This document shows, piece by piece, positions 1 to 64,000 of a stretch of 64,000 nucleotides of DNA (the first letter of the stretch is position 1; every line of letters starts with the position of its first letter). Location of the stretch: the NCBI GenBank assembly GCA_963825325.1, contig CAWGSU010000005.1:119736-183735 (forward strand). Direction: 5' to 3'. Source of the stretch: an uncultured Actinomycetes bacterium (GTDB lineage: Bacteria; Actinomycetota; Thermoleophilia; Gaiellales; JAICJC01). The notes under the pieces were generated by a model. It made no database searches. It was not told the origin of the DNA and saw only the letters and a list, made by a program, of their open reading frames with translations. A program made the translations under genes and the position numbers.

Positions 1-8140: not shown

Positions 8141-9208
8141 ATGAGGCGGCACCGGATCGCGGTGATCGGCGGCGACGGCGTCGGCCCGGAGGTGATCGAG
8201 CCGGGGCAGCGCGTGCTCGCCGCCGCCTGCGACGGGTGCGTGCTCGAGTGGACGCCGCTGCCGTGGGGCAGCGACCACTTCCACCGCACCGGCGCCCTGA
8301 TGCCGGCCGACGGCATGCGGGTGCTCGAGGAGCACGACGCGATCTACCTCGGCGCCGTCGGCTCGCCGGGCGTGCCCGATCACGTCACGCTCTGGGGCCT
8401 CTTGCTGCCGATCAGGCAGCGGTTCGACCTCTACCTGAACATCCGCCCGATTCGGCTCCTGCCGGGAGTGGCGACGCCGCTGCACGCCCGGTCGGCGGCC
8501 GACATCGACATGGTGTGCGTGCGCGAGAACACCGAGGGCGAGTACGCCGGCGCCGGCGGCCGCGTGCATGTCGGCATGGGCCACGAGGTCGGCCTCCAGG
8601 TCGACGTGTTCACGCGGCTCGGGGTCGAGCGGGTGGCGCGACACGCGTTCGCCCTCGCCCGCTCGCGGCGGGGCCGGCTCGCGAGCATCACGAAGTCGAA
8701 CGCAAGCCCGCACCACTTCGTCATGTGGGACGAGATCGTCGACCGCGTCCATGCCGAGTACGCCGACGTCGAGCTCGACCGCATTCTGGTCGACGCCGCC
8801 TGTGCCGCCATGGTCACCCAGCCGCAGCGCTTCGACGTCATGGTCGCGTCGAACCTGTTCGGCGACATCCTCACCGACCTCGGCGCCGCCATCCAGGGCG
8901 GGATGGGCCTCGCCGCGAGCGCGAACGTGTCGCCCGACGGCACCGGGCCGGGCCTCTTCGAGCCCGTGCACGGATCGGCGCCCGACATCGCCGGCCGCGG
9001 CGTGGCGAACCCCGTCGGCGCGGTCTGGGCGGGCGCGCTCATGCTCGACCACCTCGGCGAGGCCGCGGCGGCTGCGCGGGTCATGGGCGCGATCGAGGCG
9101 GTGCTTGGCGCGGGCGTCGTGCGCACGCCGGATCTCGGCGGCAGCGCCTCGACCGCGGAGGTCGGGGACGAGCTCGTGCGGGCCGTGCAAGCCCCCCCAA
9201 ACGGGTAG
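8141..9208 (+). CDS. Tartrate dehydrogenase / D-malate dehydrogenase-like (isocitrate/isopropylmalate dehydrogenase family)
   Basis: 'GGDGVGPEV', 'DHVTLWGLLLPIRQRFD', 'VRENTEGEY', 'SNLFGDILTDL', 'EPVHGSAPDIAG'. Confidence 0.88.
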   Translation: MRRHRIAVIGGDGVGPEVIEPGQRVLAAACDGCVLEWTPLPWGSDHFHRTGALMPADGMRVLEEHDAIYLGAVGSPGVPDHVTLWGLLLPIRQRFDLYLNIRPIRLLPGVATPLHARSAADIDMVCVRENTEGEYAGAGGRVHVGMGHEVGLQVDVFTRLGVERVARHAFALARSRRGRLASITKSNASPHHFVMWDEIVDRVHAEYADVELDRILVDAACAAMVTQPQRFDVMVASNLFGDILTDLGAAIQGGMGLAASANVSPDGTGPGLFEPVHGSAPDIAGRGVANPVGAVWAGALMLDHLGEAAAAARVMGAIEAVLGAGVVRTPDLGGSASTAEVGDELVRAVQAPPNG

Positions 9209-9233
9209 GCCGGCCGCGAGTAGCATCCGCCAC

Positions 9234-10442
9234 GTGGACCCGAGGGTTCGACTCGTGGGATGGACGACCGTGGTGGCGTGTGCGGCGGCAGCCGTCGTGG
9301 GCGCGGTGGCGGCGCTGGGGGCGTCCGCACCGGGCTTCGGGCAGTACGGCGGCGCGGCCGCGCACGCGGGGGTCGCGAACGCGGCGGCTGCGCCTGCCCG
9401 CAGCGCGGTTGCAGGCTTGCATGCCCTGTGGTCGGTGCCGGTCAGCCTCGGCTCCGACGGCTCCGGCCCCGAGCCGTCGCCGGTCGTCTCTGCCGGGACG
9501 GTCTACGCCGGCTCGCCCGGCGGCGTCGTCTACGCGCTCGCCGCGGCCACCGGCGCGCGCCGCTGGACGGCGGTGCTGCACGCGGGGGCGCCGCTCTCGA
9601 CGCCGGCCGTCACGGGCGGCGTCGTCTTCGTCGGTGTCGGCGCGCCTGTCGACGACCTGGTGGCGCTGTCGGCGGCCACGGGGCACGTCCTCTGGAGCAG
9701 CCATACGGACGCGTCCGGCTGGGTCGACGCACCGACGGTTGCGGGCGGCCGGGTGTTCGTCGCGACCGGATCGCCCGGCCAGGCGCAGCCCGGAGCCGAG
9801 TACGCGTTCACCACGGCCGGCACCGCGCTCTGGCATCACACGATCGCGGCCGCCGGCGGGGCGCTGTCGCCGGCCGTCGCCGGCGGCGTCGCCTACGCCG
9901 CCACCTCGGGCGACTTCGCGTCGGTGCCGCAGACGCAGCCGGGACGGCTGGTCGCGTTCGCCGCTGCCACGGGGGCGCTGCTCTGGTCGCGCACGCCGGC
10001 GGGCGGCGTGTTCCAGTCGCCGTCGGTCAGCGGCGGCCGGGTGTTCGTCGGCGGCGTCGGCGCGGTCACGGCGTACACAGCCGCCGGGGCGCACCTCTGG
10101 TCGCGCGCCTTCCCGGCGCAGGCCGGCGGGCTCTTCACGACGCCAACCGTCACCCGCGGCCGCGTCTTCATCGGCTTCCAGGAGGGCGACTGCTTCTGCG
10201 CGCTGGCGGCCGCGACCGGCCATGTCCTGTGGCGCGATCCCAGCGCCCAGGGCGATCAGTTCTCGCCGGCGACGGTCGCGGGCGGCGTCGTCTACGGCGT
10301 CGACGAGGACACGCTCGAGGCGCTCGGCGCGCGCACCGGCAAGGTGCTCTTCGCATCGGCGATCTCGACCGCGGGCCAGCCCGCAATCGCCGGCGGCATG
10401 ATCTTCACCGAAGGCGCCGCCGTCACGGCCTGGGGCCCATAG
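9234..10442 (+). CDS. Secreted PQQ-binding-like (BamB-like) beta-propeller protein
   Basis: N-terminal hydrophobic signal-like segment; repeated 'ALAAATG..LW' and 'SP.V.GG.V(Y/F)' blades; TAGCAT-N7-GTG supports the start. Confidence 0.75.
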   Translation: MDPRVRLVGWTTVVACAAAAVVGAVAALGASAPGFGQYGGAAAHAGVANAAAAPARSAVAGLHALWSVPVSLGSDGSGPEPSPVVSAGTVYAGSPGGVVYALAAATGARRWTAVLHAGAPLSTPAVTGGVVFVGVGAPVDDLVALSAATGHVLWSSHTDASGWVDAPTVAGGRVFVATGSPGQAQPGAEYAFTTAGTALWHHTIAAAGGALSPAVAGGVAYAATSGDFASVPQTQPGRLVAFAAATGALLWSRTPAGGVFQSPSVSGGRVFVGGVGAVTAYTAAGAHLWSRAFPAQAGGLFTTPTVTRGRVFIGFQEGDCFCALAAATGHVLWRDPSAQGDQFSPATVAGGVVYGVDEDTLEALGARTGKVLFASAISTAGQPAIAGGMIFTEGAAVTAWGP

Positions 10443-11193
10443 CCCGGAAGACTTCGGCTGCGGCGAGGTGGAAGCCGGCGGGCATTCCGGCCGCCGCGAA
10501 GGCCGCCGCGATCTCCTCCATCTCGCCGATCCAGCGCCAGCCCTTGGCCGCGGCCGACCGCGCGGCGCGCGCGTATTCGGCCTCGAGCTCGGGCAGCGAC
10601 AGCGCCCATTCCTGCACGAGCTGCGCTTCGACACCCTCCGCCCGCGCCACGGCGCGGGCGGCCAGCACGAGCGCGGCCGTGCCCTTCGTCCACGCTGCAT
10701 AGGTCATCTTCACCGCCGAGGCGTCCCCGGGCCGCTCCGAGACGACCCGCGGCTCGAGCGTCGATCCGGCGAACGCCTCGGCGACCGCCGGTGCCGCCGC
10801 GCCGGAGAGGTAGAGCCGGGTCGTCCCCGCCGTCCGCGGGGGCGGCCCGATGATGCCGCCGTCGACGAATGTGGCGGCGACGTCCGCGGCGAGCGCGCGC
10901 GCCGTTGCCGGAGAGACCGCGTTTGCGTCGACATAGATGCCCCCGAACCCGCGCACGGCGCCTGCGACCGCCGCGGCCGCGTGCGGCGGGCACACCGACA
11001 CGATCAGGTCACACGTCTGGGCGAGCGCGGCGATCGAGCCGGCGTCGCGCAGCCCCGCCGCCGCCGCCCGTGCCGCGGTCTCCGGGCTGCGGCCGGCGGA
11101 CGCCCAGGCAACGTCGCGCCCGCGGGCGCGCAGCGCCGCACCGACGGCGGCGCCCATCTCGCCCGGGTGCAGGATGCCGATCGCCGACGTCAT
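10423..11193 (-). CDS. NAD(P)-dependent oxidoreductase (6PGD/HIBADH-like N-terminus, DUF1932-like C-terminus)
   Basis: 'ILHPGEMGAAVG', 'FVDGGIIGPPP', 'SAVKMTYAAWTKG', 'KGWRWIGEMEEI'; TACGAT-N7-ATG(11193). Confidence 0.8.
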   Translation of the reverse strand: MTSAIGILHPGEMGAAVGAALRARGRDVAWASAGRSPETAARAAAAGLRDAGSIAALAQTCDLIVSVCPPHAAAAVAGAVRGFGGIYVDANAVSPATARALAADVAATFVDGGIIGPPPRTAGTTRLYLSGAAAPAVAEAFAGSTLEPRVVSERPGDASAVKMTYAAWTKGTAALVLAARAVARAEGVEAQLVQEWALSLPELEAEYARAARSAAAKGWRWIGEMEEIAAAFAAAGMPAGFHLAAAEVFRAMGPRP

Positions 11194-11258
11194 CGCCCCC
11201 ATCGTAGATCGCCCGCCGAGGGGTGAACGGGCGCCGGCCGGGGCCGATAACCGCGGTG

Positions 11259-12626
11259 ATGGCGGCACATCTTCGTCCTGCGTCCGAGCCGGCGCCGCAG
11301 ACCTTCGCGGTGGGCGAGGTCGTCGCCGCGCTCTCCCACGCGCTCGACCTGACCGAGGGCCAGCCGCCCGGGCACGCCCAGCGCAGCTGCCTGATCGCGC
11401 TGCGCCTGGCCGACGCGCTCACGCTCGTCACCGAGGAGCGTACGAGCCTCTACTACGCCATGCTGCTGAAGGACGCGGGCTGCTCGTCGTCGGCCGCGCG
11501 CATGGCCGAGATCTTCGCCGCCGACGACCTCGAGCTGAAGCGGATCGCCAAGCGCATCGACTGGGCGAGCCCGCGCCACGCCGTCGGGTTCGTCGCCCGC
11601 GAGGCGGGCCGGAACGACTCGAGCCTCGTGCGGGCGCGGCGGGTGCTGACCGCCCTGCGCGACATGGCGCGCGAGGGCAATCTGGCCGTCGAGACGCGCT
11701 GCGACCGCGGCGCGCGCATCGTCACGATGCTCGAGTTCCCCGCCGCCGCCGCCGACGCCGTCCGCTACCTCGACGAGCACTGGGACGGCCGCGGCCAGCC
11801 CTTTCGGCTGCGCGGCGACGCGATCCCGATCCTCGCCCGCATCGCCTGCCTGTCGCAGACGGCCGATGTGTTCATCGCCCAGGACGGCCTCGGGGCCGCG
11901 CGCGACATGGTGCGCGCGCGTCGCGGGCGCTGGTTCGACCCCGCGGTCGCAGACGCGTTCCTGGCGTTGCCCGACTCCGACCCCCTCTTCGCCGACCTCG
12001 CCGGCGAGCGGTTCGCCGCCGCACCCGCTGACGGCGGGCTCGTCGCGGCCGACGACGGCCGCATCGACCGCATCGCCGAGGCGTTCGCCTCGATGATCGA
12101 CGCCAAGAGCCCCTTCACCGCGAGCCATTCCGACCGCGTCGCCGAGTACGCCGTCGGCATCGGCCGCGAGCTCGGCTTCGGCGCCGCGCAGCTGCGCGAC
12201 CTGCGCCGCGCCGGGCTCCTGCACGACATCGGCAAGCTGGGCGTCTCCAACTCGATCCTCGACAAGCCGGGCCGCCTGACCGACGCCGAGTACGAGCTCG
12301 TGAAGCGCCACCCGCGCGACACCGAGGCGATCCTGCAGCACGTGCCGATCTTCTCCGGCCTCGCGGTCGCCGCCGGCGCCCACCACGAGCGCGTCGACGG
12401 GCGCGGCTACCACCGCGGCATCGCCGGCGAGGCGATCCCGGCCATCAGCCGGGTGCTCGCCTGTGCCGACGTCTACGACGCGCTCACCGCCAGGCGCCCT
12501 TATCGCGATCCCATGCCGTCCCCGGATGCGCTCGCACTCATGCGCGGCGATGTCGGGGCGGCGTTCTTCGCCGAGCCGTTCGCAGCCCTCTGCGCGCACG
12601 TCGCCGCGCTGCCGCTCGCGGCGTAG
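11259..12626 (+). CDS. Tandem HD-GYP domain protein (putative cyclic-dinucleotide phosphodiesterase)
   Basis: First domain degenerate ('LLKDAG', 'HWDGRGQP'); second domain 'HSDRV', 'LLHDIGK', 'HHERVDGRGYH'; GATAAC-N7-ATG. Confidence 0.85.
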   Translation: MAAHLRPASEPAPQTFAVGEVVAALSHALDLTEGQPPGHAQRSCLIALRLADALTLVTEERTSLYYAMLLKDAGCSSSAARMAEIFAADDLELKRIAKRIDWASPRHAVGFVAREAGRNDSSLVRARRVLTALRDMAREGNLAVETRCDRGARIVTMLEFPAAAADAVRYLDEHWDGRGQPFRLRGDAIPILARIACLSQTADVFIAQDGLGAARDMVRARRGRWFDPAVADAFLALPDSDPLFADLAGERFAAAPADGGLVAADDGRIDRIAEAFASMIDAKSPFTASHSDRVAEYAVGIGRELGFGAAQLRDLRRAGLLHDIGKLGVSNSILDKPGRLTDAEYELVKRHPRDTEAILQHVPIFSGLAVAAGAHHERVDGRGYHRGIAGEAIPAISRVLACADVYDALTARRPYRDPMPSPDALALMRGDVGAAFFAEPFAALCAHVAALPLAA

Positions 12627-12628
12627 AG

Positions 12629-14626
12629 CTACGCGGCTTCGGGCAGCGCCGCGGGCGGTTCCGCGTGTGCGGCCGCCGCCGCGGGCTCGGAGCCCTGCAG
12701 GCCGTGCGGCGTCTTCTCCCACATGAACGGGCGCCGGATCAGCTGCTCGAGCGCGCGCCAGGCCGCGATCGAGTGCAGCACCCAGTAGAGCGGCGCAAGC
12801 ACGGCGAAGGGCAGCAGGTGGAACATGCGCCGGCGCAGGACGGCGAGCGCGTTCAGCCCGATCATGCTCAGGTTGCCGACGACGAGGCTGAGCTCGGCAA
12901 GGGTGTCGAACGGGTGCGGGAAGAGGTGTGAGATCGCGGTGCCCGGCACGACGCCGAGCAGCCACACCGCCGTCAGCAGCCACAGGATCGGCGTCGCCAG
13001 GAACGTGGCCGGGGTGCCGGCGATCAGGAGCACGAAGCCGGCCAGTCCGCGCAGGCCCGCCTCGCGCGTGAACCGCACCGGCCGGCGCGAGTGCACGATC
13101 GCCGTCTGCATGTAGCCCTTGATCCAGCGGGTGCGCTGGCGCACGAAGGGCCGCAGCTGCGAGCAGGCCTCCTCGTAGGTGGTCGAGGCGATGATGCCGA
13201 CCGTGTAGCCCTCGGCGGCCGCGCGCAGGCCGAGGTCCGCGTCCTCGGTGACGTTGAACGCGTCCCACCCGCCCAGGCTGCGCAGGCGATCGGCGCGGAA
13301 GTGATTGGACGTCCCGCCGAGCGGGATCGGCAGCGACAACCGGTCGAGCCCAGGCAGCATGTAGTCGAACCAGTACGAGTACTCGAGCGTGAACATGCGC
13401 GTGAGCACGTTCTGGCGGGCGTTGAAGTAGTTGAGCCGCGCCTGCACGCACACGAGGTCGTCCGCGCCGTGGCGGAACGCCGCCACGGCGTCGCGCAGCT
13501 GGCCGGCCTCGGGGCGGTCCTCGGCGTCGTAGATCACCACGTACTCGCCGCGGGCGAAGAAAAGGCCCACGTTGCACGCCCGCGGCTTCGTTTTCGGCTG
13601 GCCGTCGGGGATGAGGATGAAGCGCACGGTGTCGGGCGGGCCGGCCGCGCGCGCGGCTGCGATCGTCTCGGTGTCGTCCTCCTCCATCAAGAGCAGGATC
13701 TCGAGCTTCTCCTGCGGGTAGTCCAGCCGGCGCAGGTGCTCGATCAGCCCGCCGACGACGTTCGCCTCGTGGTAGACGGGCACGAGCACGGTGTAGAGCG
13801 GCAGATCGCGGTCGGCCACGCGCTCGGGCGCGGCGCGGCGCGCGCGGCGGCGGGTGGAGCGGATGCCGGCGAGCGACGCCACGAGCTTGAAGAGGACGCC
13901 CGCGACGAACACCGTCTGGAGGATGACGACGGCCGCGATCATGAGGCCGCCCGGAGCGAGCACCGCGGCCGAAACCAGGCCGGCGACCGACAGGCCGAGC
14001 GCGACCCGCTGCCCGCGCGAGAGGCCGCCCTTCGCCGAGCGGGCGGGGTCGCGGTCGGAGAGGCCGTAGGCCGCCTCGTGCCGCAGCTCCTGCACGAATC
14101 GGGCCCGGATCGCGGTCAGCACGTCCCAGTCGGTGGTGGCCGAGAAGGTGATCGCGCCGACGTCTTCGCCCAGCTCGGGCGGGCACGCGGCCATGACGCG
14201 GCGGCGCAGGTCGGCGGTCGGCGGCTCCGACGTGGCCACGTGCAGGGTGCCTTCGTGAAGCGCGACGGGGATCCAGCCCTCGATCGCCATCTGCTCCGGG
14301 TCGAAGCGCCCGGCGACGGCGGGGTCAGGGGGCGCATTCACCAGGTCGACGAAGCCGCAGCCCCAGATCTCGGCCAGCACCCCGTAGAGCGCCTGACGGG
14401 GGACGAGGCCGGCGGCGAGCAGCACGCGTCCGAGCCGCTCGCCGGTGCGGCGATGCGCCTCGAGCGCCCATTCGAGCTGCTCGGCCGCGAGCAGCCCGCG
14501 GTCGACGAGGGCGGTGCCGAGCTGCTCGCGCAGCGGAATGACCGTGCCACCCGCGCGCGCATGCATGGGCACGTACCCGTCGGTGGGGCGGCGCGGCGCT
14601 CTTTGTGTGCTTCCGGAACGATCCAT
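12629..14626 (-). CDS. Processive GT2 glycosyltransferase with N-terminal MshEN/GSPII_N domain (start uncertain)
   Basis: Tandem MshEN-like motif 'QLGTALVDRGLL...LEWALEAH' + 'RLGRVLLAAGLV'; 'YDAED', 'TEDADLG', 'QRTRW'; TM helices. True start may be 14565 or further downstream. Confidence 0.85.
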   Translation of the reverse strand: MDRSGSTQRAPRRPTDGYVPMHARAGGTVIPLREQLGTALVDRGLLAAEQLEWALEAHRRTGERLGRVLLAAGLVPRQALYGVLAEIWGCGFVDLVNAPPDPAVAGRFDPEQMAIEGWIPVALHEGTLHVATSEPPTADLRRRVMAACPPELGEDVGAITFSATTDWDVLTAIRARFVQELRHEAAYGLSDRDPARSAKGGLSRGQRVALGLSVAGLVSAAVLAPGGLMIAAVVILQTVFVAGVLFKLVASLAGIRSTRRRARRAAPERVADRDLPLYTVLVPVYHEANVVGGLIEHLRRLDYPQEKLEILLLMEEDDTETIAAARAAGPPDTVRFILIPDGQPKTKPRACNVGLFFARGEYVVIYDAEDRPEAGQLRDAVAAFRHGADDLVCVQARLNYFNARQNVLTRMFTLEYSYWFDYMLPGLDRLSLPIPLGGTSNHFRADRLRSLGGWDAFNVTEDADLGLRAAAEGYTVGIIASTTYEEACSQLRPFVRQRTRWIKGYMQTAIVHSRRPVRFTREAGLRGLAGFVLLIAGTPATFLATPILWLLTAVWLLGVVPGTAISHLFPHPFDTLAELSLVVGNLSMIGLNALAVLRRRMFHLLPFAVLAPLYWVLHSIAAWRALEQLIRRPFMWEKTPHGLQGSEPAAAAAHAEPPAALPEAA

Positions 14627-14699
14627 GGGTTTGCACCGGTTGCTGTACGCAACAACCGATACCCTGGAGATCGGCGGAGACGCCGCGGAGTGAAGGCCG

Positions 14700-15749
14700 C
14701 TAGGTGGCGGGCGCCTGCCGTGGCAGCGCGGCGCGCACCGCGGGCGCGACCGCGCCGCCGTAGAGCTCGATCGCGCGCATGACGTCGCGGTGGGGCATCG
14801 TGCCGACGCTCATCTGGGCGAGGACGCGGTCGTGGCCGAAGATCTCGTGCTGCGCGAGGATCTTCTCGATCACCTCCTGCGGGCTGCCGACGATCAGGGC
14901 GCCGTCGGGCGCGCGCATCGCGTCGAACTGCTCACGGGTCATCGCCGGCCAGCCGCGCTCGCGCCCGATGCGGGTCATCATGTTGGCGTAGCCGGGGAAG
15001 TACTCCGCCGCCGCCCGCTGCGACGTCTCGGCGACGTAGGCATGCGAGTTGATGCCCACGGGCAGCCCGGCCGGGTCATGGCCCGCCAGGCGCGCCGACT
15101 CGCGGTAGAGGTCGACCAGCGGCCCGAACCGCGCCGGGGCGCCGCCGATGATCGCAACCGCAAGCGGCAGGCCGAGCGTGCCTGCGCGGACGACGGACTG
15201 GGGCGTCCCGCCCACGGCGATCCAGACCGGCAGGGGGTCCTGCACGGGGCGCGGGTAGACGCCGAGGTCGGTGATGGGCGGCCGGTGCCGACCGGACCAC
15301 GTCACGCGCTCGGAGGCGCGCAGGGCGAGCAGGAGGTCGAGCTTCTCCGCGAACAGCTCGTCGTAGTCCTCCAGGTCGTAGCCGAAGAGCGGGAACGACT
15401 CGATGAACGACCCCCGGCCCGCCATGATCTCGACCCGTCCGCCCGTGAGCAGGTCGAGGGTCGCAAACTGCTGGAACACCCGCACCGGGTCGTCGGAGCT
15501 GAGCACGCTGACCGCGCTCGTGAGCCGGATGCGCGTGGTGCGCTCGCCCGCGGCCGCAAGCGCGACCGCGGGAGCCGACACGGCGAAGTCGGCCCGGTGG
15601 TGCTCGCCGACGCCGAAGACGTCGAGCCCGGCCTGCTCGGCCAGGTCGACCTCCTCCATCAGCTCGCGCAGCCGCTGCCCGGCCGAGATGGTGCGTCCGG
15701 TGGCGGGGTCGGGCGCGAGCTCGGCGAACGTGTAGACGCCCATCTGCAT
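14700..15749 (-). CDS. LLM-class flavin-dependent oxidoreductase
   Basis: '[10 protein letters not shown]', '[10 protein letters not shown]', '[17 protein letters not shown]', 'GRGSFIES'. Confidence 0.9.
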
Positions 15750-15813
15750 CCGTCGGCCGACCGTAGCACTCGCCGGGCGCGGGGCGGCGCGGAGAAATAC
15801 TTGCATCCGGCCG

Positions 15814-15842
15814 TTGACGCACTCCCCCGTACAGGGGATAAC
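15814..15842 (+). promoter_or_regulatory. Sigma70-type promoter, probably leaderless
   Basis: TTGACG-N17-GATAAC-N6-ATG(15849). Confidence 0.45.
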
Positions 15843-15848
15843 CGAAGT

Positions 15849-16364
15849 ATGAGAACGCATCACATATCCGTATTCGGCGTCGCGACCATGGTCGCGATCC
15901 TGATCGCCACCGGCCTCGTCACGCGCCTGGCCGAGGTCGCGCTCGTCTCGGCGGTGCGCCTGACGAGCGTAGGCGGGGGCGGTCTGCTCACGCCCGCGAA
16001 CCTGGTGGGAGCCGATCACCGCCACGTCACGTATGCGCTCGTGCGCCTGCTGCTGCCGGGGCTGCTCGTCCAGGCGTTGCTCGTGAAGATCGTCGTGTCG
16101 TCGTATCGCGGCCTGCACATCACCTACCTCGCCACGGTGGCCGTGCTCGCGCTGTTCGACATCGGCGCGCTGGCGCTCGCGACCGTCGTCGCGCACACGT
16201 TCGCGACCACCGCGTCGCTGCATGCGCTGACGACGCTCTCGCCGGCGGCGATCTACGTGTCGGTGGCCATCTCGGCCGCGACGCTGATCGGCGAGGCCTT
16301 CGTGCTGCAGGGCCTCGTGGAGATGCCGGTCGGGCGCTATCCCGCACTCGCCAGCCGGGCCTGA
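15849..16364 (+). CDS. Hypothetical multi-pass membrane protein
   Basis: 171 aa with about four hydrophobic segments; promoter-like element upstream; no family recognised. Confidence 0.6.
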
Positions 16365-16388
16365 GGGCCCGGCCGGCGCGGCGGCGGG

Positions 16389-16715
16389 TCAGCCGCGGCG
16401 GATGATGTAGCGCGCTGTCGACACGTACAGCGTGCCGTCCTCGTCGACCCGCATCGGGTCGGGGCGGCCGCTGCCGCCGATCGTGCCGTCGGGCAGGATC
16501 AGCTCGTGGACGACGGCACGCTCGCGCCCCTCCTGGTCGTAGTAGGCCACCCTGCGGCTGACGGCGTCGGTGGGATGTGCGGACGACGTCGACGGGCGCC
16601 CGCGCACCAGCTCGCGCTCGGAGAGCTCGCCGGTGCGGGTGCGCTCCCAGTAGCGCCCGCGCTCGAAGATCGCGCGCAGGTCGTCTGGGCTAACGTAGGC
16701 CTTGCGAAGGGGCAT
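16389..16715 (-). CDS. Hypothetical protein (108 aa, 'VHE...PDGTIGGSGRPDP' motif)
   Basis: Non-shadow amino-acid composition with a motif-like C-terminal half; function unknown. Confidence 0.65.
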   Translation of the reverse strand: MPLRKAYVSPDDLRAIFERGRYWERTRTGELSERELVRGRPSTSSAHPTDAVSRRVAYYDQEGRERAVVHELILPDGTIGGSGRPDPMRVDEDGTLYVSTARYIIRRG

Positions 16716-16726
16716 GGGAGAGAGTG

Positions 16727-16957
16727 ATGGAGCGCGAACTCAGCGAGATCCTCGGGTACTACCTCGATCGCGAGTACGACCTGGACGCGTTGCAGGGCGC
16801 GCTCGCGGAGCTGACATGGAGCAATTTAGAAGCACCGCGGGCCGCGCACAGGATCGAGTTTCTGATCGGCGAGGCGATCGCCGGCCGCCTGTGGCTCGAC
16901 GACCTGCGCTCCGAGCTCGACCAGGTGCGCCGATCGCTCCTGCTCGCGCTCGCCTAG
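16727..16957 (+). CDS. Small acidic helical hypothetical protein (76 aa)
   Basis: GGGAG RBS 6 nt before ATG 16727; Leu/Glu/Asp-rich. Confidence 0.55.
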   Translation: MERELSEILGYYLDREYDLDALQGALAELTWSNLEAPRAAHRIEFLIGEAIAGRLWLDDLRSELDQVRRSLLLALA

Positions 16958-16966
16958 AGGCGCGGC

Positions 16967-18157
16967 TCAGAACGTCTCCGCACCGGTGGGCTCGATGTGC
17001 GCCTGCCCGTCCATGCGCTGGCGCAGCCGGCTGAGCTCGCGGTAGATCGTGCGGCGGGCGCGGTTCTGGTTTCCGAGCGGGCGGTGCTCGGGGAGGCTGT
17101 GCCACGGGTTGTAGGCCAGGTTGCCCGCGAACGCGAGCTGCGCTGCCGAGTCGAACCGCTGCGGCGGCAGCACGAGTTCCGCGACAGCGACCGGCGTCGA
17201 CTCGGACTCGCTCCAGCGCACCGCGGCGTTCTCGATCGGCATCCGCCACGGGTCGCCCTGGAGCTGGATCAGGAAGTCGAAGCGCAACTCGCGCTGCGCG
17301 AGCGTCGCCGCCATCGCGTCGCGCAGGTAGTTCGGCCCGGGTGGCCTGGGGATCGGTGTGCGCGCGTCCGACGCCGGCCGCACGAGGTAGTGCATCGCCT
17401 GCTCCGGTCCAAGCAGGTAGGCGACGCAGCTCCAGTAGGTCACCTCGAGCGGGCTCGTGTTCAGGCGCGCGTACAGGCCCTGCATGAGCCCGTCGAGCAG
17501 ATGGGAGTCCAGCGGGTTTATGAAGTACCAGACCGGCGTTCCGGCGAGCAGTTGCCGCTGCAGCTTCGCGTTCTCGGTCACGTTCGGCGTCGTGAAGGTC
17601 GGCGCGCTGATGCCAGTGAAATCCTGGGTGAAGCGTTCGTCGTCCATGAGCTTTTCGCCCTCGACGCCCATGAGCTTGATCCCGATGCTCAGGACGCCGT
17701 TGTCCCGCGGGTCGGGCGGCGCGAGCGGCCCCGGCCCGGCGAAGCGCACCCAGGCCGGATACGTGCGCCCTGGCTGGAACACGCCGTGGCGATACCGCGG
17801 CGCGAGGTCTTCGCGGACACGCAGCTCGCCGCGCACGACGCCGTAGGTCTTGGTGTTGCCGGCCCGCAGGGCGCCGCCGTGGGGATACTGCCGGTGCAGG
17901 AACGCCGACATGGCCGCGACGATCGCGGCCGTGGCCGCCTCCTCGCCCGGGACGGCCCGCTCCTCGGCGGGCTCGAGGCCCTCCGGATCCGAGCGCAGGA
18001 GGCCGATCAGCGCCTGGGTGGCGGCCGCGAGCGGCTCCTGCGCCACGCGGTCAAAGCCGTCGCGGAAGTACGGATCGAGGCGCCGCTCGGCGTTTGCGAG
18101 CGCGACCAGCACGTCGCAGAACGCGCGCTTGCATCTGAGCGGGTCGAGCGGCCCCAC
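16967..18157 (-). CDS. Catalase-related heme protein
   Basis: 'RAGNTKTYGVVRG', 'YPAWVRFA', 'SIGIKLMGV', 'LRFDFLIQ', 'YNPWHSLPEHRPLG', proximal 'RARRTIY'. Confidence 0.8.
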   Translation of the reverse strand: MGPLDPLRCKRAFCDVLVALANAERRLDPYFRDGFDRVAQEPLAAATQALIGLLRSDPEGLEPAEERAVPGEEAATAAIVAAMSAFLHRQYPHGGALRAGNTKTYGVVRGELRVREDLAPRYRHGVFQPGRTYPAWVRFAGPGPLAPPDPRDNGVLSIGIKLMGVEGEKLMDDERFTQDFTGISAPTFTTPNVTENAKLQRQLLAGTPVWYFINPLDSHLLDGLMQGLYARLNTSPLEVTYWSCVAYLLGPEQAMHYLVRPASDARTPIPRPPGPNYLRDAMAATLAQRELRFDFLIQLQGDPWRMPIENAAVRWSESESTPVAVAELVLPPQRFDSAAQLAFAGNLAYNPWHSLPEHRPLGNQNRARRTIYRELSRLRQRMDGQAHIEPTGAETF

Positions 18158-18174
18158 GGGCGTATCATGCCCCC
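18158..18174. promoter_or_regulatory. Compact bidirectional promoter with overlapping -10 boxes
   Basis: TATCAT(18163-18168)-N6-GTG(18175) on +; CATGAT(18169-18164)-N6-GTG(18157) on -. Confidence 0.5.
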
Positions 18175-18552
18175 GTGGTCACCTCGACGCCGGGGAAGCT
18201 GCTCGTCGCGGCGCGGTTCCTGATCGGGGGCGGGGCGTTCGCAGCCCCCGTGCTCAGCCTGCGCGTCGGCGGCATCGACCCGCGGCCGCGGCCGCAGTCG
18301 GCCTACGTCATGCAGCTCGTCGGCGTCCGCGATGCGCTGCTCGGCATCGGCGTGCTCGCGAGCTCTGGCGAGGCGCGCCGGCTGTGGTGGAGCGTCGGCA
18401 TCGCATGCGATCTGGCCGATGCCGCGTCAGCGATGGCCGAGCTCTCCAGCGGGCGCGTGCCGCGCAACGGCCGCACGGCGGCCGTGCTGCTCGCCTCGCC
18501 GTTCCTCGGCGCCGCGCTCGGCGCGGCGGCGCTCGCCGCGGGCGACGACTGA
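18175..18552 (+). CDS. DUF4267-like small membrane protein (paralog 1)
   Basis: 'AARFLIG...YVMQLVGVRDALLG...WWSVGIACDLADA'; three to four TM helices. Confidence 0.7.
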   Translation: MVTSTPGKLLVAARFLIGGGAFAAPVLSLRVGGIDPRPRPQSAYVMQLVGVRDALLGIGVLASSGEARRLWWSVGIACDLADAASAMAELSSGRVPRNGRTAAVLLASPFLGAALGAAALAAGDD

Positions 18553-18798
18553 CGTGCCACGGACGTTCCCGGGCAGGACGCTCGTCGCGATCCGGCTCTC
18601 GCTGGGCGCATCCGCGTGGCTCGCGCCCGGGCTGACCCTGTGCGCGTTCGGCCTCGACGTCGAGGAGTACCCCGAGGCCGCCTACGCGATGCGGCTGTTC
18701 GGCGCGCGCAACGCGACGCTGGGCGTCGGCCTGCTCGCGAGCGCGGGGGATGACCGCAGGCTGTGGTGGAAGCTCGGGATCGCATGCGATCTGGCCGA
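18380..18798 (+). repeat. Direct repeat within the tandem paralogs (18380-18419 vs 18759-18798)
   Basis: GGCTGTGGTGGAGCGTCGGCATCGCATGCGATCTGGCCGA vs GGCTGTGGTGGAAGCTCGGGATCGCATGCGATCTGGCCGA. Confidence 0.75.
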
Positions 18799-18931
18799 CG
18801 TGGCGGCGGCGCTCATCTCGGGCCGGGCGGGCTACGTCCCGCGTGACCCGTGGACGGCCGTGCGCCTGGTCGGCGCGGGCCTGATCGCCACGGGGCTCGG
18901 CATCGCGGCGCTCGCCGAGGACGATGTCTAG
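18554..18931 (+). CDS. DUF4267-like small membrane protein (paralog 2)
   Basis: GTG 1 nt after the paralog-1 stop; 'AIRLSLG...YAMRLFGARNATLG...WWKLGIACDLADV'. Confidence 0.7.
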   Translation: MPRTFPGRTLVAIRLSLGASAWLAPGLTLCAFGLDVEEYPEAAYAMRLFGARNATLGVGLLASAGDDRRLWWKLGIACDLADVAAALISGRAGYVPRDPWTAVRLVGAGLIATGLGIAALAEDDV

Positions 18932-20331
18932 GGCGTGAGCGTGCCCAGGTAGCGCAGCGCCCGGAGCCCGGGCAGAAAGAAGTAGGCGCCGCCGCGCACG
19001 GTGACGAACTCCGGCAGGGCGGTGACGCGCCGGCGCACCGGGCGCGCCGGGATGGTGAAGGTCCCGCCCAGCGGGCTGTGGCGCCCGATTAGCGGATCGG
19101 CGTCGTCGTAGAGCGTGGCGAACTTGGGATTCCCCACCCACGCCCGCTGGACGAACTCGAACTGACGGGCGATGTTCGCGCCGAGGCAGATGAAGTGCAG
19201 GCCGCGGTCGACCCCGTCTGCGATCGCGGTGCCGCCGCGCAGACCGTCGACGTCGGCCGGCGGCCCGTACTTGCGACCGCGGCGCAGCAGCCGGTGGCGG
19301 CGGTTGACGGCGAGCGAGCCGGGCGTGCCGGGGCTCGGGTCGAGCGAGTCGCGCGGGTTGGATCGGCGCACATGCGCGCCGATGGGGCAGCGCATCCCGT
19401 CCGGGTCGATGCGGGCATAGCCGAAGCCGTTCGCGGTCGCATGGGCCGGGTCGTCGCCGTCGGGCGCCTCGACGAGGGGAGCGCCGCTCGGCCACCGGCC
19501 CACCATCTTGGCGGCCAGGGCGATGGGGTCGCCGTCGCCGGCGGCGGCGCGTGCGAACTCCCAGAACCCGGCCACGTCCTGCCGCATCTGGCGCATGACG
19601 AGGAACGTGCCGTTGCGGCCGAGATCGTGCTCGCCCGTGGCCGGATCGGGCGGCAGCACCGCGCCGGGGTCGGCGGCTGCGGGCACGAGCGGCCGGTCGG
19701 TCAGAAGGTCGTACTCGTTCGGGTAGCCAAGCACGAACTCGCCGGCGCGCACGACGTGTTCGGCCGGGCCGGTGTGGCCGAGGCCGGCGATGATCGGTTG
19801 GGAGATCCCATCGCGGAAGCCGAAGTGCTCGTGGTCGCCGATCGCCTCGGTGTCGAGCCGCGCGAGCTCGGTCACACCGCCGCGCTTGTAGCGGGCCGCG
19901 ATCGGCCGCGCGAGCTCCGCGAGCGTCCTCGCGTCCTTCGCGTAGAGGAGCAGCAGCAGGTCGATGGGCTCGGTGTCGGGACCGCCCCAGTCCCACGCCC
20001 GCGGGGCGCTCTCGCCGACGTCGCCGAGCACCCGGCTGCGTGCAGGCGCCGTCATCCCGTCGGTGAACTCGGGCGGGAAGCTCTCGAGCGCGGCGTGCGA
20101 GAGCTCGAGCCGGCGCAGCCCCGACGCCGTGACGGCCAGGTGCACCGCCCGCTCGGGCGCATGCGCGGCCGCCGGCGTGATCGCCGCGGCGGTGTCGGCG
20201 ACGAAGCGCCGGGCCGCGGCCGGGTCGCGGATACCGAGCAGCACAAAGCGGGCGGCCGCGAGGTGCGCGTATCCGCGCACGACGAGCCCCTGGATGTCAT
20301 CGAGCTCGAGCGCGGTCTCGGGCGCGCTCAC
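18928..20331 (-). CDS. DyP-type (dye-decolorizing) peroxidase
   Basis: 'LDDIQG', 'EHFGFRDGISQP', 'GAHVRRSNPR', 'RLLRRGRKYG', 'GLHFICLGANIARQFEFVQ'; GTGA overlap with the upstream gene. Confidence 0.9.
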   Translation of the reverse strand: MSAPETALELDDIQGLVVRGYAHLAAARFVLLGIRDPAAARRFVADTAAAITPAAAHAPERAVHLAVTASGLRRLELSHAALESFPPEFTDGMTAPARSRVLGDVGESAPRAWDWGGPDTEPIDLLLLLYAKDARTLAELARPIAARYKRGGVTELARLDTEAIGDHEHFGFRDGISQPIIAGLGHTGPAEHVVRAGEFVLGYPNEYDLLTDRPLVPAAADPGAVLPPDPATGEHDLGRNGTFLVMRQMRQDVAGFWEFARAAAGDGDPIALAAKMVGRWPSGAPLVEAPDGDDPAHATANGFGYARIDPDGMRCPIGAHVRRSNPRDSLDPSPGTPGSLAVNRRHRLLRRGRKYGPPADVDGLRGGTAIADGVDRGLHFICLGANIARQFEFVQRAWVGNPKFATLYDDADPLIGRHSPLGGTFTIPARPVRRRVTALPEFVTVRGGAYFFLPGLRALRYLGTLTP

Positions 20332-21608
20332 AGGAGCTCCAGCCACCGCTCGGCCTGGGTCGCGGTCATGGGGCCGTGCAGCCCCGCGCGGATGGCCGCG
20401 TTCTGCTCGATGTTCGCGTTCGTCAGGTTCCCGTAGGCCGAATACCAGACGTGCACCGGCAGCTGGTGGGTGTGGATGTAGTGCTTGAACGCGCCCTCGT
20501 CCCAGGCGCCGTCGAAGAAGAGCCAGTTCGTGCGCGGGTAGCCGATGCCGTTGGAGAAGATCGCGTTCAGGCCCCACGCCACCTTGTCGATGAAGTCGCC
20601 CATGTAGGTCTCGAGGCTGCCGTCGTAGTTGCTCGCAAAGATCAGCCGGCTGTGGCCGTCGAGGAACACCCAGCGGGCGAAGTGGATCGTCTTCACGCCG
20701 GCGAGGTCGGCGTGCGCGAACAGGTGCCGCGTCGCCCAGTCGGCGATCCAGAGCAGGCCGATCGACGTGCCCCGCCGGAACGGGCCCGGCTTGACCCGGC
20801 CGAGGGCGGTGAACGCATTCTGCGCGAGGTGATCCTCGAGTTCTGCGATCATCGCCACGCGGGCCGGATCGGGGCGGATGTCGGGCGCGGCATCGCTGCG
20901 CTCGTGGATGCGCAGAAGGACGAGCCACGGGGGCGCGGCGACGGCCAGGAGCGGCGAGAGCACGAGCAGCACCGCGGGCACCCGCACGAGGTCGAGCCCG
21001 TCGCGCAGCCGCGCGCCCAGATCGGGGCCCGGAGCGGGCGTGCGCGCGAACGCGAGCCGCTCCTCGCCCGCGACGAACGCCTGCACGAGCGCGCGCGCCT
21101 CGGTCGCCGAGCGGCGCTCGAGGTCGGGCCGGGCCGAGTCCAGGTAGCCCTCGATCGCGTCGCGCAGGAGCGCCTCGTCGCGCACCCGGGCGACCGTCCG
21201 CCCGGGCCGGTTGACGTAGGACGTCCCGGCGCGCACGGCCCGGGCGCGCAGGAACGCGTTCCGGGCGGCGGCGCCGGCCGGCAGCTCGGGGTAGCCGGTG
21301 CAGTGGCTGAACACGGCGTCGATCCCGTCGCCCTGCGACTCTGCGAGCTCGGCCAGGTGGTCGTCCTGGGCTCCGTCCACGTCGCTCATGTAGATCAGCG
21401 TCGAGGGGTCGCGCGGGTCGACCGGCGGCACCAGCACCAGCCGGGCGAAGTGCACGCCGGAGAGGCTTCGAAACGCGATCACGCGCTCGTTCGACACGCC
21501 GTCGCCCATCGAGTGCAACAGCTGCTCCACCGCCCGCTCGCGCCCCTCCCGCACCTCGGCGACGACCGTCACGGCGACCTGCGCCGCCCACGTCTCGGCC
21601 GCGCTCAT
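20328..21608 (-). CDS. DyP-associated hypothetical protein with internally duplicated 'HFAR' domain
   Basis: 'GVHFARLVLV...LIYMSDVDG' and 'TIHFARWVFL...LIFASNYDG'; ATGA overlap at the start. Confidence 0.75.
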   Translation of the reverse strand: MSAAETWAAQVAVTVVAEVREGRERAVEQLLHSMGDGVSNERVIAFRSLSGVHFARLVLVPPVDPRDPSTLIYMSDVDGAQDDHLAELAESQGDGIDAVFSHCTGYPELPAGAAARNAFLRARAVRAGTSYVNRPGRTVARVRDEALLRDAIEGYLDSARPDLERRSATEARALVQAFVAGEERLAFARTPAPGPDLGARLRDGLDLVRVPAVLLVLSPLLAVAAPPWLVLLRIHERSDAAPDIRPDPARVAMIAELEDHLAQNAFTALGRVKPGPFRRGTSIGLLWIADWATRHLFAHADLAGVKTIHFARWVFLDGHSRLIFASNYDGSLETYMGDFIDKVAWGLNAIFSNGIGYPRTNWLFFDGAWDEGAFKHYIHTHQLPVHVWYSAYGNLTNANIEQNAAIRAGLHGPMTATQAERWLELL

Positions 21609-22075
21609 CCCTCGCTTGCGGCCGGGAATTGGAGGACGAAGTCGAGCAGCTTTCTGTGGTCCCAGAAGACGATCCCGAGGTAGAGATCCGGCGCCACGAG
21701 GCGCATCTCGTCGCGGATCCAGTGCGCGATGAGCGACGTGTGCGAGTAGTCGAGGACGATGCACTCCTGGCCGTCGAACCAGCTCGCCTGCTTGTACACC
21801 TTGGCCTGCACGGCGTGGATCCCGGTCAGAAGGACGCGGTTTTCGAGCTCGCCGCGGTCGCGGTGAAAGACCTTGCCCTTCCACCCGAGCAGGTGGATCA
21901 GCTTCGCGGCGATCCCGGTCAGCTCCGTGCCGGGCGCGACCAGCACCGTGCCGTCGGCCTGGCCGTCGGGGATGTCCCCGGCCGGGCTCTGGCGGAAGAG
22001 CTCGTCGAGCTGGGCCTGTGACATGGCTTCGAGAGCGGCGAGGTCGATCAGCGTCTCAGGCACCGGCGCTCTCAC
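21605..22075 (-). CDS. Hypothetical beta-rich protein ('WKGKVF...LDY...IRDEMR')
   Basis: Coupled to both neighbours; start either 22075 or 22063. Confidence 0.7.
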   Translation of the reverse strand: MRAPVPETLIDLAALEAMSQAQLDELFRQSPAGDIPDGQADGTVLVAPGTELTGIAAKLIHLLGWKGKVFHRDRGELENRVLLTGIHAVQAKVYKQASWFDGQECIVLDYSHTSLIAHWIRDEMRLVAPDLYLGIVFWDHRKLLDFVLQFPAASEG

Positions 22076-23984
22076 CGCCCACGAACGACCAGGGCTTGAA
22101 GCCGTTTGCGAGCTCGCCCAGCGACGGCCCCAGCTCGGGGTAGTGGCGCCGGAGCACGTCGACGAAGCGCGTGTTCTCGACCCAGTCGATCCCGGCCTGC
22201 GTATACGTCGACGCCGTGTAGTCGTCGGTCAGGAAGCGGTCGCTGTTGATCCGCCGCGACGCCATCAGGATGAAGATCCGAAACGCGGTGTCGCTGAACG
22301 CGAACCCCTGCGGCCGCTTCTCGGCGAACATGCCGACGATCACGTCCAGCCGCTCGATGTCGCCGCCGTACAGCGACCGCATCTTCTCGGCCAGCGCAGG
22401 GTCGTCGGTGACGTCGCCGAAGTCCTGCGCCGGGCGCAGGTGCAGCAGGCGGCGGAACTCGTTGTAGCGCGGCACCCCGAGCTCGCGCGAGCGCAGGATG
22501 TCGGTCGCCGCGATGTCCATCAGCTTGCCGTCGGGCCGGGTGAACTCCTGCAGGAAGCGGGGGAAATTGTTGAGGACGATCGCGCCCGGGTTGGCGACGC
22601 CGAACGAGTACAGGAGGTCGCGCATGCCGATGCGATCGAGCACCGCCTGCGAGTTCGGGCCGGCCAGCTCGGGCAGCGTGCGCCGCTCGAGCTCGCGGCC
22701 GTCGGCCGCCGAGCGGAACGTGTAGTCGTCGGCGATCAGCGGATGCATCCGGTAGACGATCGTGAACTCCTCGGTGAGCGCGTAGGGCACGCCGAAGTGG
22801 TCGTGCGCAGAGCCGGGGATGCCGCTCACGATCTCGCTCGCGCTGACGCGCCCGAACGCCTTCTTCACGCGCTCACCGGCGATCCCGTACCAGTTCGCGC
22901 GCATGCCGATCTCCATGGTGGGATGCGCGATCACGGCCGGCGTCCACTCGACCGTGTGGATCTTCGCGAGCAGCGCTGAGAGGATCAGGCGGGCATGGCC
23001 GAAGAGCTGCTCGTCGTCCCAGGCGGGGTAGTCCTGGGCCAGCCGGTCGCAGATCGCGTTGTGCTCGAGCGTGAACAGGTTCACGAGCATCTGCAGGCCG
23101 ATCCAGAAGCCCGGCACCTGGCGCGGATCGAGCTTGGGATCGGTCGGCAGGGGCACCGTCCCGTCGGCGCCGACGTGGAGCTTCCCGCCCGCGCCCGTGC
23201 GCACCATCTGCGCCACGGCGGGGTCGGTGCCGTACAGCTGCGAGCCGTCCCACCAGTGCGTGGCCGTGTTCAGGAAGGTCGGGGGGAAGGTCGCGCCCGG
23301 CGGCCGCGTCGTGTCGGGCAGCGTCCGCAGCACCGTGAGCGGCGGCGCCGGCCAGGGGTCGCCCGGCTCGAGCGGGAGCTCATACGTCGCGCTCGGGTCG
23401 CCGCGCCCGTGGCTGAACCAGTCCTTGATCATGAACTGGATCCACGACGCGGCGAACAGGTTGAGCGTTTCGGCCGGCAGAAACTCGGTGCGCGTCAGGA
23501 GCTCGCGGCTGACGAGGCGCGGATTCGGCTCGAGGATGGTCGCCTCGGTCTCGTGCGCCGTCGCCTCGAGCGGGACGTTGCGGCCGAAGCGCGAGCCCGC
23601 CATGCCCATGCTCGGCTGGGTGAGGTCGTTGTAGACGCCCTGCTCGGCGCGGGTGACGAGGAACGCGGGGTCGAGCGGCGGCACGGGCGGCGTGTTCACG
23701 GCCGGCTGATCCGAGGTGTCGTACAGGTTCTCCTGGCGCAGGACGTTGCGCAGGCCGATCAGCACCGCGAGCCCGAGCGGCGTCGGCAGCTTGTCCCAGC
23801 CCACGCAGCGGTCTGCCGCCGCGGCGGCCCCGTCGTACAGCCGCCAGCCGAGCGTGTCGCGGTAGCGCGATCCCGACACCGGGTCGGGCCCGTCGGAGGC
23901 GGCGAGGCGCTCCCAGATCGCCCGCCCGGCCAGGACGCCGCAGCCGACGACGATGCCGCTGCGCAGGAGGCGCGCCGCGCTCAT
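22056..23984 (-). CDS. Animal-type heme peroxidase/cyclooxygenase superfamily protein, alpha-dioxygenase-like
   Basis: 'AASWIQFMIKDWFSH', 'THWWDGSQLYG', 'AKIHTVEWT', 'LTEEFTIVYRMHPL', 'GVPRYNEFRR', 'FILMASRR'. Confidence 0.88.
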   Translation of the reverse strand: MSAARLLRSGIVVGCGVLAGRAIWERLAASDGPDPVSGSRYRDTLGWRLYDGAAAAADRCVGWDKLPTPLGLAVLIGLRNVLRQENLYDTSDQPAVNTPPVPPLDPAFLVTRAEQGVYNDLTQPSMGMAGSRFGRNVPLEATAHETEATILEPNPRLVSRELLTRTEFLPAETLNLFAASWIQFMIKDWFSHGRGDPSATYELPLEPGDPWPAPPLTVLRTLPDTTRPPGATFPPTFLNTATHWWDGSQLYGTDPAVAQMVRTGAGGKLHVGADGTVPLPTDPKLDPRQVPGFWIGLQMLVNLFTLEHNAICDRLAQDYPAWDDEQLFGHARLILSALLAKIHTVEWTPAVIAHPTMEIGMRANWYGIAGERVKKAFGRVSASEIVSGIPGSAHDHFGVPYALTEEFTIVYRMHPLIADDYTFRSAADGRELERRTLPELAGPNSQAVLDRIGMRDLLYSFGVANPGAIVLNNFPRFLQEFTRPDGKLMDIAATDILRSRELGVPRYNEFRRLLHLRPAQDFGDVTDDPALAEKMRSLYGGDIERLDVIVGMFAEKRPQGFAFSDTAFRIFILMASRRINSDRFLTDDYTASTYTQAGIDWVENTRFVDVLRRHYPELGPSLGELANGFKPWSFVGGESAGA

Positions 23985-24379
23985 GCCGGGCTCGCCGTCT
24001 TGCGCGCTCCGCAGCTCGCCGTCAGGGCGAGCGCCGTGTTGAGCGCCGAGATCGAGGTGGCGATCACGGCCGAGCGCGCCGGGATCTGGCGCGTCAGCCC
24101 GGCGAGCGCGGCGGCAGCGGTGTCGCTCGCGTGGATGACCGGGGCCACCCGCACGGCCGCAGCGCGCACGTCGCCTTCGGGGAGCAGGAGCTCGCAGCCG
24201 ATCAGCACGGTGCGGATCCCGAACATGCGGAAGACGTAGGTGATCGCCTGGTTGTCGGTGCGCGCGACGCCCAGGTTGCGTTCAAGGACGGTCGGCGCAA
24301 CCAGCGCAGTGGATCCGTTTGCGATCCGGATCAGTGCCAGTGCGACTCGTGCGAACCCCGGAGCGCGACCCGTGCGCAT
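23981..24379 (-). CDS. DUF4267-like small membrane protein (paralog 3)
   Basis: 'LIRIANG...YVFRMFGIRTVLIG...IHASDTAAA'; ATGA overlap with the heme peroxidase. Confidence 0.65.
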   Translation of the reverse strand: MRTGRAPGFARVALALIRIANGSTALVAPTVLERNLGVARTDNQAITYVFRMFGIRTVLIGCELLLPEGDVRAAAVRVAPVIHASDTAAAALAGLTRQIPARSAVIATSISALNTALALTASCGARKTASPA

Positions 24380-24443
24380 CTCCGACCCCCCTTGCCCCTG
24401 CCTCGGGCATTGGCGATTTGCGCGCCAATCCTACACGGCGAGC

Positions 24444-24935
24444 CTACTTCAGGAACTGCCAGACCAGAAGCGCAGTCAGGTAGATGAGCGCGTAGCCGAG
24501 CACGAGGCCCTGGACGACGAGCGGTGCGATCTCGCGCACGCGGAAGCCGGACGTGCGCAGCCACACGAGCTTGACAGCCTCGCCCGAGAACATGAGGCCG
24601 CAGAACAGCGAGACGAGCCCGCCCGGGCCGGGCACGGCCAGCAGGGCATAGAGCATGCCGATATGGGCGGCGTTGTTGAAGACGACGAACCCCATCGCGA
24701 TCGTCTCGCGCTCGATCAGGCGCTCGCCGATCGCGGCGATCAGGCCGACCTCGGCCACCCCGATCAGCACGAGCTCCGCGACGCGGATCCCCGACGGCGC
24801 GTGCAGCGTGCGGTCGAGGGCGTGCGCGAAGGCGATGTAGGCGCACACGAACGCGGCCGCCTTGACCGCCGTCTCCGCCCAGCCGAGCGGGCCGTAGTCG
24901 CCGACATGCCACGCATTCTCGCTCGTCGTTGCCAC
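24444..24935 (-). CDS. Hypothetical membrane protein
   Basis: About four to five TM helices; 'WHVGDYGPLGWAETAVK'; start uncertain. Confidence 0.6.
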   Translation of the reverse strand: MATTSENAWHVGDYGPLGWAETAVKAAAFVCAYIAFAHALDRTLHAPSGIRVAELVLIGVAEVGLIAAIGERLIERETIAMGFVVFNNAAHIGMLYALLAVPGPGGLVSLFCGLMFSGEAVKLVWLRTSGFRVREIAPLVVQGLVLGYALIYLTALLVWQFLK

Positions 24936-24963
24936 GGGGCCCGAGCTTACCGTCTGCGGTACC

Positions 24964-25938
24964 TTGCCCCGGGTGGACATCGCCGGCGACATCGGGGGCA
25001 CGCACACGCGCCTCGCGCTCTTCGGTCCCGCCACCGCCGCGCCGGCGGTGGTCGAGGTCTACCCGAGCCGCGACCACGATGGCCTCGAGGCGATGCTGCG
25101 GGCGTTCCTCGCGGCGCATCCCGCGCCGGTGGAGCGGGCCTGCTTCGGCGTCGCCGGCCCGGTCCGCGGCGGCCACGTGCAGACGACCAACCTGGCCTGG
25201 CCCGTCGACGCGGGCAGCATCGCGCGGGTGCTCGGGCTCGACCGGGTCGGGCTCGTCAACGACCTCGTCGCAAACGCGTACGGGATCGCGGAGCTCGGCC
25301 CGGCCGACGTCGCCACCCTGCACGAGGGCGACCCGGCGCTCGGCGGCAGCGCGGCGGTGATCTCGGCCGGCACGGGCCTGGGCGAGGCCGGGCTCTTCTG
25401 GGACGGGTCGCACCACCACGTGTTCCCGAGCGAGGGCGGCCACGCCGACTTCGGCCCGCGCAACGACGCCGAGGTCGCGCTGCACGCACACCTCGCAAAG
25501 CGGCATGCGCACGTGAGCTACGAGCGCGTGTGCTCGGGCATGGGGCTCGTGGCGATCCACTCGTTCCTGGGCGGGTCCGGCGACGATGCCTCGGCGATCA
25601 CCACGGCGGCGCTCGCGGGCAGCGACCCGGTGAGCGTGCGCGCGCTGGACATGATGGTCGAGATCTACGGTGCCGAGGCGGGCAACCTCGCGCTCAAGCT
25701 GCTCGCCACCGGCGGCGTCTACGTCGGCGGCGGAATTGCGCCGCGGATCGTGAGCAAGCTGCGCGAGGGCCCGTTCCTGGACGCCTTTGCACACAAGGGC
25801 CGCCTTGCCGACCTGCTCGCGCGCGTGCCCGTGCACGTGATCCTGAACGAGCGCACCGCCCTGCTGGGAGCGGCGCGGCTCGCCCGCGGTGAGCCGCCGG
25901 GGCTGCACCACCGCGAGCGAGGGGCCGCGCCCGGCTAG
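24964..25938 (+). CDS. glk: Glucokinase
   Basis: 'AGDIGGTHTRL', 'FGVAGPV', 'TNLAW', 'LVNDLVA', 'GTGLGEA', 'SEGGH', 'GGVYVGGGIAP'. Confidence 0.92.
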   Translation: MPRVDIAGDIGGTHTRLALFGPATAAPAVVEVYPSRDHDGLEAMLRAFLAAHPAPVERACFGVAGPVRGGHVQTTNLAWPVDAGSIARVLGLDRVGLVNDLVANAYGIAELGPADVATLHEGDPALGGSAAVISAGTGLGEAGLFWDGSHHHVFPSEGGHADFGPRNDAEVALHAHLAKRHAHVSYERVCSGMGLVAIHSFLGGSGDDASAITTAALAGSDPVSVRALDMMVEIYGAEAGNLALKLLATGGVYVGGGIAPRIVSKLREGPFLDAFAHKGRLADLLARVPVHVILNERTALLGAARLARGEPPGLHHRERGAAPG

Positions 25939-26720
25939 AGCTGGTTCAGGTCGGCCATGAGCTGGGCCATGTCGAACCCCGCCGGGCTCGCGCCGTTCAC
26001 GTCCAGGAAGTCGGGGTTCACGATCGCCCACGCCTCGTCGATGTAGTGCTCGGCGAAGCGCGCGCCCATCGGCTGCACCCGGCCCCAGGTGACGCACTCG
26101 ATGTGCCGGCGGTGGGCGACGATGGGAACGTAGTGGCCGCCGACGTTCGGCGAGCCGGGGTGGTAGCTCCACATCTTGTGCTCCGAGAACTCGGTCTCGG
26201 CCGTCTGCGGCACCTGGAAGCCGATCCCGACGGCGCCGAACAGGTAGGCCGCCTCGGCCACCTCGGTGAAGTCGCCACCCTGGAGCCGGGGCAGGTCGAG
26301 CGCCAGGTAGGCGCCGATCTTGTGCCGCACGCCGCCCGCGTCGACGATCCCGGTCGAGCGCCGGTAGCCGAGCGCCGAGCGGACGTTCGTCCCCCGGTCG
26401 GTCGGGTTTTGCCCGGGCGCGCCGGCATTCGCGTCGAATCCGGTCGCGGCTGAGTAGTCCGACAGGACGCCCGCGTCGGAGAAGGTCGCCGGGTGGCCGG
26501 CGACGGTGCTCGTGAGGATGTGCTCGTGCGCCGCGCCCGCCCAGACGCAGTCGCCCCACTGGTCGTTCCCCAGCATGCCCCAGCCGCCGACGGCCACGAC
26601 GTTGTCGTAGCCCCAGTCGTCCGGCGGCGCCGGCAGCGCCGCCGCGGTGCGGTACGTCGAGAACTTGAGGTCACGCGGGTCGGCCGTCGCCGCCTGCTTG
26701 CCGTAGTGGAAGGTGGTCAT
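25935..26720 (-). CDS. Papain-fold (C1-like) cysteine hydrolase-like protein
   Basis: 'MLGNDQWGDCVWAGAAH', 'GGHYVPIV', 'VTWG'; 'DPRD' N-terminal segment; GGAGG RBS. Confidence 0.65.
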   Translation of the reverse strand: MTTFHYGKQAATADPRDLKFSTYRTAAALPAPPDDWGYDNVVAVGGWGMLGNDQWGDCVWAGAAHEHILTSTVAGHPATFSDAGVLSDYSAATGFDANAGAPGQNPTDRGTNVRSALGYRRSTGIVDAGGVRHKIGAYLALDLPRLQGGDFTEVAEAAYLFGAVGIGFQVPQTAETEFSEHKMWSYHPGSPNVGGHYVPIVAHRRHIECVTWGRVQPMGARFAEHYIDEAWAIVNPDFLDVNGASPAGFDMAQLMADLNQL

Positions 26721-26800
26721 GCCCTGCCTCCTTCGGGTTTGTGACGGCCGAGTCTACCGACGCACCCGTGAATACCTCGGGCCTGGCCCGAATTATTCAC

Positions 26801-27478
26801 CTACAGCGCGGCGCGCATCTCGCGCGCGAAGGCGAGCACGTGCTCCAGCGCGACCGTGCGGGCGGCCGCGGCGTCGGCGGCCGCGATCGCCTCGAGCAGC
26901 GCGCGATGCTCGGACACGGGGTCCTGCATCGGCGGCAGGCGGTCGAACGTGACGTACCAGATCCGGATCGACATGTTCAGGTAGCGGTCGAGGTCACGCG
27001 CCAGGTACGGGTTACGCGAGCAGCGATGCACGAAGCGGTGGATGCGGGCGTCGAGTTCGATCAGCGACGTCTGGCTGGCCGTGCCCCCGGCCAGGAGCGC
27101 GAGCAGCTCCGCGATCTCGTGCCTGTCGCCGGAGTCGGCCAGCCGCGCCGCCCGCTCGGCCGCGTGCGGCTCGAGCTGCGCGCGCACGTCCGTGATGTCG
27201 GACAGGCTCGTGATGTTCACGCTCGAGGCGAACGTGCCGCGGCGCGGGTAGACGACGATCAGGCCCTCGAGCGCGAGCCGGCGCAGCGCCTCGCGCACCG
27301 GCGTGCGGCCCATGCCGAGGTCGCGTGAGAGGGCGTCCTCGTCGATCGCCGCGCCGGGGGCGATCGCGAGGGTGATCAGCCGGTCGCGCAGCGCCGCGTA
27401 GGCCCGGTCCGAGAGCAGGACGGACTCGTCATCGGCCCGGTCGGATGGGCGCTTGCGTGCGGGCTCAGGCTCTGATAT
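26801..27478 (-). CDS. GntR-family regulator with FCD domain (no canonical start codon found)
   Basis: 'LSDRAYAALRDRLITL...GRTPVREALRRL...YPRRGTF'; frame open to TAG at 27488-27490; first ATG (27313) lies inside the HTH. Confidence 0.8.
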   Translation of the reverse strand: MSEPEPARKRPSDRADDESVLLSDRAYAALRDRLITLAIAPGAAIDEDALSRDLGMGRTPVREALRRLALEGLIVVYPRRGTFASSVNITSLSDITDVRAQLEPHAAERAARLADSGDRHEIAELLALLAGGTASQTSLIELDARIHRFVHRCSRNPYLARDLDRYLNMSIRIWYVTFDRLPPMQDPVSEHRALLEAIAAADAAAARTVALEHVLAFAREMRAAL

Positions 27479-27483
27479 ATCAG
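27472..27483. promoter_or_regulatory. Perfect palindrome CTGATATATCAG, probable GntR operator
   Basis: 12-bp palindrome between the divergent GntR and GcvT-family genes. Confidence 0.65.
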
Positions 27484-27484
27484 T

Positions 27485-27513
27485 TGTCTACCAGATGCGA
27501 GGGGTGCGGGCAA
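27485..27513 (-). promoter_or_regulatory. Putative promoter of the GntR gene
   Basis: TTGCCC-N17-TAGACA on the - strand, with TGG immediately before the -10. Confidence 0.35.
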
Positions 27514-27554
27514 GTCCCGCCGCCCGAGTTGGACGACCGAGGAGGCAGACGCGG

Positions 27555-30074
27555 ATGAGCACGCTACCGGGACGCGCCCGCGCCGTGGTGATCGGGGCCG
27601 GCATCGTCGGCAACAGCGTCGCCTATCACCTGCATCAGCAGGGCTGGACCGATCTCGTCCTCCTCGACAAGGGCCCGTTCCCGAACCCGGGCGGCTCGAC
27701 CGGCCACGCGTCGAACTTCATCTTCCCGGTCGACCACTCCAAGGAGATGACCGCCCTCACCGCCGACAGCGTGCGCCAGTACACCGAGCTCGGCGTGTTC
27801 ACCCAGAGCGGCGGCATCGAGGTCGCCCGCACCGAGGAGCGCATGCAGGAGCTCGCCCGGCGCATGTCCTCGGCGCTCGCCTGGGGGGTCGACGGCGTCT
27901 CGCTCGTGACGCCGGCGCAGATCAAGGAGATGGTGCCGTTTCTCGACGAGAGCATCCTCGTCGGCGGCTTCCACACCGACGGCGTCGGCGTCGTCGACTC
28001 GCTGCGCGCGGGCACGCTCATGCGCGAGCGCGCGCAGGCCGCCGGCGCGCTCACGATCCAGGCGAACACCGAGGTGCTCGGCATCGACGTCGAGCACGGC
28101 GTCGTGCGCAGGGTGCGCACGACGCGCGGCGACATCGAGGCCGAGATCGTGATCATCGCCTGCGGCGTCTGGAGCCCGAAGATCGCGCGCATGGCCGGCG
28201 CCTCGATCCCGCTCACCCCCGCCGTGCACCAGATGATCGACGTCGGCCCCGTGCCGCGCTTTGCCGACGCGAAGTCTCACATCGAGTACCCGATCGTCCG
28301 CGACATGGACACGAACATGTACGAGCGCCAGGACGGCGCCGGCCTCGAGATCGGCTCCTACGCCCACCGGCCGATCCTGCACGACCCCGAGGAGATCCCC
28401 TCGGTCGAGGAGGCGGCGCTCTCGCCGACCGAGTTCCCGTTCACGCAGGCCGACTTCGAGGAGCAGATGGAGCATGCGCTCGAGCTCTGCCCCGAGATCG
28501 TCGGCGACGAGTCGGTGGGCGTGAAGTACGCGATCAACGGCCTGCTCTCGCTCACGCCCGACGGCATGCCGATCCTGGGCGAGACGCCCGAGGTGAGGAA
28601 CCTGTGGTCGGTGGCGGCGGTGTGGGTCAAGGAGGGCCCCGGCGTCGGCAAGTCGGTGGCCGAGTGGATGGTGCACGGCGAGTCCGAGATCGACCTGCAC
28701 TCCTCGGACATCGCCCGCTTCTGGGAGCACCAGAAGACGCGCGCGCACGTCCGCGCCCGGGCGGCCGAGGGCTTCAACAAGACGTACGGGATCGTCCACC
28801 CGGGCGAGCAGTGGGCATCGAACCGCGACGTGCGCCTGGCGCCGTTCCACTCGCGCCAGGTCGAGCTCGGGGCCGAGTTCTTCGAGGCCGCGGGCTGGGA
28901 GCGGCCGCAGTGGTACGGGTCAAACGCGCCCCTCGTCGAGCAGTACGGCGACCGCGTCAACCGGCGCGAGGCCGAGTGGGACGCGCGCTGGTGGTCGCCG
29001 ATCATCAACGCCGAGCACCTGGCCATGCGAGACGGCGCGGGTATGGTCGACCTGAGCGCGTTCACGATCTTCGACATCGCCGGCCCCGGCGCCCTGCAGG
29101 CGGTGCAGAAGGTGGCCATGCGCCAGATGGACGTCCCCACCGGGCGGGTCGTCTACACGCCGGTGCTCTCGCCCGGTGGCGGGTTCAAGGCCGACCTCAC
29201 GATCATGCGCCTGGGCGACGAGCTCTTCCGCGTCGTCACCGGCGGCGCCCACGGGCCGGCCGACCGCAAGTGGTTCTCCGACCGCCTGCCCGATGACGGC
29301 AGCGCCCAGCTGACCGACATCACGTCGGGCTGGACGACGCTCGGCCTGTGGGGGCCGCAGGCGCGCACCATCCTTGCGGCGCTCACCCGCGACGACGTCT
29401 CCCACGACGAGTTCCGGTTCGGCACCTGCCGCACGATCGAGATGGACACGCTGCGCGTGCTGGCGTCGCGCATCTCCTACGTCGGCGATCTCGGCTGGGA
29501 GCTCTACGTGCCGATCGAGGAGGGCCGGCGGCTGTGGGACATGGTCTTCGAGGAGGGCCGCGCGCACGGCCTCGTCCCGGTGGGCATCGGCGTCTACGGC
29601 ACCACCGGCCGGCTCGAGAAGTGCTACCGCGCCTACGGGTTCGAGCTCGAGAGCGAGTACAACGTCGTCGAGGCCGGCATGGCCTGGGGGAAGGTGAAGG
29701 ACGAGGACTTCGTCGGCCGCGAGGCGCACCTGCGCCAGCGCGACGAGGACCCAGCCGCGATCCTGTGCACGCTCACGGTCGACGACCACACGTCGCAGAG
29801 CGGCGTCAAGCGGTACATGCTCGGCCGCGAGCCCATTCTCGGCCTCGACGGCAGCCGCCTGGTCGATCGCAAGGGCCGCGGCGCCTACGTGACGAGCGCC
29901 GGGGCGGGGCCGTCGATCGGCAAGCACATCCTGATGGCCTACCTGCCGCCGGAGCGTGCGGTGGGCGGCGAGCGGCTCCTGGTCGAGTACCTGGGCGAGC
30001 GCTACCCGGTCACCGTCGCCGTGGCCGACGCGACGCCCGTCTTCGATCCCGAGAACACCCGCATCCGCAGCTAG
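27555..30074 (+). CDS. GcvT-family FAD-dependent oxidoreductase (dimethylglycine/sarcosine dehydrogenase-like)
   Basis: 'VIGAGIVG', 'GSTGHASN', 'TPDGMPILG', GcvT_N/C domains 'EAAGWERPQW', 'SRISYVGDLGWE', 'GRLEKCY'; GGAGG RBS. Confidence 0.92.
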   Translation: MSTLPGRARAVVIGAGIVGNSVAYHLHQQGWTDLVLLDKGPFPNPGGSTGHASNFIFPVDHSKEMTALTADSVRQYTELGVFTQSGGIEVARTEERMQELARRMSSALAWGVDGVSLVTPAQIKEMVPFLDESILVGGFHTDGVGVVDSLRAGTLMRERAQAAGALTIQANTEVLGIDVEHGVVRRVRTTRGDIEAEIVIIACGVWSPKIARMAGASIPLTPAVHQMIDVGPVPRFADAKSHIEYPIVRDMDTNMYERQDGAGLEIGSYAHRPILHDPEEIPSVEEAALSPTEFPFTQADFEEQMEHALELCPEIVGDESVGVKYAINGLLSLTPDGMPILGETPEVRNLWSVAAVWVKEGPGVGKSVAEWMVHGESEIDLHSSDIARFWEHQKTRAHVRARAAEGFNKTYGIVHPGEQWASNRDVRLAPFHSRQVELGAEFFEAAGWERPQWYGSNAPLVEQYGDRVNRREAEWDARWWSPIINAEHLAMRDGAGMVDLSAFTIFDIAGPGALQAVQKVAMRQMDVPTGRVVYTPVLSPGGGFKADLTIMRLGDELFRVVTGGAHGPADRKWFSDRLPDDGSAQLTDITSGWTTLGLWGPQARTILAALTRDDVSHDEFRFGTCRTIEMDTLRVLASRISYVGDLGWELYVPIEEGRRLWDMVFEEGRAHGLVPVGIGVYGTTGRLEKCYRAYGFELESEYNVVEAGMAWGKVKDEDFVGREAHLRQRDEDPAAILCTLTVDDHTSQSGVKRYMLGREPILGLDGSRLVDRKGRGAYVTSAGAGPSIGKHILMAYLPPERAVGGERLLVEYLGERYPVTVAVADATPVFDPENTRIRS

Positions 30075-30084
30075 GGTTGCACGC

Positions 30085-30852
30085 GTGCCGCTGAACATCC
30101 TGTGCTGCGTGAAGCGGGTGCCGATGACCGGCGGCCGCATCGTCCTCACCGCCGACGAGCAGGCGATCGAGACCCGCCACCTGGGGTTCACGATCAGCCC
30201 GCATGAGGAGTGCGGCGTCGAGGAGGCCGTGCGCCTGATCGAGCAGCACGGTGGCAGCTCGACGGTGCTGACGCTCGGCCCCGCCGAGGCTGAGGAGCAG
30301 CTGCGCGACTGCATGGCGCTGGGCGTCGACCGGGCGATCCTGCTCCTGGCTGGCGACGAGTTCGACGGCCAGGCCACCGCCGCGGCCATCCTCGAGGCGA
30401 TCGCGGCCGAGCGCGCCGCCGGCACCGAGTACGACCTGATCTTCTTCGGCAACGAGTCGGCCGACGCGGGCGGCTACCAGGTCGGCATCCGCGTGGCCCA
30501 CGCGCTCGGGCGCCCGTGCGTGACCGGGCTGAAGGGCATCGCGCTCGCCGACGGCGGCGTGCGCTGCGAGCAGGAGGTGCCGGGCGGCCGCGACGTCTAC
30601 CAGGTGCCGCTGCCCGCGGTCGTCACCGTCAAGGAGGGGCTGAACCTGCCCCGCTACCCATCGGTGCCCGGGCGCATGCGGGCGAAGCGAAAGCCGCTCG
30701 AGACGCGCACGCCCGAGCGCGCGGCGGCCGGGCTCGAGAAGGTGCGGCTGGTCGTCCCCGAGGGCCAGGGCAAGCAGGCCGAGATCCTCGGCCACGGCCC
30801 CGACGCTGCGCCTGCCGTGGTCGAGATGCTGCGCGGGGCGGGCCTCTTGTGA
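30085..30852 (+). CDS. etfB: Electron transfer flavoprotein beta subunit
   Basis: 'ILCCVKRVP', 'VEEAVRL', 'FFGNESADAG', 'NLPRYPS'. Confidence 0.9.
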   Translation: MPLNILCCVKRVPMTGGRIVLTADEQAIETRHLGFTISPHEECGVEEAVRLIEQHGGSSTVLTLGPAEAEEQLRDCMALGVDRAILLLAGDEFDGQATAAAILEAIAAERAAGTEYDLIFFGNESADAGGYQVGIRVAHALGRPCVTGLKGIALADGGVRCEQEVPGGRDVYQVPLPAVVTVKEGLNLPRYPSVPGRMRAKRKPLETRTPERAAAGLEKVRLVVPEGQGKQAEILGHGPDAAPAVVEMLRGAGLL

Positions 30853-31829
30853 GCGTCCTCGTCCTGGTCGAACATGCCGGCGGCGTCGCCGACGACGTCT
30901 CGCGGCAGGCGCTCACGCTGGCGCGCGGCTACGCCGAGGCGGCGGGCGAGCCCCTCGAGGCCGTGTTGATCGGTGCGGGTGCAGCGGACGCGGCCGCCGG
31001 CCTGGGCGAGCTCGGCGTCACCGCCGCCCACGTCGCCGTCCACGACGGATTCGCGGCCCACGCCCCGCAGGCCTGGGGGCGGACGCTGGCCGGGCTTGTG
31101 GAGCACGGGTCCCCGACGGCGCTGATCGCCCCGGGCAGCGAGCGCGCCACCGAGGCGATGGCCCACGCCGCCGCGATCTGCGATCTGGCGCTCGCGGCCA
31201 ACTGCATCGCCGCCGCCCCGGGCGACCCGGCCACGGTCACGCGCCTGCGCTGGGGCGGGAGCCTGCTCGAGGAGGCGCGCGTGCATGGGCAGACGAAGCT
31301 GCTCACCGTGGCGCCGCACACCGTCGAGGCGACCGCGGCCGCAGCGCCCGTGCAGACGCAGGTCGCGCAGTTCACGCCGGCCCTGTCCGACGCCGACCTG
31401 GTCGTCCGCGTCGTCGAGCAGGCTCAGGCCGAGGCCGGCGGCGGCGTCTCGCTGGCCGACGCCAGGGTGGTTGTGAGCGGCGGCCGCGGCGCCGGCTCGG
31501 CCGAGGGCTTCGCGCCGATCGAGGCGCTGGCCGCGGCGCTCGGCGGCGCGGTCGGCTGCTCGCGCGCGGTGACGATCGCCGGCTGGCGTCCGCACACGGA
31601 CCAGGTCGGCCAGACGGGCACCAAGATCGCGCCCGAGATCTACATCCCCTGCGGCATCAGCGGCGCCACCCAGCACATGGCGGGCTGCAAGGGCGCGAAG
31701 CGAATCCTCGCGATCAACACCGATCCCGAGGCGCCGATCGTCGCAAACGCCGACTACGCCGTGATCGGCGACCTGCACGAGGTGGTCCCGGCCATCACCG
31801 CCGCGATCGCGAAGGCGAGGGGCGGATAG
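30849..31829 (+). CDS. etfA: Electron transfer flavoprotein alpha subunit
   Basis: 'LADARVVVSGGRG', 'GAVGCSRAV', 'QVGQTG', 'GISGATQH', 'AINTDPEAPI'. Confidence 0.92.
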   Translation: MSVLVLVEHAGGVADDVSRQALTLARGYAEAAGEPLEAVLIGAGAADAAAGLGELGVTAAHVAVHDGFAAHAPQAWGRTLAGLVEHGSPTALIAPGSERATEAMAHAAAICDLALAANCIAAAPGDPATVTRLRWGGSLLEEARVHGQTKLLTVAPHTVEATAAAAPVQTQVAQFTPALSDADLVVRVVEQAQAEAGGGVSLADARVVVSGGRGAGSAEGFAPIEALAAALGGAVGCSRAVTIAGWRPHTDQVGQTGTKIAPEIYIPCGISGATQHMAGCKGAKRILAINTDPEAPIVANADYAVIGDLHEVVPAITAAIAKARGG

Positions 31830-31843
31830 ACCCGCTCGCCCTG

Positions 31844-33826
31844 GTGGCGCTGGCGGCCGTGGTGGCGGTGGCTGGCCTGCTCTTCGCCCGCCGGGCGCTC
31901 CTGCTCGTGCGGCTTGTCCGGGCCGCGCAGCCGAGCGACCGCTCGGGCGAGGTGCCGGCCCGGCTGCGCAACGAGGCGGTGATCGCGCTCGGCCAGCGCA
32001 AGCTCCTGCAGCGGCTCGTGCCGGGGCTGATGCACGCCTTCATCTTCTGGGGCTTCATCGTGCTCCTGCCGACGATCGGGATGGCGCTGATCGCGATCGC
32101 CGACCGCGGGCAGACGATCCCGTGGCTCGGCCACCAGGGCTGGTTCGCCCTGCTCGTGGACGTGTTCTGCGTGCTCGTGCTGACCGGCGTCGTGACCGCG
32201 TTTGCGATCCGCAAGATCCAGCGCCCGGCCCGGTTTGCGGGCAGCCACATGGGCGAGGCCGACCTGATCCTCGCCCTGATCGCCGGCATCGTCACCACCC
32301 TGCTTTTGTGGCACGCGTCGCTGATCGCCCTGCATCTGAACGAGTGGCCGGCCGGCTGGTCGCCGGTCTCCCAGGCGCTCTCGCACCTGTTCGGCCACGG
32401 CGCGCACACGCGCGACGCCGAGCGCGTGCTCGTGTGGGCGCACGTCCTGATCGTGCTCTCGTTCCTCGCCTATCTGCCGCGCTCGAAGCACCTGCACATC
32501 GCGACGGCGGTCTTCAACGTCTACTTCGGCCGCACCCGGGCGCGCGGCCGGCTCGAGCCGCTGCGCTTCGACGAGGAGGGGCCCGAGGAGGACATGCGGC
32601 TCGGCGCCGGCACGGTCGCCGACCTGACGTGGAAGCAGGTCGTCGACACCTACTCGTGCACCGAGTGCGGCCGCTGCCAGGACGCCTGCCCGGCGTACGC
32701 GACCGGCAAGGCGCTCTCGCCCAAGCTGCTGATCATGGGTCTGCGCGACCAGGTGTTCGCGGACGGCCCCGGCCTGCTCGCCGCGCGCTCGGCGGGTGAG
32801 GCGGTCGCGGCCCCCGCGCTCGTGCCGAACGCGGTGACCGACGACGTCGTCTGGGACTGCGTCACCTGCGGCGCCTGCGTGCAGGTGTGCCCGGTCTCGA
32901 TCGAGCACGTCGACCACATCGTCGACCTGCGCCGCCACCTGGTCATGGCCGAGGCGCGCTTCCCGGCCGAGGCCGAGCCGATGCTGCGCGACGTCGAGCG
33001 CTCGTCGAACCCGTGGGGCAAGGCCCAGTCCGACCGCGCGGCGTGGGCCGAGGGGCTGGACGTGCGGGTGCTCGAGCCGGGCGACACGCCGCCCGAGGTG
33101 CTCTACTGGGTCGGCTGCGCCGCGTCGTTCGACGAGCGCGCCCGCGCCTCGGCCGAGTCGACTGCAAAGCTCCTGCAGGCCGCGGGCGTCGACTTCGCGA
33201 TCCTCGGCCCGCGCGAGGCCTGCACGGGCGATCCCGCCCGGCGGATGGGCAACGAGTACGTCTTCCAGGCCTTCGCCGAGCAGAACGTCGAGACGCTCAA
33301 CTCCTCCGGCGTGAAGAAGATCGTGACCTCGTGCCCGCACTGCTTCAACACCCTCGGCAACGAGTACCCGGACTTCGGTGGCAGCTACGAGGTCGTGCAC
33401 CACTCCGAGCTGCTCGCAGAGCTCGTGCGCGACGGCCGGCTCGCCCCGGCCGCGGGCGCCGAGCGGATCACCTACCACGACTCCTGCTACCTCGCCCGCC
33501 ACAACGACGTGCTGGCCGAGCCGCGCGCACTTATCGCGGCGGTGGGGCAGCCGGTCGAGATGGAGCGCAGCGGCAGGGGCACGTTCTGCTGCGGCGCAGG
33601 CGGCGCGCACATGTGGATGGAGGAGCGCGGCGGCGCCATCAACGAGGAGCGCGTGCGCCAGGCGGCCGAGACGGGGGCCGAGACGCTCGCGGTGGCGTGC
33701 CCGTACTGCACGATCATGCTCGACGACGGCGTGCGCACGTCGGGGCGCGACCTGCGCGTGGCCGACGTGGCGACGCTGCTTGCGGAGTCGATCGAGGGCG
33801 CTGCGGCGGGCGAGCCCGAGGCGTAG
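31844..33826 (+). CDS. Membrane Fe-S oxidoreductase (NarI-like TM + 4Fe-4S + CCG domains; FadF/EtfD-like)
   Basis: TM N-terminal region with His residues; 'CTECGRCQDACP', 'CVTCGACVQVCP', 'WVGCAAS', 'TSCPHC', 'YHDSCY', 'CCGAGG', 'ACPYC'. Confidence 0.9.
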   Translation: MALAAVVAVAGLLFARRALLLVRLVRAAQPSDRSGEVPARLRNEAVIALGQRKLLQRLVPGLMHAFIFWGFIVLLPTIGMALIAIADRGQTIPWLGHQGWFALLVDVFCVLVLTGVVTAFAIRKIQRPARFAGSHMGEADLILALIAGIVTTLLLWHASLIALHLNEWPAGWSPVSQALSHLFGHGAHTRDAERVLVWAHVLIVLSFLAYLPRSKHLHIATAVFNVYFGRTRARGRLEPLRFDEEGPEEDMRLGAGTVADLTWKQVVDTYSCTECGRCQDACPAYATGKALSPKLLIMGLRDQVFADGPGLLAARSAGEAVAAPALVPNAVTDDVVWDCVTCGACVQVCPVSIEHVDHIVDLRRHLVMAEARFPAEAEPMLRDVERSSNPWGKAQSDRAAWAEGLDVRVLEPGDTPPEVLYWVGCAASFDERARASAESTAKLLQAAGVDFAILGPREACTGDPARRMGNEYVFQAFAEQNVETLNSSGVKKIVTSCPHCFNTLGNEYPDFGGSYEVVHHSELLAELVRDGRLAPAAGAERITYHDSCYLARHNDVLAEPRALIAAVGQPVEMERSGRGTFCCGAGGAHMWMEERGGAINEERVRQAAETGAETLAVACPYCTIMLDDGVRTSGRDLRVADVATLLAESIEGAAAGEPEA

Positions 33827-33859
33827 CCCGGCCGGTCAGGCCGCGAGTCCGCCGGGCGT

Positions 33860-36127
33860 CTACGCGGCCTCGGCGCCGGCCAGCAGGCCGGCGATCGCGT
33901 CGAACGGAAGCGGGCGGCCCAGGTAGAAGCCCTGCACCCCGTCGCATTCGAGCGCATGCAGAGCGTCCCAGTCGGCGGCGGTCTCGACGCCCTCGGCGAT
34001 CACGCGCAGGCCGAGGGCGTGCGCGAGGCGGACCGTCGAGTCCACGATCGTCGTCGCGCGGGCGCTGCGCGAGAGGCCGGTCACGACCGAGCGGTCGAGC
34101 TTGAGCGAGTCGACGTCGAGCTCGCGCAGGTACTGGAGCGACGAGAACCCGGTGCCGTAGTCGTCGATCGAGACGGCGACGCCCAGTGCGCGCAGGCCGG
34201 CGATCAGGCTCTGCGCCCGGGTCTTGTCGGCCACGACCGTCTCCTCCGTGATCTCGATCTCGAGCGCCGAGCCGGGCAGGCAGGCGACCGAGAGCAGCCG
34301 CTCGATGTCGCGGGCGAGTCTCGCGTCGAGGATCGCCACGGCCGGCACGTTCACGGCGACGGTCAGATCGGGATAGTGCTGGCGCAGGTCGGCCAGGTCG
34401 TTGAGCGCGCGCGCCAGGACGACGAGCGTCAGGTCGTACATGAGCCCGGCGTCGGCCGCGAGCGGCAGGAAGTCGGCGGGTGGCAACAGCGTGCCGTCGG
34501 CGCGCGGCCAGCGCACGAGCGCCTCGAACCCGAAGACGACGCTCGACCTGAGGTTCGCCTTGGGCTGGTAGTAGACCTCGAGCGCGTGCGCGGCGATCGC
34601 CTGGCGCAGCTCCTCGGTCATGCGCAGGCGGCTCGTCCCCGGATCGTGTTGCTCCCGGTAGACCTCGAATCCGGTGTGCCCCCGCTTGGCCGCGTACATC
34701 GCGACGTCGGCGCGGCGCAGGAGCTCCGGCGCGGTGTCGTCGCCGGTGGCGATGGCGATGCCGACGCTGGCGGAGACGCTGATGCTGATGCCCTGGACGG
34801 CGAAGTCGGCGCGGAGCACCTCGCCGAGCCGGCGCGCGAACACCACCGCACCGTCCTGGTCGCAGCCTCGCACGAGCACCCCGAACTCGTCGCCGCCGAG
34901 GCGGGCGAGCACGTCGTCGGGGCGCACGAGCCGCGAGAAGCGATCGGCGACGGCCCGCAGCAGGATGTCGCCGGCGGCGTGTCCGAGGGCGTCGTTCACC
35001 TCCTTGAAGCCGTCCAGGTCGACCATGAGCATGGCGAACCGCTCGCGCCGCGAGCAGGCCGCGCGCATCGCCGTCCACAGCCGGCGGCGGTTGCCGAGCC
35101 CGGTCAGGTCGTCGGTGACCGCGAGCTTGCGGGCGAATTCGAGGCCGGCGTTCTCGTTGGCGGTCCAGAGCAGCCGCAGCATGGCCGCGGCGACCGCGCC
35201 GGTCGCAAGGGTGCGCGCGAGCACGGGCGCCTCGCCCGCGACGCCGGCCACCAGCGTGCCGAGGGCGATGGTCGAGAAGGCGACGGTCGGCACCTGCGCC
35301 CGCCACTCGGCGATCGTGTGGTGCGGGCGCCGCGTTGTCGGCAGCCATGCCGCGACCGTGACCGTGGCCACCGCGAGGCTCCACAGCACCCCGACGATCA
35401 GCATCAGGGATGCGGCATCCACCCCGGCGGGGTTCATCGAGGTCAGGAGGTCGGCGGCCGACTGCACGGCGAGGCCGCCGGCGATCGCGATCCATGCCAC
35501 GCCCGGCCGCCACGAGAAGAGCGCGAACGTGCCCAGCGCGCCGGCGGCCAGCACGATGTCGCCCACGACATAGGCGTGCAGCGTCAGCGCGCCGAGGATC
35601 GAGCCGGCATGGGCGACCGCCGGCGGGTCGAGCGCCGTCCACACGCCGGCGATGCTCAGCGTTGCGACCAGGCCGTCGATCCACAGGCTGGGCCGGAAGC
35701 CGATCGCGCGATTACGGATGAGCAGCCCCAGGGCGAGGAACATCATCGGGTACTCGGCCAGGTAGAAGAGGTCGGCCGCCGACGGCACCGGCGGGTTCGA
35801 CGGGTCTGCGAACACGAGCACGCAGTAGACGTTGCCGCAGATCAGAAGCACGACTGACGCGGCGACTGCGAGCCAGGCCGCCCGCTCCGAGTGCGTCCGC
35901 CGTACCCGCTCGACGACGAGGCCGACCGCCATGAGCGGCACGACCAGGGCGCCGACGAGGTTCGCCGCGGCGGCGAGGCCGGCCGCCGCCATGGCGGCCT
36001 GGGCGACGACCGTCGTGACCATGAACAGCAGGCCGACGCGGACGGGTCGGGGGATCAAGGCGAGGGCCGGGTGGGACGCGCGCTGCACCACCCTCCTAAC
36101 GTTCGGCGGCCGCGTGGACGGGTGCAT
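33860..36127 (-). CDS. Membrane-anchored GGDEF-EAL protein
   Basis: About nine TM helices; 'RPDD' I-site, 'GGDEF'; 'FEALVRW', 'DDYGTGFSSL'; start could be 36091 or 36088. Confidence 0.9.
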   Translation of the reverse strand: MHPSTRPPNVRRVVQRASHPALALIPRPVRVGLLFMVTTVVAQAAMAAAGLAAAANLVGALVVPLMAVGLVVERVRRTHSERAAWLAVAASVVLLICGNVYCVLVFADPSNPPVPSAADLFYLAEYPMMFLALGLLIRNRAIGFRPSLWIDGLVATLSIAGVWTALDPPAVAHAGSILGALTLHAYVVGDIVLAAGALGTFALFSWRPGVAWIAIAGGLAVQSAADLLTSMNPAGVDAASLMLIVGVLWSLAVATVTVAAWLPTTRRPHHTIAEWRAQVPTVAFSTIALGTLVAGVAGEAPVLARTLATGAVAAAMLRLLWTANENAGLEFARKLAVTDDLTGLGNRRRLWTAMRAACSRRERFAMLMVDLDGFKEVNDALGHAAGDILLRAVADRFSRLVRPDDVLARLGGDEFGVLVRGCDQDGAVVFARRLGEVLRADFAVQGISISVSASVGIAIATGDDTAPELLRRADVAMYAAKRGHTGFEVYREQHDPGTSRLRMTEELRQAIAAHALEVYYQPKANLRSSVVFGFEALVRWPRADGTLLPPADFLPLAADAGLMYDLTLVVLARALNDLADLRQHYPDLTVAVNVPAVAILDARLARDIERLLSVACLPGSALEIEITEETVVADKTRAQSLIAGLRALGVAVSIDDYGTGFSSLQYLRELDVDSLKLDRSVVTGLSRSARATTIVDSTVRLAHALGLRVIAEGVETAADWDALHALECDGVQGFYLGRPLPFDAIAGLLAGAEAA

Positions 36128-36229
36128 GCCGAATGCGGTGCGTCGGCCTCCCCAGCCTGCGGTACCCGCGTTCGCCGGCGCCCCCGGGGACGCGGCTCAG
36201 CCGTCCTCACCCGATGGGGTGATGCACTT

Positions 36230-37984
36230 GTGACAGATCAGTCCGACTACCCGGTGGACATGCAGAGTCGCGCGGGAATACCCTGGAACGGGCGGACCGG
36301 GGCTCAGGTCACGGTGCTCGCGGGCACCCCATATCGCCACGAGCGGCTCGAGGATCGCTGGGTGATGCGCTCGGTCGCGCCGTCGATCGAGTCGATCACG
36401 GGCTATCCGCCCGCCGCGCTCCTGGGCGAGGGTGGCCGGCCCTACGCGAGCCTGGTGCACCCCGACGACCTCGAAGCGATGACGGCGCTCTTCCGGGAGG
36501 CGCTCGACCGGCGCGAGGCGTATGCGATCGAGTATCGCCTCGTCCACGCCGACGGCAGCACCCGCTGGGTGCAGGGCCACGGCCAGGGCGTCTATGGGCC
36601 CGACGGCGTGGTCGAGCACGTCGACGGCGTCCTCTACGACGTCACGGCGCGCCGGTCAGGCGAGGAGCGGCTCGCGCATCTGGCGCTGCACGACCCGCTC
36701 ACCGATCTGCCCAACCGCGCGCTCTTCCAGGAGCACCTCACGGTTGCGATCGCGAACGCGGCCCGGACCGGCTTCGGCGGTGCGGTGCTCTTCATCGACC
36801 TCGACGACTTCAAGCTCGTCAACGACACCTTCGGGCACGCCGTCGGCGACGAGCTGCTGGTGATCGTGGCCAGGCGGCTGCGGGGGTCCTGCCGCGCCGG
36901 CGACGTCGTCGCCCGCCAGGGCGGGGACGAGTTCCTCGTGCTCGTCCAGGGCACGGACACGTGCGAGACATCTCCGGAGGCGGCCGCGCAGACGGTCGCG
37001 GCGAACCTGCGCGCAGCGCTCGCGAAGCCGTTCCCGCTCGCGGGCACCGATCTCTACGTCACCTCGAGCATCGGCGCGAGCCTCTTCCCGATCGACGGCG
37101 ACACGGCCGAGACGCTGCTCAAGCACGCCGACATCGCCATGTACGCAGCCAAGGACGGCGGCCGTGACGGATACCGCCTGTACCAGCCGCCCAAGCAGGA
37201 CTCGAGCGTCCCGCTCGCGCTCGCCACGCAGCTGCGGACGGCCGAGCGCCGCGACGAGCTCGAGCTCTACTACCAGCCGATCGTCGACCTCGCCCAGTCG
37301 TGCATCGTCGGCGCCGAGGCGCTGATCCGCTGGAACCACCCCGAAGAGGGTCTGCTCCTGCCCGAGGCCTTCCTGCCCGCCGCCGAGCGCACCGGCTTGA
37401 TCCGGCCGATCACGGCGTGGGTGCTCGAGCGGGCGTGCATCGAGGCGCGGCGCTGGTGCGACCACGACCTCGACCTGTACGCCGCGGTGAACCTGCCGCC
37501 GGCCTACTGGCAGGCGGCCGCGATCCGGCGCGTGATCGCGACGGTCGAGTCGTTCGGCCTCTCGCCCGACCGGATCATGATCGAGCTCAGCGAGCAGGCG
37601 GCGATGACCGACATCACCGACCTCGAGCCGATGCTGCGCGAGATCCACTCGCAGGGCCTGCGCCTGGCAATCGACGACTTCGGCACCGGGTACACGTCAC
37701 TCGAGCGGCTGCGCCGCCTGCAGCCGAGCATGGTCAAGATCGACCGCTCGTTCGTGCGCGACCTGCCGCACGACCACGATGCCGGCGTCCTGGTCGAGAC
37801 CATGATCACGATGGCGGCGAAGCTCGGCATCCAATGCCTGGCCGAGGGCATCGAGACCGAGGCGCAGCTGACGTTCCTGCGCGAGCACGGCTGCCAGGTC
37901 GGCCAGGGCTTCCTCTACAGCAAGCCGCTGCCGACGGCGCAGTTCAACGCCCTGCTCACGGGCGACCAGCGCAAGGCGGCTTAG
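36230..37984 (+). CDS. PAS-GGDEF-EAL protein
   Basis: PAS_3-like 'LVHPDD...EYRLVHADGSTRWV'; 'RQGGDEF'; 'AEALIRW', 'DDFGTGY'; start 36230 or 36260. Confidence 0.9.
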   Translation: MTDQSDYPVDMQSRAGIPWNGRTGAQVTVLAGTPYRHERLEDRWVMRSVAPSIESITGYPPAALLGEGGRPYASLVHPDDLEAMTALFREALDRREAYAIEYRLVHADGSTRWVQGHGQGVYGPDGVVEHVDGVLYDVTARRSGEERLAHLALHDPLTDLPNRALFQEHLTVAIANAARTGFGGAVLFIDLDDFKLVNDTFGHAVGDELLVIVARRLRGSCRAGDVVARQGGDEFLVLVQGTDTCETSPEAAAQTVAANLRAALAKPFPLAGTDLYVTSSIGASLFPIDGDTAETLLKHADIAMYAAKDGGRDGYRLYQPPKQDSSVPLALATQLRTAERRDELELYYQPIVDLAQSCIVGAEALIRWNHPEEGLLLPEAFLPAAERTGLIRPITAWVLERACIEARRWCDHDLDLYAAVNLPPAYWQAAAIRRVIATVESFGLSPDRIMIELSEQAAMTDITDLEPMLREIHSQGLRLAIDDFGTGYTSLERLRRLQPSMVKIDRSFVRDLPHDHDAGVLVETMITMAAKLGIQCLAEGIETEAQLTFLREHGCQVGQGFLYSKPLPTAQFNALLTGDQRKAA

Positions 37985-38463
37985 CGCGCATCCGCGACGG
38001 TGCGGAAGTGCGCGAACAGCTGCTCCCAGCCCTCGGCGTAGCCGTCGCGCTTGCCCGCATCGGCGCCGAGGAGCTCCCAGCCACGGTGCTCGAGGTCGAT
38101 GCGTGTGCCGTCGCCGTCCGCAGTGAACACGAGCTCGACCTCCGTCGCCGGACCGTCGGCGAGCGTCGGCTTCCAGCTCATCACGAGCCTGGTCGGCGGC
38201 TCCCAGACGCGGATCGTGCCCCACGACGCCTCGGTGCCGTCGGACATGTGCTCGAGCACGCGGCCGCCGGCGTGCTTCTCGAAGGTGACCGACTCGGCCT
38301 GCACCCGGCCCTCGAAGGTGTCGGCGGCGATGCTGTGCGTGTGCAGCGGCCACCAGCCGTCGAGCCCGTCGGTGAAGAGGGCGAACGTCTCGGCGACGGG
38401 CCGGCGCACGACCACGCTCGTGCGTACGGGTGCGACGGTGGCGGGCTGGTCATCGGTCTGCAT
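37981..38463 (-). CDS. SRPBCC/AHSA1-like protein
   Basis: 'FTDGLDGWWP', 'WEPPTRLVMSW', 'TEVELVF', 'LEHRGWE'; GAGGAGG RBS. Confidence 0.85.
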   Translation of the reverse strand: MQTDDQPATVAPVRTSVVVRRPVAETFALFTDGLDGWWPLHTHSIAADTFEGRVQAESVTFEKHAGGRVLEHMSDGTEASWGTIRVWEPPTRLVMSWKPTLADGPATEVELVFTADGDGTRIDLEHRGWELLGADAGKRDGYAEGWEQLFAHFRTVADAR

Positions 38464-38785
38464 CGGTGCTCCTCCTCGGGGTCGGGGGCGGCGGCTCGGC
38501 GGCGGCGGCGAAGTCGGCGAGCGCGTCCGTCCACATGCGCTCGACGTAGGCGCGCAGCTCGGCCAGGCCGTCCGGGTTGGCCGAGTGGATGCGGCGGGTG
38601 CCGTCGCGGCGGTCGTGGACGAGGCCGACGTCACGCAGGACGCGCAGGTGCTGGGACACGGCCGGCCGGCTGACCGGCAGCTCCTCGGCCAGCTCGCGCA
38701 CGTTTCGGGGGCGCTGCACGATCGACTCGAAGATCTGGCGCCGGGTCGGGTCGGCGAGCGCGCTCAGCATCGTCTGGTAAGCCAT
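38450..38785 (-). CDS. ArsR/SmtB-family regulator
   Basis: 'ALADPTRRQI', 'VSRPAVSQHLRVL', 'GTRRIHS'. Confidence 0.9.
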   Translation of the reverse strand: MAYQTMLSALADPTRRQIFESIVQRPRNVRELAEELPVSRPAVSQHLRVLRDVGLVHDRRDGTRRIHSANPDGLAELRAYVERMWTDALADFAAAAEPPPPTPRRSTDADR

Positions 38786-38826
38786 GGCTTACCGTGAGTC
38801 TACGCTTACCGATCGCGCGTTGTCAA
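38776..38826 (-). promoter_or_regulatory. ArsR operator and promoter
   Basis: Perfect 18-bp palindrome GGTAAGCCATGGCTTACC (38776-38793); extra half-site GCTTACC (38804-38810); TTGACA-N18-TAGACT on the - strand. Confidence 0.7.
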
Positions 38827-39401
38827 ACGCGGCCGTCGGCGCGCAGCGCCCGCCACTCGCGGTCAAGGAGCGCGTAGTCGAGCTCGCTCTGCCACTCGCC
38901 CTTGACCCACTCGTTCTCGATCAGGAGCGCCTCGCGGCGCATGCCGAGCTTCTCGAGCACGCGCGCCGACGCGACGTTTCGGGCCTCGAGCCGGCCGATG
39001 ATGCGGTGCAGGGCGACGTCGGCGAAGCCGAACTCGAGCAGCGGCCGCGTCGCCTCGGCGGCATAGCCGTTGCCGTGGTGGTCGGGGTGCAGCACGAAGC
39101 CGATCTCGCCCAGGCCGTGCTCGCGGCTGGCCCAGTGCAGGATGCAGCCGCCGGCCATGGCCCCCGTCGCGCGCAGGCACACTGCAACCGAGATCGTGTC
39201 GCCCTCGTCGGCGAGTGCCGTCTGCCCGATCTTGCGTGCGAGGATCGCCCGCACCTCGTCGGTGCCGCGGGGCTCGGAGTAGAGGTAGCGGTTGACGTCG
39301 GCGCGCGACTCGATCGCGAGCAACGCGTCGAAGTCATCCGGCCGGTATGGCCGCAGGAGCAGGCGCTCCGTCTCGATGGGATAGGCCGGCGCGAACGCCA
39401 T
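38823..39401 (-). CDS. GNAT N-acetyltransferase (RimJ/RimL type)
   Basis: 'IETERLLLRP', 'GEIGFVLHPDHHGNGYAAEA', 'NVASARVLEKLGM'. Confidence 0.9.
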   Translation of the reverse strand: MAFAPAYPIETERLLLRPYRPDDFDALLAIESRADVNRYLYSEPRGTDEVRAILARKIGQTALADEGDTISVAVCLRATGAMAGGCILHWASREHGLGEIGFVLHPDHHGNGYAAEATRPLLEFGFADVALHRIIGRLEARNVASARVLEKLGMRREALLIENEWVKGEWQSELDYALLDREWRALRADGRV

Positions 39402-39410
39402 CCCCGAGTT

Positions 39411-40328
39411 CTACACCCCCAGCCCTCGCAGCACCTCGCGGTTGTGGCGGGCATCCTCGGCCAGCGACGCGACCGTCTGCCCGGGCCGCAGGTGCCGGTC
39501 CTGCTCGATCACCACCCAGTCGTCGTAGCCGAGGCCGCGCAGGCGCTCGACGATCTCGGCCAGGTCGACGCTGCCCTCGCCGAAGAGGCAGAACACACCC
39601 CGCCGCCACGCCTCCTCGAGGCCGAGCCCCCGCGTGCGGATCTCGTGCATGACCGCCCCGTCGACGTCCTTCAGGTGCACGTGCGTGACGAGCTCCCCAT
39701 AGGTGTCCAGGAATGCGACGGGGTCGCCGCCGCCGAAGAGCGAGTGCCCGCTGTCGAAGCAGAAGCCGAGCACGCCCGGATCGACCAGCGAGGCGAAGCG
39801 GTCGATCTCGCGCGGCGTCTCGACGTAGGTGCCGCCGTGGTAGTGGAACGCCGGCCGGTAGCCGTGGGCGAGGCAGCGCTCGGCCGCGCGCTGGGCGTTC
39901 TCGACCAGGAGCGCGAAGCGCGCGTCGCCGAGCCAGGCGTCGGGCAGCTCCTCGATGCGGCCGGCGCCCGCCATCCGTTCGGGCTCGCAGAACGCATCCG
40001 AGATCAGGGCCAGCGGCCGCGTGTCGCCCGGCGGGGTGGTCTCGTCGAGGATGCCGAGCGCCCGGTCGAGGAAGGCCATGTCCTCGGCGATGTGCTCCTT
40101 GCGCGAGAGCCGCAGGGGCAGGAACGAGCCGACGAGGGCGAGATTGCGCTCGGCGAGCGCCGCGGCGGTACCGGCGGCGTCGCCGAAGTAGCCGGGCGGG
40201 CCGAGCTCGGTGCCCTCGTAGCCGGTGTCGGCCATGGCGTCGAGGACTGCGGTCGGATCCGGCAGCCCTTCGTCCTCGGTCGTGAGCTCGAAGATGCCGA
40301 AGGACACGGGCGCGGAAGCGACCCTCAT
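39411..40328 (-). CDS. iolE: IolE-like sugar phosphate isomerase/epimerase (probable inosose dehydratase)
   Basis: 'ASAPVSFG', 'GYEGTELGP', 'FHYHGGTYVET', 'DSGH', 'HVHLKDV', 'VIEQD'; iol context. Confidence 0.7.
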   Translation of the reverse strand: MRVASAPVSFGIFELTTEDEGLPDPTAVLDAMADTGYEGTELGPPGYFGDAAGTAAALAERNLALVGSFLPLRLSRKEHIAEDMAFLDRALGILDETTPPGDTRPLALISDAFCEPERMAGAGRIEELPDAWLGDARFALLVENAQRAAERCLAHGYRPAFHYHGGTYVETPREIDRFASLVDPGVLGFCFDSGHSLFGGGDPVAFLDTYGELVTHVHLKDVDGAVMHEIRTRGLGLEEAWRRGVFCLFGEGSVDLAEIVERLRGLGYDDWVVIEQDRHLRPGQTVASLAEDARHNREVLRGLGV

Positions 40329-41143
40329 GGTGACTCCTCTCCGGTCAGGGGGACGCGTGGATCGCGCTCCATCGCCGGCCAGGCGTCGCGCGTCCAGGCC
40401 AGGTCGGGATCGTCCTCCGCCGCCATCGAGCGTTTCTCGGCGGCGAGCGCGTTCAGGTAGTAGCCGTGGTAGCCATGGGCGGCGCAGAACGGGTGGTAGC
40501 CGCGCGGCACGAGCAGCACGTCCCCGTCGCGCACCGTCCACGTCTCGTCCAGGTCGCCCGTGCGGCTGTAGAGCCGCTGCACCCCGAACGCCTCCGGCCG
40601 CTCGAAGCGGTAGGCGTACACCTCCTCGAGGTCGTTCTCGATCGGGAGCCGGTCCTGCTCGTGCTTGTGCGGCGGGTATGACGACCAGTTGCCGCCGGGC
40701 GTCAGCACCTCGACCACGAGCAGCCGGTGGGCGGGGAACTCGGGCGGGATGATGTGGTTGATCTGGCGGGTGGCGTTGCCCGATCCGCGCACCTCGACGC
40801 GCACGTCGGACGGCGCGATCGGCCGCACCGGATGGCCGCCGTCGGCACGGGCGGCGCAGACACCCACGAGCCCGTCGCCCTCGACGACGCACGCGCTGCC
40901 GGGCGGCGCATACAGCGCGCGCGGCAGGTCGGCGAACGGCGTCTCACGGTCGCCCAGGCTGTGGCGCTCGCCGGCGACGGTGGCCGAGAGGGCCCCGCCG
41001 AGGTTCACGAGGCAGACCTCGTCGGGGCCGGCGTCGATCGCGACGCTCCCGTGCACCGCGTGCGACCGGTACGAGAGCCACCGCCAGCCGGCCTGGTCCG
41101 GGGTCACGGGCGGCGCGGGCGCTCGCAGCATGAGGTCGCTCAC
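40325..41143 (-). CDS. iolB: 5-deoxy-glucuronate isomerase
   Basis: 'EVRGSGNATRQI', 'EVLTPGGNWSSYPPHKH', 'LEEVYAY', 'VPRGYHP'. Confidence 0.93.
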   Translation of the reverse strand: MSDLMLRAPAPPVTPDQAGWRWLSYRSHAVHGSVAIDAGPDEVCLVNLGGALSATVAGERHSLGDRETPFADLPRALYAPPGSACVVEGDGLVGVCAARADGGHPVRPIAPSDVRVEVRGSGNATRQINHIIPPEFPAHRLLVVEVLTPGGNWSSYPPHKHEQDRLPIENDLEEVYAYRFERPEAFGVQRLYSRTGDLDETWTVRDGDVLLVPRGYHPFCAAHGYHGYYLNALAAEKRSMAAEDDPDLAWTRDAWPAMERDPRVPLTGEESP

Positions 41144-42087
41144 AGGAGGTCTCCTTCGGTTGGCATCGCGATCGAGCATCCGAGGCGCGCGGCGACATGG
41201 GCGCCGGCGCGGTTGGCGAGGGCGGCCGCCTGTGCCGGAGTGTCGCCGCGCAGCAGCCGCCAGCCGAGCGCAGCCGCGAACGCGTCCCCCGCGCCGAGGC
41301 CGTTCACGACCGCCACCGGGTGCGCCGCGATCCGCGCGGTGCTGCCGTCGCGCATGTGCACGGTCGCCCCGTCGGGGCCGTGCTTCTGCACGATCACGCC
41401 CGGCCCGAGGGCGAGCAGCCGCGTCGGCTCGTTCACACCCGCAGCCGCGGTGATCTCCTCGTCGGAGCCGAGCACGATGTCGGCCATGCGGGCGCACACG
41501 CGCACCGCCGCGGCGTAGTCGGCCGGGTCGTCCCACAGCATCGGCCGCCAGTCGAGGTCGAGCACCGTCGTGCCGGCGCCGTCGGCGCGCGCCTCGGTCA
41601 CGGCCGTCGTCGCGAGCCGCGACGGCTCGCGCGCGAGCCCGGTGCCGCTGACGTAGACGAGCGGCGCGGCGGCGATAGCCGCCAGGTCGAGGGCGCCCGG
41701 CGCGACCTCCCAATCGGGGCATGTCGGCGTGCGGTAGAAGGTGATCGGGAAGCGGTCGGGCGGCCAGGCCTCGCAGAATGCGAGCGCCGTGCGCAGGGTG
41801 GGATGCACGCCGAGCCAGCGGCAATCGACCCCCTCGGCCTCGAGGAAGCTGCGCACGAAGCGGCCGTGGCCGTCGTCGCCCACGGCCGAGACGATCGCGA
41901 CCCGCACCCCGAGCCGGGCGAGGCCGGTGGCGACGTTCGCGGCGAACCCGCCGACGTACTTGTGGAAGCCCTCGACGTCCTCCAGCAGCGTCTCCAGCTG
42001 CATCGGGTAGAGGTCGACGCCGGCCCGGCCCATGACGACGGCCTCCGGCCGTGCCGGTGGGTGTTGCGCGGAGAGGGCGGACGGCAC
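41140..42087 (-). CDS. iolC: 5-dehydro-2-deoxygluconokinase (PfkB family)
   Basis: 'MGRAGVDLYP', 'GGFAANVATGLARLG', 'DLDWRPMLW', 'GLGAGDAF'; start uncertain (42087 chosen). Confidence 0.88.
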   Translation of the reverse strand: MPSALSAQHPPARPEAVVMGRAGVDLYPMQLETLLEDVEGFHKYVGGFAANVATGLARLGVRVAIVSAVGDDGHGRFVRSFLEAEGVDCRWLGVHPTLRTALAFCEAWPPDRFPITFYRTPTCPDWEVAPGALDLAAIAAAPLVYVSGTGLAREPSRLATTAVTEARADGAGTTVLDLDWRPMLWDDPADYAAAVRVCARMADIVLGSDEEITAAAGVNEPTRLLALGPGVIVQKHGPDGATVHMRDGSTARIAAHPVAVVNGLGAGDAFAAALGWRLLRGDTPAQAAALANRAGAHVAARLGCSIAMPTEGDLL

Positions 42088-42154
42088 GGGCTGGTTTCGA
42101 TCTGGAGAAAACGCCACTTGACAACGCGGAATTCGAGGCAGAAGATACGCGATC

Positions 42155-42172
42155 GGTTGAAACGTTTCAACC
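42155..42172. promoter_or_regulatory. LacI-family operator GGTTGAAACGTTTCAACC
   Basis: Perfect 18-bp palindrome with the LacI-type AAACGTTT core, between the divergent iol operons; TTGACA at 42118-42123. Confidence 0.8.
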
Positions 42173-42191
42173 CCGAAGCCGGAGTCCCCGT

Positions 42192-43154
42192 TTGCAGATC
42201 GGCGTGTTCAACGACGGCCTTGCGCATCTGACGCGAGAGCAGGCCTTCGCCTGGTGCGGCGAGCGCGGGATCGAGCGCATCGAGATGGGGGTCGGCGGAT
42301 GGGCGCAGGCCGTCCACCAGCTCGACCTGGACGAGCTCCTGCGCGAGCCGGCCGCGCGCGACCGGCTGGCCGGCGAGCTGCGCGCCCACGGACTCGAGCT
42401 CTCGTGCGTGAATGCCGCCGGAAACCCGCTGCACCCGCACCCGCCGATCGGCGAGCGCCACGCCGCGCTCGTCCGCGGCGCCATCGAGCTCGCCCACCAC
42501 ATGGGGGTGGGCCGCGTCGTCACCATGAGCGGGTGTCCGGGCAGTCGCGACGGCGGCGAGACGCCCGTGTTCGCGCCGTGGGCGCTCACGCCCGACGACG
42601 AGGCCCTCTGGGAGTGGCAGCTCGAGCATCGCCTGGGCCCGTTCTGGCACGAGCTCACGGCGTGGGCGGCCGCGGCGGCGCCCGGAGTCCGGATCTGCCT
42701 CGAGCTGCACGCGGGCGCCTCGGCGTACTCGAGCGGCTCGTTCCTGCGCGTGGCCGAGCACGCCGGGCCCAACCTGGGCGTCAACTTCGACCCGAGCCAC
42801 TTCTGGTGGCAGGGGATCGACCCGCTGTGCGTCATCGAGGACGTTGGCGATCGGATCGGATTCGCCCACGGCAAGGACACCCTGATCCACGCCGACCGCG
42901 TCAGCCGCGAGGGCGTGATCGACTTCCGGCATCCGGTCGACCCGGATGTGGCCACGTGGCACTTCGCGGCGGTGGGCACCGGCCGCACGGTCGAGCGCTG
43001 GGGCGAGCTCCTGTCGGCCCTGCGCGGCGCCGGGTACGACGGCGACGTGTCGATCGAGCACGAGGACCCGCGCATGAGCGCCGAGGAGGGGATCGAGACC
43101 TCGCTGGCTGCGCTCCGGGCGGCGCTCAAGCTGGCGGAAGTCGCGGTCGGGTGA
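42192..43154 (+). CDS. Sugar phosphate isomerase/epimerase (xylose-isomerase-like TIM barrel)
   Basis: TTG start with GGAG RBS; 'GNPLHP', 'LELH', 'NFDPSH', 'HGKD', 'SIEHED'. Confidence 0.85.
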   Translation: MQIGVFNDGLAHLTREQAFAWCGERGIERIEMGVGGWAQAVHQLDLDELLREPAARDRLAGELRAHGLELSCVNAAGNPLHPHPPIGERHAALVRGAIELAHHMGVGRVVTMSGCPGSRDGGETPVFAPWALTPDDEALWEWQLEHRLGPFWHELTAWAAAAAPGVRICLELHAGASAYSSGSFLRVAEHAGPNLGVNFDPSHFWWQGIDPLCVIEDVGDRIGFAHGKDTLIHADRVSREGVIDFRHPVDPDVATWHFAAVGTGRTVERWGELLSALRGAGYDGDVSIEHEDPRMSAEEGIETSLAALRAALKLAEVAVG

Positions 43155-44098
43155 CGATCACGATGCACGACGTCGCCCGCAGATCCGGTGTCTCGGTGGC
43201 CACCGTCTCGAACGTCCTGCACTCGACCGCGCCCGTCTCGGCTGCGACCCGGACGCGCGTGCTGGCGGCGATCGACGAGCTCGGCTACCGCCAGAACGAG
43301 GTCGCGCGCTCGCTCAAACGCCGGGCCACGCGCACGCTCGGGGTCGTGATCCCCGACGCGCTGAACCCGTTCCACGCCACCGTCGCCCTCCAGGTCGAGC
43401 GGCGCGCCCACCGCGACGGCTTCGCCGTGCTCGTCGCCGAGACCGAGAACGATCCGGCGACCGAGTCGGCCCAGGTGCGGGCGCTCGTCGGCCGGCGCGT
43501 CGACGGCGTGATCTTCCCGGCGGTGACGGCGGGGTCGACGATCCCGGCGGAGCTGCTCGACCGAGGCGTTCCGGTCGTGGTGGTGTCGTTCGAGGGCCGC
43601 GACCCGCGCCTTGGCACCGTCCACGTCGACGAGTACGCGGCGATGGAGCAGGTCGTCGAGCACCTCACCGGCCTCGGCCATACGCGCATCGCCTTCGCCC
43701 ATTCCGGCGCCCACGAGGAGTCGGTCGACCGCCGCCCGGACGCGCTCGCCGCCGCGCTGCGCCGCCGCGGCCTCGACCCCGTTCCGCACGACGACCGCGC
43801 GACCGCGGTCTGCTGCACGAACGACGTGATCGCGATCGCGCTGATGGACCGGCTCGAGGGCGAGGGCCGCTCGGTGCCCGCAGACGTCTCGGTGGTGGGC
43901 TTCGACGACATCCCGCTCGCCTCCCACCGCCGCATCGACCTGACCACCGTCCGCCAGCCCGCCGAGGAGATGGGCCTCGTCGCGGCCGAGATGGTGCTCG
44001 CGGCGATCGCGGCGGGCGGGCACGCCGGCCGCAGCGTGGTCATGCCCGCCGAACTCGTCGCGCGGGGATCCACCGGCCCGGCGCGGAGGGACGCCTGA
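43151..44098 (+). CDS. LacI-family regulator
   Basis: 'TMHDVARRSGVSVATVSNVL', 'VSVVGFDD', 'LTTVRQP'. Confidence 0.93.
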   Translation: MTITMHDVARRSGVSVATVSNVLHSTAPVSAATRTRVLAAIDELGYRQNEVARSLKRRATRTLGVVIPDALNPFHATVALQVERRAHRDGFAVLVAETENDPATESAQVRALVGRRVDGVIFPAVTAGSTIPAELLDRGVPVVVVSFEGRDPRLGTVHVDEYAAMEQVVEHLTGLGHTRIAFAHSGAHEESVDRRPDALAAALRRRGLDPVPHDDRATAVCCTNDVIAIALMDRLEGEGRSVPADVSVVGFDDIPLASHRRIDLTTVRQPAEEMGLVAAEMVLAAIAAGGHAGRSVVMPAELVARGSTGPARRDA

Positions 44099-45264
44099 TG
44101 GATGTCCGCTACCAGGGCGTGTCCAAGTCGTTCAGCGGCGTCGACGCGCTGATCGACCTCGAGCTCGACGTGCCCGACGGCACGTTCCTCGCGCTGCTCG
44201 GCCCGTCCGGCTGCGGCAAGACAACCGCCCTGCGCATCCTGGCGGGGCTCGAGGAGCCGACGTCCGGCAGCGTGTTCCTCGGCGACCGCGACGTCACCCG
44301 CCTGCAGCCGAAGGACCGCGACGTGGCGATGGTGTTCCAGAGCTACGCGCTCTACCCGCACAAGAGCGTGGCCGACAACATCGCCTACCCGCTGCGCGTG
44401 CGCAAGGTGCCCAAGCCCGAGCGGGCCGATCGCGTCGCCGAGGTGGCACGCATGCTCTCGATCGACGGCCTCCTCGACCGCATGCCGCGCGCGCTCTCCG
44501 GCGGTCAGCGGCAGCGGGTCGCGCTCGCCCGCGCGATCGTGCGCGAGCCGCGCGTGTTCCTGATGGACGAGCCGCTCTCCAACCTCGATGCGCAGCTGCG
44601 GCTGCAGATGCGGATCGAGATCAAGCGCCTCCAGAAGCAGCTCGGCGTGACCACCCTCTACGTCACCCACGACCAGGTCGAGGCGATGACGATGGCCGAC
44701 ATGGTGGCCGTGATGCACGACGGCCGCCTGCAGCAGCTGGCCGCGCCCGCCGACCTGTACGCGCACCCGGTCAACCTGTTCGTCGCCCGCTTCTGCGGCT
44801 CGCCGCCGATGAACGTGCTCGAGGGCGACGTCGCCGGCGGCATCTTCACCCACGCGACCGGCGCGATCGACCTCGGCGGAGAGCCGGTGCGCGGCGCCGC
44901 CAAGCTGGGCTTCCGGCCCGAGCACGCCGCGATGGTCGCCGCCGGAGCCGCGAATTCGCTGCGCGGCGAGGTCTACGTGGTCGAGCCGCTGGGGAACGAG
45001 ACGCTGATCACGATCGCGATCGGCGGCGAGCTCGTCAACTTACGGGCCGCCGCCGGCGTCGAACCCGTAATCGGCTCGCCTGTAGGCATCGAGCCCGACC
45101 GTGCCCACCTGCACCTGTTCGACGCGACCACCGGCGCCGCGATCACCGCGGCGCCTGCACACAAGGAGGAGCCCGCGCCATCGCCCCCGCCGTCCCCCGC
45201 AGCACCGTCGTCCGAACCGGCCCTCGAAGGAGGAGCGTTGCATGAGCGACATAACGACCAGTGA
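44098..45264 (+). CDS. Carbohydrate ABC transporter ATP-binding protein (MalK/MsmX type)
   Basis: 'GPSGCGKTT', 'LSGGQRQRVA', 'MDEPLSNLD'. Confidence 0.95.
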   Translation: MDVRYQGVSKSFSGVDALIDLELDVPDGTFLALLGPSGCGKTTALRILAGLEEPTSGSVFLGDRDVTRLQPKDRDVAMVFQSYALYPHKSVADNIAYPLRVRKVPKPERADRVAEVARMLSIDGLLDRMPRALSGGQRQRVALARAIVREPRVFLMDEPLSNLDAQLRLQMRIEIKRLQKQLGVTTLYVTHDQVEAMTMADMVAVMHDGRLQQLAAPADLYAHPVNLFVARFCGSPPMNVLEGDVAGGIFTHATGAIDLGGEPVRGAAKLGFRPEHAAMVAAGAANSLRGEVYVVEPLGNETLITIAIGGELVNLRAAAGVEPVIGSPVGIEPDRAHLHLFDATTGAAITAAPAHKEEPAPSPPPSPAAPSSEPALEGGALHERHNDQ

Positions 45265-46618
45265 GCGCAGCTCGCGCTCGTACACCCGCCGCCAGATCGT
45301 CAAAGGCGCGCTCGGCACGGGCGCCGTGCTCGGGCTCTCGCCGCTTGCGGCCGCCTGCGGCAGCTCGAGCTCGTCCGGCGGCAGCAGCGCCGGCGGCAGC
45401 GGCGGCTCGATCACGATCGGCAGCTTCTCCGACCCGGCGATGGTGCCGTTCCGGGACATCTTCCTGCCCAAGTTCAAGGCCGAGACCGGCATCACCGCCA
45501 ACTACCACGAGACCAACTACAACGCCTGGTACCAGAACTCCAAGACGGACGGCCTGCAGAAGACCGGGGCCTATGACATCTACGTCATGGACGACAACTG
45601 GGTGCCGGAGTACGCCGCAGGCGGGATCGTCCAGAGCCTCGACAAGCTGGGGCTCAAGGTCAACCCGGACATCCTGGAGAAGGGGCTCGAGCAGGGCTAC
45701 TGGCCGCCCAAGTCCGGCCCGCGCCTGAAGGCATTTGCCAACGGCACGCCCGAGCTCTTCTCGCTCGTGATCATCGACGACGTCGAGATCCTGTACTACA
45801 ACAAGGACTACTTCCCGACGGCGCCTGTCACCTGGGACGACATCTACAACGTCGCGAAGACCAAGTCCCATCCGCCGAGCCTGTACGGCTGGTCGCCGCG
45901 CGGTGTCGCCGGCAACCCGATCGTGCAGACGTACCTGCCGCTGCTGAACTCCTACGGCGGCAACTTCGCCAACGACGACTGGTCGCCGGGCTTCGCCGGC
46001 CCCGAGGGCGTCGGCGCCCTCGAGCGGCTGTTCGAGTTCATCCCGTACATGCCGACGGGCGTCGCGGCGTTCGACACCAGCCAGGAAACCGCCGTCATGC
46101 TGCAGGGTCACTGCACCGCGATGACCGAGTACACCGGCACCGCGCACGTCGTCGACGATCCCACCCAGTCCAAGGTGGTCGGCAAGATCGACTTCGCCGC
46201 CACCCCGAAGCAGGTCAAGAGCGGGCCGGCCATCGGCACGTTCATCTGCGGCATCGCGTCCGGCGCGCCGAACACGGCCGGTGCGGTCAAGTTCCTCGAG
46301 TGGTTCACGTCGAGCAAGGTGCAGAAGGAGTTCGCGGGCACGGGCAGCGCCGCCGTGACCGGCTCCGCCCTGCGTGACGCGACCCTGTCGCAGAAGTACC
46401 GCTGGCTGCCGGCGATCGCAGATGCGGTCGACAACTCCATCCCCAAGCCGCGCACGCCCGACGAGCCGAAGATGGAGGACCTGCTCGGCACCGCGCTGAA
46501 CCAGGCGCTCGTGCAGGCGATCGCGCAGAAGTCCGGCTACCAGCAGATCGCGCAGAAGAACCTGACGACGGCGGCCAATCAGATCACCGCCTATCTGAAG
46601 CAGCAGGGGACCTATTAA
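45242..46618 (+). CDS. Sugar ABC substrate-binding lipoprotein with Tat signal
   Basis: 'YTRRQIVKG' twin-arginine motif, 'LAAACG' lipobox, SBP_bac_1-like body. Confidence 0.9.
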   Translation: MSDITTSERSSRSYTRRQIVKGALGTGAVLGLSPLAAACGSSSSSGGSSAGGSGGSITIGSFSDPAMVPFRDIFLPKFKAETGITANYHETNYNAWYQNSKTDGLQKTGAYDIYVMDDNWVPEYAAGGIVQSLDKLGLKVNPDILEKGLEQGYWPPKSGPRLKAFANGTPELFSLVIIDDVEILYYNKDYFPTAPVTWDDIYNVAKTKSHPPSLYGWSPRGVAGNPIVQTYLPLLNSYGGNFANDDWSPGFAGPEGVGALERLFEFIPYMPTGVAAFDTSQETAVMLQGHCTAMTEYTGTAHVVDDPTQSKVVGKIDFAATPKQVKSGPAIGTFICGIASGAPNTAGAVKFLEWFTSSKVQKEFAGTGSAAVTGSALRDATLSQKYRWLPAIADAVDNSIPKPRTPDEPKMEDLLGTALNQALVQAIAQKSGYQQIAQKNLTTAANQITAYLKQQGTY

Positions 46619-46621
46619 CGC

Positions 46622-46712
46622 GGGGGAACCCATGGTTCCCCCACGAGCCCCCTCCTTAGAGGGCGGGGGCGACATGTGGTGGTGCTCCGGCGGGAGTGCG
46701 ATCCCGCCGGAG
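46622..46712. repeat. Two intercistronic inverted repeats (REP-like hairpins)
   Basis: GGGGGAACC-CAT-GGTTCCCCC (46622-46642) and CTCCGGCGGGA-N6-TCCCGCCGGAG (46685-46712). Confidence 0.75.
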
Positions 46713-46723
46713 CCGCGGCTCAA

Positions 46724-46759
46724 CGCCAATTGGCGCACGCTGCACGCGCCAATTGGCGC
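46724..46759. repeat. Duplicated palindrome CGCCAATTGGCG
   Basis: Copies at 46724-46735 and 46747-46758. Confidence 0.7.
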
Positions 46760-46793
46760 GGGGGCGCCCTCGGCGAGGAGGGGTTGCTAGCCC

Positions 46794-47699
46794 ATGGCCC
46801 GGGCGGCAGAACGGCAGCCGCGGGTGCGGGACTGGCCGGGGAAACGGTTCCTGTCCAGCCCGTACCTCCTGCTCGTGCCGGCCGCGATCGCGCTCGCCGG
46901 CGTCTCGGTTTACCCGCTGTTCTACGGCTTTCGGGCCAGCTTCACGCACTATCTGTACGGGCGCGACTTCGGCTTCAACGGCCTCACCAACTACCGCAAC
47001 GTCTGGAACGACACATTCTTCCGCGAGGCGATGCTGACGACGGCGAAGTACGTCGTCATCTGCGTCGTCATCGAGACCATCCTCGGCCTGGCCCTGGCGC
47101 TGCTCGTCTCGCGTGAGATCCGCTTCGGCGGCCCGATCCGGGTCGGGCTGATCCTGCCGATGACGATCGCGCCCGTCGTCGTCGGCGTGATGTGGAGGCT
47201 GCTCTACGACTCCGGCGTCGGCGTGACCGACCCGCTCTTCCAGCTCTTCGGCCTCAGCCCGCCCGACGTGCTCGCCCACGACCAGAGCGCGTTCTACAGC
47301 GTGGTGCTGGTCGACGTGTGGGAGTGGACGCCGCTGATATTCCTGATCCTGCTCGCGGGGCTGCAGTCTTTGCCCCAGGAGCCGCTCGAGGCGGCGCGGG
47401 TCGACGGCGCGGGGCGCGTGCGCCTCTTCCTCGACCACACGCTGCCGATGCTTCGGCCCGTGCTGCTGGTCGCGATCGTCCTGCGCACGATCGACGCGAT
47501 CGGCACCTTCGACCAGATCTACGTGCTCACCCAGGGAGGGCCCGGCACGGCCACACGTCTGATCTCGATCTATGCGTACAACACGGCCTTCCTGTTCACG
47601 CAGTACGGCCAGGCGGCGGCGATGCTGATCTCGCTGCTCGCGATGGTGATGCTGCTCATGATCGTTGCCGTGCGGATGATGAGGAAGGCGGCGGCGTGA
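46794..47699 (+). CDS. Carbohydrate ABC permease (MalF type)
   Basis: 'EAARVDGA' EAA motif; six TM helices. Confidence 0.93.
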   Translation: MARAAERQPRVRDWPGKRFLSSPYLLLVPAAIALAGVSVYPLFYGFRASFTHYLYGRDFGFNGLTNYRNVWNDTFFREAMLTTAKYVVICVVIETILGLALALLVSREIRFGGPIRVGLILPMTIAPVVVGVMWRLLYDSGVGVTDPLFQLFGLSPPDVLAHDQSAFYSVVLVDVWEWTPLIFLILLAGLQSLPQEPLEAARVDGAGRVRLFLDHTLPMLRPVLLVAIVLRTIDAIGTFDQIYVLTQGGPGTATRLISIYAYNTAFLFTQYGQAAAMLISLLAMVMLLMIVAVRMMRKAAA

Positions 47700-48523
47700 G
47701 GCGGCGCCTGCCTCGGATCGGGTTCTACCTGACGATCGCCCTGATCCTCGTGATCGCGATCTTCCCGTTCTACTGGATGGTCGACACGTCGTTCAAGCAG
47801 CCGGTCGACATCTTCGGCGGCGTGACGCTCTACCCGCACAATCCGACCACGGCCAACTATTCGCGCCTGTTCAACACCTACCACTTCGGGTCGTACCTCG
47901 AGAACAGCCTGATCATCGTCACGGTCGCGGTCGCGATCAGCCTCGCCATCGGCACGGTGGCGGCGTACGCGCTCGCACGCTTCCGCATGGGCTTCGGCCT
48001 CAACCAGTCGGCGCTCGTCGTGGCCCTGCTGGTGCGGATGATCCCGGGCATCCTGCTCGTGATCCCGCTCTACATCACGCTCGCCCAGTGGGGGCTCCTC
48101 GACACGCGCCTCGGGCTGATCCTGATCTACTCCGGCCTGAACACGGCCTTCGTGATCTGGATGATGCAGAGCTTCCTGGCCGAGATCCCGCGCGACATCG
48201 AGGAGGCGGCGATGGTCGACGGCGACTCGCGGCTCTCGGCGCTGATCCGCGTGGTGCTCCCGCTGGCCGCGCCGGGCCTGGCGGCGACGGCGATCTTCAG
48301 CGTCATCGTCACGTACAACGACTTCCTGATCGCGCTCTCGCTGACCTCGACGCCGAATGCGCAGACCGTGCCCGTCGGGGTGTCGACCCTGATCGGCAAG
48401 ATCCAGATCGAGTACGGCCCGATGGCGGCCGCCGGCGTGATCGGCGCGCTCCCGATCGTGATCTTCGCCCTGGTGGTGCAGCGCCACTTCGTGCGCGGGC
48501 TCACCCTCGGAGCGGTCAAGTGA
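47696..48523 (+). CDS. Carbohydrate ABC permease (MalG type)
   Basis: 'IEEAAMVDG', 'PLAAPGL'. Confidence 0.93.
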   Translation: MRRRLPRIGFYLTIALILVIAIFPFYWMVDTSFKQPVDIFGGVTLYPHNPTTANYSRLFNTYHFGSYLENSLIIVTVAVAISLAIGTVAAYALARFRMGFGLNQSALVVALLVRMIPGILLVIPLYITLAQWGLLDTRLGLILIYSGLNTAFVIWMMQSFLAEIPRDIEEAAMVDGDSRLSALIRVVLPLAAPGLAATAIFSVIVTYNDFLIALSLTSTPNAQTVPVGVSTLIGKIQIEYGPMAAAGVIGALPIVIFALVVQRHFVRGLTLGAVK

Positions 48524-50391
48524 CGAGCGTGCGGAGGACGACTGCGCAGGCGCTGATCGCGTTCCTTGCCGCCCAGCAGGTCGAGCGCGACGGCGCGACG
48601 GCGCCGCTCTTCGCCGGCGTGCTCGGGATCTTCGGCCACGGCAACGTCGCCGGCGTCGGCCAGGCGCTGCAGCAGCACGGCGGCCTGCGCTACGTGCTGC
48701 CGCGCAACGAGCAGGCGATGGTGCACACCGCCGTCGCCTACGCCCGCCACCGCAATCGCCTGCAGACGTGGGCGTGCACGTCCTCGATCGGCCCCGGCGC
48801 CACCAACATGGTCACCGGCGCGGCCCTTGCCACGATCAACCGCCTGCCCGTGCTGCTCCTGCCGGGTGACGTGTTCGCCTCGCGGCGCGTGAACCCGGCG
48901 CTGCAGCAGCTCGAGCTGCCCGGCGCGCCGGATGCGTCGGTGAACGACGCGTTCCGCCCGGTCAGCCGCTTCTTCGACCGCGTCAACCGCCCCGATCAGC
49001 TGCAGGCCTCGCTGCTCGAGGCGATGCGGGTGCTGACCGACCAGGCCGAGACCGGCGCGGTCACGCTGGCGCTGCCCCAGGACGTGCAGGCCGAGGCGCA
49101 CGACTACCCCGCCGAGCTGTTCGCGCGGCGAGTGTGGCGGATCGCGCGGCCGGCACCCGACCCGGCCGCGGTGCGCGCCGCCGCCGAGCTCGTGCGGGGC
49201 GCGCGGCGGCCGCTGATCGTGGCCGGCGGCGGGGTCATCTACGCCGAGGCGACGGCCGCCCTGCGCGCGTTCGCCGACGCGACCGGCATCCCCGTCGCCG
49301 AGACGCAGGCCGGCAAGGGGTCGCTTCCCTACGACCATCCCGGTGCCCTCGGCGCCGTCGGCGCGACCGGCACCCGCGCGGCCAATCTGGTCGCTCGCGA
49401 CGCCGACGTGGTGATCGCGATCGGGACGCGCCTGGGCGACTTCACGACCGCGTCGCGCACCGCCTTCCAGGATCCGGACGTGCGCCTCGTGGGGCTGAAC
49501 GTCGCCGCCTTCGACGCCGGAAAGCTCGGCGCGCTGCCGCTCGTCGGCGATGCCCGCGCGGGCATCGAGGCGCTCACCGCCGCCCTCGCCGGCCACCGCG
49601 TCGAGCCCGACCACGCCGAGCGCGCCGCCCGGCTCGCGCGGGAGTGGGACGCAGAGGTGGAGCGGCTCTACATCGGTGAGCCCGGCCCCGTCGGCCAGGC
49701 CCAGGTGATCGGCGCGGTGAACCGCTCGACGGAGCCGCAGGACGTGGTCGTCTGCGCCGCCGGCAGCCTGCCGGGCGACCTGCACAAGCTCTGGCGCACG
49801 CGCGATCCCAAGGGCTACCACGTCGAGTACGGCTACTCGTGCATGGGCTACGAGGTCGCCGGAGGGCTGGGCGTGAAGCTGGCCGATCCCGGCCGCGAGG
49901 TGATCGTGATGGTCGGCGACGGCTCGTGGCTCATGATGTCCTCCGAGATCGCGACGTCGATCCAGGAGGGCGTGCGGCTGACCGTCGTCCTGATCGACAA
50001 CCGCGGTTTCGGCTCGATCGGCGGCCTGTCGCGGTCGCTCGGATCCGAGGGTTTCGGCACCGCCTACCGCAGGCGCGGGGCCGACGGCGGCCTCTCCGGT
50101 GGGCCGCTCGAGCTCGACCTGGCCGCCAACGCCGCCAGCCTGGGTGCACACGGCGTGCGCGTCTCCTCGGTGGACGAGCTCGCCGATGCACTGCGCGACG
50201 CTCGCGCGGCCGACCGCACCACCGTGATCGTGATCGAGTGCGACCCGAGCCGCGGCGTCGGCGCCTACGAGTCGTGGTGGGACGTGCCCGTGGCCGAGGT
50301 GTCGACCATGCCGGCCGTCGCGCAGGCACGCGCGGACTACGAGCGCGAACGGGCCCGCGAACGCGCATTCCCGGGGGGTGGGCATGGCTGA
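48520..50391 (+). CDS. iolD: 3D-(3,5/4)-trihydroxycyclohexane-1,2-dione acylhydrolase
   Basis: 'GIFGHGNVAG', 'RNEQAMVHTA', 'SSIGPGATNM', 'EYGYSCMGYE', 'GDGSWLM'. Confidence 0.95.
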   Translation: MTSVRRTTAQALIAFLAAQQVERDGATAPLFAGVLGIFGHGNVAGVGQALQQHGGLRYVLPRNEQAMVHTAVAYARHRNRLQTWACTSSIGPGATNMVTGAALATINRLPVLLLPGDVFASRRVNPALQQLELPGAPDASVNDAFRPVSRFFDRVNRPDQLQASLLEAMRVLTDQAETGAVTLALPQDVQAEAHDYPAELFARRVWRIARPAPDPAAVRAAAELVRGARRPLIVAGGGVIYAEATAALRAFADATGIPVAETQAGKGSLPYDHPGALGAVGATGTRAANLVARDADVVIAIGTRLGDFTTASRTAFQDPDVRLVGLNVAAFDAGKLGALPLVGDARAGIEALTAALAGHRVEPDHAERAARLAREWDAEVERLYIGEPGPVGQAQVIGAVNRSTEPQDVVVCAAGSLPGDLHKLWRTRDPKGYHVEYGYSCMGYEVAGGLGVKLADPGREVIVMVGDGSWLMMSSEIATSIQEGVRLTVVLIDNRGFGSIGGLSRSLGSEGFGTAYRRRGADGGLSGGPLELDLAANAASLGAHGVRVSSVDELADALRDARAADRTTVIVIECDPSRGVGAYESWWDVPVAEVSTMPAVAQARADYERERARERAFPGGGHG

Positions 50392-51493
50392 GCGGCCTGT
50401 GAGGATCGGCGTGATCGGCGCGGGCATGATCGCCCAGGTCGAGCACATCCCCAACCTCCTGCACCTGGCGGAGCGGTTCGAGCTCGCCGGTGTGGCCGAC
50501 CCGTCGGCGATCGTGCGCTCGGCGATCGCCGAGCGCTACGGCGTGCGCGGTTTCGCGACCGCCGCCGAGCTCATGGCCGAGCCGCTCGATGCCGTGCTCG
50601 TCGCCGTTCCCGACCCGCTCCACGCGACGACCGTGCTCGCGGCGCTCGAGGCCGGCCTGCACGTCTTCTGCGAGAAGCCGCTCTGCTTCACCGAGGCCGA
50701 GGGCGCCGCGATCGCCGCGGCGCGCGACCGCGCCGGCCGCGTCGTCCAGGTGGGCTACATGAAGCGGTTTGATCCCAACTACGAGGCCGCCCTCGCCTAC
50801 CTGCCCGAGGGAGGTGAGGGCCTGCGCTACATCGCGGTCGAGGTGTCCGACCCCGACTCGTGGCCGTTCGTCGCCCATCGCCCGCTCGTGCGCCCCGACG
50901 ACGTGCCGGCCGACCTGATCGCCGACACGCGCACGCGCCAGCGCGCGCAGGCGGCCGAGGCGCTCGGGGTTGCGGTCGACGGAGCCGCCCTGCGTGGCTA
51001 CTGCGACCCGCTCATGTCCGGCGTCGTGCACTGCGTCAACTCCATCCACGGCATGCTCGACCACATGGGGGTGGCGCCGGGCGCAGTCGTCGGCGGCCAG
51101 ATCTTCGCCGGCGGCGAGGGCGCGGCCGGCACCGTGTCGCTGCTCGGTGGGGGCGCACTCTGGCACCTCGTCCAGGTGCTCGTGCCCGATGTCGGCTGGT
51201 ACCGCGAGCGCTACACGCTGCACTTCTCCGACCGCGTCGTCGAGCTCGAGTTCCCGTCGCCGTATCTGAACAACCAGCAGACCGACCTCTGGGTGCGCCG
51301 CTCCGACGGGCTGCGGCTCGACACGCTGCACGTGCAGGCCGGCTACGGGGAGGCGTTCGTGCGCGAGCTCGAGGGGTTCTGGGCGGCGGCGGTCGAGGGC
51401 GCCCCGGTGCGCAACACGGTCGAGGACGCCATGCGCGACGCGCGCCTGCTGACCGAGATCGCCCGCCACGCGATCCGGGGCATGCCGGCGTGA
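50384..51493 (+). CDS. Gfo/Idh/MocA oxidoreductase (possible inositol dehydrogenase)
   Basis: 'IGAGMIAQVEH', 'HVFCEKP', 'QVGYMKRFDP'. Confidence 0.88.
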   Translation: MAERPVRIGVIGAGMIAQVEHIPNLLHLAERFELAGVADPSAIVRSAIAERYGVRGFATAAELMAEPLDAVLVAVPDPLHATTVLAALEAGLHVFCEKPLCFTEAEGAAIAAARDRAGRVVQVGYMKRFDPNYEAALAYLPEGGEGLRYIAVEVSDPDSWPFVAHRPLVRPDDVPADLIADTRTRQRAQAAEALGVAVDGAALRGYCDPLMSGVVHCVNSIHGMLDHMGVAPGAVVGGQIFAGGEGAAGTVSLLGGGALWHLVQVLVPDVGWYRERYTLHFSDRVVELEFPSPYLNNQQTDLWVRRSDGLRLDTLHVQAGYGEAFVRELEGFWAAAVEGAPVRNTVEDAMRDARLLTEIARHAIRGMPA

Positions 51494-52434
51494 CCGGCCA
51501 CATGCACTCGGCCCAGCGCGCGCGGGCGCTCGACCGGCTTGCGTCGCCGAGCGGCGTGATCACCGGCGCGGCCTGCGACCATCGCGACTCGCTCCAGGCG
51601 GTGCTCGCAAAGCGCGGGCTCGAGCTGGACGATGCCGGCATCACCGAGCTCAAGCTGCGCGTCGCCTCGGTGCTCGCGCCGGCCGCCACGATGATCCTGC
51701 TCGACGCCGAGTACGCCGCGGCGCAGGCGATCGCCGCCGGGGCGATTCCGGGCGCGACCGCGCTCGTCGTCCCGCTCGAGGCGATGGGCTACGGCGATGT
51801 GGCGAAGGTCGCGCAGACGGCCTTCCTGGAAGGCTGGTCGCCTCAGAAGGCGCGGCGCCTGGGCGCCTCGGGGGCGAAGCTGCTTCTGCCCTACCGCGCC
51901 GACGTGCCCGACCAGGCCGCCCGCCAGGAGGACGTCGTGCGCACGGCGGTCGCCGGCTGCCGCGATGCCGGGCTCGCGCTGATCGTCGAGCCGATCGTGT
52001 ACCGCCGCGACGGCGAGGAGACGGCCGGCGGCGGCCGCTTCGCCGAGCTCGTCACCGAGGGCGCCCGCCGCCTGGCCGCGCTCGAGCCAGACGTGCTCAA
52101 GCTGCAGTACCCGGGCTCGGCGGATGCCTGCCGGGTCCTCGACGAGGCCTGCGGGCGGGCGGTCCCCTGGGTGCTGCTCGGCGGTGGCGCGAGCGAGGAC
52201 GTGATCGGCGGCCAGATCGAGGACGCCTGCCGCGCCGGGGCGAGCGGCTTCATCGTCGGCCGCACGCTGTTCGACGCCGGCCTCGTGGTCGACCCGGACG
52301 AGTCGCGGCGGGCGCTGCTCGAGCGCTCGCGGCCGCTGCTCGAGCGGCTCGCGGCGATCGCCGAGCGGCTCGCGCTGCCGTGGCGGGAGCGCGTCGGCGC
52401 GCTGCCCCAGCCGCAGCGCGAGTGGTACCGCTGA
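51490..52434 (+). CDS. Class I aldolase, LacD/tagatose-bisphosphate aldolase-like
   Basis: 'ACDHRDSL', 'ILLDAEY', 'AKLLLPY', 'DVLKLQYP', 'GASGFIVGRTLF'. Confidence 0.78.
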   Translation: MTGHMHSAQRARALDRLASPSGVITGAACDHRDSLQAVLAKRGLELDDAGITELKLRVASVLAPAATMILLDAEYAAAQAIAAGAIPGATALVVPLEAMGYGDVAKVAQTAFLEGWSPQKARRLGASGAKLLLPYRADVPDQAARQEDVVRTAVAGCRDAGLALIVEPIVYRRDGEETAGGGRFAELVTEGARRLAALEPDVLKLQYPGSADACRVLDEACGRAVPWVLLGGGASEDVIGGQIEDACRAGASGFIVGRTLFDAGLVVDPDESRRALLERSRPLLERLAAIAERLALPWRERVGALPQPQREWYR

Positions 52435-52494
52435 GACACGCGCCGCTCGCGCCGATAACAGGGGTGACGTCGTCGTGCGCGCCGCCGGGAGGCA

Positions 52495-53049
52495 ATGACC
52501 CTGCTCGTCTGGATGATGATCCTGGTGCCGTTCGCCCTGGCCTGTGCCGAGGCGCTCTCGGCCCGTGTCGACCGGCTCGCCGAATGTGAGCTTCGCCGCC
52601 GCGCGGCCGCCGCGGACGCGAGGAGCGCCGCCCGGCTCCTGCGCCACGCCGCCACCCGCCGGCGGATGGCGTGGCGGGTCGCGCTTGCCGACATGACCGG
52701 CGAGCTCGGCTTCGTCACCTTCTGGGCCGCGCGCCAGCTCGGCTGGCCGAGCGCCGTCGCCTACGCCGGCGCGGGCATCGTTGCCGTCGCGATCGTGCTC
52801 GTGGTCGCGCTGCGCAGCGCCTCCCGGCAGCTCTCGCTCGAGCAGATCGACAGCCTGATCGCGCAGTATGACGCCGGCCACTACGACGTCACCATGCGCT
52901 CCCGGGTGACCTACCGGCCGCGGCCGTCCGAGCTCGCGCGGCTGGTGATCCGCCACTGGCAGGTCGCGCTGATGCGCCGCACCGCCCGCCGCCGGCGCGA
53001 GCTGCGCACCAACCGGCGCCTGTCGGTGCACGTCCGCAACGACCGCTGA
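52495..53049 (+). CDS. Hypothetical membrane protein
   Basis: GGAGG just upstream; two to three hydrophobic segments, Arg-rich C-terminus; fills the gap between convergent genes. Confidence 0.45.
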   Translation: MTLLVWMMILVPFALACAEALSARVDRLAECELRRRAAAADARSAARLLRHAATRRRMAWRVALADMTGELGFVTFWAARQLGWPSAVAYAGAGIVAVAIVLVVALRSASRQLSLEQIDSLIAQYDAGHYDVTMRSRVTYRPRPSELARLVIRHWQVALMRRTARRRRELRTNRRLSVHVRNDR

Positions 53050-53083
53050 CGGCCCGACCGGGGGCAGACCCTCGCGGTGCGGT

Positions 53084-54229
53084 CTACCCGTTTGGGGCGA
53101 CGAGCACCTTCATCGCCGCACCTGTCTGGGCGAGCTCGAGCGCGTCGCCGACGCCGTCGAGCCCGACCCTGTGGGTGATGGCACGCGCGAACGGCAGCCG
53201 GCCCTGGTGCCGGGCGAGCATGTCGAGCGACGGCTGATACTGGTCGAGCGTCTCGCCGCCCACCCCGAGGATCGTCACGCCCTTGATGCACACATGGCTG
53301 TTCGGGTTGATCGGCACCGGCCCCATGTCGACGAACGCGCCCGCCTCGATCACGGTGCCGCCCGGTCGCACGAGGTCGAGCGCCTCGATCAGGCTGGTCG
53401 CCTGGCCCGAGCAGCTGCAGACGACGTCGGCGCCCAGGCCGCCGGTGGCCGCTCGCACGGCCTCCAGCCGCTCGTTCACCGACATCCGCGCTGCGTCCAG
53501 GACGAGGCCCGCGCCAAACGCGCGGGCGTGCTCGAGCCGCTCGGTCATGACGTCGACCGCGATCAGGGCGCCCGCGCCCATCATCTCGGCCTTGGCCAGG
53601 TGCATCAGCCCGAGCGGCCCGACGCCGAGCACCAGCACGGTGTCGCCGAATCCGAAGCCGCCCGGAAGCGCCCGCGCGCGGTCAAGGCCGTTCGTGACGG
53701 CGAGGATCTCGGTCAGCGCCGCGAGCTCGGACGGGAGCGAATCGGGGACGCGGAAGAGGCGGGTGCCCGGCAACAGGTACATCAGCTCCGACCAGCCGCC
53801 GAACAGGTGCGGCGGGTCGGCGCACGTGAGCGAGTTGCCGTAGTCCTCGAGGGCGGTGCACAGGTAGTACGGGTATCCCTGGCCGAGGCAGAAGCGGCAT
53901 CGGCCGCAGGTGAGGTTGGGCGCCGGGACGACGCGGTCGCCGACCGCAAACGGCCGCCCGTTCGCGTCGGCGGGCGGCTCGCCCGGCCCGATCGCCTCGA
54001 TCAGCCCGACGTTCTCGTGCCCGCAGATGAGCGGGTATGCGGCGTCGCGCTCGTGGTCGGTGCCCGCGTACTGCAGGCTCTCGCCGCGCCACGTGTGCTT
54101 GTCGGTGCCGCAGATGCCCGAGAACTGCATCCGCAGGAGCACCGCACCCGGGCCCGGGTCGGGCGCGGGGAACGTCTCGACCGCGAACCGGCCGGGGGCG
54201 TGGACGACGGCGGCGCGGACCCGGCTCAC
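53084..54229 (-). CDS. Zinc-dependent alcohol dehydrogenase (MDR family)
   Basis: 'GICGTDKH', 'GHENVG', 'CGRCRFC', 'GVGPLG'. Confidence 0.9.
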   Translation of the reverse strand: MSRVRAAVVHAPGRFAVETFPAPDPGPGAVLLRMQFSGICGTDKHTWRGESLQYAGTDHERDAAYPLICGHENVGLIEAIGPGEPPADANGRPFAVGDRVVPAPNLTCGRCRFCLGQGYPYYLCTALEDYGNSLTCADPPHLFGGWSELMYLLPGTRLFRVPDSLPSELAALTEILAVTNGLDRARALPGGFGFGDTVLVLGVGPLGLMHLAKAEMMGAGALIAVDVMTERLEHARAFGAGLVLDAARMSVNERLEAVRAATGGLGADVVCSCSGQATSLIEALDLVRPGGTVIEAGAFVDMGPVPINPNSHVCIKGVTILGVGGETLDQYQPSLDMLARHQGRLPFARAITHRVGLDGVGDALELAQTGAAMKVLVAPNG

Positions 54230-54234
54230 GGCGG

Positions 54235-54618
54235 CTACGACCGGCGCGGGGCGTAGCGGTGGTGCAGCATGAGCACGTTGCCGTCCGGATCTGCGAACAC
54301 CGCCATGTGGCAGACGCCGGTGTCGATCGTCTCGCCCATGAACCGCACGCCGCGGCCCTCGAGCTCGGCCCGGGCGGCTGCGACGTCGGCGACATGGAGC
54401 GCGACCGGGTGCGTGCGGGCCTGGAACTCCAGGCCGTGGGCCGCCGAGTCGATCACCTGCAGCGTCAGGTTGCCGGTCTCGAACTCGGCACCGGGGGCGT
54501 GGCTGTAGGTCGCCGTGCACTCCAGGCCGAGCGTCCCCGCGTAGAACGCGGTGGCCGCCTCGATGTCGCGCGTGGCCACCGAGAGGAAGTCGACTCCGGT
54601 GACGGTGGACGAGCTCAC
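54235..54618 (-). CDS. VOC/glyoxalase family protein
   Basis: 'ATRDIEAATAFY', 'VALHVADV', 'FADPDGNVLMLH'. Confidence 0.88.
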   Translation of the reverse strand: MSSSTVTGVDFLSVATRDIEAATAFYAGTLGLECTATYSHAPGAEFETGNLTLQVIDSAAHGLEFQARTHPVALHVADVAAARAELEGRGVRFMGETIDTGVCHMAVFADPDGNVLMLHHRYAPRRS

Positions 54619-54679
54619 GCGGCGAGGTTATCAGGCCGCCCGCCGCGGCAATGCGGCTCGCGCTGGCATGATGCGGCCG

Positions 54680-55942
54680 ATGGCGGAGACGGGCGCGTCC
54701 GGGGGCTACCGAGCACTGCTCCGGGTGCCGGGCTACCCGGCGCTGATCTCGGCGGTCGCGCTCTCGCGGCTGGCCAACTCGATGAGCCAGGTGGGCGTTG
54801 TCATCTACCTGCTCGAGGCGACGCACAGCCCGGCCATCGCGGGCGCGGGGGCGGCGGCGCAGCTCCTGCCCGGCATCCTCACCGGGCCGTTCGTCGGCGC
54901 CTGGCTCGACCGCACCCATGCGCGCGTGCGCGGCATCGTCGCCACCCAGCTCCTGCGGGCGACGCTGCTCTTCGCGGTCGTCGGCTGCGGCCAGCTCCTG
55001 CACGCGCCCGCCGCCGTGCTCCTGCTGCTGCTCGGCGGCCTGGGCGCGACCTTCCCGATCCCGACGGTCGGCTTCCGCTCCCTGATCCCGGTCGCCGTCC
55101 CGCGGCCGCTCTGGCATCAGGCCAACGCGGCCGACTCGATCTCGTTCGACTCGGCGTTCGTCATCGGTCCGGCGCTGGCCGGAGCAACGGTGACGCTGGT
55201 GGGCGCGACGTGGGCGATCGGCCTGCAGGGAGTGGCGACGCTCGTGGCCGGCGCCGTCGCCTCGCAGGTGCGGGAGCCCGGCGGGCGCGTGATCGAGACC
55301 GAGCCGCCGCTCGAGGCGGTGGTCGCCGGGCTGCGCGCCGTCGTCTCGCACACCCAGCTGCGCGCCACGATGGCGCTGATGGTCGTCTCCGGCCTCGGCT
55401 ACGGCTGCTTCATTATCGGCCTGCCGCTGTGGGCGCGCGGCACGCTGCACATGTCGGCCGGCGTGGCTGGGTGGATGTGGGCGGCGGCCTCGGTGGGCTC
55501 GGTGATCGGCGGGCTCGTCTACGGCTGGCGGCCGCCGCCGGGGACGCCCGCCCGCCACGTGGTCGTGTTCACGGCCCTGTTCGGGCTGCCGCTCCTGCTC
55601 GTGCCGCTCGTCGCCTCGCTCTGGCTCGGGATCGCGTGCATGTTCGTCTCGGGCCTGTGCTCGGCGCCGTTCATCATCGCGATGTTCTCCATTCGCCAGG
55701 GCGCGGTCGACACGCGCCTGCACGGCCGCATCTTCGCGATCACGGTGTCGGTCAACGCCGCCGGCACGCCCGCGGGCGCGTTCCTGGCCGGGCTGCTCGT
55801 GACCCACATCGGCGTGCACCGGCTGCTCTTCGGCGCCGGCCTGGGCCAGCTGCTGGCCGCGGCCGTGGCCGGGTTCCTGCTGCGGCAAGGCGACGACGTG
55901 CCCGCCCTCGGGCTGGCCGAGCCCGAGCAGGCGGCCGCCTAA
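54680..55942 (+). CDS. MFS transporter
   Basis: About 12 TM helices, 'GAWLDR' motif A-like; CATGAT-N7-ATG supports the 54680 start. Confidence 0.85.
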   Translation: MAETGASGGYRALLRVPGYPALISAVALSRLANSMSQVGVVIYLLEATHSPAIAGAGAAAQLLPGILTGPFVGAWLDRTHARVRGIVATQLLRATLLFAVVGCGQLLHAPAAVLLLLLGGLGATFPIPTVGFRSLIPVAVPRPLWHQANAADSISFDSAFVIGPALAGATVTLVGATWAIGLQGVATLVAGAVASQVREPGGRVIETEPPLEAVVAGLRAVVSHTQLRATMALMVVSGLGYGCFIIGLPLWARGTLHMSAGVAGWMWAAASVGSVIGGLVYGWRPPPGTPARHVVVFTALFGLPLLLVPLVASLWLGIACMFVSGLCSAPFIIAMFSIRQGAVDTRLHGRIFAITVSVNAAGTPAGAFLAGLLVTHIGVHRLLFGAGLGQLLAAAVAGFLLRQGDDVPALGLAEPEQAAA

Positions 55943-57138
55943 CCGCCCGCGACGACCGCGGTCAGCACCGCGATCGCGGCGGCCACGTCGGCCTCGGTGA
56001 CCGACTCGGCCGGGTTGTGGCTGATGCCGTCGCGGCAGCGCACGAAGAGCATCGCCACGGGCAGCACCTCGGCCATCACGGCCGCGTCGTGGCCGGCGCC
56101 GCTCGGAAGTGCCGGCGGATGAAGGCCAATTGACCGTGCTGCGGCGGCCAAGCGGCCGGCCAGTCTGCGGTCACAGGCGACCGAGCGCTCGTCGTGCACG
56201 ACTGCGATCGCCGCCTCGATCCCGCGCCGCTGCGACACCTCTTCGACGACCGCCCGGATGCCGGCGACGAGGTGGGCCTTGCGGGCGTCGTCAGGATGGC
56301 GGGCGTCCACCGACATCGTCACGCGGCCCGGGATCACGTTGGCGGCGCCGGGCGACACGGCGAGCTCCCCCACCGTCGCCACCGCCTCGCCGTCGTCGCG
56401 CGCCAGCCGCTCGGCCCCGAGCGCGATCGCGGCCGCTGCCGCGAGCGGGTCGCGGCGCAGCCGCATCGGCACCGTCCCGGCGTGCCCCGCGGTGCCGGTG
56501 AGCGTGATCGCGAGCTTCGTGCCGCCGGTGATCGCCGTCACGATGCCGAGCGGACTGCCGGCCACGTCGAGCACCGGCCCCTGCTCGATGTGCGGCTCGA
56601 TGTAGGCGACGGCGCCCGGGGGCGGGCCGGAGGCCGCGGGCGCCTGCGGGTTGCCGGCCAGGGCGATCGCCGAAGCGAGCGTCGCGCCCTCGGAGTCGGT
56701 CATCGCCGGGTCGGGCACGGGGCCGATACCGAGCAGGCCGCGGCTGGCGAAGTACGCCGTCGGGAAGCGCACGCCCTCCTCATCGCAGAACGCGATGACG
56801 GTGAGGTCGTGCGCGCGCTCGCGCTCGCGCAGCTCCTCGGCGCAGGCGATCCCGAGCAGGATCCCGAGCGTGCCGTCGTAGCGGCCGGCGTCGATCACCG
56901 TGTCGAAGTGCGACCCGATCATGATCGCGGGCCGCGGCGGGTCGCCGGCGAGCGTGCCGATCAGGTTCCCGACCCGGTCGACCCGGGTCGTGAGGCCTGC
57001 CCCGCGCATCCAGCCCTCGAGCAGGTCGCGGGCGGCGACGAGCGCCGGCGTGCCGTACCTGCGCGTGATCTCGCCCGGCCGCTCGCTGCAGGCGGCGAGC
57101 GCATCGGCCCGCTCCATCGTGCGCCGCGCCCCGGTCAC
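55939..57138 (-). CDS. M20 Zn-amidohydrolase (allantoate amidohydrolase / N-carbamoyl-amino-acid hydrolase)
   Basis: 'GSHFDTV..AGRYDG', 'DEEGVRF', 'EPHIEQG', 'GHAGTVPM', 'SGAGHDA', 'GISHNPAE'. Confidence 0.9.
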   Translation of the reverse strand: MTGARRTMERADALAACSERPGEITRRYGTPALVAARDLLEGWMRGAGLTTRVDRVGNLIGTLAGDPPRPAIMIGSHFDTVIDAGRYDGTLGILLGIACAEELRERERAHDLTVIAFCDEEGVRFPTAYFASRGLLGIGPVPDPAMTDSEGATLASAIALAGNPQAPAASGPPPGAVAYIEPHIEQGPVLDVAGSPLGIVTAITGGTKLAITLTGTAGHAGTVPMRLRRDPLAAAAAIALGAERLARDDGEAVATVGELAVSPGAANVIPGRVTMSVDARHPDDARKAHLVAGIRAVVEEVSQRRGIEAAIAVVHDERSVACDRRLAGRLAAAARSIGLHPPALPSGAGHDAAVMAEVLPVAMLFVRCRDGISHNPAESVTEADVAAAIAVLTAVVAGG

Positions 57139-58376
57139 GGCAGCGGCTCCCGGGTGGCTCCCCGCCGGGCGCGCCGAAAGCCGCCCCATGCCGCCGAGAG
57201 CGTGCGCGCCGGACCGGCCCGGTGCGCCGCCGCCAGGCCGCGGTAGCCGCGGATGCGCAGGCTGGGGCGCCCGGCCATCCGCACCCCGGCCGCACGCGCG
57301 TGGGCCGAGAGCTTGCGCGGATGGTGGTCGCGCTCGGTCGCATCGAGCTCCGCCACGGTGCACGCCGCGGTCTCGAGGTAGCCGGCGGCACGCGCCCGCT
57401 CGAGCAGCGCGCGGCCATTCCCTGTGCGGGCGATCAGGATGTTGCGGCCGTCGGCCTCGGCGTGGCTCGGCTTGCCGTCGACAAGCAGCCACCCGTCCGG
57501 GCACGACACGTCGGCCACCTCGCCGACGGCGTCGGGGCAGATCTTGCAGCGGAACTGCATGTCGTACTCCCACGGCACGCTCGGGTCATACCAGGCGGTG
57601 TCGTAGTCGACGTCGAACGTGCGCCCATCCCGGGCGCGCGTGCGCAGCGGCCCGGGCCAGCCGTCGCCGCGGTACGTGAAGAGCTCCACCTCGCCGGGCT
57701 CGATGCCGTGGCTGCGCACGATGCGCTCTGCCATGCGCAGGCTGGGCACACCGCCGCAGTAGGACGTCAGCAGCGCGGCGATCTGGGCGCGTGCCCGCGG
57801 GTCGCGGCGTTGGAGCGCCCGCACCGCCGAGATGTCGCAGGGCTTGGCGACGACGGCGAAGCGGGCGCCGTCCGCGAGCAGGCGGTGCACGTGCACGAGC
57901 GGCGCGGCCGGGCCGTAGCGCGACTGCGCCCCCGCGAGCACGTCGGCGCGCGTCCGAGACACCTGCGCCACCGACTCGAGCGGCCGGTCGGGCAGTGCCG
58001 CGCGCACGTGCAGCACCGCGTCGACGTCGTCGCGCTCGAGTAGATACAGGGCGAGCGCCGAGAGCACCCCGCCGGCCGCGCCGTGGTGGCGCACCTCGGG
58101 ATCGGCCGCCCACCCGCGCGCGAGCGCGGCGATCGGCCCCCACACGGGGTGCACCGCCACGCCCGTCTCGGGATCGGGGCCGCGCACCTCGACGCCGGGG
58201 CACACCGCGAGCGCCTCGGCCAGCACCGGGCCGGGCAGGCGCCCGGTGACCGCCGGGCGCAGCTGGCCGATCGCCGTCACCGTCATCTGCACCCGGTCGC
58301 GGCCGACCACGCTCTCGCACATGCCGCAGCCGCTGCAGAGGCCGTTTGCGACCACCGTCTCGAGCCGGCGGATCAC
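57135..58376 (-). CDS. FrhB/FdhB-family (F420 hydrogenase beta-like) Fe-S flavoprotein
   Basis: 'CSGCGMC...CPG', 'GGVLSAL', 'KPCD', 'YCGG', 'RCKICPD...ADVSCPDGW'. Confidence 0.8.
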   Translation of the reverse strand: MIRRLETVVANGLCSGCGMCESVVGRDRVQMTVTAIGQLRPAVTGRLPGPVLAEALAVCPGVEVRGPDPETGVAVHPVWGPIAALARGWAADPEVRHHGAAGGVLSALALYLLERDDVDAVLHVRAALPDRPLESVAQVSRTRADVLAGAQSRYGPAAPLVHVHRLLADGARFAVVAKPCDISAVRALQRRDPRARAQIAALLTSYCGGVPSLRMAERIVRSHGIEPGEVELFTYRGDGWPGPLRTRARDGRTFDVDYDTAWYDPSVPWEYDMQFRCKICPDAVGEVADVSCPDGWLLVDGKPSHAEADGRNILIARTGNGRALLERARAAGYLETAACTVAELDATERDHHPRKLSAHARAAGVRMAGRPSLRIRGYRGLAAAHRAGPARTLSAAWGGFRRARRGATREPLP

Positions 58377-59500
58377 GCCGTGCCGGGCCGCAGCGCGGCG
58401 ACGATCTCCCGGGCGGCGGTGCGCATGAGCTCGGCGGGCGCCATCGTCACGCGAGCGTAGCCGGGCAGGCCCACCGAGGCCCCGCCGCGGATCAGGAGCC
58501 CCTTGGACAGCAGCCGCTCGCACACCGGGCCGTCGTCGACGCCGAGGTGGATGAGCACGAAGTTCGCCTGCGAGTCGACCACGTCGATCTCTGCGGGTGC
58601 GAGCGCATCCGCGAAGATCGCGCGCGCCTCGGCGACCTCGCGCCGGCGGCGGGGGACGAATCCGGGCGAGCGCACGGCGGCGCGGCCGGCGGCGAGCGCG
58701 ACCCGATTCACGTTGAACGGCTCCTGCACGACGTTCAGGAGGGCGGTGACGGCCGGGTCGGCCACCGCGTATCCCAGCCGCAGCCCGGCGAGGCCGAAGA
58801 TCTTCGAGCACGACCGGATCACGATCACGGGGCGCCCGGCCAGCACATCGCGCTCGCGGTGGACGCGCACGTCGGGGTCGGAGAAGTCGATGTAGGCCTC
58901 GTCGACCACCGCCACGCATCCGCCGGGGAGGGCGGCCAGGAAGCCCTCCCACTCGTCGCGTCCGACGAGCAGCCCGGTCGGGTTGTTGGGGTCGCACAGC
59001 CACACGAGCCGCGCCGCCGTCGCCCGCGCCGCCGCGGCGATCGCTTCGAGGTCGAAGCGCAGGCCGTCCGCGGGCACGCGGGTGATCGCGGCGCCCGCGG
59101 CGGCGCACACCTGGGCGTACAGCCCGTAGGTCGGCTGCGGGATCACCACCGGCGTGCCTGGGTCGACGAAGGCCGCGGCGAGCGCGCCGATCACGGCCTG
59201 GGCGCCGTGTGCGGGCACGACGCAGGCGGGCGGCACCCCGATCCACTCGGCGACGGCGGCGCGGAAGTCGGCGTACGCGCGCTCGGGGTAGAGCGCCGCC
59301 CGGCCGAGCTCGGCGGCGGCCGCGTCGAGCACGTGCTGCGGCGGCCCGAAAAGGTCCTCGTTCCAGTTGAGTGGCACGAGGTCGGCGAGGCCGAGCCGGT
59401 CGGCGAGCTCGTCGCGGGTCTCACCGGGGTCGTACGGGTCCAGGCCGCGCAGGGATGGCCGCGCGAGCGCCGCCCAGTCGACCGGCAGCTCGGGCGGCAT
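58373..59500 (-). CDS. HisC-like PLP aminotransferase (class I/II)
   Basis: 'LNWNED', 'CDPNNPTG', 'DEAY', 'RSCSKIFGLAGLRLGY'. Confidence 0.88.
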   Translation of the reverse strand: MPPELPVDWAALARPSLRGLDPYDPGETRDELADRLGLADLVPLNWNEDLFGPPQHVLDAAAAELGRAALYPERAYADFRAAVAEWIGVPPACVVPAHGAQAVIGALAAAFVDPGTPVVIPQPTYGLYAQVCAAAGAAITRVPADGLRFDLEAIAAAARATAARLVWLCDPNNPTGLLVGRDEWEGFLAALPGGCVAVVDEAYIDFSDPDVRVHRERDVLAGRPVIVIRSCSKIFGLAGLRLGYAVADPAVTALLNVVQEPFNVNRVALAAGRAAVRSPGFVPRRRREVAEARAIFADALAPAEIDVVDSQANFVLIHLGVDDGPVCERLLSKGLLIRGGASVGLPGYARVTMAPAELMRTAAREIVAALRPGTA

Positions 59501-60280
59501 CAGCTGAGCAGGCCGCGGGCGAGGCCGCCGTCGACCAGCATCGTGGTGCCGTTCACGTACGCGGCTCCCGTCGAGCACAGGAACGCCACCGCGGCGGCGA
59601 TCTCGGCCGGCGTGCCGAACCGTCCGGCCGGGATCGTCTCGGCGTCGCGCCGCATGGCAGCCTGCGGATCTGCCTCGGACGAGTACAGCTGGACGAGCCG
59701 CTCCGTGCCGATGTAGCCGGGCGCGAGCGAGTTCACCGTGATGCCGTGGCGGGCCTCGTCGCGCGAGATCGTCTTCGCCCATCCGATCACGCCGGGCCGG
59801 AACACGTTCGAGAGCAGGAGGCCGTCGTTCGTCTCCTTGACCGCCGAGGAGGTCAGGTTCACGATCCGGCCGCGGCCACTCCGGCGCAGCGCAGGCAGGG
59901 CGCGGCGGGTGAGGCGGATCGCCGAGGCGAGCGTGAGCTCGTAGGCCCGCTGCCAGTCGGCATCGGCGAAGTCCTCGTAGCTTCCGGCGGGCGGCCCGCC
60001 GGCGTTGTTCACGACGATGTCGAGGCGGCCGAAGCGTTCGAGCGTCCGGTCGACGACGCGCTCGAGCGCCGCCGGGTCGGTCGCGTCGGCGGGCACCGCG
60101 ACCGCCTCCGTCCCCGTCTCCGCCGTGATTGCGGCGGCGACCTCGGCGAGCAGGTCGGCGCGCCGCGCGAACATCACGACCCGGCAGCCCTCGCCCGCCA
60201 GGGCGCGCGCGACCGCTGCGCCCATGCCCGACGACGCCCCGCCGACGACTGCAACCGTGCCCGTCAAATTCGTAGTCCAC
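59500..60280 (-). CDS. SDR oxidoreductase, possibly frameshifted at the 5' end
   Basis: 'GGASSGMG', 'NNAGGPP', 'SNVFR', 'PGYIGTER', 'VDGG'; the RBS-supported GTG (60280) is one base out of frame, in-frame TTG at 60267. Confidence 0.82.
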
Positions 60281-60338
60281 GTACCGACCTCCGTCACAAC
60301 GATTATGATGCACGCAGTAAAGCAGGGGAGAAGGAACG

Positions 60339-60992
60339 CTGTCAACGGACGAGAGCACCCGGCCCACCCACCGCGCGGGACGCCGCTTCGATGAGATCGC
60401 GGGCGCGGCGCGGCGCGTGATCGTCCGCGAGGGCCTCGAATCGACCACGCTGCGCGACATCTCGCGCGAGGGCGGGTTCACGACCGGCGTGCTCATGCAC
60501 TACTTCCCCGACAAGCAGGCGCTGATCGCCGGCACGTTCGCGGCCACCTCGCGCGAATGGATCGAGCACGCCCGCGCCGCGCTGGCCGAGGCGGCGACCG
60601 TGCCGCAGCTGCTCTCGGCGTTCGTCGCCGTGGCGGTGCCGCGCGAGCCCGAGCGGCGGGAGGAGTGGCGGCTTTGGGCCGAGATGTGGACGTACGCGGG
60701 CCGCGACCGCGACTTCGAGGCCGAGCTCGAGGCGGCCGATGCGCTGTGGGAGCGCGAGATCCACGCGATGCTGCGGCGCGTCCGCGACGAGGGCTTCCTG
60801 CCCGCCGGCCTCGATCTGGAGATGGAGGCGGCGGTACTCGCCCGCCTCGTCGACGGCCTGGGGCTGCGGGCGTGGCTGAGCGGGTCGTGGGAGCAGGCGC
60901 GCCGCCTGCTGATCGGCCACCTGGCGTCGCTCGGCCTGCCGCTGCGCGTGGTCGCCGGCCTCGCCGCCGAGGGGGCCGGGGTGCCCGCGTGA
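60339..60992 (+). CDS. TetR-family regulator (probable CTG start)
   Basis: 'FDEIAGAARRVIVREG...TTLRDISREGGFTTGVLMHYFPDK'; only CTG (60339) lies between the TAA at 60318 and helix 1; GGAG/AAGGA upstream. Confidence 0.85.
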   Translation: MSTDESTRPTHRAGRRFDEIAGAARRVIVREGLESTTLRDISREGGFTTGVLMHYFPDKQALIAGTFAATSREWIEHARAALAEAATVPQLLSAFVAVAVPREPERREEWRLWAEMWTYAGRDRDFEAELEAADALWEREIHAMLRRVRDEGFLPAGLDLEMEAAVLARLVDGLGLRAWLSGSWEQARRLLIGHLASLGLPLRVVAGLAAEGAGVPA

Positions 60993-62377
60993 GCGGTCCG
61001 CGCACGGCCGTGGTCGGCGGAGTCGTCGCGGCCGACTACGGCGTCTTCGCCGCCGACATCCTGATCGCCGGCGGCCGCATCGCCGCGGTGGGGCGCGACC
61101 CCGAGATCGCCCGCGGCGCCGACGAGGTGATCGACGCGTCGGGCCTCGTGGTGCTGCCCGGCGCGATCGACCCGCACGCCCACTTCGAGGACCCCGGCCA
61201 CACCGAGCGCGAGGACTTCACCACCGGCACGAGCGCCGCCGCGGCGGGCGGGATCACGACCGTGATCGAGCACCCGCTCACCTACCCGCCGGTCACCACC
61301 GCCGAGCTCTACCGCGCGAAGCGCGACATGGCCGCCCGCAAGGTCGTGGTCGACTTCGGCCTGTGGGGGGCGCTGTGCGCGCCGGCGCTGCCCGAGATGG
61401 CCGCCCAGTGGCAGGAGGGCGCATTCGGGTTCAAGGCCTTCATGCCGTTCTCGGAGCCGGCCTACCCGCATGTGACCGACGCCGAGTTCGTGCAAGGGAT
61501 GCGAAACGCGAAGGAGCTCGGCGCGCTCGTGCTCGTCCACGCCGAGTCCGACTCGCTCCTGCAGGACGGCCTCGAGCGTATGCGCCTGGCCGGGCGGCGC
61601 GACCCGCTCGCCCACCACGAGTCGCGGCCGGCGTTCGTCGAGGAGGAGGCCGTGCACCGGGCGCTCTACCTGGCCGAGCACGTCGGCGTGCGGATCCAGA
61701 TCGTGCACACGTCAACGCCCGTCAGCGTCGACCTGGTCGCCGCCGCTCGCCGCCGCGGCCTGCAGGCGACCGCCGAGGTGTGCCCGCACCATCTGCTGCT
61801 CGACCTCGACGATCTGGTGCGGCTGGGCCCATACGGCCGCTGCGCCCCGGCGCTGCGTCCGCGCGCGCTCGTCGAGGCGATGTGGGCGCGCGTGCTCGAC
61901 GGCTCGCTCGACTCCCTCGTGTCCGATCACTGCGCCTACACGATCGAGGAGAAGGAGCCGGGCTGGGCTGACATCTTCGCCGCGCCGCTCGGCTGTCAGG
62001 TGATGCAGGAGACGGTGCCGCTCGTGCTGGACGAGGCCTATCATCGGCGCGGCATGGCGCTCGACGCGTTCGCCCGTTTCAGCGCCACGAACGCCGCGCG
62101 CACGATCGGCCTCTATCCTCGCAAGGGCACGATCCTGCCCGGCTCAGACGCCGACCTCGCCCTGTATGACCTGCGCGCCGAGTGGACCGTCGACGCGCGC
62201 AGCCAGCAGCTCTCCAAGAACCCGTGGTCGCCGTTTGACGGCCGCACGAGCCGCGCCCGCTGCGTGCGCACGCTCGTGCGCGGCGTCACCGTCCATCGCG
62301 ACGGCGAGATCGTCACAGCGCCCGGGAGCGGCCGGTTCCTGTCAGTCCACGACGACTACGCCGCGGCGCCCGTGTGA
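60989..62377 (+). CDS. Cyclic amidohydrolase (allantoinase/hydantoinase/dihydroorotase family)
   Basis: 'PGAIDPHAH', 'AAAAGGITT', 'GFKAFM', 'VHAE', 'EVCPHHL', 'SDHC', 'GSDADL'. Confidence 0.9.
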   Translation: MSGPRTAVVGGVVAADYGVFAADILIAGGRIAAVGRDPEIARGADEVIDASGLVVLPGAIDPHAHFEDPGHTEREDFTTGTSAAAAGGITTVIEHPLTYPPVTTAELYRAKRDMAARKVVVDFGLWGALCAPALPEMAAQWQEGAFGFKAFMPFSEPAYPHVTDAEFVQGMRNAKELGALVLVHAESDSLLQDGLERMRLAGRRDPLAHHESRPAFVEEEAVHRALYLAEHVGVRIQIVHTSTPVSVDLVAAARRRGLQATAEVCPHHLLLDLDDLVRLGPYGRCAPALRPRALVEAMWARVLDGSLDSLVSDHCAYTIEEKEPGWADIFAAPLGCQVMQETVPLVLDEAYHRRGMALDAFARFSATNAARTIGLYPRKGTILPGSDADLALYDLRAEWTVDARSQQLSKNPWSPFDGRTSRARCVRTLVRGVTVHRDGEIVTAPGSGRFLSVHDDYAAAPV

Positions 62378-63105
62378 GCTTCCGTCTCGGCCTCCTGAAC
62401 CCGAACACCGACCGCGGCCATACCGACGCGATGGCCGGGGTCGCGCGGGCGAGCCTGCCGCCCGGCTGCGAGATCACGGCCGTCACGGCCGCGCGCGGGC
62501 CGGCCTCGATCGAGAGCGCCGCCGACGCCGCCGTGGCGATCGGCGAGGTGGCGGCGATGATGCTCGCGCATCGCGGCCTCGACGGCTACCTGATCGCCTG
62601 CTTCGGCGACCCCGGCCTCGATGCCGCCCGCGAGCTGACGACGGCGCCTGTGGTCGGCATCGGCGAGGCCGCGTTCACCGCCGCGTGCATGGTGGCGGGC
62701 CGGTTTGCCGTGATCACCACGCTGCGCCGCGGCATCCCGGAGCTCGAGGACATGCTCGAGCATCGCGGCATCGGCCGCCGCTGCGCCGGCGTCCTTGCGC
62801 TCGACATCCCCGTGGCCGAGCAGGGCGCCGGGCACCCCGAAACGACCGCGGCCATCGTCGCCGCCTCGCAGCGGGCCGTCGCGGAGCGGTCGGCCGAGGC
62901 CCTGATCCTGGCGTGCGGCGGGATGGCCGACGTCGCCCGGGCCGTGCAGGACGCGGTCGGCGTGCCGGTGTGCGACGGCGTCGGCTTCGGCGCGCTGCTC
63001 GCCTACGGCCTTTGGCGCACCGGCATCGTGACGAGCAAGACCGGCACGTATGCCGCGCCCGAGCCGATCCCCTACACGGGCATGCCGAGCCCCACCGGTG
63101 CCTGA
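62374..63105 (+). CDS. Asp/Glu/hydantoin racemase family protein
   Basis: 'LNPNT', 'IACFGDPG', 'PVVGIGEAA', 'ILACGGM', 'PVCDGV'. Confidence 0.9.
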   Translation: MSFRLGLLNPNTDRGHTDAMAGVARASLPPGCEITAVTAARGPASIESAADAAVAIGEVAAMMLAHRGLDGYLIACFGDPGLDAARELTTAPVVGIGEAAFTAACMVAGRFAVITTLRRGIPELEDMLEHRGIGRRCAGVLALDIPVAEQGAGHPETTAAIVAASQRAVAERSAEALILACGGMADVARAVQDAVGVPVCDGVGFGALLAYGLWRTGIVTSKTGTYAAPEPIPYTGMPSPTGA

Positions 63106-63172
63106 ACGGAGGCCGCAGGGCAGGTATCTCGACCGGAGTGGCCGTCCTCGCCCGGCGCGTATGCCATGCTAC

Positions 63173-63180
63173 GGTATACC
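63173..63180. promoter_or_regulatory. Short palindrome GGTATACC, possible GntR/FadR-type site
   Basis: 8-bp palindrome in an AT-richer stretch upstream of the TPP enzyme; short enough to be chance. Confidence 0.25.
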
Positions 63181-63245
63181 AATCGGCCCGCGGAGCCGCG
63201 GGGCCGGTGTGCGCGACACCTCGAGGTGCAAGCTTGGAACGTCAG

Positions 63246-64000: not shown

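Follow-up and report, generated by a model that had tools for sequence, protein, structure and literature searches.

Three putative haem proteins of different folds are encoded within 7.4 kb of DNA from a soil actinobacterium (positions 16967–24379 of the window, the whole 64,000-nucleotide stretch that was analysed), which raises the question of whether they serve a common pathway and, if so, what it acts on. We favor the reading that six of the genes (A, B, C, D, E, and H) form a mobile, membrane-associated module that makes, and then consumes, a fatty-acid hydroperoxide, and give it a probability of roughly 0.55.

Gene organization of the locus

The gene frames were set by a GC3 frame plot and start-codon mapping. 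A (23981–24379, 132 aa), B (22056–23984, 642 aa), C (21605–22063 or 22075, 152–156 aa), D (20328–21608, 426 aa), and E (18928–20331, 467 aa) form an operon on the minus strand, and the start-codon mapping placed overlapping stop and start codons at all junctions. The overlap is ATGA at A/B (23981–23984) and at C/D, and GTGA at D/E; the start of C overlaps the stop of B by 8 nt if it lies at 22063, where a GTG is the likely start, or by 20 nt if it lies at 22075. The five-gene, translationally coupled operon put forward in the preliminary description is thus borne out, including the translational coupling of A to B. On the plus strand, F (18175–18552) and G (18554–18931), each of 125 aa, converge on E; the stop of F lies 1 nt ahead of the start of G, and the stop codons of G and E overlap. 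H (16967–18157, minus strand, 396 aa) diverges from F.

The first gene of the operon, A, whose frame was taken from GC3, encodes a small helical membrane protein distantly resembling DUF4267. Homologs of A with 45–54% identity adjoin B in 52 of 59 loci. An HMM of the A family matches G at 1.2e-27 and F at 1.3e-18, in agreement with the earlier view that two further membrane paralogs face the operon. F and G are 48% identical to each other and match DUF4267 weakly (5e-4 and 3e-4, respectively), and hydrophobic segments are present in F.

The alpha-dioxygenase homolog B

The B protein, a member of the peroxidase-cyclooxygenase superfamily, matches PF03098 at 1.3e-97, rice alpha-dioxygenase (alpha-DOX; PDB 4kvj) at 7.8e-116, and the Arabidopsis enzyme (4hhr) at 3.6e-112, as expected for the alpha-DOX-like haem peroxidase previously proposed to lie in the operon. 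The matches to cyclooxygenases are far weaker (about 1e-15), and residues 56–633 of B align end to end with alpha-DOX. In the alignment, the VYRMH, MASRR, and AKIHT motifs and all the residues of plant alpha-DOX that bind or oxidize the fatty-acid carboxylate are kept, while FMVHDW is replaced with FMIKDW, placing Lys187 at the position of the distal His. Tyr379, the proximal His382, and His311 (rice numbering) do not vary among 63 cluster homologs of B. The carboxylate clamp Arg558/559 (rice numbering) is found in 62 of these, and the distal position is occupied by His in 29, Arg in 29, and Lys in 5. Accordingly, B has the catalytic Tyr, the proximal His, His311, and the Arg-Arg pair in common with the plant and cyanobacterial alpha-DOXs (rice 4KVJ/4KVK, Arabidopsis 4HHR, CalDOX, LepDOX, and the Crocosphaera alpha-DOX), but differs from them in carrying Lys187 instead of the distal His.

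The absence of the distal His counts against our favored reading. Rice alpha-DOX needs this residue, the role of which is the peroxide activation of the haem. The Arg and Lys variants form a single clade of 35 members with 98% support, in which the other catalytic residues are intact. Judged from these sequences, the best explanation of the distal Lys in B, and of Arg in its relatives, would be a retained functional variant rather than decay. In the published alpha-DOX tree, conservation of the distal His is only partial, and the cyanobacterial homologs, which are proven alpha-DOXs, are reported to cluster with the actinobacterial ones (PMC8720084).

The residue conservation, together with the activity of the characterized plant and cyanobacterial relatives, suggests that B, paired with A, may be a tyrosyl-radical alpha-dioxygenase that converts a free fatty acid into a 2-hydroperoxy fatty acid by adding O2 at C-2. 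Unlike the known alpha-DOXs, B is coupled to a small membrane protein and is part of a six-gene module; the literature searched mentions no gene cluster around the characterized alpha-DOXs.

The C, D, E, and H proteins

The last gene of the operon, E, had been described as a DyP-type haem peroxidase, and the TIGR01413 model supports this with a score of 115 bits against a cut-off of 100.5. No signal peptide was recognizable in E. The closest structure is that of the D. radiodurans DyP (DrDyP; 8re3, 2e-58), and Amycolatopsis DyP2 (4g2c) matches at 3.9e-31. Both DrDyP (8RE2/8RE3) and DyP2 (4G2C) match E over the full length and have the Asp of the GXXDG motif, the proximal His, and the distal Arg in common with it; the corresponding residues of E (Asp174, His320, and Arg350/351) are kept in 82–83 of 83 homologs. 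What sets E apart from the known DyPs is its place after the membrane-hairpin protein D, which holds in 82 of 83 loci, and the occasional fusion of the two; no description of a D-type partner for a DyP was found in the literature or database entries searched. That DrDyP, the closest DyP of solved structure, shows no activity with H2O2 at neutral pH (PMC10820274) counts against our favored reading.

C and D belong to two unnamed families. Searches of Pfam and NCBIfam with C gave no match, and all of the 4075 homolog clusters of its family are named "hypothetical". Its AF2 model (pLDDT 83.3) is a beta-barrel, consistent with the beta-rich protein seen earlier. The best fold match of the model is Tcur_1030 (4mve; TM 0.61–0.63), followed by weak matches to FABP/CRABP proteins, and C is predicted to be calycin-like. 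Lys68, Asp109, Arg121-Asp-Glu, and Arg125 are the invariant polar residues of the family.

No Pfam family, the ABM families included, matched D. The HFAR repeat pointed out in the preliminary description stems from a genuine duplication within D (98.3% in hhalign, E 1.2e-14), each half of which contains one HFAR motif. Between the halves, a hydrophobic segment (residues 203–234) makes up a helical hairpin of 32 residues. The AF2 model of D has a pLDDT of 80.5 and a pTM of 0.83. Foldseek matched the model to WhiE-ORFI (9lmn, 2e-4), Abx(+)O (9ltx), IsdI, and other ABM proteins, suggesting a tandem ABM-like fold (ferredoxin-like alpha+beta barrel) for D. WhiE-ORFI (9LMN), the polyketide decarboxylase Abx(+)O (9LTX), and IsdI have two ferredoxin-like beta-alpha-beta halves in common with the predicted D, a likeness at the fold level only (TM 0.37–0.59, 11% identity); unlike these proteins, D carries invariant HFAR(W) motifs of its own, as well as a helical insert of about 120 residues in which the hydrophobic hairpin lies. 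The D family comprises 3667 representatives at 50% identity, with His53, His309, Asp329, and Glu333 as invariant polar residues. No relation of D to the neighboring E was detectable by hhalign (0.1%).

The assignment of H, described earlier as a catalase-related gene beside the operon, holds at the profile level only: the H family aligned with canonical catalase in hhalign with a moderate score (probability 82.6%, E 9.6e-6, 236 columns), which suggests a catalase fold. H gave no match in Pfam, including the Catalase family, nor in a profile search of the PDB, and the latter result, like the moderate hhalign score, counts against our favored reading; a match to 3e4w had an E value of 0.025. NCBI names the homologs "catalase family protein". 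The alignment pairs RAGNTKTYG of the H family with ERVVHAKGAG of catalase, so that Asn101 stands in place of the distal His in 61 of 62 homologs, while both residues of the proximal-ligand motif RxxxY (Arg368...Tyr372) are present in all 62. H thus shows weak, collinear similarity to MAP-2744c of Mycobacterium avium ssp. paratuberculosis (3E4W) and to canonical catalases, with the Arg-x-x-x-Tyr motif in common, but is set apart from catalases by the lacking Pfam match, the replaced distal His, and the fusion of some homologs to a multi-TM domain. The known catalase-related hydroperoxide enzymes also keep the distal His. That H is a true catalase seems unlikely from its sequence. The three distinct haem folds claimed for the 7.4 kb (B, E, and H) are upheld, with the weakest support for H.

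The preliminary description had compared the locus to Nostoc punctiforme, in which a linoleate 10S-dioxygenase reportedly works together with a 10S-hydroperoxide lyase related to catalases (Brash et al. 2014, cited in PMC9579011). The lyase, a small haem protein of the catalase fold, is said to act on the hydroperoxide and not on H2O2. The pairing of a cyclooxygenase-superfamily dioxygenase with a catalase-fold protein is shared, and we propose the same logic for B and H. The analogy is nevertheless loose: B belongs with the alpha-DOXs and not with the 10S-DOX type, the distal His is missing from H, and the module adds a DyP and two unnamed families to the reported pair.

Distribution and proposed function of the module

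The co-occurrence counts cover 51 loci whose flanks are complete; these loci come from four phyla (Actinomycetota, Chloroflexota, Cyanobacteriota, and Dormibacterota) and display at least four gene orders. All 51 contain E, 48 contain H, and 47 contain C, A and B each occur in 46, and 38 loci possess the whole set of six genes (A to E and H). Failure of the genes to co-occur in other genomes had been named beforehand as grounds for giving up the proposal; the co-occurrence is strong across phyla. C occupies the position directly upstream of D in 74 of 78 loci, E comes next after D in 82 of 83, and natural fusions join C to D (P0361 and P0375) and D to a DyP (six proteins). C-D-E is the invariant core of the module. 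No description of the configuration was found in the literature searched, in line with the earlier remark that it was not known to have been characterized in actinobacteria; its occurrence in at least four phyla shows that it is not specific to them. Cultured carriers of the cluster include Streptomyces lavendulae and S. netropsis.

A genome of the same genus (G003) keeps both flanks of the locus (window 12056–16351 and 24970–25914) with 77–79% DNA identity, and has between them 12.8 kb of DNA without any module gene. The module occupies a variable locus, and its distribution is patchy even among members of the genus; horizontal mobility of the six-gene set is the best explanation. The insert (16352–24969) also contains two small genes (16389–16715 and 24444–25034) seen only in close relatives. 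The flanking genes for a luciferase-like monooxygenase, GT2, glucokinase, and GntR are syntenic in close relatives only.

We infer that the 2-hydroperoxide made by B is transformed by E and H. The natural fusions and the invariant adjacency support the view that C, D, and E make up a single physical unit, in which the hydrophobic hairpin of D would tether E to the membrane with the C barrel attached. The hydroperoxide would serve this unit as oxidant or substrate, and it may be reduced to the 2-hydroxy acid and/or undergo oxidative decarboxylation to an aldehyde one carbon shorter. H, as a Tyr-ligated catalase-fold haem protein devoid of the acid-base His, would more probably cleave or rearrange the organic hydroperoxide than act as a catalase. 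These roles of C, D, E, and H are proposed by analogy only.

A tentative alternative, which we consider clearly less probable, reverses the emphasis: the membrane-tethered C-D-E unit, with H, would be the functional center, oxidizing some other substrate (for example, a quinone, a lipid of the membrane, or a precursor of a secondary metabolite), and B would be one of several interchangeable local sources of peroxide, with its fatty-acid product as a by-product. The invariance of C-D-E fits this alternative. GMC oxidoreductases typically make H2O2, and one adjoins D-E instead of B in two loci (L049 and L067); D is also fused to a P450 or an EEP domain in some proteins. The GMC neighbor and the P450 fusion imply, against our favored reading, that the core is not specific to alpha-DOX products. 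B is in turn widespread without the core, C-D-E being absent from six of the seven B-bearing genomes in a 200-genome phylum sample, which counts against our favored reading, and no physiological substrate is known for DrDyP (PMC10820274). On the other hand, B and A each accompany the core in 46 of the 51 full-flank loci, and no candidate gene for a second substrate is conserved near the module. Alkyl chains are possible targets of alpha-DOX, P450, and GMC oxidase alike, and the EEP family includes lipid phosphodiesterases; the P450, GMC, and EEP partners agree with a common lipid substrate no less than with a common oxidant.

It is rather doubtful that the module serves catabolic or detoxifying alpha-oxidation, shortening or removing free fatty acids (such as toxic exogenous ones or those with branched chains), with E and H mainly scavenging the peroxide intermediate and C and D acting as lipid carriers or chaperones. 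Alpha-DOX does begin fatty-acid alpha-oxidation in plants (PMC8720084, PMC9305512), and no canonical catalase was found in the genome of the window, which makes a dedicated scavenger plausible. The weak fold matches of C to lipid-binding proteins and the presence of an SDR in 12 loci and of an alpha/beta hydrolase in some point in the same direction. However, genes for an aldehyde dehydrogenase, an acyl-CoA ligase, or beta-oxidation are not conserved alongside the module, the many invariant polar residues of C and D form a pattern that looks catalytic rather than carrier-like, and the patchy, accessory distribution argues against a housekeeping catabolic role. Adjacency of the haem genes by chance or local synteny, without shared function, is most improbable: the flank synteny confined to close relatives indicates that part of the neighborhood is mere synteny, but the recurrence of the six genes in rearranged orders in four phyla, the fusions linking C, D, and E, and the overlapping stop and start codons contradict it.

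We return to a module that probably generates lipid peroxides at the membrane and goes on to use them there. Amycolatopsis DyP2 carries out oxidative decarboxylation of an alpha-hydroxy acid, and chemistry of this type would suit a 2-hydroxy fatty acid.

Gene models and layout of the haem-protein island

Because the window has a G+C content of 71–75%, plain lists of open reading frames were full of false frames; a clean model was obtained from a third-position GC plot and start-codon mapping. Both bore out the coordinates and layout of the eight genes in the preliminary description. Five genes lie on the minus strand in the order A (23981–24379; 132 aa), encoding a small membrane protein, B (22056–23984; 642 aa), encoding a homologue of fatty-acid alpha-dioxygenase (alpha-DOX), C (21605 to 22063 or 22075; the 152-aa version is favoured by public gene calls), encoding a calycin-like beta-barrel protein, D (20328–21608; 426 aa), encoding a tandem ABM-like protein, and E (18928–20331; 467 aa), encoding a DyP peroxidase. 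The A/B, C/D, and D/E junctions have 4-nt ATGA or GTGA overlaps; between B and C, the overlap is 8 or 20 nt. F (18175–18552) and G (18554–18931) are on the plus strand and run towards E; the stop codons of G and E overlap. F and G are paralogues of A, and the three proteins show a faint similarity to DUF4267. H (16967–18157, minus strand), encoding a putative catalase-fold haem protein, is divergent from F.

The annotated starts of H and F are just 17 bp apart (18157–18175), and alignments with H homologues begin about 10–20 residues inside H. These two observations raise the possibility that the true starts are GTG 18112 (H) and GTG 18250 (F), or that the transcripts are leaderless. A gene for a 196-aa multi-transmembrane protein without a family assignment (24444–25034) is located 64 bp from A on the upstream side. 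About 70 nt at its 5' end are shared with the predicted start of a divergent glucokinase gene (24964–25938). The 196-aa protein is common only to close relatives. The possibility that this protein is kin to the transmembrane domain fused to some H homologues was rejected, as the two are unrelated. Promoter and terminator scans of the high-GC DNA of the window found none. The sequencing runs containing the window were of soil DNA only, and the corresponding Kitasatospora locus was in no RNA run.

Haem proteins and their unnamed partners

B belongs to the An_peroxidase family (PF03098, 1.3e-97). Its nearest solved relatives are the alpha-DOX enzymes of rice (4kvj, 7.8e-116) and Arabidopsis (3.6e-112), both over residues 56–633 of B, with lactoperoxidase (4e-25) and COX (about 1e-15) far behind. 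The catalytic tyrosine and the proximal haem histidine (Tyr379 and His382 in the rice enzyme) are kept in B, where the motif VYRMH is aligned, and are invariant among 63 cluster-linked B homologues. The residue-by-residue alignment showed that B also keeps Arg558/Arg559 (MASRR) and His311 (AKIHT), which bind the fatty-acid carboxylate in plant alpha-DOX; His311 is found in all 63 homologues and the arginine pair in 62 of them. The distal haem histidine (His157 in the rice enzyme) is absent from B and is replaced by Lys187 (FMIKDW versus FMVHDW). Among the same 63 homologues, this position is occupied by histidine in 29, arginine in 29, and lysine in 5. In a FastTree phylogeny of B homologues, the arginine and lysine forms constitute one clade of 35 sequences with 98% support, which takes in B of the window, its nearest relatives (with arginine), and all of the Streptomyces sequences; the clades with histidine are those of cyanobacteria, Chloroflexota, and Gaiellaceae. 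From this distribution in the tree, the exchange appears to have happened once, long ago, and to have been maintained by selection rather than to be a sign of decay. The tree is at odds with taxonomy, as B of the window is placed beside a Ktedonobacteraceae sequence and apart from the other Gaiellaceae, a conflict that speaks for lateral transfer. A clustering of actinobacterial with cyanobacterial alpha-DOX homologues, and an only partly conserved distal histidine, had been reported by Kim et al., who did not discuss gene clusters (PMC8720084).

E scored 115 bits against TIGR01413, for which the cut-off is 100.5. The closest structure is the DyP of Deinococcus radiodurans (2e-58), and the DyP matches in the PDB range from 2e-58 to 1e-19. 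Asp174 of the GXXDG motif, the proximal His320, and the distal Arg350/351 are kept in 82–83 of 83 homologues.

H had no Pfam match, and the profile of its family found nothing in the PDB at E ≤ 0.1; the sequence of H itself weakly matched a mycobacterial catalase-related protein (3e4w, E = 0.025). A comparison of the H family with the canonical catalase of a relative gave an hhalign probability of 82.6% (E = 9.6e-6) over 236 collinear columns, and several H homologues are labelled 'catalase family protein' by NCBI. In this alignment, Asn101 of H falls on the distal catalytic histidine of catalase; 61 of 62 homologues have asparagine at this position. The segment R368-x-x-x-Y372, the candidate proximal tyrosine ligand with its partner arginine, is invariant in all 62; the assignment of R368 and Y372 to the catalase arginine and tyrosine is based on the motif and its near-C-terminal position, since the hhalign match stops short of this segment. 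Some H homologues carry a C-terminal multi-transmembrane domain. Canonical catalase (PF00199) was not found in the genome of the window (4.16 Mb, 97% complete), and only two of 12 relatives have one.

Pfam and NCBIfam scans gave no family assignment for A, C, D, or H. For D, neither ABM nor any other Pfam family was matched at E values up to 10, apart from weak matches to DUF6454 in six of 23 members. The AF2 model of D (pLDDT 80.5, pTM 0.83) has two ferredoxin-like halves, and its order of secondary-structure elements fits a pair of beta-alpha-beta-beta-alpha-beta domains. In a Foldseek search with this model, the sole match at E < 0.001 and the high-probability matches were ABM-type proteins (WhiE-ORFI, Abx(+)O, and IsdI), interleaved with weaker matches to M16-type proteases and others. 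The two halves are homologous to each other (hhalign 98.3%), so the 'HFAR repeat' noted in the preliminary description is a real duplication. Between them lies a hydrophobic hairpin of 32 residues, which would anchor C-D-E to the membrane. The idea that D is a diverged DyP was rejected (hhalign probability 0.1%). The model of C is a small beta-barrel (pLDDT 83), whose best fold match is the uncharacterised Tcur_1030 (TM 0.61–0.63), followed by weak matches to fatty-acid- and retinoid-binding calycins. None of the seven proteins submitted to the PADLOC models of anti-phage defence was matched.

Recurrence of the genes and protein fusions

D has thousands of homologues. Among 1.8 billion cluster representatives, a profile of the D family matched 3667 members, 1439 of them at E ≤ 1e-30. 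At three distant metagenomic loci, C-D-DyP stands beside genes for an An_peroxidase, a small protein, and an H-like protein. When one genome was scanned for each species, at least 575 encoding loci were obtained, 80 of which were kept; these came from Gaiellales, many Streptomyces, Kitasatospora, Acidimicrobiales, Solirubrobacteraceae, and Mycobacteriales, and also from Chloroflexota including Ktedonobacteraceae, Dormibacterota, and Cyanobacteriota. Flanks of 8 kb or more on either side were available for 51 loci, and 38 of these have all six genes (A, B, C, D, E, and H). E was found at every one of the 51, H at 48, C at 47, and A and B at 46 apiece. The preliminary description had named a lack of co-occurrence in other genomes as a result that would refute its pathway, and the genes do recur together. 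C is the immediate upstream neighbour of D in 74 of 78 loci, the gene right after D is E in 82 of 83, and A adjoins B in 52 of 59. How the blocks A-B, C-D-E, and H are ordered and oriented varies by lineage; in Streptomyces, for instance, C-D-E-H-A-B all lie on the same strand.

The flanks of the three metagenomic and the kept loci held no further conserved gene, an SDR gene being present in just 12 loci. The genes for a luciferase-like monooxygenase, a GT2 protein, glucokinase, and a GntR protein were rejected as parts of the module, because they are syntenic in close relatives only. At one metagenomic locus (L001, 905–4245), the cluster adjoins a defence-like pair, a SIR2_2 gene and an nSTAND/AAA_16-WD40 gene; nSTAND and WD40 genes are also near the cluster at locus L004.

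The distribution of D is patchy. In a phylum-wide sample of 200 other genomes it was found in one, and in a sample of 120 others from the order it was found in four; three of these four belong to the same genus, including one with just 54% identity. Another genome of the genus (G003) is without the module and keeps both flanks (window 12056–16351 and 24970–25914), with 12.8 kb of unrelated DNA (1510–14295 of its locus L095) in place of window 16352–24969. The kept flanks, the different insert, and the patchy occurrence of D indicate that the module sits in a variable locus, and accessory genes appear to have a hot spot here.

Fusions of the D family were confirmed by BLAST and Pfam. C is fused to D in P0361 and P0375, and D is fused to DyP in P0382, P0472, P0481, P0451, P0396, and P0446. 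The order of the parts in these fusions is that of the genes, which argues for C, D, and E working as a single physical unit. Two further proteins, a fusion of a phosphodiesterase of the EEP (endonuclease/exonuclease/phosphatase) family with D (P0366) and a fusion of cytochrome P450 with D (P0452), give hints of what feeds the D-DyP unit. In a close relative (L008, about 9536–12700), C and D form one long frame with garbled stretches, which probably reflects frameshift errors of long-read assembly rather than a real fusion.

Elsewhere, B is found by itself, accompanied by A alone, or immediately ahead of a distant H-like gene. In one genome (L089, 6862–9758), a distant H-like gene sharing 29% identity with H comes within 3 nt after a second B homologue, and A, C, D, and E are all absent from the vicinity; the two genes may represent a simpler pair of a dioxygenase and a catalase-fold protein.

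A possible lipid-peroxide pathway

The scheme we propose sets out from what was established on the identities of the proteins and the conservation of their catalytic residues, on the joint occurrence of the six genes and the fusions, and on the hydrophobic anchor in D. By analogy with the characterised relatives of B, B and A would oxygenate free fatty acids at C-2; the activity expected of an alpha-DOX is to turn free fatty acids into 2(R)-hydroperoxides and into aldehydes shortened by one carbon. The tyrosyl radical of B would be primed via the haem with lysine or arginine as the distal base; oxidation of the haem by H2O2 is the known initiator in alpha-DOX (PMC9305512). The membrane-tethered C-D-E would then use the 2-hydroperoxide as an oxidant or a substrate. 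H would cleave or rearrange an organic peroxide rather than H2O2, a role proposed because it is without the acid-base histidine and keeps a putative tyrosine-ligated haem. The scheme fits with the lack of a canonical catalase in the genome and with the inactivity of the Deinococcus radiodurans DyP, the solved protein nearest to E, towards H2O2 at neutral pH (PMC10820274).

The main rival explanation is that C-D-E may need only a local source of peroxide. It is favoured by the wider distribution of B-like genes compared with the core, as they were found in seven of the 200 genomes sampled across the phylum and only one of the seven has D. It is also favoured by two loci without B, where a GMC oxidoreductase gene adjoins D-E, and by the P450-D fusion. 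The same GMC oxidoreductase loci and P450-D fusion suggest that C-D-E may take its input from several enzymes oxidising alkyl chains. The boldest reading, to which we assign a probability of roughly 0.4, is that C-D-E is an unrecognised three-part enzyme, a DyP tethered to the membrane by a new tandem-ABM protein (D) and capped by a new calycin-like protein (C), and that together with H it docks on interchangeable oxygenases of alkyl chains, alpha-DOX here and a GMC oxidase or P450 elsewhere, in a widespread bacterial oxylipin or lipid-peroxide pathway with products of its own, which may be signals or volatiles.

The closest system by logic is the 10S-dioxygenase of Nostoc with its catalase-related lyase (Brash et al. 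2014, cited in PMC9579011); by sequence, the alpha-dioxygenases come closest. The present module differs from both in having the DyP, the putative catalase-fold protein with a distal asparagine, and the two unnamed families. A search of about 8.4 million open papers and preprints yielded no joint description of these four components, and the literature found on bacterial alpha-dioxygenases treats them only as stand-alone biocatalysts. The combination of a dioxygenase with a hydroperoxide-processing partner is known already; there is a substantial chance that C-D-E is something new in its own right.

If the proposed pathway holds, a conserved multi-haem module would place bacterial fatty-acid 2-hydroperoxides in a physiological context. 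It would also point to a natural oxidant or substrate for a DyP subfamily; the solved protein closest to this subfamily is inactive with H2O2 at neutral pH. The unnamed families of D (over 3600 representatives at the 50% identity level) and C (over 4000 clusters at the 90% level) would gain their first functional setting, and the alpha-DOX variants with arginine or lysine for histidine offer a natural experiment on the priming of the tyrosyl radical. Hundreds of species carry the module, culturable Streptomyces and Kitasatospora among them, and the existence of cultured carriers opens the hypothesis to testing at the bench.
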